Made by a program: the position numbers and the translations under genes. A stretch of DNA of 63,761 nt, counting the filler. It is 4 parts of 4 records of this genome, joined end to end, with 100 filler letters (N's around TTAATTAATTAA, not from the genome) between each part and the next. Parts side by side here need not be neighbours in the genome. Positions count along the whole stretch, not along the records: positions 16,922 to 28,845 come from SRR20825006_1726; 3 more parts are not named here. The stretch is one strand, 5' to 3'. Below, one piece after another: positions 1 to 63,761 of the stretch. The first letter of the stretch is position 1. Each line of letters begins with the position of its first letter. Under the pieces are notes generated by a model. The model was not told the origin of the DNA and did no database searches. It saw only the letters and a list, made by a program, of their open reading frames with translations.

Positions 1-34
1 TCGTTTGGAACTAGTTCCAAACGACATTTTTTTT
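1..34 (+). terminator. Intrinsic terminator of an upstream gene outside the window
   Basis: Perfect 24-nt palindrome TCGTTTGGAACTAGTTCCAAACGA followed by CA and T8. Confidence 0.7.
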
Positions 35-288
35 ACGTTTAGTGTATCTTTTTTCAGATAAAATAGAATTGTATTATCTACTAAATCTATAGACTTTTCT
101 TACTTGATTAACAATATTTAACACATTCTTAAAATATTAGATGGATATTATATTATTGATTTTTTTTCACCTAATTATTTAAATCACTAATAATAATTCA
201 TTAAAATTAACTATTCTTTAGTTTTTCAATATAGTTTTAACATAAATTTCTATAAGTTAGTACCGCTAATCAAAAACTATATTTAATA

Positions 289-3200
289 ATGAAATCAAAA
301 TTGAGTGTATTTTTAATGCTAGTACTAGCATTTAATGTGCAATTTATTTTTGCGCAAGAAAAAACTGTAACCGGAGTGGTTACAGATCAAGATGGTTTAC
401 CCCTGCCTGGAGCAAATGTTGTAGTGAAAGGAACTGCAGTAGGAGCTCAAACAAATTTTGATGGTGAGTATTCTATTCAAGCTAATGTAGGAGATATATT
501 AGTTTTTTCATATGTAGGACAAAAACCAGAAGAACGTACAGTAGGGACTTCTAATGAAATTAATTTAGCGCTCGTGCAAGATGCTCAGGCCTTGGCTGAA
601 GTAGTAGTAACAGGGCAAGGAATTAGAAGAGAGAAAAAAGCACTGGGTTTTTCTCAGCAATCTGTAGAAGGAGATCAGTTAGTTCAGGCTAGAGAAACAG
701 ATGTTAATAATGCCTTGGCTGGTAGGGTTTCTGGGATTCAGGTGGTTGGAAACAGTAGTTCTACTTTTGGGGAGTCTAAAGTTAGACTTAGAGGAAATGA
801 CGATTTGCTTTATGTAGTGGATGGGGTTAGGATTAATAATTCTAGTGATATAAATACAGATAATATTGCTGAGATGTCTGTTTTAAAAGGGGCTTCTGCA
901 ACTGCAATTTATGGCCCTGAAGGAAGAAATGGGGTAATTATCATTACCAGTAAGTCGGGTACTATAGGTGCTGCTAAAGTGGAAGTGAATTACTCTGTTG
1001 GGTTGAGTTCGGTTTCTGCCCTACCAAAATATCAAAATGAATATGGAGGGGGATATAGTCAAACTTTTAATACGTTTAGTTATGATCCTGCTCAAGACCC
1101 TGCATCATGGGCTTCATTTGACGGACAGCAATACCCAGATTTTTGGGCTGATGAAAGTTGGGGGCCAAGGTTAGATGGACAAATGGTGAGACATTGGGAT
1201 AGTTGGATTCCAGGTACTCCTGAATTTGGAGAACTTAGACCTTGGACACAATCTCCAAACGATGTAAGAAGTTTTTACGATTCTGCCCTCACCAATAATA
1301 CTACGGTTTCTTTTTCTAAAGCTGGTGAAGATTATAATGTAATGAGTACAGTGTCTTATGTTAATCAAAATGGTGTGATTCCAAATACAAGCAACCAATA
1401 CACTAAAGTAGCGTTAAATGCTTTTTATAATGTTACCGATAAATTAAAGTTTGTAGCAAATATTAATATAGAGGATAGAGATAGATTGAATAACCCGGAT
1501 CAAGGTTATGGCAATTTAGGCTCTAATTTTAATCAATGGTGGCAAAGACAACTAGATTTTAATAGACTACAGGATTATATGAGAAATGGACAAGCAGTGT
1601 CTTGGAATATAAGAGGCCCAAGAGATGCTAGGCCTTTGTATTGGGATTCTCCTTATTTTCATTCTTATGAAAATGAAAGGCATGATTATAAAAACTCATA
1701 TTTTGGTAAAATAGGGATTGTTTATGAGATAACAGATGATCTTGATTTTACATTCGATGTAAGAAGAACTTTTTATTCCTACTTAGCAGATGATAGAGCT
1801 ACAACAATTAGTTTATTAGATCCTGCTTTTTATTCAGAGCAGCAAAGTAGAAGAGAGCGGCAAGACTTCTTTGGAATGCTTAATTATCATAAGCGTTTAT
1901 TTAATGAAAATTTAGATCTTGACATTGTTGTTGGAGGGGAAAAAATAGAGGAAGATTACAGATCATTATACAGTACTACCAATGGAGATCTTACAATACC
2001 TGATTTCTATAATCTAGCTGGTTCTCAAGATCCTGTTACAGCTGAAAATCTAACTGAAAGAGAGAAGAGAAATGGATTGTTTACTAAAGCATCCTTAGGA
2101 TATAAAGGAACAATATATATAGATGGTTCATATAGATTAGATTGGTCTTCAACGGCTAGAGCCGATGATAACCGGGTAGAAACATATGGAGGGTCTCTTA
2201 GTTTTCTGTTGCATGAAATACTTCCCAAAAATGATATTTTAACATTTGCTAAACTAAGAGCTGGTTATGCTAGCGCACCTTTTTTTCCAGATCCATATTT
2301 AACTAGTAATGTTTATGATGTGGATGTTTTGTATCAAGGAAATGGAAGACTTTCAGTATCTAATAATCAAGAAAATCCTATTTTAAGAGGAGGAACTAGG
2401 GATGAATTTGAAATAGGATCTGAGTTGCAATTTTTTAGAAATAGAGTTTCTTTGGATTTAACTTACTTTAATAGAATAGACAATGATCTTCCTATTAATG
2501 TGCCTTTAGACGGTGCAACAGGATATTCTAATATTACCGTGAATAGTGGTAAACAAACTACAAATGGTTTTGAAGTTGGAATAACAGGAGATATTATAAA
2601 GAGTAAAGATGTAACTTGGACTCTTGGGGTGAATTTTGCAACTTTAGAAAAGGTTGTCAACGAACTTTATCCAGGGATTGATGCTAGAGATTTAAGTACC
2701 TATAGTACTAGTATAAGGTTGCAAGAGAGAGTAGGAGAAGAATATGGATTGTTCTACGGAACAGGATATGCTAAGGATGAAAATGGGAATATTCTTTTTA
2801 CCGAAAATGATGGAAACTATTACTATAGTATTCAGCAGAATAAATTTTTAGGATCCCTATTGCCAGATTATACAGGCGGAATTGTTTCAAACTTCAAGTA
2901 CAAAAACCTCTCTTTTAATTTAGGATTCGATTTTCAAAAAGGAGGAAAGTATTACTCACGTACAGAGCGTTATTTAGACCATTCTGGACTTTCTGCTAAA
3001 ACTGCTGGTTTAAATGATTTGGGGAATCCCAAGAGAGATCCTGTAAGTAGTGGAGGAGGAGAGCATATTGTAGGGGTGCTTCAAACTGGATTGGATGCTG
3101 ACGGAAATCCAATTAGCGATGGAACTGTTGTGGATGCTTATGTAGATCCACAGGTATTATATAACTCTGGAAACTTAGGGACCATATATGAGAATAACCT

Positions 3201-3450
3201 TCATGATGCTACTTATATAAAATTAAGAACCATTCGTTTGAAATATGACTTTAATAAGGCGTTAATAGAAAAACTGAGTCTTTCGGGAGCTTCAATAAGC
3301 TTATATGCCAATAATGTTTGGTTAATTTATTCTGATGAACCATGGATTGACCCATCAGAATTAGAAAAAAGAAATGATATAAATTGGGCAGAAGGGGGGA
3401 CTTTACCAATGACTCGTACTGTTGGTTTAAACCTGAATTTAATTTTCTAA
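289..3450 (+). CDS. SusC/RagA family TonB-dependent outer membrane transporter
   Basis: Signal peptide, N-terminal extension (GLPLPGANVVVKGT), plug motifs (LAGRVSGIQV, VLKGASATAIYG..GRNGVIIIT), C-terminal Phe; followed by a SusD gene. Confidence 0.95.
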   Translation: MKSKLSVFLMLVLAFNVQFIFAQEKTVTGVVTDQDGLPLPGANVVVKGTAVGAQTNFDGEYSIQANVGDILVFSYVGQKPEERTVGTSNEINLALVQDAQALAEVVVTGQGIRREKKALGFSQQSVEGDQLVQARETDVNNALAGRVSGIQVVGNSSSTFGESKVRLRGNDDLLYVVDGVRINNSSDINTDNIAEMSVLKGASATAIYGPEGRNGVIIITSKSGTIGAAKVEVNYSVGLSSVSALPKYQNEYGGGYSQTFNTFSYDPAQDPASWASFDGQQYPDFWADESWGPRLDGQMVRHWDSWIPGTPEFGELRPWTQSPNDVRSFYDSALTNNTTVSFSKAGEDYNVMSTVSYVNQNGVIPNTSNQYTKVALNAFYNVTDKLKFVANINIEDRDRLNNPDQGYGNLGSNFNQWWQRQLDFNRLQDYMRNGQAVSWNIRGPRDARPLYWDSPYFHSYENERHDYKNSYFGKIGIVYEITDDLDFTFDVRRTFYSYLADDRATTISLLDPAFYSEQQSRRERQDFFGMLNYHKRLFNENLDLDIVVGGEKIEEDYRSLYSTTNGDLTIPDFYNLAGSQDPVTAENLTEREKRNGLFTKASLGYKGTIYIDGSYRLDWSSTARADDNRVETYGGSLSFLLHEILPKNDILTFAKLRAGYASAPFFPDPYLTSNVYDVDVLYQGNGRLSVSNNQENPILRGGTRDEFEIGSELQFFRNRVSLDLTYFNRIDNDLPINVPLDGATGYSNITVNSGKQTTNGFEVGITGDIIKSKDVTWTLGVNFATLEKVVNELYPGIDARDLSTYSTSIRLQERVGEEYGLFYGTGYAKDENGNILFTENDGNYYYSIQQNKFLGSLLPDYTGGIVSNFKYKNLSFNLGFDFQKGGKYYSRTERYLDHSGLSAKTAGLNDLGNPKRDPVSSGGGEHIVGVLQTGLDADGNPISDGTVVDAYVDPQVLYNSGNLGTIYENNLHDATYIKLRTIRLKYDFNKALIEKLSLSGASISLYANNVWLIYSDEPWIDPSELEKRNDINWAEGGTLPMTRTVGLNLNLIF

Positions 3451-3457
3451 AAAAACA

Positions 3458-4912
3458 ATGATGATGAATACCATATTAAGACATATAAAAATAGTGGCAT
3501 GTATAACTGTATTATGTAGTTCATGTAGCACCATAGATTATGACGATACCAATGAGAATCCAAATGGACCAACCAGTGCGGTTACTTCTCAACTTTTAAC
3601 TAATGCATTAACAAGCATTCCTGATATTGTAGTGGATGAAACCCCAATATTATATATGCAACATATTACAGAAGGGCAGTATCCTGGAGCTTCAAGATAT
3701 TCTGGGCTAACCTATAGCTACGACGGATGGTATACAGGAGCTTTACAAGATTTAAATGAAATTATTGCTATTAACAGTGACCCTGAAACCGCGGAGGATG
3801 TGGCTGTTTATGGAGCTAATGCAAATCAAATAGCAACAGCTAAAATAATTAGAGCTTATTTTTTACAGTATATGACAGATCGTTGGGGGGCACTACCTTG
3901 GTCTGAAGCTTTTATGGGAATAGATAATCCGCAACCTAAATTTGATACTCAAGAGAGTCTTTATGATTTTATGTTTGCTGAAATTGAAGATGTATTGGCT
4001 ACCATAGATCATAGCGCATCAGGGCCAAGTGGCGATATATTATTTGCTGGAGATATGGATCGTTGGGAAGCATTTGCTAATAATTTAAAAATGACCATGG
4101 CATTGAGAATTTCCGATGTAAATCCAACATTGGCTAAAACTAAGTTTGAAGAGACTGTGGCTTCTGGATTGTTAGTAATGGACAATGCCGATAATATTGA
4201 ATATCATTATGGAACAGATGATGCCAGTGATAGTCCATGGATGGATAACTTTAGAACAAGAGAGGATTATATCCTGTCGCGAACTATGGTTGAATCTTTG
4301 AGAGATAATATGGATCCAAGGTTGTTTGAGTTTGCAGTTCCTGCTAGAGATAGTATCTCAACAATAACTAATTTCCCTGGAGGGATAGATGCTGAATATG
4401 TAGGGGCTCCTAATGGGAATGTAAATGGAAACGTTCCTAGTTATTCTTTTATAGCGAGTGAGATTATTTACGAACCAGATTATCCATCGCCAATTTATAC
4501 CGCTGCACAGATAAAATTTGCTTTGGCGGAAGCTTCAATGAAAGGTTGGAATGTAAATGGAGATGCTGCTACTTTTTATGAAGAGGCCATAAGCGCTTCC
4601 ATGGAGTATTGGGGAGTAGAGGCTACAGATATACAAAGCTATATTACTGCACATCCTTATGCTGGTATAGCAACTATAGCTTATGAAAAATGGGTGGCAT
4701 TATATTTAAATGGACCAGAGGCTTGGGCAGAATGGAGAAGGTTAGATGCTCCTGCACTAACACCATCGTCTTATGCTAATGACCCTCGAATTCCAGTAAG
4801 ACATGCTTACGATGCTTCTATTTCTGATAATAATGCAGTCAATTATCAAGAAATGATTCAGTTTCAAGGACCAGATAATTTACACACTAAACTTTGGTGG
4901 GATGTAAATTAA
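3458..4912 (+). CDS. SusD/RagB family outer membrane lipoprotein
   Basis: Lipoprotein signal (VLCSSC), NENPN motif, TDRWGALPWSEA, EAWAEWRR and LWWD C-terminus; directly downstream of susC. Confidence 0.93.
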   Translation: MMMNTILRHIKIVACITVLCSSCSTIDYDDTNENPNGPTSAVTSQLLTNALTSIPDIVVDETPILYMQHITEGQYPGASRYSGLTYSYDGWYTGALQDLNEIIAINSDPETAEDVAVYGANANQIATAKIIRAYFLQYMTDRWGALPWSEAFMGIDNPQPKFDTQESLYDFMFAEIEDVLATIDHSASGPSGDILFAGDMDRWEAFANNLKMTMALRISDVNPTLAKTKFEETVASGLLVMDNADNIEYHYGTDDASDSPWMDNFRTREDYILSRTMVESLRDNMDPRLFEFAVPARDSISTITNFPGGIDAEYVGAPNGNVNGNVPSYSFIASEIIYEPDYPSPIYTAAQIKFALAEASMKGWNVNGDAATFYEEAISASMEYWGVEATDIQSYITAHPYAGIATIAYEKWVALYLNGPEAWAEWRRLDAPALTPSSYANDPRIPVRHAYDASISDNNAVNYQEMIQFQGPDNLHTKLWWDVN

Positions 4913-4946
4913 AGATTGTTCTCAATTTGTAAAAATTGAATTTAAG

Positions 4947-4981
4947 AGAGAGCCTTTAGTATTTATACTTTAGGCTCTTTT
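4947..4981 (+). terminator. Probable terminator of susCD
   Basis: AGAGCCT...AGGCTCT inverted repeat followed by a T-run. Confidence 0.6.
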
Positions 4982-5009
4982 GATTTGTATAGATGCTCAA
5001 GTTCGAAAT

Positions 5010-5043
5010 AAAAAAGCCTCAAATCTTAATGAAATGAGGCTTT
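5010..5043 (-). terminator. Probable terminator of purA
   Basis: AAAGCCTCA...TGAGGCTTT inverted repeat with an A-run on its left (U-tract on the minus strand). Confidence 0.6.
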
Positions 5044-5065
5044 ATAGCTTGTAATATTTTTAAAA

Positions 5066-6337
5066 CTATCTGTTAATAGTTTGAGTTCTGTCTGGTCCAA
5101 CAGAAACTATTTTTATAGGAACATTTAATTCTTTTTCAAGGAAATCTATATAATCATTTAATTCCTTCGGAAATTCTTCTGTTGAGCTTAATTTAGTAAG
5201 GTCTTTATCCCATCCATTCATTTCAGTATAAATAGGAGTTACATTTTCAGCTTCAATATTATAAGGTAAATGCTCAATAGTTTCTCCTTTATATGAATAA
5301 GCGGTACAGACTTTTAATTTTTTAAATCCGCTTAAAACGTCAGCCTTCATCATCATTAATTGGGTTACTCCATTAACTTGTACAGCATATTTTAAAGCAA
5401 CTAAATCCAGCCATCCACATCTTCTAGGTCTCCCTGTTACAGCTCCAAATTCATTTCCAATTCTAGCCATGTTTTCTCCATCTTCGTCAAATAACTCTGT
5501 TGGGAAAGGGCCACTTCCTACACGAGTGGTGTAAGCCTTGAAAATTCCAAAAACTTCACCAATTCTGTTTGGAGCAACTCCTAAACCTGTACAAGCTCCA
5601 GCAGCAGTTGTGTTAGAAGAGGTTACAAATGGGTATGTTCCAAAGTCAATATCTAATAAAGATCCTTGAGCTCCTTCAGCTAGAATAGTTTTATTTTCTT
5701 TTAAAGATTGATTTAAAAACTCTTCACTATCTATGAATTTTAATTTTTTCAATTCGGTAATAGCTTCAAAGAATTCTCTTTCAAGTTCTGCTAAATCATA
5801 TTGAATATCTACATTATAAAAGCTAATCATAGCCTCATGTTTATCGGCTAAAGCTCTATATCTATCTTTAAAGTCGCTTAACTCAATATCTCCAACTCTT
5901 AGACCGTTTCTTCCAGTTTTGTCCATATAAGTTGGGCCAATACCTTTTAAAGTAGAACCTATTTTGGCTTTTCCTTTGGAAGCTTCAGAAGCGGCATCCA
6001 ATAATCTGTGTGTTGGAAGAATAAGATGCGCTTTTCTAGATAATATAAGTTTCTTAACGTAATCTATTTTAAATTGATCTAACCCTTCTAGTTCTTTAAC
6101 AAAAACTACAGGATCTATAACAACCCCATTTCCAATTACATTAATAGAGTTTTCATGAAAAATACCTGATGGAATTGTTCTTAAAACGTGTTTTATGCCA
6201 TCAAATTCTAAAGTGTGACCAGCATTTGGGCCTCCTTGGAAACGAGCAATGATATCATAATTTTTGGTGAGTACATCAACGATTTTACCTTTTCCTTCGT
6301 CTCCCCATTGTAATCCTAGTAGTAAGTCTACTGCCAT
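5066..6337 (-). CDS. purA: Adenylosuccinate synthetase
   Basis: QWGDEGKGK, GGPNAGHT, EGAQG, GAVTGRPRRCGWLD motifs. Confidence 0.98.
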   Translation of the reverse strand: MAVDLLLGLQWGDEGKGKIVDVLTKNYDIIARFQGGPNAGHTLEFDGIKHVLRTIPSGIFHENSINVIGNGVVIDPVVFVKELEGLDQFKIDYVKKLILSRKAHLILPTHRLLDAASEASKGKAKIGSTLKGIGPTYMDKTGRNGLRVGDIELSDFKDRYRALADKHEAMISFYNVDIQYDLAELEREFFEAITELKKLKFIDSEEFLNQSLKENKTILAEGAQGSLLDIDFGTYPFVTSSNTTAAGACTGLGVAPNRIGEVFGIFKAYTTRVGSGPFPTELFDEDGENMARIGNEFGAVTGRPRRCGWLDLVALKYAVQVNGVTQLMMMKADVLSGFKKLKVCTAYSYKGETIEHLPYNIEAENVTPIYTEMNGWDKDLTKLSSTEEFPKELNDYIDFLEKELNVPIKIVSVGPDRTQTINR

Positions 6338-6355
6338 TTTCTGTAAATAAAATTA

Positions 6356-6799
6356 TTAGCTTTTTTCATTTTTTGTACCGTAAAAGTACAGTGAATGATT
6401 TTGAATTTTTATGTCGAAAACCTCTTCAATAGTTTTCTTGATATTTTGTATACGTGGATCGCAAAACTCCATTACTTCTCCAGTATCTGTTAAAATAACA
6501 TGGTCGTGTTGCTTGTCAAAATATGATTTTTCGTAATGTGCTTGATTTTGTCCAAACTGATGTTTTCTTACTAAACCAGATTCCAACAAAAGCTCTATAG
6601 TATTATAGAGGGTAGCACGACTTACACGATAGTTCTTATTTTTCATTTTGATATACAAAGATTCTATATCAAAATGTTCAGTACTATCATAAATTTCTTG
6701 TAGTATAGCATATCGTTCAGGTGTTTTCCTGTGTTTGTGTTCTTCCAAAAATTTGGTAAACACATTTTTAACGATTTCTTGATTTTTTTCGTTCGCCAT
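6356..6799 (-). CDS. fur: Fur family transcriptional regulator
   Basis: [19 protein letters not shown] helix-turn-helix, HDH metal site; ATG at 6799 preferred to the TTG at 6805. Confidence 0.88.
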
Positions 6800-6822
6800 A
6801 ATCAAATCTACGAATTAGGATA

Positions 6823-6830
6823 CAAATGTA
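6823..6830 (-). promoter_or_regulatory. Bacteroidota -7 promoter element for fur-purA
   Basis: TACATTTG on the minus strand matches the TAnnTTTG consensus. Confidence 0.55.
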
Positions 6831-6923
6831 ATGTTTAATGACGAAATATGCACCAGAAAATAAAAAGTACTCGCAAAACATTATAACAATATTAAGAGAG
6901 TACTTTGTTCTTAATGTGCTTAT

Positions 6924-9128
6924 TTAAATACGTCTAACTTTATCAATACCATTAATTTTTTTCAAATTTTCTAACAATTTTTTCAGAATGGTTTTATTTT
7001 TAACTTCTACTGTAATTTTACCTGAAAAAACACCACCTTCTGTTTCGAAGTTGATATTTTTCATGTTTACATGCATATTGTTAGAAATTACTTTGGTAAC
7101 ATTACTTACTAATCCTAAATTATCAATACCATCTAATTTTATGATGGCTGTAAATTCTTGCTGTGTAGAATCTATCCATTTTGCAGAAATAATCCGGTAC
7201 GCATAATTTGATTGTAAAGTAATAGCATTAGGACAGTTTTTTTTATGAACCTTAATGCCTTCGTTTACCGTAATAAAGCCAAACACATCGTCCCCAGGAA
7301 TAGGATTACAGCAATTGGAGAATTTATAATCTAATTTTTCTTCTTCTTTACCAAACACAAGCTGGTCGTAATTAGTTGTAATTTCCTCCCGATTAATTTC
7401 CTCTTGAGCGGCTGGTTTCCGCATTTTATTCTTGAAGAAATTAATAAAGGTATTGTTACGCGAAGAAGCAAAATCTTTCAACATCTGGTTGTCAATTGTG
7501 CTAATTCCTACACGGTAGAAAAGATCTAAACTTGTTTTTAATTTAAAATATACAACCAAATCGTTTACAACACTTTCATTAAGTGTTATTTTGAGTTGTT
7601 TTAGTTTACGGCGTAATATTTCTTTTCCTTCTTCGGCAATTTCTTTTTTCTCGTCTTTAAGAGAAGATTTTATTTTAGCTCTTGCTCTTGCTGAGGTAGC
7701 ATAATCTAGCCAGTTGGCGTTTGGTTTTGAGCTTTCCGAAGTTATAATTTCTACCTGATCTCCGCTTTTCAACTCTCTACTTAATGGAACTAATTTTCCA
7801 TTTACTTTTGCACCTCTAGTTTTTAAACCTATTTCTGTGTGGATACTGAAAGCAAAATCTAATGGCGTAGCTCCTTTTGGTAAGGACTTTAGTTCTCCTT
7901 TTGGGGTAAAAACAAAAATTTCTTGGGAATATAGATTAAGTTTAAATTCTTCAACAAAATCTACGGCATTTCCGTCGGCGTTTTCTAGTGCCTCTTGTAG
8001 TCTGTTTAACCAGATTTCTATTCCTTGTTCTTTTTGTTCTCCGTGTTTATATTTAAAGTGAGCAGCATAACCTTTCTCGGCAATTTCATGCATACGTTCA
8101 CTTCGTATTTGTACTTCTACCCAACGTCCTTTCGGACCAATAACTGTAATATGAAGTGCTTCATATCCTGTAGTTTTAGGAGAAGAAATCCAGTCTCTTA
8201 AACGGGTTGGATTTGGTCTAAAGTGGTCTGTTACAATGGAATATATTTTCCAAGCGAGGAATTTCTCATTGTCACGATCGCTCTTGTAGATTATTCTAAT
8301 GGCAAACTTATCATAAACTTCATCAAAGCTCACATTTTGAGCTTTCATTTTTCTACGGATAGAAAATATAGATTTAGGTCTTCCTTTGATAGAATAATTT
8401 AAACCCTCTACATCCAAACTTTCTTTTATAACATTGCTAAAAGACTCTATATAGACCTCTTGGTCTTCCTTAGTTTCTTCCATCTTACTTAGAATGTCGT
8501 TGTAAACATTCGGTTCGGTGTATTTTAAACCAAGGTCTTCTAGTTCTGTTTTAATATTGTAAAGGCCGATTCTATGGGCTAGGGGAGCGTATATGTACAG
8601 CGTTTCCGAAGCTATTTTTACCTGCTTATGTGCAGCCATGGAATCCATGGTTTGCATATTATGGAGTCGGTCGGCAATTTTTATAAGAATTACTCTAACG
8701 TCATCATTTAAAGTAAGAAGCATTTTTCGGAAATTTTCTGCTTGCAGTGAAATATCCTGCTCCGAAGTCATTTGAGATATTTTTGTAAGACCGTCTACAA
8801 TTCGGGCAACAGTTTCCCCAAATAAACGTTCCATATCTTCTAAAGTATAAGAAGTATCTTCAACAACATCATGCAACAAGGCTGCCGCAATGGCAGTAGC
8901 ATCCAGTCCAATTTGCTGCGCTACAATTTTAGCTACCGCAATTGGATGGAAAATATAGGCTTCCCCGCTTTTTCTGCGTTGGTCTTTATGCGCATCAACA
9001 GCTGTGTCAAAAGCCAAACGGATGAGTTTTTTATCCTCATCTGTTAGGGTTTGATAACTTATGCGCAATAACTCTTTGTATTGCCTAGCAATTTGCTTGT
9101 TTTCCTTTTCTACCTCTAATACCGTCAT
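6924..9128 (-). CDS. relA: Bifunctional (p)ppGpp synthetase/hydrolase (RelA/SpoT family)
   Basis: HD hydrolase (LLHDVVEDT), synthetase (GRPKS, EVQIR), TGS (FTPKG), CCNPIPGD and ACT domains. Confidence 0.95.
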   Translation of the reverse strand: MTVLEVEKENKQIARQYKELLRISYQTLTDEDKKLIRLAFDTAVDAHKDQRRKSGEAYIFHPIAVAKIVAQQIGLDATAIAAALLHDVVEDTSYTLEDMERLFGETVARIVDGLTKISQMTSEQDISLQAENFRKMLLTLNDDVRVILIKIADRLHNMQTMDSMAAHKQVKIASETLYIYAPLAHRIGLYNIKTELEDLGLKYTEPNVYNDILSKMEETKEDQEVYIESFSNVIKESLDVEGLNYSIKGRPKSIFSIRRKMKAQNVSFDEVYDKFAIRIIYKSDRDNEKFLAWKIYSIVTDHFRPNPTRLRDWISSPKTTGYEALHITVIGPKGRWVEVQIRSERMHEIAEKGYAAHFKYKHGEQKEQGIEIWLNRLQEALENADGNAVDFVEEFKLNLYSQEIFVFTPKGELKSLPKGATPLDFAFSIHTEIGLKTRGAKVNGKLVPLSRELKSGDQVEIITSESSKPNANWLDYATSARARAKIKSSLKDEKKEIAEEGKEILRRKLKQLKITLNESVVNDLVVYFKLKTSLDLFYRVGISTIDNQMLKDFASSRNNTFINFFKNKMRKPAAQEEINREEITTNYDQLVFGKEEEKLDYKFSNCCNPIPGDDVFGFITVNEGIKVHKKNCPNAITLQSNYAYRIISAKWIDSTQQEFTAIIKLDGIDNLGLVSNVTKVISNNMHVNMKNINFETEGGVFSGKITVEVKNKTILKKLLENLKKINGIDKVRRI

Positions 9129-9259
9129 AGAATAAAAATAACATAAAGTTTATTATTAACCAACAAAATCTATGCCTTATGATTAATTCTTTAAGAAATG
9201 TTTTTCCTTGTAAGAAGGCAATAAGCAAAGTGTAAGATTAGTATTACCAATTTTGGTTT

Positions 9260-10492
9260 CTACTTAACCAAATTTGTAAAGCGTTCCAATAATGTTGGGT
9301 GAGAATAATGTACAAAAACATAGGCTGGATGTGGTGTAAGATTACTTAAACTATTTTTTGATAGTTTTTTTAATGAAGTAACTAGTGGCTCCCCAGCATA
9401 GGTGTTTTTTGCAAAATCATCTGCTTGATATTCAAATTTCCTTGAAAAATAATTCATTATGAGTCCAGTGATTTCTGAAATCGGACTGTAAAGAATTCCA
9501 AAAGCGATTAATCCCGCATGAAAACTCGGTTGATTTACACCAATTGCAAGTGACAATTCGGGAACATTAACAAACAATGATAGAATGAATAGTGTAATCC
9601 CTGTTAAAATGATAGAAGCAACTATATTAAAAATAATGTGTTTCTTTTTATAATGACCAACTTCATGAGCTAACACGGCTACAATTTCTTCTTCTTCTAA
9701 ATCGTTTACAAGGGTGTCAAAAAGTGTTATTCTTTTTTGCTTTCCAAAACCAGAAAAATAAGCATTTGCTTTGGTAGAGCGCTTAGAGCCATCAATAACA
9801 AAAATATTATCAAGCTGAAAACCTACTTTTGCAGCGTAGTTTTCAATTTTGGTTTTTAAACTCCCATCTTCTAAAGGGGTTTGCTTATTAAAAAGTGGAA
9901 CAATTATTTTACTGTAAAACATATTCATAAAAATGGTAAATACAGCTACCATAATCCATGCGTAAATCCAAAAATTAGCACCTGCTATTTGATAAAACCA
10001 AATAATAAGAGCTAGAATTCCACCTCCTAAAACAGTTAGCATTAACCACCCTTTAAGTTTGTCTAGAAAGAAAGTTTTTTTTGAAGTTTTATTGAAACCA
10101 TACTTTTCTTCAATAACAAAAGTATGGTAATAAGAAAATGGTGTGGTAATAATATCACTTGCAAAAGTTATTATTCCGAAGAAAATTAAAGCGATAATAA
10201 CTTCATTATTGCTTATATTTCTAGCTATCTCATCAACATATTCAAATCCGTCAAAAAAGAAGAAACCAAGGGTTAGGCATAACGAAAATAAAGAACTGAT
10301 ATTAGAGAATTTATAATTCGTTTTTTTATAAGCCTGCGACTTTTTATATGCTTCTTTATCATAAACATCTGCTAAAGCATCTGGAACTGGATTGTCAAAA
10401 TTTTTAGCATTTAAGCTGTCTAAAATTTTATCAACTATAAAATCGATACTAAGTATGGCAATAATGATGTAAAATATTGTTTGTGGACTCAT
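9260..10492 (-). CDS. M48 family (Ste24-like) membrane metallopeptidase
   Basis: HEVGH zinc motif, DGSKRSTKANAYFSG, EYQAD, YSHP; multiple TM segments. Confidence 0.93.
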   Translation of the reverse strand: MSPQTIFYIIIAILSIDFIVDKILDSLNAKNFDNPVPDALADVYDKEAYKKSQAYKKTNYKFSNISSLFSLCLTLGFFFFDGFEYVDEIARNISNNEVIIALIFFGIITFASDIITTPFSYYHTFVIEEKYGFNKTSKKTFFLDKLKGWLMLTVLGGGILALIIWFYQIAGANFWIYAWIMVAVFTIFMNMFYSKIIVPLFNKQTPLEDGSLKTKIENYAAKVGFQLDNIFVIDGSKRSTKANAYFSGFGKQKRITLFDTLVNDLEEEEIVAVLAHEVGHYKKKHIIFNIVASIILTGITLFILSLFVNVPELSLAIGVNQPSFHAGLIAFGILYSPISEITGLIMNYFSRKFEYQADDFAKNTYAGEPLVTSLKKLSKNSLSNLTPHPAYVFVHYSHPTLLERFTNLVK

Positions 10493-10519
10493 TTTAAGAT
10501 AAATTAAATAATTTGGCTG

Positions 10520-11317
10520 TTAAAAGCCACGTTGTCTTTTGGCTTCAAATATAACAATAGCTGCAGCTACAGAAACATTCATGGAATCTATTTCTCCTTG
10601 CATGGGAATAATTATATTTTGAGTAGAGGCTTCAAGCCATTCTCCGCTCAATCCAGTAGCTTCAGTTCCTACAACAATGGCTGCTGCTTGCTTATAATTT
10701 ACTTTGCTATAATTTATGGAAGCCGTTAAGGCAGCGCAATTAATAGAAATATTTTTATTTTTTAGAAAAGAAATAATTTCTGAAGTGCTCCCAGTAGCAA
10801 TATTATTTGTAAAAATACAACCAACGCTAGAACGTAAAATATTGGGATTATATATGTCGCTTTTAGGATTTGCAATAACTACAGCATCCAAATTGGCAGC
10901 ATCTGCTGTACGTAGCAAAGCACCAATATTCCCAGGTTTTTCAGGTGCTTCGGCAACCAAAATCAACGGATTTTCATTTTTAAATTGAAGGTTAGAGAGG
11001 TTATGCGTTTTTGCTTTTGCAATTGCCAGAATACCTTCGGTGGTTTGTCTGTATGCTAATTTCTGATAAACTTCTTTTGAAATTTTAATTAATTCTACAT
11101 TCGGATGTTTTTGAAGTATTAATTTTACCGCTTCTTCCGAAATAATGGATTCATTAAAAAGAACTGTTTCTAGATGGTATGCACCCTTTAAGGCTAGCTC
11201 GGTTTCTCGGATACCTTCAACAATAAATAAACCCGATTTTTTACGCTCTTTGGATTTTTCCTTTAAGTGTAAAATTTGCTTTACCAAACTATTTTGTGTG
11301 CTTGTAATCTCTTTCAA
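10520..11317 (-). CDS. TrmH/SpoU family RNA 2'-O-methyltransferase
   Basis: EKPGNIGALLRTADA, VGTEATGL and IPMQGEIDSMNVS SPOUT motifs. Confidence 0.93.
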   Translation of the reverse strand: MKEITSTQNSLVKQILHLKEKSKERKKSGLFIVEGIRETELALKGAYHLETVLFNESIISEEAVKLILQKHPNVELIKISKEVYQKLAYRQTTEGILAIAKAKTHNLSNLQFKNENPLILVAEAPEKPGNIGALLRTADAANLDAVVIANPKSDIYNPNILRSSVGCIFTNNIATGSTSEIISFLKNKNISINCAALTASINYSKVNYKQAAAIVVGTEATGLSGEWLEASTQNIIIPMQGEIDSMNVSVAAAIVIFEAKRQRGF

Positions 11318-11541
11318 CAGTATTTTTTTTCAAAAATACTTTAAATCTGTGGTTTTTCAAGATGTGAAATCAAGGAAAACGATTTTTTGTAATACTACAA
11401 GGGTTTATTAAAGTTTATTTTCTGTTATTAAAATGATAATTTGGCAACTTGAATAGGTAGTTTTTTACATATTGATAATTTTTTATGCTTTTATTTTTAA
11501 TATCATTTTTATACAGTTAATTAATGTTAAATAAACATATG

Positions 11542-11565
11542 TTGATAGTAATACTATTAATTTTG
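11542..11565 (+). promoter_or_regulatory. Candidate TetR operator overlapping a -7 promoter element
   Basis: Palindrome ATAGTA-A-TACTAT (11545-11557, extendable to 11542-11560) abutting TAATTTTG (11558-11565). Confidence 0.55.
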
Positions 11566-11596
11566 AATGCTGTAATATCAATAAAAAATAAAGGCT

Positions 11597-12268
11597 ATGA
11601 AGTTGCCTGGTAACCTGAGGTTTACGATAAATGAGAAGCTATTTTTAAAAGACCCTGAGTCGTCTGACTTAGGGAGAAAGATTCTGAAGCACTCTATTTT
11701 AATGATAGATGAAATAGGATTTGATGCTTTCACTTTTAAGAAATTAGGAGAGTGTATAGGTTCTAATGAGAGTTCTATTTATCGGTATTTTGAAAACAAA
11801 CACAAGCTGTTGTTGTACTTATCATCTTGGTATTGGTCTTGGGTAGAATATAGAATGTTATTTGCTATTCAGAATATCAACGACTCTAAAGAAAAGCTTC
11901 ATAGAGTAGTCTATGAGGTTACTTGCGAGGTAAAAGACGATATAAGAACGGAATATATTGATGAAGCTGTTCTAAATAGAATTATTATTTCTGAGTATTC
12001 CAAAGCATTTTTAACTAAAGAGGTGGATACAGAAAATAGAGACGGTTTTTTCTTGGTCTATAAAAAAGTGATTTCACTGCTAGCAAACATTATTGCTGAA
12101 GTAAATCCCGAATATCCATACAGTAAGTCGTTGGCTTCAAGTGTTGTTGTTGGAGCTTTAAATCAGCATTTTATAAAACGACACTTTAAAAGTATTACCG
12201 ATTTTTCAGAACCAGATAAAAATGTAGCATCATTTTACATCCAAACACTTGATAAAATATTGTTATGA
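11597..12268 (+). CDS. TetR/AcrR family transcriptional regulator
   Basis: N-terminal HTH (GFDAFTFKKLGECIGSNESSIYRYFENK). Confidence 0.9.
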   Translation: MKLPGNLRFTINEKLFLKDPESSDLGRKILKHSILMIDEIGFDAFTFKKLGECIGSNESSIYRYFENKHKLLLYLSSWYWSWVEYRMLFAIQNINDSKEKLHRVVYEVTCEVKDDIRTEYIDEAVLNRIIISEYSKAFLTKEVDTENRDGFFLVYKKVISLLANIIAEVNPEYPYSKSLASSVVVGALNQHFIKRHFKSITDFSEPDKNVASFYIQTLDKILL

Positions 12269-13911
12269 CGCCATTTCAAAGATTTAGAGGCTTATTAAAA
12301 GTCGATAAAAAGGATATATATCAAATTATTCTTTATTCCATTCTAGCGGGAGTTATTAGTTTATCCCTTCCATTAGGGATTCAGTCTATTGTAAACTTTT
12401 TACAAGCCGGAAAAGTTAGTACTTCATGGGTAGTACTAGTTATTATTGTAGTATTGGGAGTAGCTATGGTAGGGGTTTTTAAGATTATGCAATATCGAAT
12501 TACGGAGAATCTTCAGCAAAAAATATTTGTACGTTCTTCTTTTGAGTTTGCTTTTCGGTTCCCAAAAATGAAATTCAGTAAGCTATATCCATACTTGCCC
12601 GAAGAGCTAGCAAACCGATTTTTTGATACCATTAATGTACAGAAAGGAGTGTCAAAGCTTTTATTAGATATGAGTGGTGCTGCCTTACAAGTTTTCTTCG
12701 GAATTATCTTATTATCGCTCTATCATTCCTTCTTTATTTTCTTCGGATTGATGCTTATTACGCTATTATATTTTATTTTCAAATTAAACTTTAACCCTGG
12801 GGTTGATACCAGTTTACAAGAATCGAATTTAAAATATAAAGTAGCACATTGGTTACAAGAAGTAGCACGTAATCATATGAGTTTTAAAAACAAGCGTGTT
12901 TTTAATTTTTCGTTGGATAAAAATGATGAGTTGGTAGGGGGATATTTAAAGTATAGAGAAAGTCATTTTGCCATTTTAAGAAGACAATTTATACAGCTAA
13001 CAGGATTTAAAGTATTAATGACAGCTGGTCTTTTAATTATTGGGGGGATATTGGTCCTTAATCAACAAATGAATATTGGACAGTTTGTAGCCGCAGAAAT
13101 TATCATCTTAAATATTACCAACGCAGTAGAAAAGCTTTTTTCTGGAACGGAATTGTTTTACGATGTGTTGGCATCCTTAGAAAAAATAGGGAAAGTGATG
13201 GACATAGAATTGGAGTCTGAAGAAAAAGGGCAGTATAAATTAGAGGAAACTCCAATTTCAATTGAAACTAAAGAATTGAGCTACAAGTTTCCAGATTCTG
13301 AACACTATGTGCTTAAAAATATAACCCTAAAAATAGATCCAAACGACCGTATTTTAATAGAAGGACCAAATGGCTCTGGAAAAACTACTTTGGTAAGAGT
13401 TTTAAGTAGAATTATAGAACCCACCGAAGGAATGGTGTATATAAATGGAACTAATTATAAAAAATACTCTTTAGAAGATTATAGGTTTAATATGAGTTCT
13501 ATTAGTGTAAATGATAATGTTTTTGAAGGGACAATTCTGGAAAATATTACGTGTAAAAATCCAGAAATATCACTTTCTAGAATATTAAAAGTTTTAGAAG
13601 AATTGAAACTCTCAGATTACATTAGGTCGCTTCCTAATGGATTGGATACACAAGTACATTCTGGAGGGAAACAATTATCGTCTTCTATAGTCGAGAAAAT
13701 ATTATTAGCACGTTGTGTACTTTCAAATCCGAGGATAATATTTTTAGAAGAACCACTAGAAAATGTAGATAAAGCTTCTTCCATAGACATTATAGATTAT
13801 ATGACCGCACCTGATAAAAACTGGACTTTAATAGTAATTTCCAAAAATCCATATTGGAAATCAAAATCTAATAAGAGTTTTTATATGGTAAATGGAACCT
13901 TAAAAAGTTAG
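12265..13911 (+). CDS. Type I secretion/PCAT-like ABC transporter (TMD+NBD, no C39 domain, degenerate NBD)
   Basis: Six TM segments, MNIGQFVA, Walker A GPNGSGKTT; signature LSSSI, Walker B IFLEEP. Confidence 0.88.
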   Translation: MTPFQRFRGLLKVDKKDIYQIILYSILAGVISLSLPLGIQSIVNFLQAGKVSTSWVVLVIIVVLGVAMVGVFKIMQYRITENLQQKIFVRSSFEFAFRFPKMKFSKLYPYLPEELANRFFDTINVQKGVSKLLLDMSGAALQVFFGIILLSLYHSFFIFFGLMLITLLYFIFKLNFNPGVDTSLQESNLKYKVAHWLQEVARNHMSFKNKRVFNFSLDKNDELVGGYLKYRESHFAILRRQFIQLTGFKVLMTAGLLIIGGILVLNQQMNIGQFVAAEIIILNITNAVEKLFSGTELFYDVLASLEKIGKVMDIELESEEKGQYKLEETPISIETKELSYKFPDSEHYVLKNITLKIDPNDRILIEGPNGSGKTTLVRVLSRIIEPTEGMVYINGTNYKKYSLEDYRFNMSSISVNDNVFEGTILENITCKNPEISLSRILKVLEELKLSDYIRSLPNGLDTQVHSGGKQLSSSIVEKILLARCVLSNPRIIFLEEPLENVDKASSIDIIDYMTAPDKNWTLIVISKNPYWKSKSNKSFYMVNGTLKS

Positions 13912-13914
13912 ACT

Positions 13915-15282
13915 ATGCTGAATATTTCAAATAATAGAATTCACAATTATGTAGATTCGAGTAGGTTTAAATCTATGACAATCTTTGCAGATAATAAGCA
14001 TTATAAAATTATTCGGAAAGTAGTATGGGGGGTGTTTATTGCCATGGTATTGGTGTTGTTTCTTCCGTGGACGCAAAATATTAAGGGAAGCGGATTTGTT
14101 ACTACGTTAAAACCAGGACAAAGGCCACAAGCTGTACATGCCATTATTGGTGGTAGAATAGAAGCTTGGTATGTACAAGAAGGAGATTTTGTTAAAAAAG
14201 GAGATACTATTTTACATATCTCTGAAACTAAATCGGAATATTTTGATCCAAATTTAGTTGAAAATACTGGAATTCAAGTAAAGGCAAAAGAGAGTGCTGT
14301 AGTGTCTTACACGGCAAAAGTAGAAGCTTTGGCACAACAGATTAATGCTATAAAACGAGAAAGACAACTTAAACTGAAGCAGGCTGGAAATAAATTGAAA
14401 CAAAGTAGACTGAAAGTTAAAAGTGATAGTATTGATTTGGAAGCTGTAAAAACTCAATTAAGTATTGCTGAAACACAGTATGAACGAGCTTTTAAACTAA
14501 ATGATGAAGGTTTGAAACCGATGACTTATGTGGAGGAGAAGAAAGTAAAGCTACAACAAATGCAAGCCAAAATAGTAACACAAGAAAATAAGTTACTAAC
14601 CAGTGAAAACGAATTAATTAATAGTGAAATGGAACTTACACGTTTGGAGGCTTCTTATGCTGAGAAATTAGCTAAGGCTGCGAGCGATCGACAGACGGCT
14701 CTAAGTACACAGTTTGATACCGAATCTCAGGTAAGTAAGTTGCGTTCTCAATATACGAGTTATCAAATTCGTAACGGGATGTATTATATTACTGCACCAC
14801 AGGCGGGTTACGTAAACCGCGCCTTACAATCGGGACTCGGAGAAACTATTAAAGAAGGAGCGTCTGTGGTAAGTATTATGCCTTCAGATTTTGAGATTGC
14901 CGTAGAGTCTTATGTAGAACCAATGGATTATCCGTTAATTAATACAGGCGAAAAAGTACGTATTTGGTTTGATGGTTGGCCAACAATTGTTTTTAGTGGT
15001 TGGCCTGGAGTGTCTTATGGAACTTTTGGTGGAGTTATTGTTGCTAAAGAAAACTTTATTAGTGCTAATGGAAAATATCGTGTTTTAATTGCACCCGATC
15101 CAGAAGAAAAAACATGGCCTAATTTATTGAGTATTGGTGCAGGTGCACAAACATTGGCGCTTTTAGATACCGTGCCAATTTGGTTTGAAATTTGGCGAAC
15201 ACTAAATGGATTCCCTCCTAATTTTTATAAGACGCAAAACAAAGTGGTAGATAAAGGTAATGCAGAAAAAAACGAAAAATAA
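13915..15282 (+). CDS. HlyD family periplasmic adaptor (membrane fusion protein)
   Basis: N-terminal TM, lipoyl half-motif VQEGDFVKKGD, long coiled coil, ITAPQAG. Confidence 0.9.
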   Translation: MLNISNNRIHNYVDSSRFKSMTIFADNKHYKIIRKVVWGVFIAMVLVLFLPWTQNIKGSGFVTTLKPGQRPQAVHAIIGGRIEAWYVQEGDFVKKGDTILHISETKSEYFDPNLVENTGIQVKAKESAVVSYTAKVEALAQQINAIKRERQLKLKQAGNKLKQSRLKVKSDSIDLEAVKTQLSIAETQYERAFKLNDEGLKPMTYVEEKKVKLQQMQAKIVTQENKLLTSENELINSEMELTRLEASYAEKLAKAASDRQTALSTQFDTESQVSKLRSQYTSYQIRNGMYYITAPQAGYVNRALQSGLGETIKEGASVVSIMPSDFEIAVESYVEPMDYPLINTGEKVRIWFDGWPTIVFSGWPGVSYGTFGGVIVAKENFISANGKYRVLIAPDPEEKTWPNLLSIGAGAQTLALLDTVPIWFEIWRTLNGFPPNFYKTQNKVVDKGNAEKNEK

Positions 15283-15288
15283 GCTTTT

Positions 15289-16704
15289 ATGAAGATCAGT
15301 AAGTTACATATCTATGTATTCTCCTTGTTCTTAATAGGGATGTTTTTTGGTGTGCAAAAAGGAAATGCTCAAGAAGAAACTTTTAATGAAACATTTACTT
15401 ATGAAGAGTTCTTGGGCGTTGTAAAAAAATACCATCCTTTGGTAAGACAAGCCGATTTAATTTTAACCACTTCAGAAGCAAAACTTTTAAAAGCCCGTGG
15501 TTATTTTGATCCAAAAGTAACGGCAGATTTTAATAAAAAACGTTATAAAGACACAGAGTATTATTCTTTATTTAATGGGAGTTTTAAAATCCCTACTTGG
15601 TATGGAGTAGAACTAAAGGCAGCTTTTGATAAAAATCAAGGAGATTATATCAATCCAGAAAATTATGTTCCAGAAGATGGTTTAGCAAGCTTTGGAATTT
15701 CGGTTCCTGTAGGACAAGGATTATGGATTAATAAAAGAATGGCTGAAGTTAAAAAAGGAAAACTCTATCAAGAATTAGGAGATTATGAACGTACATTGGC
15801 TGTAGTTGATGCCATAACGGAAGCATCTGCAGCTTATTTTGACTGGAAACAGCAATATGATAAAGCAAAACTGTATGAAACGTTTTATGAAAATGCTAAA
15901 GAGCGTCAGGAATGGATTGTTAAATCCATTGTATTAGGCGAACTTTCTCCAATTGATAGTGTAGAATCTGGAATTAATTTAAAAACTCGTAGGTTAGAGT
16001 GGGAGCAGGCAAATTTAAAACTCACAAAAAGTAGACTTTCTTTATCTAATTATATTTGGACAGAAGATGAAATTCCTCTTGAAGTTTCTGAACAAATGCA
16101 ACCAGAGGAAACTTTAAAAGATAATATCCTTTCTGTTTTGAATATCAATCCTGTTTCTGAAGAAGTAGATCTTGAAAATCATCCAAAATTAAAAGCCTTG
16201 AGTACAAAAATAGCCATGAAAGATGTGGATAGGAGACTAATGGCAAATAAACTTTTACCAAAGCTAAATGTAAATTATAATTACATAGCAACACCAGATT
16301 ATATAGACAACTATAATTGGGATGATTATAAAATTGGAGCTTCGCTTTCTTTTCCTATTCTATTGAGAAAAGAGAGAGCTGATGTGAAAATAGCAAAGGC
16401 AGAATTGAGTAATGCCCAATATGGATTGAAGTTTCAAATGCAAGAACTTCAGAATAAAGTAAAGGCTAAATTTGCGGAGCTAAATTCCTACCAAGAACAA
16501 ATACTAATGAATGCCGATTTAGTATCAGATTATCAGCAAATGCATAATGCTGAAGTCCGATTGTTTGAAATGGGAGAAAGTTCTATTTTTTATATCAATA
16601 CTCGAGAAAATAAATTGGTAAAAGCAAGGGTATCACAAATAGAATTAGAAAACGACTATTTTTTAATTGCTGCTGAATTGTATCGAACTTTAGCAATACT
16701 ATAG
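15289..16704 (+). CDS. TolC family outer membrane efflux protein
   Basis: Signal peptide, two OEP-like repeats (YHP..., NHPKL..., LLPKLNV), FEMGESS motif. Confidence 0.9.
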   Translation: MKISKLHIYVFSLFLIGMFFGVQKGNAQEETFNETFTYEEFLGVVKKYHPLVRQADLILTTSEAKLLKARGYFDPKVTADFNKKRYKDTEYYSLFNGSFKIPTWYGVELKAAFDKNQGDYINPENYVPEDGLASFGISVPVGQGLWINKRMAEVKKGKLYQELGDYERTLAVVDAITEASAAYFDWKQQYDKAKLYETFYENAKERQEWIVKSIVLGELSPIDSVESGINLKTRRLEWEQANLKLTKSRLSLSNYIWTEDEIPLEVSEQMQPEETLKDNILSVLNINPVSEEVDLENHPKLKALSTKIAMKDVDRRLMANKLLPKLNVNYNYIATPDYIDNYNWDDYKIGASLSFPILLRKERADVKIAKAELSNAQYGLKFQMQELQNKVKAKFAELNSYQEQILMNADLVSDYQQMHNAEVRLFEMGESSIFYINTRENKLVKARVSQIELENDYFLIAAELYRTLAIL

Positions 16705-16752
16705 ATTTTTGTTCTTATGCTTTTTTCGGATTTTTAGTTTTATTAAAGGCTT

Positions 16753-16813
16753 ATTGAAAGATTGAAAGATTCAAAGATTGAAAGATTGAAAAAGTCGGGA
16801 GTCGGGAGTCGGA
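16753..16813. repeat. Compound short tandem repeat: 5 x ATTGAAAG-like 8-mer followed by 3 x AGTCGGG-like 7-mer
   Basis: ATTGAAAG ATTGAAAG ATTCAAAG ATTGAAAG ATTGAAAA AGTCGGG AGTCGGG AGTCGGA. Confidence 0.9.
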
Positions 16814-16821
16814 ATTAAAAG

Positions 16822-16921
16822 NNNNNNNNNNNNNNNNNNNNNNNNNNNNNNNNNNNNNNNNNNNNTTAATTAATTAANNNNNNNNNNNNNNNNNNNNNNN
16901 NNNNNNNNNNNNNNNNNNNNN
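16822..16921. other. Artificial contig linker
   Basis: N44-TTAATTAATTAA-N44 (stops in all six frames); composition changes abruptly across it. Confidence 0.99.
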
Positions 16922-16922
16922 C

Positions 16923-17507
16923 GAAGTTCAGGGCGATGCCAACGATTATGTTGGTAAGGGTCTTTCGGGTGGGACGATTGTTCTGCGCCCGCGGCCTTCC
17001 AGCCCGCTTAAAACCAACGAAAACACCATCATCGGCAACACCATTCTGTATGGTGCGACCGCAGGTAAGCTGTTTGCGGCCGGTCAGGCTGGTGAACGCT
17101 TCTGTGTTCGTAACTCCGGTGCGATTGTTGTTGTTGAAGGCTGTGGTTCGAACGGTTGTGAATATATGACCGGCGGAACGGCCGTTATCCTTGGTGCGGT
17201 TGGTGAAAACTTTGGCGCAGGCATGACCGGCGGCATGGCGTTCATTTATGACGTCAACAATACCTTTGGCAATGTCGTCAATGACGGCTCCATCCTTTAC
17301 CAGCGCATTGAAACCCAGCATTGGGACGAACAGTGCCGTGCCCTTATCGAGGAGCATGTTGCCGAAACCGAAAGTGGTTTCGCACGGACCATCCTTGATA
17401 ACTGGGATCGCGAACGCGGCCACTTCTGGCAGATCGTGCCAAAAGAAATCGTCGACAAGCTGGAACACCCTATTCGCTCGATGAGCGAAGACCAGGCAAC
17501 TGCGTGA
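16923..17507 (+). CDS. gltB: Glutamate synthase large subunit, C-terminal GXGXG domain (5' truncated by contig edge)
   Basis: Frame from 16923 reads EVQGDANDYVGKGLSGG...GCEYMTGG...NFGAGMTGG. Confidence 0.95.
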   Translation, partial: EVQGDANDYVGKGLSGGTIVLRPRPSSPLKTNENTIIGNTILYGATAGKLFAAGQAGERFCVRNSGAIVVVEGCGSNGCEYMTGGTAVILGAVGENFGAGMTGGMAFIYDVNNTFGNVVNDGSILYQRIETQHWDEQCRALIEEHVAETESGFARTILDNWDRERGHFWQIVPKEIVDKLEHPIRSMSEDQATA

Positions 17508-17563
17508 TCTGATCACGCTTTTGCGCAAGCTCCCTTGTCCAACACACCTGGACAAATTAACTG

Positions 17564-17598
17564 GCCCCGTACTTCGGTACGGGGCACTTTGTCTTTGT
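17564..17598 (+). terminator. Intrinsic terminator after gltB
   Basis: GCCCCGTAC-TTCG-GTACGGGGC (UUCG tetraloop) followed by a T-rich tail. Confidence 0.7.
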
Positions 17599-17629
17599 AT
17601 CAGGTGCTTTGCGGAAAACGGGCGCTCAG

Positions 17630-17661
17630 AAGGCGGGTCCATTTGGCCCGCCTTTTTCTTT
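17630..17661 (+). terminator. Second terminator-like hairpin
   Basis: AAGGCGGG...CCCGCCTT followed by TTTCTTT. Confidence 0.6.
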
Positions 17662-17751
17662 GGAAATGGGCCCAGTTACAAAACACACTTGTCCGATCTG
17701 TTCACGCGGAGCAGATGTCAGACATATAGGCGTTGATGGCCGGGCTGATGC

Positions 17752-17976
17752 TTAGAGAAGAATGTTGAGATAGGTTCCGCGGCGCGCATTATGGTCGATC
17801 TGATCAGTCGCAATCAGATTGCGCAGGCGGGCAAGCTGGGCCGCAATGAAGCTTTCAGAAGATGGTAGTTCGATTACGGCCGCACCGCGCCCGCGCCCAA
17901 CAGGTATTTGTGGACGTGAACGTGCATCCTGAAGCCCGGTATGGGAGGAGCCTGTGCCAATTCTGTTGGTGGTCAT
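17752..17976 (-). CDS. Small hypothetical protein (74 aa) ending RRGTYLNILL
   Basis: ATG at 17976 preceded by GGATGG; C-terminal motif shared with the neighbouring ORF. Confidence 0.6.
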   Translation of the reverse strand: MTTNRIGTGSSHTGLQDARSRPQIPVGRGRGAAVIELPSSESFIAAQLARLRNLIATDQIDHNARRGTYLNILL

Positions 17977-18069
17977 TGTGCCATCCAAGTGTGAAACCGT
18001 TGGCAACCTTAGCACGCAATGGCGAACTTGTCATCGGGGGCGATTATGCCCGGCTTACAATCCAGACAG

Positions 18070-18097
18070 AAAAAAAAGGGTGGTCAATGACCACCCC
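18070..18097 (-). terminator. Terminator of the 18123-18347 ORF
   Basis: GGGTGGTCA-A-TGACCACCC hairpin with A8 on its left (U8 on the minus strand). Confidence 0.75.
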
Positions 18098-18122
18098 GGA
18101 GGAAGCTAACGAGAGGGAAAAA

Positions 18123-18347
18123 TCACGTTAGGATATTAACCTTGGTACCGCGCGAACCACTGGTTTCAAGCGGTTGATGTTCTGTAACGATTGAGCCGAT
18201 CACTTTTGCCAGACCCGTTGCTTTGTTGATCGCGCCTTCTGCGGCTGCGAATGGCAATGTCGGGCCCGCGCCACCATTGGGCGTGATTGCATCATTTACG
18301 GCCTGTGCCGCTGAACTAAGTCCTGAACCTTGAACTGAGCCGATCAT
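18123..18347 (-). CDS. Small hypothetical protein (74 aa) ending SRGTKVNILT
   Basis: ATG at 18347 preceded by a GAGG RBS; has its own terminator. Confidence 0.7.
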   Translation of the reverse strand: MIGSVQGSGLSSAAQAVNDAITPNGGAGPTLPFAAAEGAINKATGLAKVIGSIVTEHQPLETSGSRGTKVNILT

Positions 18348-18636
18348 CCTGACCTCGTAAACATATCGGGAGGGTTCGATACCCATCGCAGAGAACATCA
18401 AAAAATCTCTATGACGTCAGGGTATGGGGTAATTGTGCTGGAAAAAGTGATGGCTGTCACACCCGCCCATAGGGTGGGTTAACCAGGTCACCGTAACGGG
18501 TTGGTTCAGAAGCATTTAAAGCATAAGGAAAGGGTAATATTTTTTTAACCATTGCGCTACGACGCGCTCCATAACGGGTGGTTATGGTTGGGGACTCGGT
18601 GACACAGCGGGATGGGATCAGGTTTTGCGACAGGTA

Positions 18637-20994
18637 TCAGGAGCTTTGACGTTCCGCGCGCAAAGCAATGGCGTCGTGAATGGCTTTTTGCAGTTGGGCC
18701 GGGCGGAACGGCTTTTTGACAAACACGTAATTGCCCAGAAGCTTGTCGAGCTCTTTGCGCGACCTTGCGGGATAGCCCGACATGAAGACAACGCCGTATC
18801 GTTGGTTCTGGCGCAATGCTTCGATAATCAACTGCGGGCCACTGCGACCCGACATGACAACGTCGGTCAAGATCACATCAAATGGATCGTTGAGTTCTGT
18901 TTGTTTCAGAAGGTCCAAGGCTTCTTCGGTGCTTTTAGCGGTTTCAATTCTGAAACCGGCATCTTGCAGAATAATGCCGGCAGTGGTGCGGAGTGCCTGT
19001 TCATCATCGACAATCAGAATGCGTTCCCCATTGCCGGGGAGGTTATCAATCTTGTCGATATGGCGTGTTGTTTCGATCCCTGCTTCGGACCTTGGCAAAT
19101 AGACCGAGAAGGTAGTGCCTTCGCCCTCGATGCTTTCGACTTTAATAAAGCCGTGTGCTTCTTCGACCCAGCTGTGAACAATCGAAAGGCCAAGGCCTGT
19201 ACCTTTTCCCGGCTCCTTGGTCGAGAAGAAGGGTTCAAAGATGTTGTCGACAATGTCGTCAGGAATGCCGGTCCCCGTATCCTGAACCGTGATGACAACA
19301 AACTCGCCGGCAATGTTATCGGGAAATGTTTCATCGTCTTCATCGGGTACGCGCTGGGCGAGTGGGGGAATGTCGATGCTGCTACATGAAATCTGCAAGG
19401 TGCCGCCGTCGGGCATGGCATCACGTGCGTTGATCGCAAGATTAAGAATGCAGGCTGATAACTGGGTCGGATCAACACGGGTATAAAGTTCGGGCTCATT
19501 CGACCAGATTTGTAGCTCGATCCGGTGTTCAAGAAGGGTTAGCAGCAGTTTTTCCATTTCCGAGAAAATGCTTTGCACCCGAACATTGGTCGGCTGATCG
19601 ATCCTGCGCCGGGAAAACATCAAAAGCTGATCGGCAACACTGGTTGCACGTTCGCCAAGTGAAATCACATGATCAAGATATTCTTTGACCCGTTCCGGAT
19701 CATCGACTTTGGCGCGGGCAACTTCGGCAAAGCTCAGAATACCGGCAAGGCAGTTGTTGAATTCGTGCGCGACCCCACCGGCCATTTGGCCAACGGCCTC
19801 AAGCTTTTGCGATGTGGCAAGTTGACGTTGCAGGGCCTGTTGTTCTTCTGCTGCGCGGTGTTGTGCCGTAATGTTACTGCCGGTTCCGCGATAGCCATTA
19901 AAACGACCATCAAGGGTAAAGACCGGAACACCGTTGATCCGCCCGTAATGCTTTTCGCCCGTGCGTGATGTCCAGGAAAATTCAACGTTCTGGAATGCCA
20001 TATGGGCATCAAGACGGCGTTGCAGGTAATGCCAGCTTTCAGAATGTTCAGAATGAAGGCCCAGCTTGTCAAAGGATTGACCTTGCGGAGAGCCGTTAAT
20101 TTCTTCGATCAGCTGATAGAACTTATAGGACGCGAACGCGATTTTAAGGTCCGCCCCCATTTCCCAATACCAGTCGGCCGATGACAGGGTGAAGTCACGG
20201 AACCGTTCTTCGCTGTCGCGCAGGGCGTCTTGTGCAATCTGATGTTGCTGCGTTCTGCGTTCCAGACTTTCCGCCATGGCATTCAGGCCACGTTCCAGTG
20301 TGCCAATTTCATCGCGCCCCATTGGCGTCAGGCGAGAACCCAATTTACCAATCTGGATTTTATTGACGAACTGGGCGGCTGTAATCAGGCGTTTAAGGAC
20401 AGTGTGCTGGGTAAACAGGAAAATCAGCACCGACGTCAGCAAAATACACATCGCCGATCCGACCAACAGGACCGATTGCATTTCACGTTGGCTTTCTTCA
20501 AGGCCCTTGGTTGAGACCTTGAGATAGACATACATGAAAGGCTGGCTGGCATTCAGGCTGAAAAGCGGGGTGATGGAGACCATGCTTTGGCCGCCATTGT
20601 CATGGGTTGTGAACAGAACCTGATCTGTCAGATTCGAACGCAATTCGTCTTGGGGAAAGTCGGGCATGACATTGATTGAGCTTCCGACCAGAAGCGGATC
20701 AATCGCATGGTAAATCGTACCGTCAAAGCCGACAGCCATGGCTTGCTGTAAGTGTCTTCCCAGCAACCGCTCCATTTGTGCTGCATCACTCAGGATGGAG
20801 ACTTTAAGCTGTTCGTCCTGAATGAGACGTCCGGGGGCACTGATTTGTTCCGCGATACGGCGGTCAATCTCTGCTCCAAAATACTGCACGTAATAGCCGC
20901 CAAACAGGCCAAGCAGGATGGTTTCCACGATCACAATCGCCAACGCGATCTTGAAAACCAGACTGCCAATCATCCGGTCTAACAGCTTCTTCAC
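18637..20994 (-). CDS. Membrane hybrid sensor histidine kinase (periplasmic domain-HAMP-PAS-HisKA-HATPase-REC)
   Basis: Two TMs, HAMP (GRDEIGTL), PAS (DWYWE), H-box [28 protein letters not shown] (LIVDDE, TDVVM). Confidence 0.93.
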
Positions 20995-21037
20995 GCGTAT
21001 CTGTCTCCCCTGACAGGACCTTATTCAGTGCACCGGG

Positions 21038-22942
21038 TTACTTTTGCTCAATATAATATTGGCTCGGGTTTGTCGGTGCCGGTGTCGCATAACTCCATGC
21101 TGCCGGGATAACTTTGGGAACGTTGTGGAAGTCTTTGGCGACCACGCCTTTCCTGTTTGGCGGCAAAGCAATTCCCATAACGTAGAACTGATCTGCACTG
21201 ATGTCGAGAATATCGCGCATCAGTTGAGTTTGTTTTTCAGCATTCGCTGTTTCTTTAAGGCTGTTATAAAGCGAAAGCTGCTTTTGAACGGCCGCCGGGG
21301 GGGTAATTGCATCGGGACTATCAGGGTTGACGTACCAGTTGGCCCATCCGGTTGCGAACCAGGACGAATCAGCTGACATTGGCAAATAGTTGATTGGGAT
21401 CACCATTGCGTCCAATCCACCATCGCCGCCCCACGCACTGGCATGGTGATTATTGTTATCGCGCAGGGAAACAAATTCGTCACGTGGCAGGTTGCGGGCC
21501 GTCACATCAATGCCAAGGTCGCGCCAATATGCGATCACGGCATCAAGGATCGCGAACCTGTCGGCACCTTCGGTGTCAATTATAAAGGACAGGCGTTTTC
21601 CATCCGGACGCAGCAGGAAACCTTCGTCGTCTTTTTTGTTCAGACCGGCCTTGGACAAATAATCTGACGCCAATTCCGGATCGAAATGAATGAACTGGCG
21701 GGCAAGAACCGTGTGATAAAGCGGGCTTTCCGGCCTTGGTGCGGCTTGATTTGGCAAGGCGCCGGGGATAAAGCGCGCAATAATCATGTCGCGATCGATG
21801 GCATGCGAAAGTGCGATACGGAAATTCTTGTTCTGGAAAATATCGCGCAGCACCAAGTCCTTGTCATTAAGGTTCAGGGACAAGGTCAGTGTGTTCATGT
21901 CGCTTTCGACCAGCGTAAAGGGCTGCAGGTTATCATTGGCCGCAAGGACCTCATCTGCACGTGTACTGACATGGCGTTCCTGCATATTGACCATACCGGC
22001 AATGGCCGCATCCCCGGCGGCACTTCGTGACGGGACAAGGGCAAAGGATACCTCGTCAATATAAGGAAGCTGGCGCCCGGTTGGGTCAATTTTCCAATAA
22101 TACGGATTGCGCTTGGCAATCAGTGGATCATCTTCGCCGTAGGTTCCTGTCAGAATCCATGCATTAAGTGTCGGAACGTCCGGATTGTGCCAACGCGAAG
22201 GATCGTCAATCGTGCCCGGATTGCCAAACACCTCGACAAAGCGTTCTTTCCACCCGGCAAAGCCAAGTTCGCGGGCTTCTTTGTCGGCGTTTGGATTAAA
22301 CTTTGGTAAAAGGGGCTTAAGGAAGTGTGCCGGGTAGCTCACCGGCTCCACACCTTCGGGACGTGCCAAGGCGGTCGGGAACAGCCCATAAGGTGTGCTG
22401 AAACGAAAGGCGACAGTGGTTGCGTCAACCTGATCAATCTGTACGGCATTGCCCCCCGCCGTTAGCCATTCGGGCACAGCATCGGCGAATGCAGGATTGC
22501 TCAGGATGTTTTCATACCAGAAGACAATGTCATCCACACTGAATGGCGCACCATCAGACCACCGCATGCCCGGTCGCAGGCGGAAGAAAAATTCCGTCGC
22601 ATCGCTGCTTGGTTGAAAGGACAGCGCGACATTGGGAATTGTGGACGTCCATTGTGGTGTCCAGCGCAGCAGCGGTTCGTAGCCAATGTTACGGATCAGC
22701 AATGCATGGTCGCGTTGGTTGCGCTGGGCCATTTTCCATGTGCCCCCATAAACGCCGATTTTATCATTGGGGGTAACGATCATTGGCGTGGTTGGCAGGC
22801 GGTCTTTGACGGGCGGTAAAGTGCCAGCGGCAACTTCTTTGGCAAGAATAGGGGCTTCGCCAAATTCAACAGCATGCAGTTTTGGGCTGTTCACCAGCAT
22901 GGTGCCCATTACGGCAATCAATATGTATTTAAACTGTTTCAA
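21038..22942 (-). CDS. ABC transporter substrate-binding protein, family 5 (OppA/DppA-like)
   Basis: Signal peptide, LPPVKDRLP, LRPGMRWSDGAPF, RNPYYWK, FRIALSHAIDR. Confidence 0.9.
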   Translation of the reverse strand: MKQFKYILIAVMGTMLVNSPKLHAVEFGEAPILAKEVAAGTLPPVKDRLPTTPMIVTPNDKIGVYGGTWKMAQRNQRDHALLIRNIGYEPLLRWTPQWTSTIPNVALSFQPSSDATEFFFRLRPGMRWSDGAPFSVDDIVFWYENILSNPAFADAVPEWLTAGGNAVQIDQVDATTVAFRFSTPYGLFPTALARPEGVEPVSYPAHFLKPLLPKFNPNADKEARELGFAGWKERFVEVFGNPGTIDDPSRWHNPDVPTLNAWILTGTYGEDDPLIAKRNPYYWKIDPTGRQLPYIDEVSFALVPSRSAAGDAAIAGMVNMQERHVSTRADEVLAANDNLQPFTLVESDMNTLTLSLNLNDKDLVLRDIFQNKNFRIALSHAIDRDMIIARFIPGALPNQAAPRPESPLYHTVLARQFIHFDPELASDYLSKAGLNKKDDEGFLLRPDGKRLSFIIDTEGADRFAILDAVIAYWRDLGIDVTARNLPRDEFVSLRDNNNHHASAWGGDGGLDAMVIPINYLPMSADSSWFATGWANWYVNPDSPDAITPPAAVQKQLSLYNSLKETANAEKQTQLMRDILDISADQFYVMGIALPPNRKGVVAKDFHNVPKVIPAAWSYATPAPTNPSQYYIEQK

Positions 22943-23304
22943 AGATTCCTGTGCCCCTGTCGCGGTAGTCGCCTCTGACCTAAGGTATCGGTGAAGCTAT
23001 TCAAAGGTGGTGAATACCTTGAGTGACTATGAAGGTAAATAGACCAGTGCCCATGATAAACCCCAAAATGTGTTGCTGTGGCGTCTGGGCTTTCAATTTA
23101 TATACATAAATTGAGTGTTCTATATGTATTTTCACAAGAACATGAGCAGGAAGTTTCGCCGTAAAATGGGCTCTGATACCGCAGAATTGAAAGGTTTTTG
23201 TGCGAATCCGAAAGCATTTTTGATCTGTCTCATAAACGATATATCGGTCTGCGGTAGTCGTTGTTCAATGCCTTTCGAATACGAGCATGATACTAAAGTT
23301 TAAT

Positions 23305-23325
23305 ACTGTCTAATATATAGACAGT
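23305..23325. promoter_or_regulatory. Inverted repeat, candidate operator
   Basis: ACTGTCTA-ATATA-TAGACAGT in an AT-rich divergent intergenic region. Confidence 0.4.
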
Positions 23326-23409
23326 GACGCGAAAATGCAGAATTTTGGGCGCAACAGCGTTAATTTTCTGACGAGTCGTCCTATATGATAGGTACGACAT
23401 TCAAGCTTA

Positions 23410-23724
23410 ATGAAAGACGGACGTGTGGCGCAATCTGATGATGACACAAAGCGAGCTTTGGAAGCGTCTTTCATGGACGGCCCGAAGCCAACTGCACCGA
23501 TCCCACGATATGAATCGGGATCGGATGCGGGGTTGCGTGATCGTTTGCGCGGATCTTCGTCTGCAACATCGATGATTCCTCTCAAAGATGACCCAGACGG
23601 GTTTAGTGTTGCGGGGATCGAAGGGATGATTGATCGCAGGAAGGCAAATGTTGCTGCCAAGGTGGTCGAAACGGATCCCGATCAGGCGTTGCGCGTCATC
23701 CGTAATTGGTTGCTGCAAGACTGA
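23410..23724 (+). CDS. Small protein with a FliF C-terminal (FliG-binding)-like tail
   Basis: C-terminus IEGMIDRRKANVAAKVVETDPDQALRVIRNWLLQD resembles the end of alphaproteobacterial FliF; no TM or ring domains. Confidence 0.65.
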   Translation: MKDGRVAQSDDDTKRALEASFMDGPKPTAPIPRYESGSDAGLRDRLRGSSSATSMIPLKDDPDGFSVAGIEGMIDRRKANVAAKVVETDPDQALRVIRNWLLQD

Positions 23725-23882
23725 TCCGTCGAACCTGTGGAACAGCTTATTCTTGCGTATCGATCAATCTCATTATTTCACTGCAAAGCATCCAATACAC
23801 ATTTTGGGATAATTCCTTGGCATTACGAGATTTTTTGTCATGCTGATCGCTTGATGAGGTATTTGGGAAGGCTTATGCGGTT

Positions 23883-25097
23883 ATGATTGATTTTACCAAG
23901 CTGATTGCAGACCAGTTCTGCGTGTTTGATCCTGATTATGTTGCGCAACAAGAAGCCTTCGCCAACAAACTTGCCCCCCTTCAGGAAAAGCTGATTGAGG
24001 CCCAAAAAACCGGGAACAGCATGGCGGCATCCGATCAGCAAATGATCGAATGCAAATGGCTTTTGCTTTACACGGCTGACTGGAAAACGCTGACTGCGAA
24101 ACTTGATGCGTTTGCCAAGTCGCTGGAAAATACCGATCAGGACTGGGCCGAAAAACAGGTGCCAAGCGATGGGTCATGGGGGCCTTGTTATGATCAATGG
24201 TTCCTGAAAGTCGATGCCATGATTGATGCGGTCAATACCTTGGCCGATGCAGGGCAGGCGCCTGAGTATCCATTCTTGTTCATGGCGCCGATCGCAACGC
24301 CTGAAAAAATGATTGCCTGGTTGGAAAGTCAGAAAACGTCTTCGATCTTTACCGATGGTCTGGATCGCCGTGATGCCTTGGGTGCGGTGACAGCAACGCT
24401 TTCGCAGATGTGCTTTAAAAGCGAAATTCGCGATTATTTTCAAAGCCATGTACAGGGTTTTGACCTGACCGAAGACTATATCAACGCCTATAAGAAGTGG
24501 CTTGATGATTGGCAGGATCCGCAAAGCGGGTATTGGGGCGGATGGTTTAATACGCAAGACCAGGGTGTTTTAAAAAGCAGTGATCTTAGCCTGACCTTCC
24601 ACAATATTTCCTATCAGCATGGCAAGGTTGATTTGTGGACGGCGATCTTTGACACCACGCTTGCCATTCGTGACGAGGCCTACCCGTTTGGCTGGAAACA
24701 CAATGACGATTTCAACAATCACAACAATTATGATGTGACCAAGATTTTCGATCTTGGTTGGTCAAGTGTCGATACGGATACGCAAAACGAAGCTGCATCA
24801 GATATCGGGTTGGTTTTGAACTGGTGTCTAACCAAATCAATGACGCCAGATGGCGGGTTTATCGATGACCCGACATTCTATAACTCGGTTGGTGCAGCCT
24901 ATTATTACGGGGTCTCGTTCCTTGATCAGGCCGGGTATTTCGGAACCGACGTGCCGTTCTGGACCGACAAGCCGTTTGCCGATGGTCCGGCTCTTTGCTG
25001 TAAAATCCAGAAAAACATCAAATCCGAAGGCCTTGATGACGACGAAGCCAAGGCTGCGCTTGAAAAACTTGTCGATGCCTGTGGAAATTGTGCGTGA
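23883..25097 (+). CDS. Hypothetical protein, possible (alpha/alpha)-barrel with QW/prenyltransferase-like repeats
   Basis: 404-aa ORF; repeated QVPSDGSWG, WQDPQSGYWG and MTPDGGF motifs. Confidence 0.7.
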   Translation: MIDFTKLIADQFCVFDPDYVAQQEAFANKLAPLQEKLIEAQKTGNSMAASDQQMIECKWLLLYTADWKTLTAKLDAFAKSLENTDQDWAEKQVPSDGSWGPCYDQWFLKVDAMIDAVNTLADAGQAPEYPFLFMAPIATPEKMIAWLESQKTSSIFTDGLDRRDALGAVTATLSQMCFKSEIRDYFQSHVQGFDLTEDYINAYKKWLDDWQDPQSGYWGGWFNTQDQGVLKSSDLSLTFHNISYQHGKVDLWTAIFDTTLAIRDEAYPFGWKHNDDFNNHNNYDVTKIFDLGWSSVDTDTQNEAASDIGLVLNWCLTKSMTPDGGFIDDPTFYNSVGAAYYYGVSFLDQAGYFGTDVPFWTDKPFADGPALCCKIQKNIKSEGLDDDEAKAALEKLVDACGNCA

Positions 25098-25200
25098 AAA
25101 CGCAATTTAGGGAACTGAATTAGCTTTGGGGGTTGGCGAAATACCCCCGGCACTCCCCATATGAAGGAAAGAAGAATAAAAACAGGTCATGAGGGTCCAG

Positions 25201-25560
25201 ATGACAGATCGAAAAGATATTGATCTTGCTGGTTTGCGGGTGCGTCTTGAAGAACGACGTGCCGATATTTTGGCGCATTCAGAACATTCCGAAAATCACC
25301 GAAAGCCGGTTGAACTAGATCAACAGGCGGTCGGGCGGTTATCGCGCATGGATGCGCTTCAGAATCAGCAGATGCATCTGGAACAGGAACGCCGTCGGGC
25401 CGCCGAACTTTCCCGTATTGAGAAGACGCTTGCGCGTATGGAAAATGATGCATACGGGCATTGTCATAATTGCGGTGACCCCATTGAAACGAAACGGTTG
25501 GAATTTGATCCGACAACACCGCTTTGTGTCGAATGTGCCAATCATGTAAGCCACGGCTGA
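25201..25560 (+). CDS. TraR/DksA family C4 zinc-finger protein
   Basis: ELDQQAVGRLSRMDA coiled-coil tip; CHNC...CVEC zinc finger; GAGG RBS before ATG 25201. Confidence 0.9.
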   Translation: MTDRKDIDLAGLRVRLEERRADILAHSEHSENHRKPVELDQQAVGRLSRMDALQNQQMHLEQERRRAAELSRIEKTLARMENDAYGHCHNCGDPIETKRLEFDPTTPLCVECANHVSHG

Positions 25561-25616
25561 TATCTTTGCGTAGAATGAAAAACACGCAGTGCCAACGATG
25601 GCCTGATGGATAAGCT

Positions 25617-26372
25617 TTGGACAAAGTCGGGAGAGACCGTTTGCCGGTTTATAGGCAATATGATCGGATCAGTTTAAGTGGCCTTGCCATCAGTCTGCTT
25701 TTGATCTGTGCAGCCGTTCTGTTTTCCGGCCCGGCGAGCGCGCAAGGATCTTGTGGACCGATATCGGCACCGCAAGCGATTTTGGAATTTAATCACAAAG
25801 ACCCGCAGTTGGACCGGCACCGGTCTGTTCGGTGGCTGAATGCCCGGGCGGGCGGTAGTCCGAGTTATCTTGTTGCAGGCCTGACCGAATATGAAATGCG
25901 GGCATCGTTTGATATGCGGTTTGAACCACGGCAAGTCGGGTTTGGTCGTTATTGTCTCGACCCGGTTCGGGTCAATCCAAAGGTCGATGTGGTCAAGCAT
26001 CTGGTCTATATCGCATCGGAGCTTAACCGTGGGTCATGCGAATATAACGTGGTCTATGCCCACGAAGGCGAACACGTGAAAATCAATCAGGGGATGGAGG
26101 CCGATATTAGGGTTGCTCTTGATGATTTGATCGCCGATGTTGTGCGCAAGGTCGATGCCATGTTTCCGCTTGCGGCGGATAATGTACCCGGCGCAATGAA
26201 AAGACTTCTCTCAGAATATGGCCGGGATTTTAAACGACGCATACGCGATATTGATCGCAATCGGCGTGAACAACACAGACAGATCGATACGCCAGCAGAA
26301 TATGAAAAGCTGTCATTGGCTTGTGGTCCGAACTCAGCGTTTCAGACAGTTTTACAAGCCGCCGCGCGTTAG
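25617..26372 (+). CDS. Exported hypothetical protein with an HExxH motif (DUF922-like predicted Zn protease)
   Basis: Signal-peptide-like segment ending ASA-QG; VYAHEGEHV; start uncertain. Confidence 0.6.
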   Translation: MDKVGRDRLPVYRQYDRISLSGLAISLLLICAAVLFSGPASAQGSCGPISAPQAILEFNHKDPQLDRHRSVRWLNARAGGSPSYLVAGLTEYEMRASFDMRFEPRQVGFGRYCLDPVRVNPKVDVVKHLVYIASELNRGSCEYNVVYAHEGEHVKINQGMEADIRVALDDLIADVVRKVDAMFPLAADNVPGAMKRLLSEYGRDFKRRIRDIDRNRREQHRQIDTPAEYEKLSLACGPNSAFQTVLQAAAR

Positions 26373-26388
26373 GTCCTGACCTGACCCC

Positions 26389-27060
26389 CTAGGCGGTTGA
26401 ATCAAGGGTAACCAAACCCTTTTCAATCGCATAACGGACAAGCCCGGCCGAACTATCAATATCAAGTTTGCGTTTGATGTTGCGGCGGTGTGTTTCAACC
26501 GTACGGACACTAATATCAAGTTCACGGGCAACATGCTTGTTGCTGGCACCTTTGGCCAGAAGGCGCAAGACGGTGCGTTCGCGTGTGGTCAAGGGGACGC
26601 CATCACTGTTGCTGCCGGCACCCGCACTGATGCGATCAAAGGTGGAGCTATAGGCTTCACCGCCATTGGCGATGGTTTCAATTGCCCGGACCATGTCGTT
26701 TGATGACACGTCTTTCAGGATAAAGCCCTTTGCCCCGGCCTGCTGTGCAGTGCGCAGATATTCCGGGTTTTCATGCATTGAAAGAATGACGACCTTGGTA
26801 CCCGGAAGGGTTTCACGGAACTTTTCGGCTGCTTCCAACCCGTTCATGACAGGCATGGAGATATCCATCAGAACGATATCAGGGTGCAACTCCCCGGCAA
26901 GAGACAGGGCTTCGACGCCATTGCTGGCTTCGCCAATGATGTTGATATGATCAAAGCATTCCAGTCGCGAACGGATGCCATCCATCACAAGGGCATGGTC
27001 ATCACACAGCAAAATGCGCAAAGGACGGTCGGTGGAATAGATTTGATTGGCACTGTTCAT
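26389..27060 (-). CDS. NarL/LuxR family response regulator
   Basis: REC (LCDDH, MDISMP) and LuxR HTH (LTTRE..., ISVRTVETHR). Confidence 0.95.
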   Translation of the reverse strand: MNSANQIYSTDRPLRILLCDDHALVMDGIRSRLECFDHINIIGEASNGVEALSLAGELHPDIVLMDISMPVMNGLEAAEKFRETLPGTKVVILSMHENPEYLRTAQQAGAKGFILKDVSSNDMVRAIETIANGGEAYSSTFDRISAGAGSNSDGVPLTTRERTVLRLLAKGASNKHVARELDISVRTVETHRRNIKRKLDIDSSAGLVRYAIEKGLVTLDSTA

Positions 27061-27106
27061 TGGCTGAAACTTGTTCCTGTCGCGTGATTATGGATGCAAG
27101 GCCAGA

Positions 27107-28510
27107 TTAACCGCTGATTGTCCGGCCGGGTAGCGCATTCTGGTTGGTTGCGGGAATAAATGCAGTGATTTTGGTGCCGTCATCGGGCTCTGAGCGCACG
27201 GCAAGCCCCCCGCCATGGAATTCCATACGTTCGCGCATGTTGCGCAAACCGATGCCCGCACGGGGATCGCGGTTTCGGATATAGCGGTTTGTCTCGAACC
27301 CGACCCCGTTATCGGTGATGCGCATCACAACACTTTGGCCTTCGCGTTTGATGCTGATTTTGATCACGGTCGCATCGGCGTGGCGTTCAATATTGGTAAG
27401 CGTCTCCTGCAAGACACGGTAAAGCGTGGTTTTTTTGGCGATATCAAGCTGGTTGTCGATCGCATCGCATTTGACGTCGATCCGGATGCTTGAACGGTCT
27501 TGCAGTTCGGCACACATGCTTTCAATCGCGGGTTTCAGGCCAAGGTCATCAAGGACCGCCGGGCGCAGGTCACGCGAAATACGTCGGACTTCATGAATGG
27601 CGTCCTGTAACCGTTTGGCGGCCTTTTCCATCGGTTCAATTGCGTTTTCGCGTTTTTGCCCAATCCGCGCGATGGCTGTTTCAACCGAATATTTGACCGA
27701 CACCAATATTTGGCTGATGCCATCATGCAATTCCCGTGAGACCCGCAAACGTTCCTGTTCCTGCACATCGACCACGCGGTGGGTCAGTTCTTTTAGCTTG
27801 GAATCGGCAAGTTTACGTTCAGACAGGGTAACGACCGTGCCCGATATGCCGACCAGCAGCACGGCAAGGATGGTGACTCCGATGATCGAAATCGTTGTTT
27901 CGCGGATATGAGTGGAAACCTCGGCCTCGATTTCTGCGACCTGTTCGGAAATATCGTCGATATAAATCCCGGTGCCGATCATCCAACCCCATTTATCAAG
28001 CATCAGGGAATAAGTGATCTTTTCCGTGGGTTCGCCTGTGGATGGTTTTTCCCAGACATGGCGCATGAAGTCGCCGCCCTTTTCGGCGTTAAAGATCAGT
28101 CCCTGAATGACCGTGTTGCCATTAAGGTCGCGCAAATTCCAATAGGTGCGGCCCAAACGCCATGGTTGGGGCGGATCAACAAGGGCGGTGCCATCACGGT
28201 CATAAATGAAGAAATACCCATCTTCACCATAAGACAGGTCTTCGATGATGGATTTGACCCGTTCCTTGGAAACCGCATCAAGCGGGCTTGCGACCGAATA
28301 GATGTGATCAATCGATGCCATCGCCAGTTCGAGATAGCTTTTGAGCTCTTCTTTCCGCGCTTCAAGGATATTGCGCTCGAACGTTCTGATCTCGGCCTCG
28401 GCCAATCGTTCTGCCTGCGCAAAGACCAGCCAGGAGATCGCTGAGGCAGCAAGAACCAGCGGCAGGATGGAAAGCAGTAGGAACTTTAGTCGAAGATTAA
28501 GCTGCGGCAT
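27107..28510 (-). CDS. Cache-domain sensor histidine kinase (HisKA_3 type)
   Basis: Two TMs flanking a single Cache domain (YGEDGYFFIYD, GWMIGTGIYID); ERLRVSRELHDGISQ; GIGL; likely start MPQLN at 28510. Confidence 0.92.
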   Translation of the reverse strand: MPQLNLRLKFLLLSILPLVLAASAISWLVFAQAERLAEAEIRTFERNILEARKEELKSYLELAMASIDHIYSVASPLDAVSKERVKSIIEDLSYGEDGYFFIYDRDGTALVDPPQPWRLGRTYWNLRDLNGNTVIQGLIFNAEKGGDFMRHVWEKPSTGEPTEKITYSLMLDKWGWMIGTGIYIDDISEQVAEIEAEVSTHIRETTISIIGVTILAVLLVGISGTVVTLSERKLADSKLKELTHRVVDVQEQERLRVSRELHDGISQILVSVKYSVETAIARIGQKRENAIEPMEKAAKRLQDAIHEVRRISRDLRPAVLDDLGLKPAIESMCAELQDRSSIRIDVKCDAIDNQLDIAKKTTLYRVLQETLTNIERHADATVIKISIKREGQSVVMRITDNGVGFETNRYIRNRDPRAGIGLRNMRERMEFHGGGLAVRSEPDDGTKITAFIPATNQNALPGRTISG

Positions 28511-28845
28511 GGGCGTGACCGTTTTGGATTTGGGGGTTTCCTTGGGCGGACAATAGCATGTCTGTCGTAAAAGTCCCCGAAAGAACGCGGATGTGCCAGT
28601 ACACGGATCGATCATTTATCTGGTCGATTTTCCGCATGGTGAAAAGCAACTGGTCCTGTATTTTTTAAATTGGTATTACCAATTAACGAGATCATGCTTT
28701 GACAGGGAGAGGGCAATGCGCATATACCAGAACCGACGCCTGCCCACCGGGCGCCAAAAGCTCTGGATGCATTGCACAAGATCTCAACGTGCAGGCATCC
28801 TGTTCCGCCACACAAGGTATGGCGTTGCAGGCATCCCGCACCGCA

Positions 28846-28945
28846 NNNNNNNNNNNNNNNNNNNNNNNNNNNNNNNNNNNNNNNNNNNNTTAATTAATTA
28901 ANNNNNNNNNNNNNNNNNNNNNNNNNNNNNNNNNNNNNNNNNNNN
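28846..28945. other. Artificial contig linker
   Basis: N44-TTAATTAATTAA-N44. Confidence 0.99.
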
Positions 28946-29092
28946 TCCACAAGGTCCAATTGGTTTAACAGGTCCTGCAGGAGCGACAGGTGCTGCGGGT
29001 CCAACAGGAGCGGCGGGTCCACAAGGTCCAATTGGCTTAACAGGTCCAGCGGGAGCGACAGGTGCTACGGGACCAGCAGGTCCGGCAGGTCC
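28946..29092 (+). repeat. Collagen-coding repeat with a 72-bp period
   Basis: TCCACAAGGTCCAATTGG(T/C)TTAACAGGTCC recurs at 28946 and 29018. Confidence 0.85.
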
Positions 29093-30059
29093 AAGTTGGA
29101 CACTAACAACACCAATCTTTAATACTAACGGAACGGTTGTAGTGAATGGCACGGCAGGTTCTGGAGGTCCAGTTACTTCTACAACAGGAGCTTGGTTAAC
29201 TACTGGAAATACAGCGTTAGCTGCAAATTACATAGGAACAAACAACGCAATCGACTTTAGAATGTATTCAAATGGTTTAGAGCGTATGACAATCGAATCG
29301 AATGGATTTATTGGAATTCGTACAGCAGCTCCAACGCATCTTCTTCACATGATTAATCCAGTAGCTGTAGGAGCGAACTCAATGGCGGCTTTTGAAAATA
29401 CAGGTGCCGATGGTGTTCCAATTTCAGCAAGAAATATGGGGGCTACCAACGGATATAATGCTATTGAAGGAATCACGGATTACGCTGGAACAGGATTTAT
29501 TCCTGCTGGAGTTTTCGGTTTAGCAATATATCAAGGTGCAGTATTAGCACCAACAATCGGTGTTCGAGGTCATTCAAATGAGTGGCAAGGAACTGGAATT
29601 TACGGAAGTAGATTTAACAGTGGCGGAGCTAACTCTGGTTGGGGAGGTCAAATCTATGACGATCTTGGGTATACTGGTTTTTTTGGTGCGATTTCAGATA
29701 GTCGCTTAAAGAAGAATGTTCAGGAAATTGATGGAGCATTGGGAATTATCGCTCGATTGAATCCTGTTACTTACAATTTTGATTTGGAAAAGTATCCGAA
29801 TATGGGACTGAACCAAGAAATGGAATATGGATTCATAGCTCAAGAAGTGCGTGAGGTTTTACCTGAAATTACACGTGAAAAAACATTTCAAACGAATGCT
29901 TGCACGGAGTTAGGAGCGAATGGACAAACACCGAATAATTCGGAACTGTTTATTGCAATGGATTACACACGAATTATTCCAATTCTTACAAAAGCGATCC
30001 AAGAACAACAATTGCTTATTGAATCACTAGAACAAAGAATCAGTGAATTAGAAAAATAA
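28947..30059 (+). CDS. Collagen-like fibre protein with a C-terminal Peptidase_S74 intramolecular chaperone (5' truncated)
   Basis: Open frame from 28947 with Gly-X-Y repeats ([15 protein letters not shown]...), then [16 protein letters not shown] and [15 protein letters not shown] coiled coil. Confidence 0.9.
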
Positions 30060-30086
30060 GCGAATCAAAAATATAGATTGAATAAA

Positions 30087-30114
30087 AAAATGGAGCTCTT
30101 TTGGGCTCCATTTT
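30087..30114. terminator. Bidirectional intrinsic terminator
   Basis: AAAATGGAGCTC-TTTT-GGGCTCCATTTT between convergent genes. Confidence 0.7.
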
Positions 30115-30192
30115 CGCATTGGGTAAATTACCGTAAATGACCAGTGCCTGATGAACTTGGCATCATTTGGTCTCTTAATTTTGGGTTAATCC

Positions 30193-30618
30193 TTAGTTTC
30201 TCTTTGTACTCAGCTTGATTCCTAGTTTTCCACCTAGAATTGCCATTGGAATATAAGCCAAGCCTAGATCTAGAAGTGTAAACCAAAGAGGAGACGGTAG
30301 CATAATCACACTTACGATTCCTCCCAAAAGAAACCAAGCCCCAATTCCTAGAGCAAATTTCATTTTATGTTTTGGAGCAATTAACGAGATTACAAACGCC
30401 CCGGCTAGCGTCCCTAAAGCATGTGCGAGAAAGGGCATAATAAAGTGCTTCGGTTCAAATAAATGCATTGAGGCGATTAAACCTTCAGTCGTTGTCGTTA
30501 TTGCCCCTTCTGGTGGAGGAATGATACTTCCACTAGCCATTATTAAACTCATATTTACAGCTCCTCCGATAAAAATACCGGCTATAATCGCGATTATTAC
30601 TTTTAAGACTGGATTCAT
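30193..30618 (-). CDS. Hypothetical membrane protein (4 TM)
   Basis: Hydrophobic 141-aa ORF; PFLAHALGT and WF..LDL..AYIPMA segments. Confidence 0.8.
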   Translation of the reverse strand: MNPVLKVIIAIIAGIFIGGAVNMSLIMASGSIIPPPEGAITTTTEGLIASMHLFEPKHFIMPFLAHALGTLAGAFVISLIAPKHKMKFALGIGAWFLLGGIVSVIMLPSPLWFTLLDLGLAYIPMAILGGKLGIKLSTKRN

Positions 30619-30746
30619 CTTGTTGTTTTTCAGTTGATTAAATCACTTCGAACCTTTCGAAGCACTTTCTTAGCAAGATACGCTTAAAATGCAATCAGGT
30701 TTCATCGGAAATAGGTCAACTCAAAGAGAAATCACTTAAAATAAAC

Positions 30747-31130
30747 TCAGAGTGTTTTCTTCGAGACTTTTAATTCAAGAAAGGCTAGAGAAGAGACGAT
30801 AATGATTTCTACAGAGAAATAGAGTAGTCCGAATATGGTTAATTCTTGATTTAGAGCTACTAAAACACCAACAGTAATGAGACAGTACGTTAGATTAACG
30901 AGTGCTATTATCTTCATTCTAGAGTTCCAGTTTTTGGGAAAGAATTTAACGTGGTAAAGTGAATAAAGCGCGAAAAAGCAAGCGGCTACGGAAAGAGCAA
31001 TGAGTGGTTCAACAGGAATCCCGAAAAATGACTCATAACGTGTTAATACAATTCCGAGCATTAGGGCCGAGAGAAGTGCGCCAATTCCGTCGATGAGAAA
31101 CAGTTTTTTAGGATGTATTTGCTCGAACAT
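30747..31130 (-). CDS. Hypothetical membrane protein (4 TM)
   Basis: LFLIDGIGALLSA start; four hydrophobic segments. Confidence 0.78.
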   Translation of the reverse strand: MFEQIHPKKLFLIDGIGALLSALMLGIVLTRYESFFGIPVEPLIALSVAACFFALYSLYHVKFFPKNWNSRMKIIALVNLTYCLITVGVLVALNQELTIFGLLYFSVEIIIVSSLAFLELKVSKKTL

Positions 31131-31231
31131 TGTGGTAATTTACTTACAGTGATCATTAATTCTAGTGAAGATACTTCATTTTTGCATCAAGACTAGCTCT
31201 GCTCCGACGATATTTCATGAATCACTAAAAA

Positions 31232-31891
31232 TTAGTATTCGATGACCCTAAAAATGAAATTGCTTTCGCCCCATTTAGTTTGCTCATGAATCAATATTAG
31301 CTGTAGGTAATGCTTAAGTGAGATACGTTTAATCTTTTCTAAATCACAATCTTGAGAGAGAATCATCAAGATGTTTTCTTCGGTCAGTTGACGGGTTTTT
31401 AATTGCTCAAAAAGCGCTTCAAAATACTCAAACTGTTCTCCGCAATACCAAGCCTGATCTGTAATCGATTTGGGGTTTTTAGGGTAATAAGGAGGATTGA
31501 TAAAGATATAGTCGAACGATTCGGGAAGGTGTTGGAACAAATCCGAATGAATCACGGTCAGCTGAACATCTAGTTCGGAAGCATTTTGATTTAAGCCGTC
31601 TATTGCCGCTTTGGAAATATCCGAGGCCGTGACTTTTGCCCCTTTGGAGATTGAAAAAAAAGAGATCAATCCGCTTCCAGCTCCAAGCTCGAGTACTGTT
31701 TTATTTTTGAGATCTAGCGTTTCAATGAAATCAACCAAAATCTCCGTGCTGATCGTTGATTCTGGAGAAAAAACGTTCGGGTAAAGAGTGATGGAAAGAT
31801 TCTTATAGGAAAACGGTCTTGGCTTTCGTTGTCTCCAATGATAGCGCCACTTTAAGAATGGATGAATGATTTTTTTAATGATTCCGCGCAT
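31232..31891 (-). CDS. SAM-dependent methyltransferase (HemK/MTS-like)
   Basis: VLELGAGSG motif I and INPPY motif IV; likely start at 31891, right after the ABC ATPase stop. Confidence 0.88.
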   Translation of the reverse strand: MRGIIKKIIHPFLKWRYHWRQRKPRPFSYKNLSITLYPNVFSPESTISTEILVDFIETLDLKNKTVLELGAGSGLISFFSISKGAKVTASDISKAAIDGLNQNASELDVQLTVIHSDLFQHLPESFDYIFINPPYYPKNPKSITDQAWYCGEQFEYFEALFEQLKTRQLTEENILMILSQDCDLEKIKRISLKHYLQLILIHEQTKWGESNFIFRVIEY

Positions 31892-31892
31892 C

Positions 31893-32600
31893 TTAGAGAG
31901 AAAAGGCATGTGAGATTAACTGATCTCGTTTGGGGAAATGAAGTAATTCCAGTTGTCGCGTTTGATCGTTTATGACAAGAAATACCGAAGTTTTATCTAA
32001 ACATAATTCGAGATCGTGCGAGGAAAAAATAATGCATTTATTGAGATCAAGGGCTACTTTTTGAAGTACATTGATCACGTGAATCTTGTTAGAATAATCC
32101 AAAAATGCCGTGGGTTCATCTAAAAGAATACACTTCGATTCTTGTGCGATCGCTTTTGCAATTGCCACGAGTTGCTTTTCTCCATCACTCAATTCAGAAG
32201 TAAATCTACCGACTAAGTACTGAATTCCGAGTTGCTCGATAGCTTGATCTACAATTTCCAAATCATTCTCCGAAAGTTTCCCGATAAAATTCGTGTATGG
32301 ACTTCTTCCCAAACCAATGTATTCCTCCGTTTTTAAAAAATCAATCTCTGGAAAATGAGCTGTAACAAACGAAATGTAGGTTGGAAGTTCAACTCGACTT
32401 AATTGATTTACGGGAATTTTATCGATAGTAATGGTTCCCGAAAGTAACGGAATCTCTCGCGTCAAGGTCTTCAAAAAAGTAGATTTTCCTGCACCATTTC
32501 TGCCAACGAGGACATACACTTCTCCTTGCTTTAATTCTAGCGTTTGGGATGTTACAATTGACTTGGAGTAACCGATATGGCAGTTTTCGAGCTGAATCAT
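31893..32600 (-). CDS. Iron-chelate/cobalamin ABC transporter ATPase
   Basis: GRNGAGKST, LSDGEKQ, LLDEPTAFLD, SSHD. Confidence 0.92.
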   Translation of the reverse strand: MIQLENCHIGYSKSIVTSQTLELKQGEVYVLVGRNGAGKSTFLKTLTREIPLLSGTITIDKIPVNQLSRVELPTYISFVTAHFPEIDFLKTEEYIGLGRSPYTNFIGKLSENDLEIVDQAIEQLGIQYLVGRFTSELSDGEKQLVAIAKAIAQESKCILLDEPTAFLDYSNKIHVINVLQKVALDLNKCIIFSSHDLELCLDKTSVFLVINDQTRQLELLHFPKRDQLISHAFSL

Positions 32601-33598
32601 CTTAAACGTCTTATTACCAATAACACAACAATGGGAGCGCCAATCATCGAAGTGAAAACATTGATCGGAATTAGAATCATAGATCCTTCTAGGTATTGAA
32701 TAATTGTATCACAGATAAGGACAAAGAGCGCTCCGAAAACGACAGACGAAAGTAACAAAATCCCATGATGTTGAGTTTTCATTAAGAGTCGAATCAAGTT
32801 GGGAACGGCTAATCCCACAAAGGCAATTGGTCCACAAAAGGCCGTAATGAGTCCCGTGAGTACTGCCGTCACAAGAATGATCAGAATCCGCACTCTCCGA
32901 TAGTTGATTCCCATCAATTCGGCATTTTTTTGTCCTGTAACGAGTAAATTGAGCGGTTTAATCAATAAAAAAGAGAGAAAAATACCGAGCATAAAGACCA
33001 ATGCGATTATTGGAAGTTGATTTAGATCAGTTCGTGTAAGTGAGCCAAATGTCCACAGCGTATATGCTTTTAATTGTTCTAGTCCGCTGGCAGATTGAAG
33101 CAGGGAGACAAACGCGCTAGTGAAACTTCCGAGCATTAATCCAACCAAAAGCAGCGAGATTTGGGAACGAACGACTTCTGAGAAAAGTAAGATGATGAAT
33201 CCAAAAACAAATGCGCCAATAAGAGCATTCGTCACAATTCCAATATCGGATGACAAAAAAGGAATTCCCGTCATCATGCTAAATGCGACGAAAAGACTTG
33301 CACCTGAGTTAATTCCCAGAACGTATGGTCCCGCCAGAGGATTATTGAACAGTGTTTGCATTAACAAACCAGAAATGGCGAGTCCACTGCCAGCGATTAA
33401 CGCCATTACCATTCTCGGAATGCGAATTTCTCTAGCAATCAATTGTTCGGTAACCTGATCGTTCGGTTGAAAAAGGCCATTCCAAAAATCATTAAAACTC
33501 ACGTTGATTGTACCAGCTGTCAAGTGCATCCAGCAAATAAATGGAAGCAGAATGAGCGCACTGAGCAGAATCAAACGATGTTTTCTGGAAACGATCAA
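32597..33598 (-). CDS. FecCD/BtuC family ABC permease
   Basis: IRIPR, QTLFNNPLAGPYVLG, GPIAFVGLAVP. Confidence 0.93.
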   Translation of the reverse strand: MIVSRKHRLILLSALILLPFICWMHLTAGTINVSFNDFWNGLFQPNDQVTEQLIAREIRIPRMVMALIAGSGLAISGLLMQTLFNNPLAGPYVLGINSGASLFVAFSMMTGIPFLSSDIGIVTNALIGAFVFGFIILLFSEVVRSQISLLLVGLMLGSFTSAFVSLLQSASGLEQLKAYTLWTFGSLTRTDLNQLPIIALVFMLGIFLSFLLIKPLNLLVTGQKNAELMGINYRRVRILIILVTAVLTGLITAFCGPIAFVGLAVPNLIRLLMKTQHHGILLLSSVVFGALFVLICDTIIQYLEGSMILIPINVFTSMIGAPIVVLLVIRRLR

Positions 33599-34707
33599 GG
33601 TTGGATTTTTTTGTAGAAATTGAAATCACCAGAAAGATTTAATTCTGGGTGAAAAATTCGGAGTAAATCAGCAAGCATTAAATGCGGTTCAGATGCACTT
33701 CGCTCCCAAAACTTATTTCCATCGTGTGTATAACAGAATGTATTTGATTCAAAAGCTGCTAAATGCTTCACTTGCGGAGCGTTTGAGATTAGTCTTGCCT
33801 TCGAGAAATCACCAGGGTTCAACCAAAAATCAGTCTTAATATTATTCGTTAAAATGTCTTCAATTCCACGTTCTATGCTTCCGGTTCCCTTCGTAAAACG
33901 ATAGACATAATCCGCTCCTGCATCCGCAAACAACATTGCCATATAGCTTTCACCAGCTGGCGAATACCAAACACTTCCGAACACGTTTCCGCTCATCACT
34001 GTTGGTCTATTTTTAACTTCCGCTGCCTTCCAACTCAATTCTTGATAGCTTCGAGTTACTTGATCGAAGTAATCGACTGCCTCTTGCTCTTTTCCGCATA
34101 AGATTCCGATCAACTTAATCCATTCTGCTTTTCCTAACGGATGTGTTTCTCTCCAATCGTAGTTAGGAATGGTGACAATCCCCAATTGTTTAAGTTTATT
34201 CGCCTGAGGGAAATCTTTTCCGAATCCGCTGTATAAAATTAGGCTCGATTTAGAAGCAACAATCTTTTCTATTGGAAAATTGGTCTCATCCCCAAATTCC
34301 GCGAGTTGGTTTTTCTCAAAGCGCTGTTTAATTTTCTTATCGTAGATATAATTAATATTCGATACACCAGTAATGTATTCAGTTGCACCAAGAATGGACA
34401 TCATTCCGACGCTTGTTTGAGAAAGGTTTGCAATACGTGTGCAGGGAAGATGAATGACATTTTCTCCTTTCACCGAATGATCGTAAGTTAGAGTGAATTT
34501 TTGCTCAGTCTTCATCGAGTTAGGGTCGATAAGTTCCAAAACATAACCACTCTCGTTGGTCTGCAAAGTAAAATTCTGGGCAAAGTCTATGCTGAAATCA
34601 ATCAGTTCGTGATCGCTTTTACCGTCGAGAGATTCACTTTTAACAGATGATGAAGAATTACATGCTGTTAATAAAAGGGTGGAAAAAAGAATGGTTATAA
34701 TCCGCAT
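33595..34707 (-). CDS. Iron-chelate/cobalamin ABC substrate-binding lipoprotein
   Basis: Lipobox LTAC; ETHPLGKAEWIK; first gene of the FecCD operon. Confidence 0.88.
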   Translation of the reverse strand: MRIITILFSTLLLTACNSSSSVKSESLDGKSDHELIDFSIDFAQNFTLQTNESGYVLELIDPNSMKTEQKFTLTYDHSVKGENVIHLPCTRIANLSQTSVGMMSILGATEYITGVSNINYIYDKKIKQRFEKNQLAEFGDETNFPIEKIVASKSSLILYSGFGKDFPQANKLKQLGIVTIPNYDWRETHPLGKAEWIKLIGILCGKEQEAVDYFDQVTRSYQELSWKAAEVKNRPTVMSGNVFGSVWYSPAGESYMAMLFADAGADYVYRFTKGTGSIERGIEDILTNNIKTDFWLNPGDFSKARLISNAPQVKHLAAFESNTFCYTHDGNKFWERSASEPHLMLADLLRIFHPELNLSGDFNFYKKIQP

Positions 34708-34870
34708 CCAGCAAAGTTAAGATAAAAGGCAAATCTTATTCTATTCCGCGGCGACTAGTTGAGTTAGCGCTTTCCTTTAGACCCTTTTTAGGGACGCTCT
34801 CAATAATTTCCTCATTGTTCAAGAAGTCTAAATCGAATTACTTGGTTATATTTAACTAAAACAAAGAAAA

Positions 34871-35128
34871 ATGGCAAGTAAAAGAGACTTGAAAAAAGCA
34901 GTGAAGTACATGGTGTATGACGTCATGGACGAGTGTGATTACGTTGTAGTAAACAGCGATAAAGGAAATGAGAAAGCTGAGAAGTTGATGGATGAAGCGG
35001 TAACCTTCTACGAGGATGTAATTGGAAAAATCAATAGTGCAAAAACGGCTGCCGAATTTAAAAGTGTAAAAGCAACGATCGAAGGGAAATATGCATCCTT
35101 CACGGATGGATTAAACGAGATCAACTAA
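34871..35128 (+). CDS. Small hypothetical protein
   Basis: 85-aa ORF (MASKRDLKK...) with an A-rich upstream region typical of Bacteroidota starts. Confidence 0.75.
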   Translation: MASKRDLKKAVKYMVYDVMDECDYVVVNSDKGNEKAEKLMDEAVTFYEDVIGKINSAKTAAEFKSVKATIEGKYASFTDGLNEIN

Positions 35129-35147
35129 AACTTTAAAATAGATAGCT

Positions 35148-35867
35148 ATGTGGGCTTGGTTAAAACGACTATTTAGAATTGGAAAAGCGGAAGCGAATTC
35201 GGCATTGGATAAATTGGAAGATCCAGTTAAAATGACCGAACAAGGAATTCGTGACCTAAAAGGAAACTTAGAAAAAGCACTTGTGGCTTTGGCAGAGGTT
35301 AAAGCGATGGGAATTCGTTCCAAAAGCGAAGTAGAGGACTACACTCAAAAGGCAAAGGATTATGAATCGAAAGCGGTGTTGCTAATCAAAAAAGCGCAAG
35401 CTGGAGATATGGATGCTGCTGATGGTGATCGTTTGGCTTCTGAAGCGCTTGTAAGAAAGCAGGAAAATGAAAAATTGGCTGCTCAATCGTACAAAAACCA
35501 ACAGTATTTTGAAGGTAATGCAGACAAACTAAGCAGTAACGTTGATAACTTAAAGTCAAACATTTCGAAGTACGAAAATGAATTGAAAACGTTGAAAGCA
35601 CGAGCTAAAGTGAGTGAAGCAACGAAGAACATCAATAAAGATTTAGCTGGTGTAGATTCATCTTCTACGGTTTCTATGTTGGAGCGGATGAAGGAAAAAG
35701 TATCGCAAGAGGAAGCATTGGCGGAATCGTATGCTGATATTGCTTCTGAATCGCGTTCATTGGACGACGAAATTAATGCTGCTTTGGACGGTTCTGAGGC
35801 TGAGATCAAAGCGAAAGATGATCTCGAGGCGTTGAAAGCCAAGTTAAGCACAGAAGGAGAAATTTAA
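35148..35867 (+). CDS. PspA/IM30 family protein
   Basis: Amphipathic N-terminus, LDKLEDPVKMTEQGIRDL, long coiled coils, ERMKEKV..EEALAE. Confidence 0.92.
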   Translation: MWAWLKRLFRIGKAEANSALDKLEDPVKMTEQGIRDLKGNLEKALVALAEVKAMGIRSKSEVEDYTQKAKDYESKAVLLIKKAQAGDMDAADGDRLASEALVRKQENEKLAAQSYKNQQYFEGNADKLSSNVDNLKSNISKYENELKTLKARAKVSEATKNINKDLAGVDSSSTVSMLERMKEKVSQEEALAESYADIASESRSLDDEINAALDGSEAEIKAKDDLEALKAKLSTEGEI

Positions 35868-35883
35868 TAAAAATCTAATTTTG

Positions 35884-35918
35884 ATGTCCCGTCCGTTCTC
35901 GGTTCGGGACATTTTTTT
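35884..35918 (+). terminator. Terminator after the pspA-like gene
   Basis: ATGTCCCG...CGGGACAT followed by a T-run. Confidence 0.7.
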
Positions 35919-35928
35919 TCACTGAATT

Positions 35929-37302
35929 ATGCAATTGACCTTAAAGCACATTTTTCTGCTCGCTGGAGCGATTTCGTTTTTGTTCTTTCTTATTATTTCC
36001 GGTGGAGATTCTAAGTTTTGGAACGCAGTTGCTTTGGGATGTTTAATGGTGTTCTTTTGGCTCGTTGATGCACTTCCCCTTTATGCTACGGCACTCTTTC
36101 CAATCGCTTTCGGAATTCCACTTGGTATTATTAATGCAGATGAATTGGCGGAAGCATATTCGAGCAAGTTTGTTTTTTTGTTTTTGGGAGGATTTATCCT
36201 CGCATTAGCAATGGAAAAATGGGACGTTCATAAACAAATTGCACACTTAATTATTGGAATTGTTGGTACATCAAAGACGATGGTTTTGCTCGGATTTATT
36301 CTCAGTACAGGTATTCTCAGCATGTGGATTTCAAACACAGCAACAGCCCTCATGATGCTTCCGATGGCTACAGCAGTAATCTCGAATCTTTCAGATAACG
36401 ACAGTTCTAAATTCCCACGATTCTTATTGCTTTCGATTGCTTACTCGGCAAGCATAGGTGGAATGGCAACTCTTGTTGGATCGCCGCCAAACTCAGGAAT
36501 GGCAGGAATCTTAAAGAAAACTTACGGTATAGATATTTCCTTTTTGGATTGGATGAAGTTTGGTTTACCGATCAGTATTGTCCTTCTGGCTGTACTCTTT
36601 TTCTATTTTGTTTTCCAATTGAGAAATGAAAATACGAGTGATAGAATTCAAGTAAACCTAGAAAAGAAACCTTGGAGTAAAAACCAGATCAGAGTGATCG
36701 TCATCTTTTTATTAGTTGTTGTAGGATGGTCCTTCCGAACGATTATTGTTGATTTAACGGGGTTCAAGTTCGGTGACGAAAACGTTGCCATTATAGGAGC
36801 AATTTTAATGTTCATCATTCCGAGTAAAGAGGGTGGAGCTTTATTGGAATGGAAAGACACAAGTAAATTAGCTTGGGGGATTTTACTTCTGTTTGGTGGA
36901 GGTTTTGCATTGGCAAGTATTCTCGAAACCAATGGAGTCATTAATGAAATCGCCATTCTCTTTGAAAGTTTTGGAGAACTGAGCTTATTCTGGGTGTTAC
37001 TAATTGTTGTGTTTATCTCGGTTTTTGGAACTGAATTTATGTCCAATACAGCGATGGTAAATGTATTTGTACCGATAATTGCCATTTTTGCTGTGAGTTT
37101 GGACGTTCCGGTGACTACACTATGTATTCCTGTCGCGCTTTCGGCAAGTTGCGCATTCATGTTGCCCGTAGGAACTCCGCCCAACGCAATTATCTTTTCG
37201 TCAGGTCAACTTACGATTGGAGAAATGGCGAAAACTGGATTCATTTTGAACATGATTTGTGTGATTTTGATCACCGTGTTCGCACTTCTCTTCATTTCCT
37301 AG
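35929..37302 (+). CDS. SLC13/DASS family sodium:dicarboxylate/sulfate symporter
   Basis: SMWISNTAT, GSPPN, EFMSNTA and FMLPVGTPPNAI motifs. Confidence 0.95.
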   Translation: MQLTLKHIFLLAGAISFLFFLIISGGDSKFWNAVALGCLMVFFWLVDALPLYATALFPIAFGIPLGIINADELAEAYSSKFVFLFLGGFILALAMEKWDVHKQIAHLIIGIVGTSKTMVLLGFILSTGILSMWISNTATALMMLPMATAVISNLSDNDSSKFPRFLLLSIAYSASIGGMATLVGSPPNSGMAGILKKTYGIDISFLDWMKFGLPISIVLLAVLFFYFVFQLRNENTSDRIQVNLEKKPWSKNQIRVIVIFLLVVVGWSFRTIIVDLTGFKFGDENVAIIGAILMFIIPSKEGGALLEWKDTSKLAWGILLLFGGGFALASILETNGVINEIAILFESFGELSLFWVLLIVVFISVFGTEFMSNTAMVNVFVPIIAIFAVSLDVPVTTLCIPVALSASCAFMLPVGTPPNAIIFSSGQLTIGEMAKTGFILNMICVILITVFALLFIS

Positions 37303-37335
37303 AAATTACTGTTTAGCGAATTTAAGAGATGAGAA

Positions 37336-37818
37336 TTAATTCTCAGCAGTCCCAATCTTGGTCAACAATTCTTTGAGTGGAATCCAATCAGCAAGATAGG
37401 ATTCTTTAACTTCAACAGAATTGTCTTCTAAATGTAAACGATAACGACAAATAGGATCTACTTCACCGCAATCTATCAAGCGAATGGAACCTTGAACGAT
37501 CTCAGAACTGTAATAAGTGCGTCCAGTTTCCATAATGGCTTCTGGAGTTTCATGTTCTACATAGCCATTCATATCAAACAAAATATCGGAATAACATTTC
37601 GTCATAAACATGTGTGGGTTTCGTTTTTCAAGCGCTGCTCTGATCGGAGTAATAATGCTCGATTTAATAGTTTCAATAACAACTTTTGCTTCAATCTTTT
37701 TTTCGTCTTGAACTCCCCAATTGGCAAAGTTTAGACCTAGATTATTCTGACTGGCAAAACCAAGTGTGATCGCAAAGACAAGCAATGCTGATAAGATGTA
37801 TTTCACGTTCTTTTTCAT
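37336..37818 (-). CDS. Exported hypothetical protein
   Basis: Signal-peptide-like N-terminus; ATGA overlap with the upstream gene. Confidence 0.7.
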   Translation of the reverse strand: MKKNVKYILSALLVFAITLGFASQNNLGLNFANWGVQDEKKIEAKVVIETIKSSIITPIRAALEKRNPHMFMTKCYSDILFDMNGYVEHETPEAIMETGRTYYSSEIVQGSIRLIDCGEVDPICRYRLHLEDNSVEVKESYLADWIPLKELLTKIGTAEN

Positions 37819-38456
37819 GATGAAAGTGTTAGTTTTTTAAAACGATTCCTGTTGAAATATACAATAATCTCGCCAAGAATTAAATTGAAGATCCACGGAA
37901 TATATGCGCTCAGAATGAAATTTGTATCGTAGTCAAACTCAAAATAACCTGAACCAATGGGCGTAAATAAACGAAGAGTAACCCCCGAAAGTGTCATGCA
38001 ATAGCTCCGAATAATCCAATTGTAGTGACCTTGAACATCTCCCTTTATAATTTTTTGAAAAGCAATGTATGTTGGGATAATCCAAGCCATTGACATTAAA
38101 ATAAACCCAATTGTTGACCATTGTCCACCTTCAGCAAAAAAGGCAAGATAGAGCCCAGTTGGACCGCCGAAAAACAATATTGAGCCAATGTACCATTTAC
38201 CGATTCGCTTGTGCAATTTCGAACGAAAGGCAATAAGTTTTGAGAAAAATAGCGGAAAGCCAGTTAATGTAGCAACAACTCCAAATAAAAGGTGAATGTA
38301 AAAGGAAGCCAGCCAAATTTTATTGGGAATCATGTCTTGTTTAGATCCCAAGAAACGCTTTGTTAAATCAAAATCGAAATAACTTAATGCTATTGCCGAG
38401 AGACAAAGTGCTAAGAAAATGACGACTGACCATGAAAGAATAAAAAGAAAGCGCAT
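37815..38456 (-). CDS. DUF2306 family membrane protein
   Basis: FYIH, LHKRIGKWY and HYNWIIRSY..TLSGVTLR His-containing TM motifs; likely start MRFLF. Confidence 0.8.
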   Translation of the reverse strand: MRFLFILSWSVVIFLALCLSAIALSYFDFDLTKRFLGSKQDMIPNKIWLASFYIHLLFGVVATLTGFPLFFSKLIAFRSKLHKRIGKWYIGSILFFGGPTGLYLAFFAEGGQWSTIGFILMSMAWIIPTYIAFQKIIKGDVQGHYNWIIRSYCMTLSGVTLRLFTPIGSGYFEFDYDTNFILSAYIPWIFNLILGEIIVYFNRNRFKKLTLSS

Positions 38457-38599
38457 ATCATTCAAATGTAATAAATTATACAGCCGTAAAAGTGAAAAGT
38501 TCATTTGAGAGAGAAGTGGAGTAAGAATAAATTATTTAAAACGTCATGCCACCTAAATAGAAATCGATAATTTAGAACAATAAGAAAAATGTATCCTCC

Positions 38600-39361
38600 A
38601 TGAAAGTACTCTTATCTCCCGCAAAAGCGCTTGATATGTCCAAAACGCTTAACACGACAGTAACAACGGTTCCTGTTTTTTTAAGTGAAGCGGAAGCAAT
38701 TATGAAAAAACTAAGCAAGGTTTCGTCTAAAAAGATTGCACAAATGATGCATCTTTCTAAGGATTTAGCGGAGTTAAATCATGATCGTTACCAAGCTTGG
38801 AAACCAGTACACACATTGGATGAAAACAGTGCCTTGGCAGGTGCGGCGTTTAATGGCGAGGTATATCGGGGACTTGACGCTCCTAATTTTTCAGAGAAGG
38901 AATTGAAAATTGCCCAAGATAAAGTAAGAATCTTGTCGGGCCTATATGGTTTACTGAAACCAACGGATGTTATTTATCCCTATCGTCTAGAAATGGGAAC
39001 AAAATGGGGTGTTACTCCTGCAAAATCAAATCTGTACAAGTTTTGGGGAACAAAAATTACGGATCAACTCAACGATGAAGTGGGAGAGGACGTGATAGTA
39101 AATCTAGCGTCGACGGAGTATTTTAAAGCGGTGGACACGAAGAAATTAAAAGCACGTGTGATTACACCAACGTTTAAGGATTTTAAAAATGGACAATACA
39201 AAGTGATCATGGTTTTCGCAAAGCAATCTCGCGGTGCAATGGCGCGTTTTATTGTTGAAAATGACCTGAATAATCCAGAAGACTTGAAAGCGTATAACAA
39301 AGATGGTTATCGCTTCGATGAGAATTTATCCGAAGGAGATGATTGGGTTTTTACGCGTTAG
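38600..39361 (+). CDS. yaaA: Peroxide stress protein YaaA
   Basis: LSPAK, ILSGLYGLL, YRLEMG, VNLAS.EY, AKQSRGAMAR. Confidence 0.95.
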   Translation: MKVLLSPAKALDMSKTLNTTVTTVPVFLSEAEAIMKKLSKVSSKKIAQMMHLSKDLAELNHDRYQAWKPVHTLDENSALAGAAFNGEVYRGLDAPNFSEKELKIAQDKVRILSGLYGLLKPTDVIYPYRLEMGTKWGVTPAKSNLYKFWGTKITDQLNDEVGEDVIVNLASTEYFKAVDTKKLKARVITPTFKDFKNGQYKVIMVFAKQSRGAMARFIVENDLNNPEDLKAYNKDGYRFDENLSEGDDWVFTR

Positions 39362-39407
39362 ATTGAACGTTTTTTCAACTCAGTTTTACTGCACTTAAAT
39401 AACCGAT

Positions 39408-41306
39408 ATGCGTAGCCTCGTTTTCTTCTGGATTTTCGGAATTGTTTTCTCCTTTTCTGGATGCGCGCAAGAAGTGAAACCGCTGGCTAATCAAAAACAG
39501 TTCGATACCTGGAGTTCTTTACCGCTTTATCAGAAGTATGGACAAGTGTCCTCACTAAAGGTGGTGTACGATGTCGCTGAAAAGAAACTTCACTTTGTTT
39601 CTTCGAAAGAATACGAATATCACTACGAATTTTGCACAAATGAACTTGGCTATCGAAGATCATTGGATGTCTTCAACGAAGAATGTTATTCTGGAGATGA
39701 GAAACGCCCATTTTTGCTCGCGAACATTAATTTTTATAAAGCACTTGATAAATTCGCTCTCGAATTGGGTCCGTCTGATCGAATGAATGCAAAGCAATTG
39801 AGATTGTTATTTAATTCGGTAACGAAGAATACGTTTTTTGGAAAAGAATTAATGCTAATGGCGAATTCCTCACACGTGAGTAGCATCCTTGCTTCGTTGA
39901 ACAATGAATTGCCTGTGTTGCAGCCATCCGATGTTTATCGAGGACAAAAATTTCAACCAATTTCAAAAGTTACTGGCTACGGCCGCGTGGTTGTCGTGTA
40001 TGATTGGGAAGCTCAATCGAAAGATATTCGTCCTACAGATATTCTATTACTGAAAGAGATTCCAGTTACTTTTCCAATTGTTTCTGGCGTAGTGGTTACT
40101 TCTTTTCAAACGCCGTTAAGCCATGTGTCCATTTTGGGACATAACCGAAAAATTCCGATTTGTGCCTACACGGAATTATTCGAAAAGGCAGAATTACTGA
40201 AGTTGGATGGAAAAACGGTTGAATTTACCGTAACTCAGGACACATTTTGGATAACTCCAAAAGAAGTTGATCTTTCAAAATTGTGGAAGGGACAAAAAGA
40301 AATCCGACTGAAAGCAGATTACACGGTTGATAGTTTAATCCCCGTAGATTATTTGCATGAACGTCAGCGTTTTATTGTAGGGAATAAGGCGGCTAATTTT
40401 GGTGAGTTATACCATTTTAGTGAGAAGATGGATTTCAAAGTTCCCGAAAGTGCATTTGCAATTCCATTTGCTTTTTACCGAAATCATATCTTCAAATCAG
40501 GGGTTCAATCGAAGATCACGGCACTTTTAAAGAAGGATAATTTTTCGCGCCCGAGTCTTGAAATTCACAAGGATTTAGAAGAAATTCAAACGCTAATTCT
40601 CAATACACCAATTGATCCTAAACTTGAATCTTCGGTGATTGCACTAATTGAACGATTGGGAGATTATAGAAGAATGAGGTTCAGGTCTTCTACTAACGCT
40701 GAGGATAGCGAAGGATTTTCAGGCGCTGGCTTGTACACTTCGAAAACAGGAGAGGTTGGAAATGCAAAAAAGCCGATAGATAAAGCCATAAAAACGGTGT
40801 GGGCGAGTCTTTGGTCGTATGAGGCATTCATGGAGCGCGAAGCCTTCAATGTTGATCACGCAACGGTTGCAATGGGGATTTTGGTACATAGATCGTTTCC
40901 CGACGAAGCTGTGAATGGAGTCGCAATTACAACCAATTTGTATCGTAAAAACTACATGGGATTTGTGATTAATGCGCAATTGGGCGATGAAAGCGTGGTA
41001 GCTCCCAAAAAGGGTGTAGAATGCGATCAGTTTATTTGCTATCCTGATGAGACGTCTTCAACCTATGGGCGACAAGAAGGTGGAATTGATATCATAAACT
41101 ATTCTTCGTTGAACAATGGAAAACTAACCATGACGAAGGAAGAGATTCAATTGCTTGCCAATCAGTTGGAAATCATAAAACGTAAATACCTCAGTCGACA
41201 TTATACAGGAAAAAATTTCTTCGATTTTGGACTCGACTTGGAATTCAAATTGGACAAGGACACGCGTCAATTGTACATTAAACAAATGCGTGTTTTCAAT
41301 AATTAA
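39408..41306 (+). CDS. PEP-synthase/PPDK_N (ATP-grasp) domain protein with an upstream phospho-His domain and a signal peptide
   Basis: TPLSHVSILG (His domain), VGNKAANFGEL, FRSSTNAEDSEGFSGAGLYTS, VWASLW, DLEFK, YIKQMR; N-terminus MRSLVFFWIFGIVFSFSGC. Confidence 0.85.
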   Translation: MRSLVFFWIFGIVFSFSGCAQEVKPLANQKQFDTWSSLPLYQKYGQVSSLKVVYDVAEKKLHFVSSKEYEYHYEFCTNELGYRRSLDVFNEECYSGDEKRPFLLANINFYKALDKFALELGPSDRMNAKQLRLLFNSVTKNTFFGKELMLMANSSHVSSILASLNNELPVLQPSDVYRGQKFQPISKVTGYGRVVVVYDWEAQSKDIRPTDILLLKEIPVTFPIVSGVVVTSFQTPLSHVSILGHNRKIPICAYTELFEKAELLKLDGKTVEFTVTQDTFWITPKEVDLSKLWKGQKEIRLKADYTVDSLIPVDYLHERQRFIVGNKAANFGELYHFSEKMDFKVPESAFAIPFAFYRNHIFKSGVQSKITALLKKDNFSRPSLEIHKDLEEIQTLILNTPIDPKLESSVIALIERLGDYRRMRFRSSTNAEDSEGFSGAGLYTSKTGEVGNAKKPIDKAIKTVWASLWSYEAFMEREAFNVDHATVAMGILVHRSFPDEAVNGVAITTNLYRKNYMGFVINAQLGDESVVAPKKGVECDQFICYPDETSSTYGRQEGGIDIINYSSLNNGKLTMTKEEIQLLANQLEIIKRKYLSRHYTGKNFFDFGLDLEFKLDKDTRQLYIKQMRVFNN

Positions 41307-41318
41307 TTGTCGAACGTT

Positions 41319-42428
41319 TTATTCTCGCGTACGAACGACTTCAAATCGCTTTTTGTAGCGAAGAAATGGCTGCTCAAGTAATTTATACGAAAGCCATGAA
41401 ATCAAAATAGTTGCGGTCATCGACGCGGTAATTATCACAAAAAGATTATCCCAATAATAATCAAAGAACATAATGGTAAGGTCGTGATAAATGTAAAGTC
41501 CAAAAGAGATTTTCCCCAATTGATTCAGCCATTGAATGCTTTTAAGATTGGAAGATTGTGAAAGTTTAGGATGAAAGCAAACCATCGCAATAATTAGTGC
41601 AAAGAGAACAGTGATCGTCTGCCTAAGAATTATAGCACTCAAATAAATGTTTTCCAAGTAAAAATCGATGATTACCAGTCCGAAAACAGCTAGAATGGCA
41701 AGGAATAAAGCATAAGTCGGAATTTTCCTGATAAGTTTTTCTAAATACGCTTTGTAATGTATAGAAATCGCACCGAGCAAGCAGCCAAGTGTGATCGCGT
41801 CGAATACAGAGAGTGGCGAAAAGGACAGCGTTCGATAGGCGTAAGTGCTATCGTCAAAAGTTCTGATAACAAAGAATTTGTAACACAGTGTGAAGAAGTA
41901 GATGGATGCTAAAACCCATAGTACGGTTTTCTGTTTTCGAAGCTTGGAAAGAAGAATCGGAATGAAAATATAAAACTGTTCTTCAACACCAATACTCCAG
42001 AGAACTCCCGCTCCTAGGAAGTAATGAACGGTTTCGAAGCCATTAAAAACACGGTCGAAATTGCCAAGAAAAGTGAAATAATATCCAAAGAAATTGGCGA
42101 AATTGAGATTGGGTTGCTCAAGGATGAGTGCAATTGCAAGAATCACCAAGAGGACGAAAAAGTAAAGGGGGAAAATCCTAAAAACGCGTCGAAGGTAGAA
42201 TTTCCTTAACGAAATGGTCGACGTTTCTTTTTGCTCATTCAACAATAAACCGGTAATGAGAAATCCACTGATCACAAAGAATAATTGTACTCCCAAAATC
42301 CCTGCGTGATTGAATGTGAAATTTAGAAGTCCAGAGCTGCTAATAATTGGAAGATGAGAAACAAAAACCAAGAGAAAAGCAAAAAAGCGCAATCCATCAA
42401 GGTTGTTATAGAAAAAGCGTTGCGACAT
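41319..42428 (-). CDS. Acyltransferase family 3 (OafA-like) membrane protein
   Basis: LDGLRFFA, GVQLFFVISGFLIT, RRVFRIFPLY, WSIGVEEQFY. Confidence 0.93.
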   Translation of the reverse strand: MSQRFFYNNLDGLRFFAFLLVFVSHLPIISSSGLLNFTFNHAGILGVQLFFVISGFLITGLLLNEQKETSTISLRKFYLRRVFRIFPLYFFVLLVILAIALILEQPNLNFANFFGYYFTFLGNFDRVFNGFETVHYFLGAGVLWSIGVEEQFYIFIPILLSKLRKQKTVLWVLASIYFFTLCYKFFVIRTFDDSTYAYRTLSFSPLSVFDAITLGCLLGAISIHYKAYLEKLIRKIPTYALFLAILAVFGLVIIDFYLENIYLSAIILRQTITVLFALIIAMVCFHPKLSQSSNLKSIQWLNQLGKISFGLYIYHDLTIMFFDYYWDNLFVIITASMTATILISWLSYKLLEQPFLRYKKRFEVVRTRE

Positions 42429-43697
42429 CTAATTGTTGTTTCGTTTAAGTAAGTCAATTGCTCTTCCTACAGCTCCCTTCATGCGTTTTCCTTCATTATT
42501 TAGCTTGGAAATCCATTGGTATTCCACTACGCGCTGAAAGTTTCCCTGTTTTGGTTTGCTAAATGTTCCCGCCACAAAAATAGTATCGAATCCCCAATCG
42601 TGTTGTAAACAATAACTGAACGTCTGGGAATGAAGCGCGATATCTGTGTGGGACTCTTCGAGCGTTGTTTCCACTAATCCGTGTTTATAGGAGAGTTCGC
42701 AAGATTTTTTGAGATCTGTAAAATATACGCGCATCGGCAGATAGGACTTCAGCTTTGATCGATTGTTTCGCGCGAGTGCTTTTTCAACAAATTGCTGAGC
42801 AAGGTTTGTTAATTGTGACCACTCAAGAGAGTCGAAATGGGTAAGTTTTCTCTGCGAAATCTCATTTTTGTCCATTGTATATTGCTCAATTGCAGAACGG
42901 TTATCGATCAAATCTTCACCATTCCACGTATTTCCAGGATAAAGAACGATCGGAATTGAAGTCGTGGTTGAAATCAACTCAGAAATTTCGTCTATTCCAT
43001 TAGCATGTGCGTTCAAGTGAAAATTATCAGGGTGACAAAACCAAATATAGCTTGCGAAAGGAATAGTAAATCTTGGGTTGAAGAAACGAATGTGTTTTTT
43101 TATTTCATCCTGTTTTTCAATTGCACCTTTCCGTATTTCTTCTGTATCACCAATGTTTCCGACCCAATTGGCAAAGGAAAATTGTGTGAAGAGCAAGTCA
43201 ATTTTCGGAAAGCGTTGAGCTATTTTTTGCAAATCCGAATCCCTAAGAATACAATCGTTAAGATTCAGGATTCCGTAATCTTTTACTTGAATGTGTAGCC
43301 AAGAATCTGTGTCATTCGCCACTTTTCCGTTCGTAATTGAAACATATTTCGAAAGCTGGACAGACTCGAATTCTTTCAGGACGATGATTTCTTTGAATCC
43401 AGCTTTTGTGCAAAAATCAGTGACTTTATTGTCTTCAGAATCTTGATAAAGAATGGTAATCTTCGCACGAAACTCGGCAGGGATTTTTAAAATATTTGGA
43501 GGAGAAAAGTGATCGGGATGTTCATGAGAAAACCAAATATGTGTTACTCCCTCAAAGCGGTCGAAGGAGAATTGTGTCGGTGAGATTAATTCCCAACTTC
43601 TATTAAAAACTCGTCCTTCAAGCCATGGATCAGAAACGAGCTTTATGTCTTCAAATTCTATTAGGAAAGAAGCATGATTGATCCACTTAATATTCAT
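42429..43697 (-). CDS. Metallo-beta-lactamase fold protein (UlaG/CMP-NeuAc hydroxylase-like)
   Basis: NHASFLIE, DPWL, SHEHPDH, DS..., LNLNDC, IPFAS. Confidence 0.8.
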   Translation of the reverse strand: MNIKWINHASFLIEFEDIKLVSDPWLEGRVFNRSWELISPTQFSFDRFEGVTHIWFSHEHPDHFSPPNILKIPAEFRAKITILYQDSEDNKVTDFCTKAGFKEIIVLKEFESVQLSKYVSITNGKVANDTDSWLHIQVKDYGILNLNDCILRDSDLQKIAQRFPKIDLLFTQFSFANWVGNIGDTEEIRKGAIEKQDEIKKHIRFFNPRFTIPFASYIWFCHPDNFHLNAHANGIDEISELISTTTSIPIVLYPGNTWNGEDLIDNRSAIEQYTMDKNEISQRKLTHFDSLEWSQLTNLAQQFVEKALARNNRSKLKSYLPMRVYFTDLKKSCELSYKHGLVETTLEESHTDIALHSQTFSYCLQHDWGFDTIFVAGTFSKPKQGNFQRVVEYQWISKLNNEGKRMKGAVGRAIDLLKRNNN

Positions 43698-43736
43698 TGA
43701 CTCAAAACGGATTTAGTTCGCTCGAAGTTACATTTT

Positions 43737-44189
43737 TTAAAATTCAAAGTTGTCGTTTTTCTCCAAAACGTCCCAAGTGTGATCTGCTAAAAGTCTAACG
43801 GTAGCAACAAATTCAAAGGATTTTTTCGAGCGCCCCCATTGGTCTGGTGCAATTAGCGAAAGCAAGAACACGCGATCCTCTTTCTGATACAAATGATAAA
43901 TGTGATTAATCAGTGGTTCAAAGCGCATTTCGGCACCATAAATGATCTCGGAAATAGACTTTCGATCGTTCAGTTTTTTCACCTGATCGGCCAACAACTG
44001 CATCTGATCATAAATCTGTTTGAGTTGCATATCCGTTTGATGTTCCATCGCTGAGATTGCTCGACCTTTAATCTTTCCTTGATCTTCAGGTTTTACAATG
44101 GCAGATCCAGCATGATGAGGGTATTCCAACGAGTGCGGATTCTCTGAAATATGATCTGGGTCGATGGGATTGATGAATTCTTCGGACAT
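43737..44189 (-). CDS. DUF2452 family protein
   Basis: FEP...YHLY...LSLIAP..W and ADHTW motifs. Confidence 0.8.
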   Translation of the reverse strand: MSEEFINPIDPDHISENPHSLEYPHHAGSAIVKPEDQGKIKGRAISAMEHQTDMQLKQIYDQMQLLADQVKKLNDRKSISEIIYGAEMRFEPLINHIYHLYQKEDRVFLLSLIAPDQWGRSKKSFEFVATVRLLADHTWDVLEKNDNFEF

Positions 44190-44398
44190 GAAATAAAGAT
44201 ACTATTTCCCGTGCAAGTTTGCTAGTTACAGTGGACGAAAATAGAAACCATTTCGCTTTTCGATGACTCTAGAAAAGGAGTTTAATAGTATGATAACGTT
44301 TAATTCTCTATGAGGTTAAATCGGATGAGTTAATTTGTACTGAATTCATTTTTAGGTAGTATTTTTTATGAATTTGTGAGTAGTTCGAAGTGGTTGTT

Positions 44399-45160
44399 CT
44401 AGAAGGATAACCACTTTTTTATTTTTGAAATAACGACTTCTGATTGCTCCAAATGCGGATGGTGACCACAATCTTTAATCAAAAAGGTAGAACTATTTTT
44501 AACTGAAGATTCGATCAATTTCAATTGCTTTTCAGTCCCGTATTGATCGTCAGCTCCTTGCATAAACAATCCAGGAGTTTGATCATTTTTAATCTCCTCT
44601 TGGATATTCCAGTTTAGGAAGGTTGGACTTCGCCAAATATCCGCCCATGCATAGAAGAGAGCATTCGTTTTTTCACCGTGGTATTTTTTCAAACCATCTA
44701 GTTTTCCAGCTTGGTATGCTTTAACCGCAGGTAAAATTCCTTCTATTGTTTCGGGTTCATTGACGACATGCGCCGCCATAGTTATCATTTTTTCGACTCG
44801 ATTTGGGTACTGTCCAGCATAGAGTAGGGCAATCGTTCCTCCATCCGAATGTCCAACCAAGATTATTTTTTGTTCTTTCTCTAGAATTTGATCCAAAAAA
44901 GCAGGCAATTCTTTAAGCGCGTATTCGTGAAGGTATTGGTTGGTTCGTTCAGAAGATAGTGGAGAAGATGCTCCATGTCCCTGTCTTTCATAAACAATTC
45001 CTCGAGCACCTAATTCGTCGCAAAGATTTTGTGGAAATGCCTTCCATTGTCCAATACTTCCAAGTGCTTCATGGATAAATACAATTATACTTTCTTCCTT
45101 CTGTTCAAAGGGAGAAATCCAATTGTAGGCAATTTCAATGTTCTTTATGCGCAGAATCAT
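44399..45160 (-). CDS. Alpha/beta fold hydrolase
   Basis: HEALGS, GHSDGG nucleophile elbow, DQYG, GHHPHLE. Confidence 0.9.
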   Translation of the reverse strand: MILRIKNIEIAYNWISPFEQKEESIIVFIHEALGSIGQWKAFPQNLCDELGARGIVYERQGHGASSPLSSERTNQYLHEYALKELPAFLDQILEKEQKIILVGHSDGGTIALLYAGQYPNRVEKMITMAAHVVNEPETIEGILPAVKAYQAGKLDGLKKYHGEKTNALFYAWADIWRSPTFLNWNIQEEIKNDQTPGLFMQGADDQYGTEKQLKLIESSVKNSSTFLIKDCGHHPHLEQSEVVISKIKKWLSF

Positions 45161-45166
45161 GGCATT

Positions 45167-45212
45167 AAAAAAGGGAACTTCTACCGATAATTATCAGTAG
45201 GAAATTCCCTTT
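45167..45212 (-). terminator. Terminator after efp
   Basis: AAAGGGAA..CTAC.GATAATTATC.GTAG..TTCCCTTT hairpin with an A-run on its left. Confidence 0.65.
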
Positions 45213-45231
45213 CAATCTATTTGAAATACGA

Positions 45232-45798
45232 TTAGTTTTTTACTCGCTCTACGTACATTCCAGTGCGCGTGTCAACTTTAATGACCTCACCTGTATCAAT
45301 GAACAAAGGAACACGAATTTCAGCTCCCGTAGCGATAGTCGCTGGTTTCATTGTATTCGTTGCTGTATCTCCTTTAATCCCTGGTTCTGTATACGTTACC
45401 TCAGAGATGATATGCATCGGTAATTCTAAAACAAGAGGCGTTTCTTCTTCCGCATGGAATAAGATATCACATACCATTCCTTCAATAAGAAATTCTGGTT
45501 TTTCTACAAGAGCAGGATCAATATTCACTTGCTCGAAAGTTTCATTGTTCATAAATACAAACTGATCTCCTTCTTGAAAAAGGTATTGATAGTTTCTATT
45601 TTCAATTCGAACAATTTCAATTTTGTGTCCAGCTGAGAACGTATGATCAAGCAAACGACCGGAGTCAATTTGTCTGATTTTCGTGCGAACAAACGCCGGG
45701 CCTTTTCCAGGTTTAACGTGCTGAAATTCTTTAACTTGAAATAGTTTACCGTTATGCTTGATGCACACTCCGTTCTTAATATCTGATGTAGTTGCCAT
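45232..45798 (-). CDS. efp: Elongation factor P
   Basis: HVKPGKGPAFVR, PGIKGDTA, VPLFI..GE. Confidence 0.97.
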   Translation of the reverse strand: MATTSDIKNGVCIKHNGKLFQVKEFQHVKPGKGPAFVRTKIRQIDSGRLLDHTFSAGHKIEIVRIENRNYQYLFQEGDQFVFMNNETFEQVNIDPALVEKPEFLIEGMVCDILFHAEEETPLVLELPMHIISEVTYTEPGIKGDTATNTMKPATIATGAEIRVPLFIDTGEVIKVDTRTGMYVERVKN

Positions 45799-45817
45799 TC
45801 ACTGTTATTTAGGTCGG

Positions 45818-45825
45818 CAAAGATA
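45818..45825 (-). promoter_or_regulatory. -7 promoter element of efp
   Basis: TATCTTTG on the minus strand (TAnnTTTG). Confidence 0.6.
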
Positions 45826-45933
45826 GTAATTCAGAACGATTTTTACATTATTCTTGATATAAAACACCTACCTTTAACCATCTTTAGGACTGAAAGATCA
45901 ACAAAAAGAGGTTGCATTTTAACGTAAATATCT

Positions 45934-46224
45934 ATGAAAGAATATTGGCAGGGACTTACAACAGGGCAAAAAACGAAATACATTATTAGTGGGATCGGAG
46001 GAATTCTGATTATCATTTTTGCGATTTTGAATTGGGAAACCACTGAGGTTCATTTTATTTTTTCGAAAGTGAAAATTTCAAAAACACTCCTGATTATTCT
46101 AAGTATTGCGGGTGGATTTGGATTGGCAACCTTGTTTGACTATAGAAAATTCAAGAAAAAGGACAAAGAAATCAGATCTCTGAAAAGTCAATTGGGACCT
46201 CGTAGAGAAGAGATCACTGAATAA
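45934..46224 (+). CDS. LapA/DUF1049-like small membrane protein
   Basis: Two TMs (IIFAILNW...V.FIF), basic C-terminal coiled coil. Confidence 0.75.
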   Translation: MKEYWQGLTTGQKTKYIISGIGGILIIIFAILNWETTEVHFIFSKVKISKTLLIILSIAGGFGLATLFDYRKFKKKDKEIRSLKSQLGPRREEITE

Positions 46225-46326
46225 AATCAACTTTTTTAGTTCAATACGGCGTTCATTTTTAGGTGAATAACTAGATATGTTACGTTTTTGTGAAAGAAAA
46301 GCGAGGAAATGAAAGACTTTTTTTCG

Positions 46327-46334
46327 TATCTTCG
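46327..46334 (+). promoter_or_regulatory. -7 promoter element upstream of the ncRNA candidate
   Basis: TATCTTCG, one mismatch to TAnnTTTG, about 6 nt before the first stem. Confidence 0.55.
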
Positions 46335-46340
46335 AAGAAC

Positions 46341-46564
46341 TGATGACGCTCCTTAGAGAGTCGTGCATCAACTCGAAAGAGGACCCATGTGGATATACTT
46401 GAAGCTTAAAAAATTGCCTTAAGGAGAGACTCAGGGATAGGATGACAGGCCTTACTCGCTTTGCGAAATTGTGAAAACAATCATTGGAAGTCAGATCATT
46501 TCAGCAATCCTAAACGTGTTAACTGAAGCTTCGGTTAACAGACTACATGGGTTTTTTGTTTTTT
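46341..46564 (+). ncRNA. Unassigned multi-stem structured ncRNA candidate (~220 nt)
   Basis: Eight compatible helices, two GAAA tetraloops, G-U pairs favouring the + strand, 10-bp closing stem followed by a U-tract, upstream promoter; no long ORF. Confidence 0.65.
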
Positions 46565-46778
46565 CACGGAGTTGCACACTTTTCAGCTAGCCACTTTTTC
46601 GTAGATTGTATTGATTTTGAACCAAAGCCTATCTGTGAAAACGATTTCATTCATTTTAGTTCTCATGTTTAGCCAATTTCTGAAAAATGTTTTTGGTAAA
46701 AACAATCATTGGCATCCGCATAAAAACCAAAAAAAATCGTCTATTTTTAGAGGAAATTTTGCCTAAACTGAACTTGTA

Positions 46779-47309
46779 GTGAACAACACTCCCATCATAA
46801 ACCAAAATATATTTCCTTGGTACAAGAAGCTTCTCGGAGTTTCTATTGCGTTAATCATTATTGGAGCACTGTGTCGTATCCAGCATTGGCCTTTAGGATT
46901 CGAAATTATATGCGGAGGGTTTCTGTTATTGCAAGCTGGTTTTTTACTCCGATTCTTTCGACATAAGGAAAAGGGTGTCCAAGAATACATTGAAATCATA
47001 ACGGCAACATTATTCGTTTCATATTCGATAATGAAACTATTTAGATTGCCTTATATGGTAGTAATTCAAATGGCTTTTTTTGCTAGTGGAACGATTTATT
47101 TAATCAACTACGTGTGGACGAAATGGAAAAATCGAGCTGAAGAAAAGTTTACTTTTTCTCGACTTATATTCATTTTCGCAGCATTCACAATAATTCTTGG
47201 AGCCCTGTTTAAAATTCAACATTGGCCCGGGGCAACTATATTATTGGCTGTTGGATTAGGTTTCGGTCTATTTTACATGCTGCTTCAGCTTCTTTCGAGG
47301 AATGAGTGA
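46779..47309 (+). CDS. Membrane protein with two GldL N-terminal-like TM hairpins
   Basis: IIIGALCRIQHWP and IILGALFKIQHWPGA repeats. Confidence 0.75.
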   Translation: MNNTPIINQNIFPWYKKLLGVSIALIIIGALCRIQHWPLGFEIICGGFLLLQAGFLLRFFRHKEKGVQEYIEIITATLFVSYSIMKLFRLPYMVVIQMAFFASGTIYLINYVWTKWKNRAEEKFTFSRLIFIFAAFTIILGALFKIQHWPGATILLAVGLGFGLFYMLLQLLSRNE

Positions 47310-47393
47310 TCGTTAGAGTTTATAGTGTACGTTCTAACGAATGCAACTCGTGTTTGAGATTATGCGTCATAGCAATAATCAACAAAACACAAT

Positions 47394-48947
47394 ATGTCAC
47401 ACTCACTGAAAGTTTTAACAGTCTTTTTATTCGGCTCACTAGCTTCTTTTGCTCAGGATTCTCTTGTCACGAAAAAGTTTACGTTTGGTGGGGACACCAA
47501 AGAATTCGGTATTTCGGCTACTCAATTAAGCAGTAACAGAGCCATAGTATTTAACATCACAAAAAACTGCGTTACTGGTGTCTGCCAGCACGGATTGGGA
47601 ACTGCACTCATAACAGATAACGGACAAATAATCCGCTCCAATGTAATTGGGCACCCAACAAGTGATTTAGATGTTTTAAATGCTTATCCAAGTTCTGATG
47701 GTAATTGTGTGAGTCTATCTAGCTCCGTAAATTATTCAAGAGTGATTCAAAAAATCGATACGAATCTTACGATTCTTTGGAATGCATCTATACCGATCGA
47801 TCCACTGATTGATGAATTCGATATTTACCACGGGGTGCCTGCTGAAATGGATAATCGACATCACGTTTTACACGCTAATCAATGGTTGACGTATAGTCAG
47901 AGTGGATCATTGGTGCGGTCTAAGCGATTCGTAAATGGGTTTGATCCAGATAATAAATTTGATCTGAGTGCATTGCATAAACTGAAAACAAACCAATACC
48001 TCATTGGAGGTCATATTTGTGACGATCCAGGGTTTAATTCAGATCCTTTTATCATGCTAACGGATTCGCTAGGAACAATTATTAATTCTGTGAAATACGA
48101 TATCCCAGCAAACTATACGAACCAGATTACAGCTCTGTATACAATTGGTGAAAACTCTATTGTGGCTATTGGAAATTCATACAACGATGCGTTTGCATTG
48201 GGCCTTGATGGAGATTTGAATCTTAAATGGGCAAAGAAATATACTGGAGCCAACTTCTATACACACAGTTCTACGAAGGTAAATTCTAACTCTTTTGTGT
48301 TTGTTGGGGGAGGAACTACTTTTGCCATTGACAGTTTAGGGAATGTTTCTTGGGCGAAAATTATAGATTACGGTCAAGGTGCAATGCTTTACCGATCAGA
48401 TGATTGTCATTTCTCACTTTATTCGACGAAGAAAATTAGTAATATCGGGCAAGGACAGTGGATTAAAATGGATTATCTAGGGAATTATTCAAACAATCTA
48501 ACAACAAATTATTCAGTAACAACAACGGATTTAGTTCTCTCCACATTTACTCCGAATATTTCCGATTTAGGAGCTATAGTTACCACTCCGACTAGTATTC
48601 CTTTTACCGTTGCTCCGCCAATTACACTCACTGACACACTAATCAGTATTGCAGCAAGTAGTTCGAATTGTGCATTCAGTGTTGGGAATGAAGAACTCGA
48701 GATGGAGGAAAATTCATTGAGTATTTATCCTAATCCTGCGAATCAAGAGATAACAATCGAGTTTGATCATAGCGGAAATTATGAAATGACGATGTATGAC
48801 AACTTGGGAAATTCGGTGTGCAGAGAAAGACAGATTTCTGATTCAGAAAAAGAAGTGATCGATATTTCCGAGCTTTCCCCAGGAATTTATTATGTTTCAA
48901 TTAGTTCTGATGCAAATGTATTCATCCGAAAAATTGTCGTTGAATAA
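47394..48947 (+). CDS. T9SS type A sorting domain-containing secreted protein
   Basis: Signal peptide (SFA-QD); D..G...W repeats suggesting a beta-propeller; C-terminal IYPNPA...GIYYV...RKIVVE. Confidence 0.9.
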   Translation: MSHSLKVLTVFLFGSLASFAQDSLVTKKFTFGGDTKEFGISATQLSSNRAIVFNITKNCVTGVCQHGLGTALITDNGQIIRSNVIGHPTSDLDVLNAYPSSDGNCVSLSSSVNYSRVIQKIDTNLTILWNASIPIDPLIDEFDIYHGVPAEMDNRHHVLHANQWLTYSQSGSLVRSKRFVNGFDPDNKFDLSALHKLKTNQYLIGGHICDDPGFNSDPFIMLTDSLGTIINSVKYDIPANYTNQITALYTIGENSIVAIGNSYNDAFALGLDGDLNLKWAKKYTGANFYTHSSTKVNSNSFVFVGGGTTFAIDSLGNVSWAKIIDYGQGAMLYRSDDCHFSLYSTKKISNIGQGQWIKMDYLGNYSNNLTTNYSVTTTDLVLSTFTPNISDLGAIVTTPTSIPFTVAPPITLTDTLISIAASSSNCAFSVGNEELEMEENSLSIYPNPANQEITIEFDHSGNYEMTMYDNLGNSVCRERQISDSEKEVIDISELSPGIYYVSISSDANVFIRKIVVE

Positions 48948-48948
48948 C

Positions 48949-48981
48949 AAAAAAAGGTGACCCGTTCCCGAATCACCTTTT
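48949..48981. terminator. Bidirectional terminator between the T9SS cargo and katG
   Basis: AAAAGGTGA...TCACCTTTT. Confidence 0.7.
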
Positions 48982-49008
48982 CAACTAATAAACGATTACT
49001 GTACTTAT

Positions 49009-50670
<1,662 letters not shown>

Positions 50671-50671
50671 A

Positions 50672-50771
50672 NNNNNNNNNNNNNNNNNNNNNNNNNNNNN
50701 NNNNNNNNNNNNNNNTTAATTAATTAANNNNNNNNNNNNNNNNNNNNNNNNNNNNNNNNNNNNNNNNNNNN
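50672..50771. other. Artificial contig linker
   Basis: N44-TTAATTAATTAA-N44. Confidence 0.99.
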
Positions 50772-50797
50772 CTAACTTAACATTTTATATATTACAA

Positions 50798-51217
50798 CTA
50801 TTTATCATCTTTATTTTCAACACGTTCCCAAATTGAGTCTGCATTTAATTTAAAACTTCCCACAAAATCAAAATTACATTGGTGTGGCGCAATGATAGAT
50901 AAAAAAGTTTCTGAGTTTTTACGTCTGTATAAGTGGTACGTTTCGCCAACTACAGGTTCAAAAGAAAACTTAGATTGGTAAATTAATTGATTGTACTCAT
51001 ATTCCTTGAGCATAGCTTCGTAAGCACTCTGCAACTCAGAGAATTTTGTCTTAATCTTATGGTTAACTTTATTTATGCTCCTGTTTTTCCAAGCTGTGGT
51101 ATCGAGTGAAGTTATTTGCGGAGCACCAAGATTTGTTGCATAGGTTTTTAAGCTGGCATCATATTTTTGATCTGCTTCATTAAATACAACGTTATCTGGT
51201 TTCTTTTTTTTAGACAT
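50798..51217 (-). CDS. DUF2452 family protein
   Basis: FSFEPVVGETYHLY...FLSIIAP. Confidence 0.85.
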   Translation of the reverse strand: MSKKKKPDNVVFNEADQKYDASLKTYATNLGAPQITSLDTTAWKNRSINKVNHKIKTKFSELQSAYEAMLKEYEYNQLIYQSKFSFEPVVGETYHLYRRKNSETFLSIIAPHQCNFDFVGSFKLNADSIWERVENKDDK

Positions 51218-51225
51218 CCTTTAGC

Positions 51226-51390
51226 TTATTCTAAATTTTCCATTTTATTTAAAAGTTCTTCAGCTTCAGCAACTTTTGCATCACTTGCCCTTCTATTAGA
51301 TTTAGATAGCTTATGTGCTTGCTCCATTAGCTTTGCATATTTAGCTTGAAGCTTCTCTTTCTCAGTCGATTTCTTAAATAATCCAAACAT
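51226..51390 (-). CDS. Small Lacal_2735-like protein (54 aa, not in the ORF track)
   Basis: Manual translation MFGLFKKSTEKEKLQAKYAKLMEQAHKLSKSNRRASDAKVAEAEELLNKMENLE. Confidence 0.8.
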   Translation of the reverse strand: MFGLFKKSTEKEKLQAKYAKLMEQAHKLSKSNRRASDAKVAEAEELLNKMENLE

Positions 51391-51451
51391 AACGTATCTT
51401 TTAGTAAAGATACAGTTTTGTTTAGTTATTATATAAAAAGACTAAACAATA

Positions 51452-53008
51452 TTATAGTTTATAGAGTTTTGCAATTGCATCAACACAATTAATTCCATCA
51501 ATAGCTGCAGAAATAATGCCACCTGCATATCCTGCTCCTTCGCCACAAGGATATAAACCGCTTATTTCAATATGCTCCAACGTTTCCGTATCTCGAGGAA
51601 TTGAAACCGGTGAAGATGTTCTACTTTCTGGTGCGTGTAATACAGCTGTATTTGTATAATATCCTTTCATCTTTTTGCCAAATGCCTTAAACGCTTTTTG
51701 TAGTCGTACAGATATTAAATCTGGCAATACTGTATTAAGATCTAAAGATGTTAATCCAGGTTGGTAAGACGTTTTAGGCAAGTCTTTAGACACTCTACCT
51801 TCAACAAAATCTACCATACGTTGTGCAGGTACTTTCTGTGTTTTTCCTGCAGCTTCCCAACAAGCTTTTTCAACCTCTTGTTGAAACTCCAAACATACAA
51901 ACGGGTTGTCTTTGGAATAGTTTGGAAGATCTTTAGGCGTAACACTTACAACGATACCTGAATTTGCATAGGGATTATTACGCTTGCTAGGACTCCAACC
52001 ATTAGTCACAACTTCACCAGGTTCTGTTGCGCAAGGCGCTATAATGCCACCAGGACACATACAAAATGAGTAAACGCCCATACCATCTACCTGCTCTACT
52101 AAGGCATAAGATGCTGGTGGTAAATACGGGTTATCTTGATCTCCATGATATTGTATCGTATCTATTAATTCCTGTTGATGCTCTACACGTACTCCAATAG
52201 CAAACGGTTTTGCTTCAATAGTTATTTGTTTATCGTGTAGTAAGTAGAAAATATCTCTGGCTGAATGCCCAGTTGCAAGTATAACATGAGCTGCATTAAA
52301 CCAAGTATCATTATTAATCTCGACAGATTTTATTGCTTTATCTTCAATTAAAACATCGGTTAATTTAGAGTTAAAATGAACTTCACCTCCAGCATCTACA
52401 ATAGCTTCTCGCATAGCTGTGATAATCTTTGGAAGCTTATTGGTTCCTATATGTGGGTGCGCATCTACCAAAATATCTTCATCTGCTCCAAAATGTACAA
52501 ACCACTCTAATGCCTTAAGAACATTACCACGTTTTTTTGAGCGCGTGTACAATTTACCATCTGAATAGGTTCCTGCACCACCTTCTCCAAAGCAGTAATT
52601 ACTTTCTGGATTTACAAGGTGTTCTTTGTTGATTTTAGCTAGATCACGTCTGCGCTCTCTTACATCTTTTCCTCGTTCGAAGATAATTGGTTTTAAACCT
52701 GCTTCAACAGCTCTAAGACCAGCATACAATCCTGCAGGACCAGCGCCTATTATAATAACCTCAACAGCATCTGAAACTGCTTTAGGAGTAAATGAAGTAA
52801 TCTTTTCTTTAACTTCACCTTTTAGCCAGAATTCTATCTGAAGATTTAACTTTACAGGTGCTCTTCTTGCATCTATAGATCGTTTTCTTATTCGCCAATC
52901 ACTAACTTTACTCATTTGTAGCTTAGCTTTTTCTAAAGCTAATTCTAAAATATAGTTATGGTCGTCTTGCTTTTCTGGAGCTAATTGAATTTGTACGAGT
53001 CTGCTCAT
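51452..53008 (-). CDS. NAD(P)/FAD-dependent oxidoreductase (COG2509-like)
   Basis: GAGPAG, GEGGAGTYSDGKL, FCMCPGG, GEGAGYAGGI. Confidence 0.9.
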   Translation of the reverse strand: MSRLVQIQLAPEKQDDHNYILELALEKAKLQMSKVSDWRIRKRSIDARRAPVKLNLQIEFWLKGEVKEKITSFTPKAVSDAVEVIIIGAGPAGLYAGLRAVEAGLKPIIFERGKDVRERRRDLAKINKEHLVNPESNYCFGEGGAGTYSDGKLYTRSKKRGNVLKALEWFVHFGADEDILVDAHPHIGTNKLPKIITAMREAIVDAGGEVHFNSKLTDVLIEDKAIKSVEINNDTWFNAAHVILATGHSARDIFYLLHDKQITIEAKPFAIGVRVEHQQELIDTIQYHGDQDNPYLPPASYALVEQVDGMGVYSFCMCPGGIIAPCATEPGEVVTNGWSPSKRNNPYANSGIVVSVTPKDLPNYSKDNPFVCLEFQQEVEKACWEAAGKTQKVPAQRMVDFVEGRVSKDLPKTSYQPGLTSLDLNTVLPDLISVRLQKAFKAFGKKMKGYYTNTAVLHAPESRTSSPVSIPRDTETLEHIEISGLYPCGEGAGYAGGIISAAIDGINCVDAIAKLYKL

Positions 53009-53144
53009 AATTACTGCAAATATAAATTAAATAGCTATTGAAATGCTTTGTGCACAGAGCATAGACAATGTATTTTCGATTCTCTTGATATCTTTTAAAT
53101 AAAATTTTAACATTTGTGGAGTTGTAGGAGTATCTTTACAATAT

Positions 53145-53777
53145 ATGAGAGACATAATTACCAAACATTTTAAGTCTGTTTTTGAGGCGGAACTTCTTGA
53201 GGAAATTATAAAAATAGGTGAAATTAAAACCTATCCTAAAGATACGTTACTTATGGACTTTGGCGAATATATGCGCCATATGCCTTTAATAATTGATGGT
53301 GCAATAAAAATCTCACGTATAGATAAAAATAATGATGAGTTGTTTCTTTATTTTTTAAAACGAGGTCAAAGTTGCGCTATGACATTGTCTTATTTTATTG
53401 GGCATCATAAGAGTGAAATTAAGGCGGTTTCCGAAACTGAAACCTCAATGGTATTATTACCAGTAGATCAAATTGAAATTTGGATCTCAAAGTATAAATC
53501 TTGGCGAAAGTTTGTATTTGAAAACTATCACGAAAGATTTATTGAACTATTAGATACCATTGACACTATTGCATTTTCTAATACAAGCGAAAGATTGTTA
53601 CATTACTTAAGCAACAAGGCGAAAGTAAATAAATCTAACACCATTAAAATTACTCATCAAGAAATTGCTTTTGATCTTAACACCTCTAGAGTTGTAATTT
53701 CTAGACTTTTAAAAACACTGGAGCAAGAAGGTGAAATTAAGTTAGAACGCAATAAAATTTATATTTTAAGTAAATAA
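53145..53777 (+). CDS. Crp/Fnr family transcriptional regulator
   Basis: cNMP-binding fold (GQSCAMT) and HTH THQEIAFDLNTSRVVISRLLK. Confidence 0.93.
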   Translation: MRDIITKHFKSVFEAELLEEIIKIGEIKTYPKDTLLMDFGEYMRHMPLIIDGAIKISRIDKNNDELFLYFLKRGQSCAMTLSYFIGHHKSEIKAVSETETSMVLLPVDQIEIWISKYKSWRKFVFENYHERFIELLDTIDTIAFSNTSERLLHYLSNKAKVNKSNTIKITHQEIAFDLNTSRVVISRLLKTLEQEGEIKLERNKIYILSK

Positions 53778-53784
53778 TTCACCT

Positions 53785-53830
53785 AAGTAACTAATGTTAC
53801 TTACATCTTTAAATTAAACCTTTAGTTTTG
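53785..53830 (+). promoter_or_regulatory. GTAAC-N4-GTTAC operator plus -7 promoter of the tauE-like gene
   Basis: AAGTAACTAATGTTACTT (53785-53802); TAGTTTTG at 53823-53830. Confidence 0.7.
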
Positions 53831-53848
53831 CAACTTTAAATTGCTACT

Positions 53849-54652
53849 ATGGATGTATTACAGATATTAGGTTACTTAAGTGCATTGCTTATAGGTATTG
53901 TATTAGGTCTTATTGGTGGTGGTGGCTCAATTTTAACTGTTCCTATACTTGTTTATTTACTTTATATTAACCCTGTAACAGCTACTGCTTACTCTTTATT
54001 TGTTGTGGGCACAACAGCATTAGTTGGCGCTATCAAAAACTTGAAAAAAGGGTTAATAGATATTAAAACAGCTATTGTGTTTTCTATTCCTGCTTTTATA
54101 GCAGTGTATTTAACTAGAAAGTATTTAGTACCAGCAATTCCAGACACATTATTTAGTTTAGGTGATTTTATAGTGACTAAGAATATAGCTATAATGATAT
54201 TTTTTGCTCTAATCATGCTCATTGCGGCAATAACTATGATTAGGGATAAAAAGAAAACAACAACGCAAGACGAAAAAATTAAATTTAATTATCCTCTTAT
54301 TTTAATTGAAGGTGCTGTAGTTGGAGTGCTTACAGGAATAGTTGGTGCTGGTGGCGGTTTTTTAATTATTCCAGCATTAGTGTTGTTTGCTAAATTGCCA
54401 ATGAAGAAGGCCGTAGCTACCTCATTACTCATAATAGCCATAAAGTCTTTAATAGGATTTATTGGAGACATTCAAAATTTAGATATCGAATGGAGTTTCC
54501 TTATCCTATTTTCAAGCTTATCTGTCGCTGGTATTTTTATAGGCATTTGGCTAAATAACTTTATAGATGGCAAAAAATTAAAAAAGGGATTTGGTTGGTT
54601 TGTTCTAGTTATGGGAATATATATAATTCTAAAAGAATCTATATTCAAATAA
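53849..54652 (+). CDS. TauE/SafE (TSUP) sulfite exporter family protein
   Basis: GLIGGGGSILTVP and GIVGAGGGFLIIP repeats, AVATSL. Confidence 0.93.
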   Translation: MDVLQILGYLSALLIGIVLGLIGGGGSILTVPILVYLLYINPVTATAYSLFVVGTTALVGAIKNLKKGLIDIKTAIVFSIPAFIAVYLTRKYLVPAIPDTLFSLGDFIVTKNIAIMIFFALIMLIAAITMIRDKKKTTTQDEKIKFNYPLILIEGAVVGVLTGIVGAGGGFLIIPALVLFAKLPMKKAVATSLLIIAIKSLIGFIGDIQNLDIEWSFLILFSSLSVAGIFIGIWLNNFIDGKKLKKGFGWFVLVMGIYIILKESIFK

Positions 54653-54664
54653 ATCTAAGTTCTC

Positions 54665-54709
54665 TGTAACAAAAGTTACAAAAATGTCAAGATATGAACT
54701 GTATTTTTG
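54665..54709 (+). promoter_or_regulatory. GTAAC-N4-GTTAC operator plus -7 promoter of the dioxygenase-yeeE genes
   Basis: TGTAACAAAAGTTACA (54665-54680); TATTTTTG at 54702-54709. Confidence 0.7.
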
Positions 54710-54724
54710 CATAAAATCTCTTGC

Positions 54725-56071
54725 ATGAATATTATACAATTTACATACAAACCGCTTTCTCATTTTTCCTACGCAATTATAAGCAATGATGAAATTGCCA
54801 TTGTAGATCCAGAAAGAAACCCATACCAATATTACGCCTTAGCAAAAAAGCATAATGCTAAAATTGTGGCTGTTTTTGAAACTCATCCACATGCAGATTT
54901 TGTGAGCTCTCATTTGCAAATTCATAAAGAAACTGGAGCTACAATTTATACCAGTGAAAAGGTAAACGCAGATTACCCACATAAGACTTTTGATTCTGGA
55001 GATACCGTTACAATAGGTGATATTGAATTTTCTGCAGTAAACTCTCCTGGCCATTCTCCAGATAGTATTACAGTAATTGCTACACAAGGCGAAGATGTTG
55101 CTTTATTTACAGGAGATACTCTTTTTGTAGGCGATGTTGGGAGACCAGATCTTCGAGAAGGTTCTGGCCATTTAAAAGCTACACGAAAAGCAATGGCTAA
55201 AAGCATGTACAAGACTATTAACAAGGTATATGCAGAACTGCCAGATCACGCCTTAGTATATCCTGCTCATGGTGCAGGCTCTCTTTGCGGAAAAGGGATG
55301 AGCTCCAACTCTACTTCTTCTACATTAGGAAACGAAAGGTTAAGCAACTGGGCCTTTAATGTAAAAAACGAAGGTGAATTTATGTCTGAATTATTAGACG
55401 ATCAACCATTTATACCAAAGTATTTTAATAAGGCGGTTTCTATTAATAAAGATGGTGCATCAAATTATGATGAAAACTTTAAGGGTGTTATAGAGTATTA
55501 TAAAACTAAAGTTGCTCCAACAGATGCTCTAATAATAGATATACGCGATGAGAAAAACTTTAAAGACAATCATTTAAAGGGAAGTTACAACATCATGGCT
55601 ATGTCACCTACTTCTAAATTTGAAACTTGGTTAGGCTCCATAGTTAATCCTGATGAAGAGTTTTATATTGTTTTAGAAAATTCTAATCAAGCAGCTTCAA
55701 TTTACGAACGTGTAACCAAAATTGGATATGAAAAGCAAATTAAAGGCTTTATAACCCTAGCTAAAGAAGACTTCTCTACGTCTAAAAAATTAGATTTAAA
55801 GCATTTTAAAAAATATCCAGACACGTATACTATTGTTGATATCAGAAATAAAAGCGAAGTCGCAAATCAAAAATTATTTCCTCAGGCTATTAATATTCCA
55901 TTACATGAATTAAGAGAGAATATTAAGGCTATTCCAACTATAAGTCCAATTATAGTTCATTGTGCTGGTGGTTATCGTAGCGCTGCAGGAAGTAGCATCA
56001 TTTTAGCTGAGTTAGATACAGATGAAATAGCTGTGTATGATCTTAGTGATGCAGTAAAAGATTTTAGTTAA
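54725..56071 (+). CDS. Persulfide dioxygenase-rhodanese fusion (CstB-like MBL fold)
   Basis: THPHADF, PGHSPD, GDVGRPDL, HGAGSLCG; C-terminal rhodanese HCAGGYRS; ATG at 54725. Confidence 0.88.
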   Translation: MNIIQFTYKPLSHFSYAIISNDEIAIVDPERNPYQYYALAKKHNAKIVAVFETHPHADFVSSHLQIHKETGATIYTSEKVNADYPHKTFDSGDTVTIGDIEFSAVNSPGHSPDSITVIATQGEDVALFTGDTLFVGDVGRPDLREGSGHLKATRKAMAKSMYKTINKVYAELPDHALVYPAHGAGSLCGKGMSSNSTSSTLGNERLSNWAFNVKNEGEFMSELLDDQPFIPKYFNKAVSINKDGASNYDENFKGVIEYYKTKVAPTDALIIDIRDEKNFKDNHLKGSYNIMAMSPTSKFETWLGSIVNPDEEFYIVLENSNQAASIYERVTKIGYEKQIKGFITLAKEDFSTSKKLDLKHFKKYPDTYTIVDIRNKSEVANQKLFPQAINIPLHELRENIKAIPTISPIIVHCAGGYRSAAGSSIILAELDTDEIAVYDLSDAVKDFS

Positions 56072-56072
56072 T

Positions 56073-56630
56073 ATGGATTTTATATATGACACTTGGCCTT
56101 GGTATGTTTCTGGGCCACTTATAGCATTGGTGATGTTTTTATTACTATTTGCCGGTAAATCTTTTGGGATGTCTTCTAATTTAAGAACAATGTGTTCTGC
56201 TATGGGTGCCGAAAAATTTGCTGACTTTTTTAAGTTTGATTGGAAAGCAAATATTTGGAATCTTACTGTCGTCCTAGGAGTTGTAATTGGTGGCTTTTTG
56301 GCGTCAACATTTTTCTCGAATAATGTAGTTACCATAAACCCTGTAATTGCTACACAACTGCAAGAAGATTACAGCTTTAATAGCGTTAACAGTTCTTACT
56401 TACCTAAAGAGATTTTTTCTGCTGAAGCTTTAGACAATCCATTTAACATCCTAATTTTATTAATTGGTGGTTTATTGGTTGGGTTTGGCGCAAGGTATGC
56501 TGGTGGTTGTACTTCTGGACATGCTATCTCTGGGTTAAGTAACTTACAAACACCATCTCTAATAGCTGTAATAGGGTTTTTTATTGGTGGTTTACTTATG
56601 ATTCATTTACTATTTCCATTAATATTTTAA
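56073..56630 (+). CDS. YeeE/YedE sulfur-compound transporter subunit
   Basis: WPWYVSG, GFGARYAGGCTSGH. Confidence 0.92.
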   Translation: MDFIYDTWPWYVSGPLIALVMFLLLFAGKSFGMSSNLRTMCSAMGAEKFADFFKFDWKANIWNLTVVLGVVIGGFLASTFFSNNVVTINPVIATQLQEDYSFNSVNSSYLPKEIFSAEALDNPFNILILLIGGLLVGFGARYAGGCTSGHAISGLSNLQTPSLIAVIGFFIGGLLMIHLLFPLIF

Positions 56631-56633
56631 GTT

Positions 56634-57047
56634 ATGAGGTTTATTTCATTTTTAGGTATAGGCATTCTTTTTGGAATAGTTCTTTACAAGTCTGAAGCTG
56701 CGTCTTGGTTTAGAATCTATGAAATGTTTCAATTAGGATCATTTCATATGTATGGCATAATTGCATCGGCAGTTATACTTGGTGTTGCTGGCCTTTATTT
56801 AATAAAGAAGAAAGAAATTAAAGCTCTTAATGGAGCAGCAATAAACCCAACACCTAAAGAATTTAGCGTTACAAGATATTTAGTTGGCGGTATCTTTTTT
56901 GGTTTAGGTTGGGCTTTGGTTGGCGCGTGTCCAGGACCAATGTATGTTCTTATAGGCGCAGGATATTGGCCTATTCTAATTGTAATTGTTGGGGCGTTAT
57001 TGGGAACTCTCCTTTATGGAGTACTAAGGACTAAGTTACCTCATTAA
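56634..57047 (+). CDS. YeeE/YedE sulfur-compound transporter subunit
   Basis: FGLGWALVGACPGP. Confidence 0.92.
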   Translation: MRFISFLGIGILFGIVLYKSEAASWFRIYEMFQLGSFHMYGIIASAVILGVAGLYLIKKKEIKALNGAAINPTPKEFSVTRYLVGGIFFGLGWALVGACPGPMYVLIGAGYWPILIVIVGALLGTLLYGVLRTKLPH

Positions 57048-57686
57048 GTTAGCAAAAGAAATTTCTTTATAATCTGAAATCACTTTGTCTGCTAAACTGT
57101 AGTCTTGGTTTGTAGAGTGTTTGCTATCGTAACCTACGCAATAAATACCAGCACCTTTAGCTGCTTTAATACCATTAGTTGAGTCTTCGATTACCAAGCA
57201 ATTTTCTTTGGGTTGTCCAGATGCCTCGGCTGCCTTTACAAATATCTCAGGATTAGGTTTAGACTCTTTAAGGTCTGCACCACTTAACTTGGCTACAAAA
57301 TATTGATTTAAATTGAACCTTTCGAAAATCCTGTTAATATTAGGCATAGATGCTGAAGAAGCTAATACTAAGGTAAGACCGTTAGCATAATAGTCTTTAA
57401 TTAAGTCTTCTACACCAGAAATAAGCTGAAGGCTCTCATCATTTTCAAATAAATACTTAAAATGAAGGCGTTTTTTAGCAACTAATTCTTCTGGAGCGTG
57501 ATCTACTTTAAATTCATCTACCAATCGCTTACAGATATTTAGGGTAGATTGCCCTGTAAACGACTCATAAAGTGGTTTAGAAACGGGTAGGCTAAAATCT
57601 TCAAACATCTTGTAATAGGCTTTTTTATGTAGAGGTTCTGTATCTACAATAACACCATCCATATCAAATAAAATTGCCTTGATCAT
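57036..57686 (-). CDS. HAD superfamily hydrolase (beta-PGM/CbbY-like)
   Basis: FDMDGVIVDTE, SKPNPEIF, IEDSTNG. Confidence 0.93.
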   Translation of the reverse strand: MIKAILFDMDGVIVDTEPLHKKAYYKMFEDFSLPVSKPLYESFTGQSTLNICKRLVDEFKVDHAPEELVAKKRLHFKYLFENDESLQLISGVEDLIKDYYANGLTLVLASSASMPNINRIFERFNLNQYFVAKLSGADLKESKPNPEIFVKAAEASGQPKENCLVIEDSTNGIKAAKGAGIYCVGYDSKHSTNQDYSLADKVISDYKEISFANLMR

Positions 57687-57719
57687 TGCTTAAGTTTTAC
57701 GCAAAACTAAGATTATTTA

Positions 57720-60700
57720 TTAAGCCTTAAGCTTAAAATGGAAAGTACTTCCTATGCCAGGTTGAGAATCTACCCAAATTTTACCATCGTGCAGTTTTAC
57801 AATCTTGTCACAATGGGCTAAGCCTATTCCTGTACCTTCAATATTATCGTTTCTATGTATTTTATTGAAAATTTTAAATATGTTTTCTAGATCTATTTCT
57901 TCAATACCAATACCATTATCATTCACAGAAAAGATATAATGATCATTATCTTTAAAATATGATATTCTAATATCTGGAGTAACACCTTTTTTGCAATACT
58001 TTAAAGCATTAGAAAGCAAGTTTTGGAATAGTAACCTCAACTCTACCTCATACCCTTTAATAATTGGCAGTTTACCGATAGAAATTTTTGCTTTACAGTC
58101 ACTTATACTTTTAGCAAGATCCATAACAACAGTATCTAACACTTGTTTTAAATCTACATCTTGCTTTTCACTGTTTTGCCCTATTCTACTATGCTCAAGT
58201 AGGGCATTTATTTGATTTGCCAAACGTCCGGCAGCTTCATGAATATACCTGATGTATTCTTTACCTTTTGATTCGAGTTGGTGGCTAAAGTTTTTGTCCA
58301 GCATTTCACTTCCAAATCGAATAGTTGCTAGTGGTTCTTTTAAATCGTGTGAACAAATAGACACAAATTGCTCCAACTCATTGTTAGCCATCTCTAAATC
58401 TAATTGTCTCTTGGCTAACTTATCTGCTGTTTCTTTAAGAGCTGTAATATCTAAGAGTGTTCCCATAGTTATTGTTTCTCCGTGAATATTTTTTGTAAGC
58501 TTGGAGTTTAGTAACACGTGTATTTCTCTGCCATCCATAGAAACCAAGGTCATGTCTTCATTTTGAACCTCACCTGTGTTTTTTATTTCAGTAATTAAAT
58601 CGCTTGCCTTTATTTTAGATTGATCATTATAAAATTGAAAGATAGATTTGTTTAAAATCTCTTTTTTGTTTTTAAACCCTAAAGTTTTATAAAATATTTT
58701 ATTGCAATCCACAATGTTTCCGCTATCTGGACTTATGCTAGCATGCATTACAGGGTCATTTTCATAGAAATCTTTAAACTTAGATTGACTTCTTCTTAGT
58801 TCTTCTTGAGATTTATGAATACTCTCTATATCTATAAATGTGATTACTGCACCATTAGCTTCTCCAGCGGTTGTAATAAATGGAGATATGCGTTGTAAAA
58901 AGTGACGTTTGCCTTTGCTTATTATTTTCTTTTCAAATACTTTTCCTGTATTAATAACACGTTCTGCATTAGTTACAATATTGTTTGTGTTGTTCTCTCC
59001 AAAACTAACAACAAAATTATCTATATGCCTTCCTACATCTGCTTGGTATAAATCAAAATGTTCTTTAATAGCTGGCGTAAATTTTCGTATTCTTAACTTA
59101 GAGTCTAAGAAAATCACGCCTAAATTGGTACTTGTTAGTAAGTTATTAATATCCTCGTTTAGAGCACCTAATTCGTCAAGTTTTTGAATATGCTCTGCAT
59201 TTACGGTATGCAATTCTTCATTTACACTTTGTAGCTCTTCATTTGTACTTTGCAACTCTTCATTACTAGCCAATAACTCTTCATTAGTAGCTTGTAACTC
59301 CTCGTTACTCGTCTCTGTTTCCTCTATAGCTTTATTTAATTCATCTTGAACATGATCTATTTCTTCCTCGAGATCTTTTATTCGTAATGAGGCACTTTCA
59401 CTAATACTTGTGCGCTCAATAACAGTTTCATTAACACTCTCAATGTTTTGATCCATTAGTGATACCACAAACTCTGTTACTCTATTTGAGTTATCATCTG
59501 ATATTGGAAGTACTCTTAGATCTACAGCTGTTTGACCATCATCATTTACAAAAATGATTCGCTCTGAAATGACATGCTTATCCTTAAGGCGTTTAGATCG
59601 TTTTACACTAGTTGTTAGTGGTATTTTAAATTCTTCAGGAAGCATTTTAAGCAGGTTAGTTGTAAAACCTGAGTTAGGTAGATTTGCAAATTTCCTAAAG
59701 TTACCACGTGCTTCTAAGATGTTATAATCTTCATCTATATAAATACTCGTAGCATTAAACTGTTCTAAAATAGATGAGCTTAATAGTTCTTCTATTTTTC
59801 GTTGCTTCATATTAGAATTAGCAACGATATCTGGGTTTGTTCTTCTTTTGTTTCTAAACTTTCTGTCACTCGAAGAATGTAAAGTTTCTGTTCTTAAGCC
59901 TCTGGAAACTTTTAGGTTTTTGAAAATTTTCCACTTTCTACTAATAGTGTCAAAGTTATCGCCTTCATTACCTAAACTTTCGCTAGATCCTAAAACTAAA
60001 TAACCTTCTAGTTTTAAGCTAAAGTGCAATACTTTAAATACTTTTTGCTGTACATCATTCTGAAAATAAATTAATAGGTTTCTGCACATTACCATATCTA
60101 CCTTATTAAAAGGTGGATCTTTTAGAATGTTATGATTTGAAAATATTGCGGTGCGTCTTACAGATTCTGCTATTTTAAAGGTATCATCATCCTTTTTAAA
60201 ATATCTGGCTAGATATTCTGGATCTACATCTACCAAAGTGCTTTTGCTATATTCGCCTTTACTGGCAATATCTAAATGAAATTGAGAAATATCTGTTGCA
60301 AATATTTTAAGCTCTATGCGTTTTTTCTGTTTAGCAATTTCTTCTAAGAACAAAATTGCCAAAGAATAAGTTTCTTCTCCAGTACTACATGCTACATCCC
60401 AAATTTTGAGAATATCATTATCTTGTTTATCTGCTACTAATTTAGGTATCACATTATTTTCAAGAAGACGCCACATTTCTTCATCTCTGAAAAACTTTGT
60501 AACTCCAATTAAAAATTCTTTATAAATAATATCTACCTCATCTTTACTGTCCTTTAAATACTTGTAGTAATCTCTTAATGATCCTATTTGTAGCATTCTC
60601 ATTCGCCTAATAATACGGCGTAATAATGTTGGTCTTTTGTAAAGATTGAAGTCTAGCTCTGTCTTGCTTTTAAGTAAGTTTAATATATCTCTTAGTGCAG

Positions 60701-61322
60701 AGTCATCTATATTAGTGAAATCTTGTGTGATGCTTAAGATGTTACTACTGTCAAAATAGCTTATAATTTCATTACTCATATCCTCCACAGGCACTACAAA
60801 GTCTGGAAATCCAGTATTTATAGCACTTTGAGGCATACCATCAAATTTTGCTTGTTCTGGCTGTTGTACCAAGACTAAGCCACCTTCTTCTTTTATATAA
60901 CGAATTCCTCGAGAGCCATCACTTCCAGTACCACTTAATATTACACCTACAGCATTTTGCCTGTATTCTTTAGCTAAAGATTCAAAAAGTATATCAATAG
61001 GTAAGTTAAGCTGTTGCCCTTTTGGTTTGTCTAATAATTTAAGGTGTTTATTTTCAATTACAAGATTCTTAGATGGCGGAATTACATAAATATGATTTCG
61101 CTCTATCTCTGCATCATGCTTTATTTCTGTAATTGGTATTTTAGTCTTTTTAGCTAATAACTCTGCCATAAGACTTTTATGGTCGGGAGACAAATGTTGC
61201 ACTATTAAGTACGTATAGTCACTATCTTCTGGGACATTATAAAAAAAGCTGTTTAAAGCTTCTAAGCCACCTGCACTTGCACCTACAGCAACAAGTATAT
61301 GATTATCTGGAATATTATTCAA
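57720..61322 (-). CDS. CheB-CheR-PAS-histidine kinase fusion protein
   Basis: CheB (GASAGG, VQH, SGTGSDG), CheR ([23 protein letters not shown]), coiled coil, PAS domains, [15 protein letters not shown]. Confidence 0.93.
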
Positions 61323-61501
61323 TGGAAGACTTTGATTATCAGTTAAAATAAACTAAATTATAACAATTTGAAAATCAGCACATTAAAATAAATAATGTGA
61401 AATTTTTAACACTAATAAATTCAATTTACAATTTTTTTAACAAATGTAAATGATTAATTCATTTTTCGAGAAAAAACTGATTTAATATAACTGTAAAGAA
61501 T

Positions 61502-61533
61502 AAAAGGCATCAAGAATATCTTGATGCCTTTTT
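61502..61533 (-). terminator. Terminator after proA
   Basis: AAAAGGCATCAAGA-ATA-TCTTGATGCCTTTT perfect inverted repeat. Confidence 0.8.
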
Positions 61534-61553
61534 ATAGATAATTTTAAATGAGA

Positions 61554-62753
61554 TTAAACTCTTACTTGTCCATCCCCAAACACATAGTATTTATTGGTTA
61601 CCAATTGTTTAAGACCTAATGGTCCTCTGTGGTGCAACTTGTCTGTACTTATTGCGAGCTCTGCTCCTACACCCATTTGGCCGCCATCTGTAAATCTGGT
61701 TGACGCGTTATGGTATACTGCAGCGGTATCAATATTTTCCATAAAGTGCGTAGCAACGGCTTTATCTTCAGTTAGTATTGCACTTGAGTGTCCACCACTA
61801 TAGGTATTTATTTTTGAAATTGCATCTTCAATTCCATCTGCTTCTCCTATAGCAATTTTCATAGCTAAAAACTCTTCAAACCACACCTCATCTTTAGAGA
61901 TTAAATCGCGCTCAGATAAGATAGTGTTTACATTTTTATCTACAATTATCTCAACACCTAAGCTAGATAATGTTTTATCTAAATCTTTTAATTTAGACTC
62001 GTAGTCTTCAATATTCTTATCTACTAAAACTTTATCTAAAGCATTACATCCTGAAATTTTATCTGTCTTAGCATTAATAATAACTTCCAGAGTTTTTTTC
62101 CAGTCTGCATCTTTATCTACATATAAGAAGTTGTTACCTCTACCACTTACCAATACAGCACATTTAGCATGTTCTTTTACAAATGCAATAAGGCGTTCAC
62201 CACCTCGTGGTACTATAAGGTCTAATGGTTCTGTTGGATTTTTCAAGAACTCCTGAGTTTCTGTGCGGTTCATTACCAACATTTTAATCCAATCTTTTGG
62301 TAATTTGTTTTCTTGTAATGCTTGGTGCCAGCACTCAACCAAGACAACATTACTTTCATGTGCTTCTTTACCACCTTTAAGTAATATCTTATTATTGGCT
62401 TTAAATGCAAGTACTGCAGCCTCTATAGTTACATCTGGCCTAGATTCATAAATAATCATAATGGTACCAAATGGTGCTGTTTTATTTACAATGTTTAAAC
62501 CATTGTCTAACGTTGTATTAGAGATTTCATTACTCACAGGATCGTCTTGAGACTTTACTTCGGCTATTGCCTGTATCATCCCATCAATCTTTTTGTCATT
62601 AACAACTAACCTGTCATATAAGGCTTGATCGTCTTTATTAAAAGCATCAAGGTCTTTCTTATTTGCAGTTAGTATATCCTCGCGTCTTTCATCTAAGATT
62701 CTCATCATAGATCCTAAAACGTTATTCTTTAATTCTGTGTTTATCAATTTCAT
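61554..62753 (-). CDS. proA: Gamma-glutamyl phosphate reductase
   Basis: IYESRPDVT, LKGGKEA, PRGG, CNAL, NASTRFTDG, HHRGPLGL. Confidence 0.97.
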   Translation of the reverse strand: MKLINTELKNNVLGSMMRILDERREDILTANKKDLDAFNKDDQALYDRLVVNDKKIDGMIQAIAEVKSQDDPVSNEISNTTLDNGLNIVNKTAPFGTIMIIYESRPDVTIEAAVLAFKANNKILLKGGKEAHESNVVLVECWHQALQENKLPKDWIKMLVMNRTETQEFLKNPTEPLDLIVPRGGERLIAFVKEHAKCAVLVSGRGNNFLYVDKDADWKKTLEVIINAKTDKISGCNALDKVLVDKNIEDYESKLKDLDKTLSSLGVEIIVDKNVNTILSERDLISKDEVWFEEFLAMKIAIGEADGIEDAISKINTYSGGHSSAILTEDKAVATHFMENIDTAAVYHNASTRFTDGGQMGVGAELAISTDKLHHRGPLGLKQLVTNKYYVFGDGQVRV

Positions 62754-62783
62754 AGTCGTTCTTTCTAATTAAATTTTCCTTGT

Positions 62784-63575
62784 TTATGCGTAAAACTTGG
62801 TTCCGATATCTTTTCCTTCCAACAGCTCTACTATTACATTTTTACGCTTTCCGTTTGCTATAAATGTTGGAATGTTTTTCTTAGCAGTAGCCTTAGCAAT
62901 CTTAAGCTTAGACTTCATTCCGCCACGTCCTTCGCCTTCAGATTTTTCTGAAGCTTGCACATATTGTTCTACATTTTCTTCCACATTTACTTTATCTAAC
63001 TTTTCAGAATCATCATCATCTGGATGACCTGTATAAAGTCCATCTGTATCTGTTAATAAGATTAAGGCATCTGCATTTGTAAGCTCTGCTACTAAACTTG
63101 CCAATTCATCATTATCACTAAACATTGACATTTTAAGTGATACTGCGTCATCTTCATTAGCTATAGGAACAATACCTTCATTAATTAATCCTTCGTAACA
63201 GTTTATCATATTTTCTCTATGCTTACCTGGTGCAAAATCTCGCTTGGTAGCTAATACTTGTGCACAGCGCATACCGTAATCATGAAATAAACTATAATAA
63301 TGGCGCATCATACGAGGTTGACCAACAGAAGAAAATATTTGTCTTCTTGTTGATGGGTCTGTTGCTTTACAATCTCCTAACACTTCCATTCCTGCAATGG
63401 CAGATCCAGATGACACTAATATTGGTGAAATATTATTCTCATATAATTCTGCTATTTGTCTTACGAGTTCGTTCAATACAGGACCTAATATGCGATTGTC
63501 TTTATTGGTCATCACGTTAGTTCCTACTTTTATAACTACTCTCTTATTGTCCATGGTGTTTTTTTGAGTTTTCAT
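62784..63575 (-). CDS. proB: Glutamate 5-kinase (no PUA domain)
   Basis: VIKVGT, VSSG, NEDD, DNDELA, GGMKSKL; start may be at 63554. Confidence 0.95.
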   Translation of the reverse strand: MKTQKNTMDNKRVVIKVGTNVMTNKDNRILGPVLNELVRQIAELYENNISPILVSSGSAIAGMEVLGDCKATDPSTRRQIFSSVGQPRMMRHYYSLFHDYGMRCAQVLATKRDFAPGKHRENMINCYEGLINEGIVPIANEDDAVSLKMSMFSDNDELASLVAELTNADALILLTDTDGLYTGHPDDDDSEKLDKVNVEENVEQYVQASEKSEGEGRGGMKSKLKIAKATAKKNIPTFIANGKRKNVIVELLEGKDIGTKFYA

Positions 63576-63577
63576 GT

Positions 63578-63760
63578 TTATTTTCCGAGTTCTGTTGCTC
63601 GATCGAATGCTGCATAAGCAGCTTCCTTAATTAATTCTTTTACGTTATTATCTTCCATTGAGTCTAAAGCTGCACGTGTTGTACCGCCTTTGGATGCTAC
63701 GCGTTCCATCCAAGAATTTGGAGAAAGATCTGATTCATTAAATAATTTTACAGCGCCTTC
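63578..63760 (-). CDS. proC: Pyrroline-5-carboxylate reductase, C-terminal fragment (runs off the window)
   Basis: Manual translation ...WMERVASKGGTTRAAL...AAFDRATELGK*. Confidence 0.9.
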   Translation of the reverse strand, partial: EGAVKLFNESDLSPNSWMERVASKGGTTRAALDSMEDNNVKELIKEAAYAAFDRATELGK

Positions 63761-63761
63761 A

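Follow-up and report, generated by a model that had tools for sequence, protein, structure and literature searches.

A small gene on a contig derived from the marine genus Thalassospira encodes a predicted soluble protein of about 99 amino acids, the last 39 residues of which are, by sequence and profile comparison, a paralogue of the extreme C-terminus of FliF. The simplest reading of a FliF-tail peptide placed on a soluble protein, where the cell has a single fliF and a single fliG, is that of a second ligand for the N-terminal domain of FliG (FliG-N), and we put at about even odds (probability roughly 0.5) that the small protein acts on FliG-N in trans, as a holder or as a competitor in C-ring assembly. 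The window, that is, the whole stretch of DNA analysed (63,761 nucleotides, filler included), is a composite of four contigs; the features discussed are collected in Table 1.

Table 1 Positions of the small gene, its modules, and surrounding features in the window. Residues are in ORF numbering.
Feature	Position	Strand	Details
Thalassospira-derived contig carrying the ORF	16922..28845	.	GC 0.52; bounded by N spacers
Spacers N44-TTAATTAATTAA-N44 joining the four contigs	16822-16921, 28846-28945, 50672-50771		
Conserved upstream motif CTAAAGTTT-N8-CTAAT	23293..23314	+	core invariant in 12 aligned upstream regions
Second conserved upstream block GACGAGTCGyC..TATAT	23370..23389	+	at least 70% conserved in part of the alignment
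Stand-alone FliF-tail paralogue ORF	23410..23724	+	104 aa, stop codon included in coordinates; 36 homologues; 26 syntenic loci
GTG, most likely start (99-aa product)	23425..23427	+	inferred; aligned with ATG/GTG start of most orthologues
N module, residues 24-39, proline-rich GPKPxAPIPRYEPGSD	23479..23526	+	alignment of 33 sequences; dN/dS 0.089
Variable Ser/Thr/Asp-rich linker, residues 40-65	23527..23604	+	orthologues differ in length and sequence
C module, residues 66-104, paralogue of the last 39 FliF residues	23605..23721	+	hhalign, BLASTP, profiles, AF2, dN/dS 0.085

The small gene and its surroundings

The open reading frame (ORF) lies exactly where the original prediction had placed it, on the plus strand and with the C-terminus quoted there. 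The length of 104 aa given for it stood in part: a frame of 104 aa is present, the start is uncertain, and 99 aa is likelier. Three starts are available, ATG 23410 (104 aa), GTG 23425 (99 aa), and ATG 23473 (83 aa), the last being the annotated start in several database entries; GTG 23425 is probably the true start because it coincides with an ATG or GTG start in most orthologues. The prediction of a soluble protein was likewise borne out, as the 104-aa product (pI 5.1) reaches a maximal Kyte-Doolittle mean of 0.26 in a 19-residue window and has no hydrophobic segment. The two transmembrane helices present in FliF are absent from the small protein, both by hydropathy and in an AF2 model without a long hydrophobic helix.

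Homologues of 80-115 aa (36 in a word-indexed search) all come from Thalassospira where their source names bear an organism; one database source names its homologue 'M-ring protein FliF/YscJ'. A scan of species-representative genomes gave 26 loci, 25 titled Thalassospira and one a metagenome-assembled genome (MAG) titled 'Rhodospirillales bacterium'. The neighbourhood consists of genes for a hybrid histidine kinase and a family-5 solute-binding protein (SBP5), the small ORF, a 404-aa ORF, genes for a DksA/TraR-type zinc-finger protein, a 251-aa ORF, and a LuxR-type response regulator with a kinase; it is kept in full at 25 of the 26 loci, the remaining one (L021) being a 2.1-kb contig with the three central genes only. 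At 26/26 loci the small ORF is found between the SBP5 gene and the 404-aa ORF, at L026 just after the 404-aa ORF, the order of these two ORFs being exchanged there. Two paralogues in T. australica were considered and rejected, the two proteins belonging to two assemblies with identical synteny.

Identity among orthologues ranges from 47 to 96%, below that of the adjacent genes. Nei-Gojobori estimates of dN/dS are 0.085 for the C module (35 C-terminal codons, 262 pairs) and 0.089 for the N module (16 codons, 202 pairs), with a dS of about 1.2-1.3 in both comparisons. The antisense frame, open in the window, is interrupted by stops in 17 of 27 sequences, and the sense frame is intact in all 27. 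Because of the conserved synteny, these dN/dS values, and the antisense stops in relatives, the small ORF is, as judged from the comparison of sequences, a real gene under strong purifying selection (dN/dS about 0.09). An unconserved, decayed fliF remnant, named in the original prediction as the finding that would overturn it, is ruled out by synteny and dN/dS.

In an alignment of 33 sequences two nearly invariant modules (residues 24-39 and 66-104) flank the variable linker. Within the N module G24, Y34, and G37 are invariant and P25-P32 nearly so, and a motif resembling it is also seen in more distant small proteins; it has no significant counterpart in FliF. By eye only, a GP..P.P stretch in the FliF linker resembles the N module. 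The linker has pLDDT values mostly below 60 and a weak helix at residues 40-48 in the AF2 model. The separate conservation of the proline-rich N module suggests a second contact of the putative FliG ligand.

Upstream, the motif at 23293..23314, which contains small palindromes, may be a regulator site, and the block at 23370..23389 is a possible promoter element. In two Thalassospira genomes the only match to CTAAAGTTT-N8-CTAAT was at the locus itself in T. lucentensis Mv1 (G032), against 2 to 8 matches per strand for control motifs; the motif as the mark of a regulon was rejected for the same reason, the locus being its only match. As there is no flagellar neighbour and the motif occurs at the locus only in the two genomes, there is no sign of a tie between expression of the gene and the flagellar regulon. 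By eye, the motif looks like neither a sigma-54 nor a good sigma-28 promoter. Rfam models gave nothing near threshold on 22900-23950, and a promoter and terminator scan returned sites no more numerous than in shuffled sequences.

A weak hint of transcription comes from a metatranscriptome contig spanning 23411-23717 at about 98% identity, and from contigs of three more runs of one study (taken to be RNA by guess only) that cover the ORF in part and the next two genes in separate pieces; all these matches are assembled contigs from which no depth, strand, or ends can be read, and their uncovered parts carry no meaning. The 404-aa ORF (23883-25097, plus strand) always adjoins the small gene and has no Pfam match; a protein-atlas lead describes it as prenyltransferase-like (13% of one cluster, score 0.91). 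In the RNA libraries the contigs over it are distinct from those over the small ORF.

Similarity to the FliF tail and its occurrence in relatives

The C-terminus of the small protein had been said to resemble that of FliF, and three lines of comparison agree with this. Residues 55-104 of the ORF align to residues 498-548 of Thalassospira FliF with 33% identity (BLASTP, E 5e-8). The small-protein family aligned to FliF tails over the last 39 residues with a probability of 96.5% and an E-value of 9.8e-10 (hhalign; the FliF-tail alignment consisted of 19 tails from loci adjoining fliG and the Thalassospira tail). In each of three Thalassospira genomes (G032, G033, and G034) the family profile found the orthologue first and then only the extreme C-terminus of FliF (profile positions 54-99, 25.3-25.5 bits, E about 4e-5; next match E 0.57 or worse). 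The last 39 residues are thus, at the level of sequence, a paralogue of the extreme C-terminus of FliF.

Wider samples gave the same picture. Over 151 genomes of the order, the family profile had matches in 116; 112 of the 135 matches listed were in frames of at least 450 aa, at about profile positions 50-99. Of the 122 genomes of this sample having a FliG_N match, 92 had such a FliF-type match no more than 1 kb from fliG, which fits the 3' end of fliF, sited there in the order. A profile made from 24 small proteins only (A5) matched in 175 of 301 alphaproteobacterial genomes, a tally that takes in one unpublished genome (G421), with E-values down to 1e-15; most of the matches listed lie in frames of about 540-660 aa, mostly of FliF size.

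Other searches were negative within their scope. An hmmsearch of the family profile against 1.84 billion representatives gave 11 matches at E 0.001 or better, FliF not among them: nine were short proteins (38-121 aa) and two were long ones matched in the linker/N part. A word-based search for longer homologous proteins found none. Queried with the single protein, Pfam and NCBIfam returned nothing at E 10 or better, and the PDB sequences nothing relevant; a PDB profile search with the family retrieved no solved FliF peptide at E 10 or better, nor did the true FliF tails of the order, so that this miss carries no weight. Foldseek with the AF2 model of the small protein gave no match in the PDB at E 0.001 or better; its top row was a Salmonella C-ring chain (E 2.2, not significant).

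In the AF2 model of the small protein most of residues 1-65 are placed with low confidence, and two helices, at 76-88 and 90-102, with high confidence. The model of the FliF tail has helices at 57-78 and 80-93 (67-88 and 90-103 in ORF numbering), and the helix break is equivalent in both, at D89-P90 in the ORF and H79-P80 in the FliF tail. The two are alike in the alignment of the last 39 residues to an extreme C-terminus of the same genus and order, in the predicted helix-break-helix, and in the shared signature E-G, P, A-L, (V/I)-I-R, W; an extreme C-terminal helix pair with the FliG-binding signature is, by sequence, present in the small protein. Of 16 positions invariant in FliF tails, the small family keeps G, P, A, R, W, and nearly always E; three more show a conservative I/V exchange, and four are replaced (A by R76, S by K78, K by V/I81, and H by D89). 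R76, K78, and D89 are invariant in the small family; with residues of its own at FliF-invariant positions its surface is not identical to that of FliF, and partner or affinity may differ.

Unlike FliF, the small protein lacks transmembrane helices as well as ring-building domains, and its locus is far from fliF; unlike the FliF tail, it has its own invariant R76, K78, N80, and D89 and the additional proline-rich N module, and its binding to FliG is a prediction. The ring-building domains YscJ_FliF (PF01514) and YscJ_FliF_C (PF08345) are absent from the small protein, while Thalassospira FliF matches both. It falls outside the FliF family as ring domains and membrane helices define it, the paralogy being confined to the C-terminal peptide.

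An intact fliF elsewhere in the genome, which the original prediction had called for, is present: G032, G033, and G034 each have one fliF and one fliG. FliF of G033 has 549 aa, both ring-building Pfam domains, and an ordinary intact tail. The location outside any flagellar cluster was also confirmed, the 11.9-kb contig being without a flagellar gene; the complete chromosome of G032 carries the orthologue at 4.335 Mb, with fliF at 2.725 Mb and fliG at 1.737 Mb. The usual arrangement in the order has fliG immediately after fliF. In the order sample the full-length small ORF occurs in ten genomes, each of which has a FliF-type match and a FliG match as well, and in none of them is fliG within 1 kb of fliF. 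In G033 fliG (L081, G033:C1:934500-945500; 5243-6262, plus strand) stands alone between nuoA-E and lon, and the fliF operon (L080, G033:C10:160500-168262) comprises the end of flgE, fliF, a 504-aa FliH-like gene, fliN, motA, and a sigma-54 activator gene. Only the first 240 or so residues of the 504-aa product are FliH-like, below family cut-offs. In G032, whose small ORF is intact, fliG (L032, 1471-2490) is split into frames of 111 and 222 aa by either a frameshift or a misassembly.

Other stand-alone FliF-tail-like ORFs (63-115 aa) occur in G043, G066, G072, G128, and G177 of the order sample and in G442 of the class sample, and those whose surroundings were inspected lie among non-flagellar genes. 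G043 and G066 each have an extra fliG distant from fliF; fliG is unlinked from fliF in G072 and linked to it in G128. The ORF of G177 (G177:C7, L046, 4398-4646, plus strand) has 82 aa and a proline-rich N motif and begins 9 bases past a gene for a hybrid kinase (PAS-HisKA-HATPase, two receiver domains), which could be a link to signalling in another genus; at E 1e-8 G177 gave no FliG_N match. Among genomes with a FliG match, fliG lay apart from the FliF-type match in 15 of 16 with a small frame versus 31 of 106 without one, ten of the 15 being from one lineage and two (G083 and G099) having fragments and not stand-alone genes, and fourteen of the 31 being unclassifiable for want of any FliF-type match. 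An extra fliG without any small ORF is also seen in many genomes. The association of the small ORF with an unlinked fliG is a lead, not a result.

Small frames in G083, G373, G241, G286, G359, and G099 were rejected as stand-alone genes, these being pieces of a broken or split fliF or of one at a contig end. Three of them (L049, 3728-4093, in G083; L086, 3815-4126, in G373; L090, 3921-4271, in G241) have the FliF tail, with or without the last transmembrane helix, in a frame of its own, lie just after or apart from a truncated fliF, and could pass for mimics.

Proposed action on FliG and alternative readings

The FliF tail/FliG joint is treated as a fixed structural link. As described in PMC8956890, PMC10941966, and PMC7693769, the C-terminus of FliF binds FliG-N with co-folding, each partner needing the other for assembly, and its deletion abolishes flagellation; structures of the co-folded split domain are PDB 5TDY and 5WUJ (listed in PMC7693769). 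The ~99-aa soluble protein is a paralogue of the cytoplasmic FliF tail freed of membrane and ring-building parts, and in its C-terminal helix-break-helix (66-104) the signature of that tail, hydrophobic positions and P..AL.(V/I)IR.W, is kept. As this signature is kept, the helix pair most likely inserts into FliG-N, co-folding as the FliF tail does, in trans and off the MS ring. With fliG outside the fliF operon, alone between nuo and lon in Thalassospira, the small protein may hold FliG-N of free FliG and so determine how much FliG can join the MS ring through its 1:1 FliF tails. The net effect could be protective, FliG being held before it is handed over to FliF, or inhibitory, through competition at the joint between MS ring and C ring.

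If true, some bacteria would address this joint in trans by a separately encoded soluble copy of the peptide, with possible uses in chaperoning a FliG uncoupled from fliF, limiting motor assembly, or detaching the switch ring, and the small protein would be a natural tool to probe FliF-FliG exchange. A bolder version, which we hold to be distinctly unlikely, makes it a dedicated uncoupler of the MS-ring/C-ring joint, with a pre-folded off-motor pool of FliG and a whole switch ring stripped or exchanged on a signal received via the N module. Such an uncoupler would constitute a new level of flagellar control, the attachment of rotor to base, distinct from brakes and clutches at the stator face, and the look-alikes in G043, G066, G072, G128, G177, and G442 would then represent a recurrent invention in alphaproteobacteria.

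The EpsE clutch acts on FliG to control motility. The proposed ligand is like YcgR and EpsE in having FliG as its target and in controlling motility as a soluble factor, after or at the level of assembly; unlike them, it would act on FliG-N at the joint with the MS ring and not at the stator-facing part of the rotor. Pfam found no PilZ/YcgR or glycosyltransferase domain in the small protein, and no nucleotide-binding module is evident. In logic, the closest precedent is FlhX, which stands alone as a paralogue of the C-terminal cytoplasmic domain of FlhB and has a poorly understood role (bioRxiv 10.1101/2021.08.29.457346). FlhX too, in that account, reproduces in soluble form the cytoplasmic portion of a flagellar membrane protein and is sometimes encoded off-cluster, and a soluble paralogue of one cytoplasmic segment beside an intact parent gene is what is found in G032, G033, and G034. 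The parent of FlhX, however, is the export gate protein FlhB and not a part of the rotor joint, and there is no sequence relation; FlhX can replace FlhB in part, whereas a free FliF tail cannot replace a membrane anchor and would rather compete. FlgM, which sequesters FliA (same preprint), offers a further analogy in its similar size, largely disordered N part, helical C part, and the sequestration of a flagellar partner as proposed here; unlike in FlgM, the presumed target is a different one and export of the small protein through the flagellum would be pure speculation. The small protein had no match to the FlgM family model in Pfam or NCBIfam.

In Caulobacter the C-terminus of FliF serves as a signal for turnover by ClpAP. 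This is one of the points in favour of a mimic of the FliF tail directed at a partner other than FliG, such as a protease or adaptor recognising the FliF C-terminus, or of helices serving as a fold only with the N module as the functional part; the four FliF-invariant positions with family-specific residues, an N module as constrained as the C module (dN/dS 0.089), and a gene in no flagellar context point the same way. We nevertheless consider it unlikely, since the positions retained are the hydrophobic ones and the P/A-L/I-R/W signature common to FliF tails across the class, and since FliG-N is the only established partner of this peptide in the accessible portions of PMC8956890, PMC7693769, and PMC10941966. 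That FliG-N requires a FliF-type peptide to fold (PMC8956890) also lends itself to a stoichiometric motor part, with free tails completing FliG-N of those FliG subunits that lack a FliF tail of their own, for example where the C ring has more FliG than the MS ring has FliF; a gene syntenic and conserved at every Thalassospira locus found and a fliG uncoupled from fliF in the genus would suit it. The chance is slim, as FliF and FliG numbers are matched in the organisms studied (PMC8956890 and PMC7693769) and the gene is absent from most flagellated relatives.

Close to negligible is the chance of a dead leftover of a partial fliF duplication, or of no gene at all. The ORF is short, no protein family model matched it, and its orthologues are less alike (47-96%) than the neighbouring genes; against this stand a dN/dS of about 0.09 at a dS near 1.3, a frame intact in 27/27 sequences with the antisense open in just 10/27, two modules nearly invariant across the genus, and an RNA-library contig over the ORF. 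The reading preferred here remains that of a trans-acting FliG-N ligand. The original prediction knew of no described regulator of this kind, and none was found in the literature on mimics, decoys, or paralogs of FliF/FliG; in a full-text search on FliF/FliG, where the sources were represented mostly by their abstracts, no stand-alone FliF-tail protein is described. The original prediction as a whole held in its similarity to FliF-C; its functional half is a proposal based on the established co-folding of the FliF C-terminus with FliG-N.

Composition of the window

The contig carrying the small gene matches a locus of a Thalassospira MAG (L001) at 97.3% identity over 11.9 kb. The other three contigs (GC 0.30-0.40) carry genes for SusC/SusD, GldL (GldL_N), and proteins with a T9SS sorting domain; by these genes they are Bacteroidota-like, and the source assembly is a mixed bin, in which Thalassospira DNA was mixed into a Bacteroidota-like bin. 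Searches for FliF, FliG, and FlhA in G001, listed as the 'nearest' genome, and 30 of its relatives found none of the three. A non-flagellate host for the small gene was rejected, since G001 is kin to the low-GC contigs and the window is composite. Two genes outside the Thalassospira contig may be mentioned. At 57720-61322 (minus strand) a low-GC contig encodes a 1200-aa fusion of a CheB methylesterase, a CheR methyltransferase, PAS domains, and a histidine kinase. The third contig starts with a 305-aa ORF (29142-30059, plus strand) with a Peptidase_S74 (endosialidase chaperone) domain, which is typical of phage tail fibres.

Follow-up and report, generated by a model that had tools for sequence, protein, structure and literature searches.

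A Probable, Diverged Member of the Bacteroidota 6S RNA Lineage in a Crocinitomicaceae-like Contig

A stand-alone, conserved small-RNA gene, about 220 nt long and having a promoter and terminator of its own, lies at positions 46340 to 46558 (+ strand) of the window, the 63,761-nucleotide stretch of DNA analyzed here. With a probability of about 0.75, we read it as a diverged 6S RNA gene of a Crocinitomicaceae bacterium, belonging to a Bacteroidota 6S lineage of which the Rfam families RF01693 and RF01685 are partial models. A preliminary description of this DNA had proposed an undescribed RNA class. The RNA is instead homologous to RF01693 and RF01685, both already read as Bacteroidota 6S RNAs, so that a known lineage gains a new, diverged member; the "atypical 6S-like RNA" that was listed there among other options fits that lineage.

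Homologs and covariance model

Public genome contigs anchored on efp, a neighboring gene of the RNA in the window, supplied 80 loci, mostly titled as Crocinitomicaceae or Flavobacteriales metagenome-assembled genomes (efp protein identity, 69 to 90%). Searches with nhmmer, using the window element and then a profile, found the element in 16 of the 80, in every case upstream of efp and on the opposite strand to it. The window sequence and these 16 were aligned (alignment A1, 17 sequences), and a covariance model, R1, was built from the alignment (232 positions, 45 pairs). Run on 81 sources, R1 returned the same 17 strong matches and no further strong ones, and it matched all five whole genomes carrying efp-anchored loci.

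Larger samples were then drawn at two ranks. In the family sample (151 genomes from the family of genome G064, Crocinitomicaceae by their titles), R1 matched 123 genomes, with a single full-length match in 121 and two matches in G114 and G166; the 28 family genomes in which R1 found no match are of unreported completeness. In the order sample, 38 of 151 genomes were matched. Matches at both ranks bear out the mention, in the preliminary description, of similar elements in other Flavobacteriales. The two full-length copies in G166 lie 2 kb apart (C2:161038-161265 and 163161-163379; 135 and 69.5 bits), and G065 carries two full-length copies on separate contigs (C77 and C84); such doubled copies may be paralogs, as 6S-1 and 6S-2 are, or may reflect bin redundancy. 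DNA searches and LapA-like protein searches among relatives of another genome, G001, gave nothing useful, and they were blind to the RNA-bearing contig because G001 is kin only to window positions 1 to 16740.

Predicted fold and covariation

The + strand folds with a minimum free energy (MFE) of −62.7 kcal/mol (z = −2.85; 2 of 200 shuffles fold equally well), and the − strand folds more weakly (z = −1.96). Of the 40 pairs that RNAalifold predicted on A1, 17 had compensatory changes. Pairs were counted in a second alignment, A2 (63 rows, 58 distinct), in which 93.5% of cells were paired, against 73.6% after shuffling and 32 to 49% with slid partners; these nested-pair counts are flattered because A2 was fitted to the covariance model. 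Covariation across relatives, which the preliminary description had named as a check, was strong, with double changes in 45 of 51 pairs and none of 500 shuffles reaching any of the measures. Together with the promoter box and the U-tract, it upholds the claim of a stand-alone, multi-helix RNA read from the + strand. Features and their coordinates are given in Table 1.

Table 1. Features of the RNA gene and its neighbors, in window coordinates
Feature	Position	Strand	Remarks
LapA-like gene	45934-46224	+	Upstream neighbor
Promoter −7 box, Bacteroidota type	46328-46335	+	TATCTTCG; fits TAnnTT[TC][GA]
P1, 5' hairpin with internal loop, outside closing stem	46341-46370	+	MFE and covariation
P2, small hairpin	46372-46381	+	CUC-GAAA-GAG; double changes in 3/3 pairs, 91% paired
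Closing stem, 5' strand	46383-46392	+	Pairs with 46543-46552; 10 bp including one G-U
Inner (J) helix, 5' strand	46399-46407	+	UUGAAGCUU; pairs with 46526-46534; proposed product-RNA template side
Central bubble, 5' strand	46408-46421	+	14-18 nt, median 15 (58 distinct sequences)
Apical stem, 5' strands of P4, P5, P6	46422-46453	+	88-100% paired; double changes in 16/17 pairs
Two apical hairpins	46456-46466, 46468-46481	+	UCGC-UUU-GCGA and AUUGU-GAAA-ACAAU; window segment folds both
Apical stem, 3' strands of P6, P5, P4	46484-46511	+	Covariation counts, mapped coordinates
Central bubble, 3' strand, including 5' half of P8	46512-46525	+	Median 14 nt (58 distinct sequences)
P8, 3' hairpin	46518-46539	+	Loop AAGCUU, the J-strand partner; covariation
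Closing stem, 3' strand	46543-46552	+	Pairs with 46383-46392
U-tract (T-run)	46552-46564	+	With closing stem, putative intrinsic terminator
GldL_N-like gene	46779-47309	+	Downstream neighbor

The fold can be read as a 6S-like rod that runs from the closing stem, past a small internal loop and the J helix, into a bubble of about 15 by 14 nt, and on to the apical stem (P4 to P6) and one or two terminal hairpins. The nine modeled pairs of the closing stem were 99.8% paired, with double changes in six. The core of the J helix, six pairs that are absent from the covariance model, was 96.8 to 98.1% paired, with double changes in four of the six, so that this pairing is supported independently of the model; relatives swap whole J word pairs (ACGUCU/AGACGU and GGUUCUU/AAGAAUU). 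RNAalifold chooses 9 bp for the J helix. The alignment is compatible with this longer form but does not go beyond that, since the three outer pairs (86.6% paired) have hardly any double changes. In P6 of the window, the two innermost pairs are U-U. The apical segment is variable, its MFE fold having two hairpins in 33 of the 58 distinct sequences and one hairpin in 25.

Two elements depart from the plain rod. Outside the closing stem, the P1 hairpin was present in the MFE folds of 16 of the 17 A1 sequences and showed changes on both sides in all nine modeled pairs (87.5 to 87.9% of cells paired); P1 and P2 were both seen in the MFE folds of about half of 20 order-level R1 matches. The P1 internal loop (46345-46366) has a conserved GUAC on its 5' side and GCAGUGAC on its 3' side in many family members (e.g., L019, L012, and L030), and the window carries a variant. 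At the 3' end, P8 had double changes in all seven pairs and 89.1% of cells paired, in an alignment fitted to a structure containing P8. Nucleotides 46532-46534 serve both its top three pairs and, on the 3' side, the 9-bp form of the J helix. The rod and the P8 conformer are nearly isoenergetic (−57.4 versus −58.6 kcal/mol for the window copy; across 58 sequences, the difference has a median of −1.7), and the rod is the more stable in 38 of the 58. From these models, P8 and the J pairing may also form together as a static pseudoknot.

Six of the eight helices drawn in the preliminary description are kept in relatives, and two are replaced. P1, P2, the long-range stem, and the hairpin at 46518-46539 are retained with compensatory changes, and the two small apical hairpins fold in the window, within the variable segment. 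Neither the proposed CCTT..GAG/CTC.AGGG helix nor TAGGAT/ATCCTA found support, relatives pairing 46422-46424 with 46509-46511 and 46428-46438 with 46498-46505; in place of TAGGAT, most relatives read (A/G)CAAUG, which does not pair with AUCCUA. The AAGCTT words at 46402 and 46526, suggested there as sites of kissing or dimer contacts, are present and their contact is real, but the two words pair with each other.

Relation to Rfam families

At gathering scores, Rfam gave no match anywhere in the window (RF00013 included), and at E ≤ 10 over 46200-46800 it returned noise only, with no match to RF01693. When the window copy was scanned alone, the best match was to RF01685 along the full length of the model (17.6 bits; E = 4.7; 46404-46531, + strand), which is not significant. 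ARAGORN found no tRNA or tmRNA at 45800-47000. The preliminary description would have counted such silence in Rfam as support for novelty; there was indeed no match at the cut-offs, yet this was a false positive for novelty, and the test misleads because both Rfam models miss the clade of the window at their gathering cut-offs (60 bits for RF01693 and 85 bits for RF01685).

Relatives of the window RNA link it to both families. When 20 order-level R1 loci (L147 to L166) were scanned with Rfam, RF01693 overlapped the R1 match at E < 0.1 in 15 and above its cut-off in 2 (66.5 and 61.7 bits). In the order sample, RF01693 was found at E ≤ 1e-3 in 50 of 151 genomes, 2 of them above the cut-off; 30 of the 50 also had R1 matches at the same coordinates, 8 of which were matched in the family search too. 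The positive control, Bacteroides thetaiotaomicron, passed the RF01693 cut-off. RF01685 was above its cut-off in all 25 genomes of the family of G001, and R1 matched 19 of 21 RF01685 loci (E = 1.5e-11 to 5e-3), each time with the Rfam match inside its own and on the same strand. The RF01685 count in the order sample, 1 of 151, is taken to reflect a sensitivity limit, because 23 candidates per genome were scored there versus 70 in the family of G001, and blanks in large samples need care. In five Crocinitomicaceae genomes, RF01685 gave nothing above its cut-off and no match at the R1 site; RF00013 likewise gave nothing above its cut-off in five family genomes, and its controls matched in five genomes, four of them above the cut-off.

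These cross-matches between R1 and both Rfam families place the window RNA in one lineage with RF01693 and RF01685; since the window copy itself is below both cut-offs, its membership rests on transitive, model-to-model links. The survey by Wehner et al. (2014) of the spread of 6S RNA may already link the two families. Neither carries a clan label in the scan outputs, yet R1 matches both (loci L147 to L187). Both Rfam structure lines lack the closing stem and the inner helix, although the RF01693 consensus shows the complementary words.

The RF01693 family, defined for Bacteroidales and labeled Bacteroidales-1 ("6S-Bacteroidales RNA suggested"), has a structure line that annotates only the apical stem. 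Its consensus flanks AGCCGCA/UGCGGCU, followed by a U-run, resemble the closing stem described here, and GAAACUC/GAGUUUC resembles the J helix. Its apical stem has internal loops and terminal hairpins around a GGCGGGCC/GGAUUACA core, and the corresponding helices (P5, P6, and the hairpins), which the Rfam alignment spans, are kept with covariation in the present alignment. The apical core AAUGGCGGGCC...GGAUUACA of RF01693 is common to most Crocinitomicaceae copies, whereas the window has the variant GAUGACAGGCC...GGAAGUCAGA. RF01685 has the same order of elements (J strand, 5' bubble, apical stem, 3' bubble, and J' strand); its model, of 108 positions, stops inside the closing stem and covers roughly the inner half of the RNA. 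The canonical 6S RNAs (RF00013; Escherichia coli SsrS and Bacillus subtilis 6S-1) share the closing stem, inner helix, large central bubble, and apical stem, are of like size (about 180 to 220 nt), and have one gene per genome. The window RNA differs from them in its branched apex and in its 5' extension outside the closing stem, where the extra hairpins P1 and P2 set it apart from the Rfam models as well.

Rfam annotation nearly always overlooks this RNA across the order, the RF01693 cut-off being passed in 2 of 151 genomes when 58 of 151 have a match to RF01693 or R1. Because Rfam-based annotation misses it, the genomes and metatranscriptomes of the abundant aquatic Crocinitomicaceae keep an unnamed and probably highly expressed RNA. 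With RF01685 and RF01693 as parts of a single lineage, a wider joint model, or a clan uniting the two, would allow 6S RNA to be annotated throughout Flavobacteriales.

Proposed function

By analogy with known 6S RNAs, the window RNA would bind RNA polymerase and serve in product-RNA synthesis. The rod with its open bubble would mimic an open promoter and occupy the housekeeping RNA polymerase holoenzyme. Upon nutrient upshift, the polymerase would transcribe a short product RNA from the J strand and the 5' side of the bubble. This synthesis would free the 3' J strand, allowing P8 to form or lock, and the RNA would then come off the polymerase. A study of E. coli-type 6S RNA (PMC8876501) describes such a release: as product RNA is made, one strand of the helix next to the bubble is freed and folds with the 3' bubble strand into a hairpin that drives release. 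That hairpin competes with the helix, as P8 may with J here, and the arrangement of J and P8 fits that scheme by analogy. The covarying inner helix and 3' hairpin offer a release switch open to testing, in a phylum that departs from the E. coli and B. subtilis models in its promoters and sigma factor.

Expression of Bacteroidota 6S RNAs has been described elsewhere. The 6S RNA and product RNAs of B. thetaiotaomicron were detected by differential RNA-seq (PMC7366714), a preprint (10.1101/2024.04.05.588293) calls RF01693 the 6S homolog and describes its stationary-phase accumulation in Segatella copri, and Flavobacterium psychrophilum expresses an Rfam-annotated 6S RNA (PMC9723704). By the evidence in PMC7366714 and 10.1101/2024.04.05.588293, RF01693 owes its 6S assignment to transcriptomics in two Bacteroidales. 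Further points that count against the 6S reading are the position of P1 and P2 outside the closing stem, the two U-U pairs in P6 of the window, and the 28 family genomes in which R1 had no match. A literature search on Bacteroidales-1, 6S-Flavo, and Flavobacteri/Bacteroidetes 6S found no paper on a Crocinitomicaceae 6S RNA. Four metatranscriptome runs from four studies each held one contig (159 to 206 nt) falling on 46357-46553 with 90 to 99% likeness. These are a weak hint of expression, because such contigs show presence in a library and not transcription, ends, level, or growth phase. Across the four RNA runs, nothing covered the sequence on either side (46100-46340 and 46560-46800), which carries no evidential weight. 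A fifth metatranscriptome contig (depth, 323) matched only 46491-46532 and was unlike the window beyond.

It is unlikely, though less so than any other alternative, that the gene encodes a trans-acting structured RNA with another function (a protein scaffold, sponge, or ribozyme), either because the RF01693/RF01685 lineage is no true 6S RNA or because this clade switched function. In that case the RNA would work through its strand-to-loop pseudoknot and its P1/P2 domain, and the multi-branched fold, the covarying contact between strand and loop, and the conserved GUAC...GCAGUGAC loop of P1 all suit this reading, as does the want of polymerase-binding data for any lineage member in the available text of PMC7366714 and 10.1101/2024.04.05.588293. 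Against it, the layout of rod, bubble, and apical stem with a 3' hairpin that may compete suits 6S RNA well, the gene is single copy per genome with no second 6S candidate in five genomes, and product RNAs are reported for the B. thetaiotaomicron homolog (PMC7366714).

Somewhat more doubtful is a distinct Bacteroidota subclass of 6S RNA, in which P8 would be pre-formed, its loop docked as a pseudoknot on the template (J) strand, and the P1/P2 5' domain would be conserved outside the closing stem. Unlike in canonical 6S RNA, the J strand of the window RNA can pair with a hairpin loop after that hairpin has formed, and P8 plus the J pseudoknot would partly occupy the template strand, which is no feature of canonical 6S RNA. 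Were this so, a tertiary contact, and not just a simple helix, would have to yield before product RNA could be made, and a second partner would bind to the P1/P2 domain; taken to its extreme, this reading would make the whole lineage something other than a polymerase decoy.

Locus and neighboring genes

The preliminary description had noted a gene-free gap holding a −7 promoter element and a 3' U-tract, and all three were seen, the flanking open reading frames ending at 46224 and starting at 46779. Transcription probably starts near 46340. A TAnnTT[TC][GA] box lies at most 30 nt upstream in 50 of the 58 distinct homologs, beginning 8 to 10 nt ahead of model position 1 in 46 of those 50, and at least five T's fall in the 8 nt past the closing stem in all 58. 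These bounds agree with the RF01693 family description, which we take to be that of a gene standing alone between a Bacteroidota-type promoter and an intrinsic terminator. A terminator scan reported no consensus terminator at the U-tract, because it permits only loops of 3 to 8 nt, and the consensus of the sigma-70 promoter scan is irrelevant to Bacteroidota.

The same boundaries make it very improbable that the element acts in cis, as a leader or riboswitch of the GldL_N-like gene or as the 3' untranslated region of the LapA-like gene. It does sit between two + strand genes, and among 48 loci derived from whole genomes a LapA-like gene lies upstream in 8. Neighbors vary among these loci, however, with efp nearby in seven and a GldL_N-like gene downstream in none, so that the downstream gene of the window is not conserved. 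About 215 nt separate the U-tract from the next start codon, and a promoter box directly upstream and a U-tract directly after the closing stem recur among the homologs as counted above. A cis-acting element would also be left without an expression platform, since the closing stem encloses the whole core domain, with P1 and P2 lying 5' of it. A mobile-element RNA serving as guide or accessory (omega-RNA or bridge-RNA type), to which the size and dense structure seem to bear some likeness, or a chance fold is scarcely credible, given that the gene is single copy in nearly every genome, that no transposase or nuclease family was found among the nearby genes scanned against Pfam (the adjacent efp was identified by relatives), and that covariation is strong. 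The gene is best read as that of a stand-alone 6S RNA.

The protein encoded at 46779-47309 (+ strand) is a 176-amino-acid membrane protein with two similar, QHWP-containing stretches, both of which match Pfam GldL_N. It is presumably far shorter than the GldL of gliding motility.

Other observations in the window

Artificial linkers (N-run, TTAATTAATTAA, and N-run) join contigs at 16822-16922 and 50672-50772. Contig 1 (positions 1 to 16821) is 99% identical to G001, whose family has 6S-Flavo in 25 of 25 genomes, and the RNA-bearing contig shares only scattered genes with G001, at 64 to 71% identity. The assembly appears to mix two organisms, since contig 1 matches G001 and the RNA-bearing contig seems Crocinitomicaceae-like. 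The end of contig 1 (16750-16817) is rich in repeats, with GATTGAAA-type units followed by GTCGGGA units, and has similar sequences at about two dozen places in G001 (74 to 96% identity).

An open reading frame of 518 amino acids (49009-50565, − strand) lies just before the end of its contig, and its frame may run on to the linker, at 50671; over 49009-50671 it presumably resembles a catalase-peroxidase without the N-terminal part. Two small open reading frames on the − strand, each of about 140 to 150 amino acids, lie at 43737-44189 and 50798-51217; the former matches Pfam DUF2452, and the latter is similar to it by eye.
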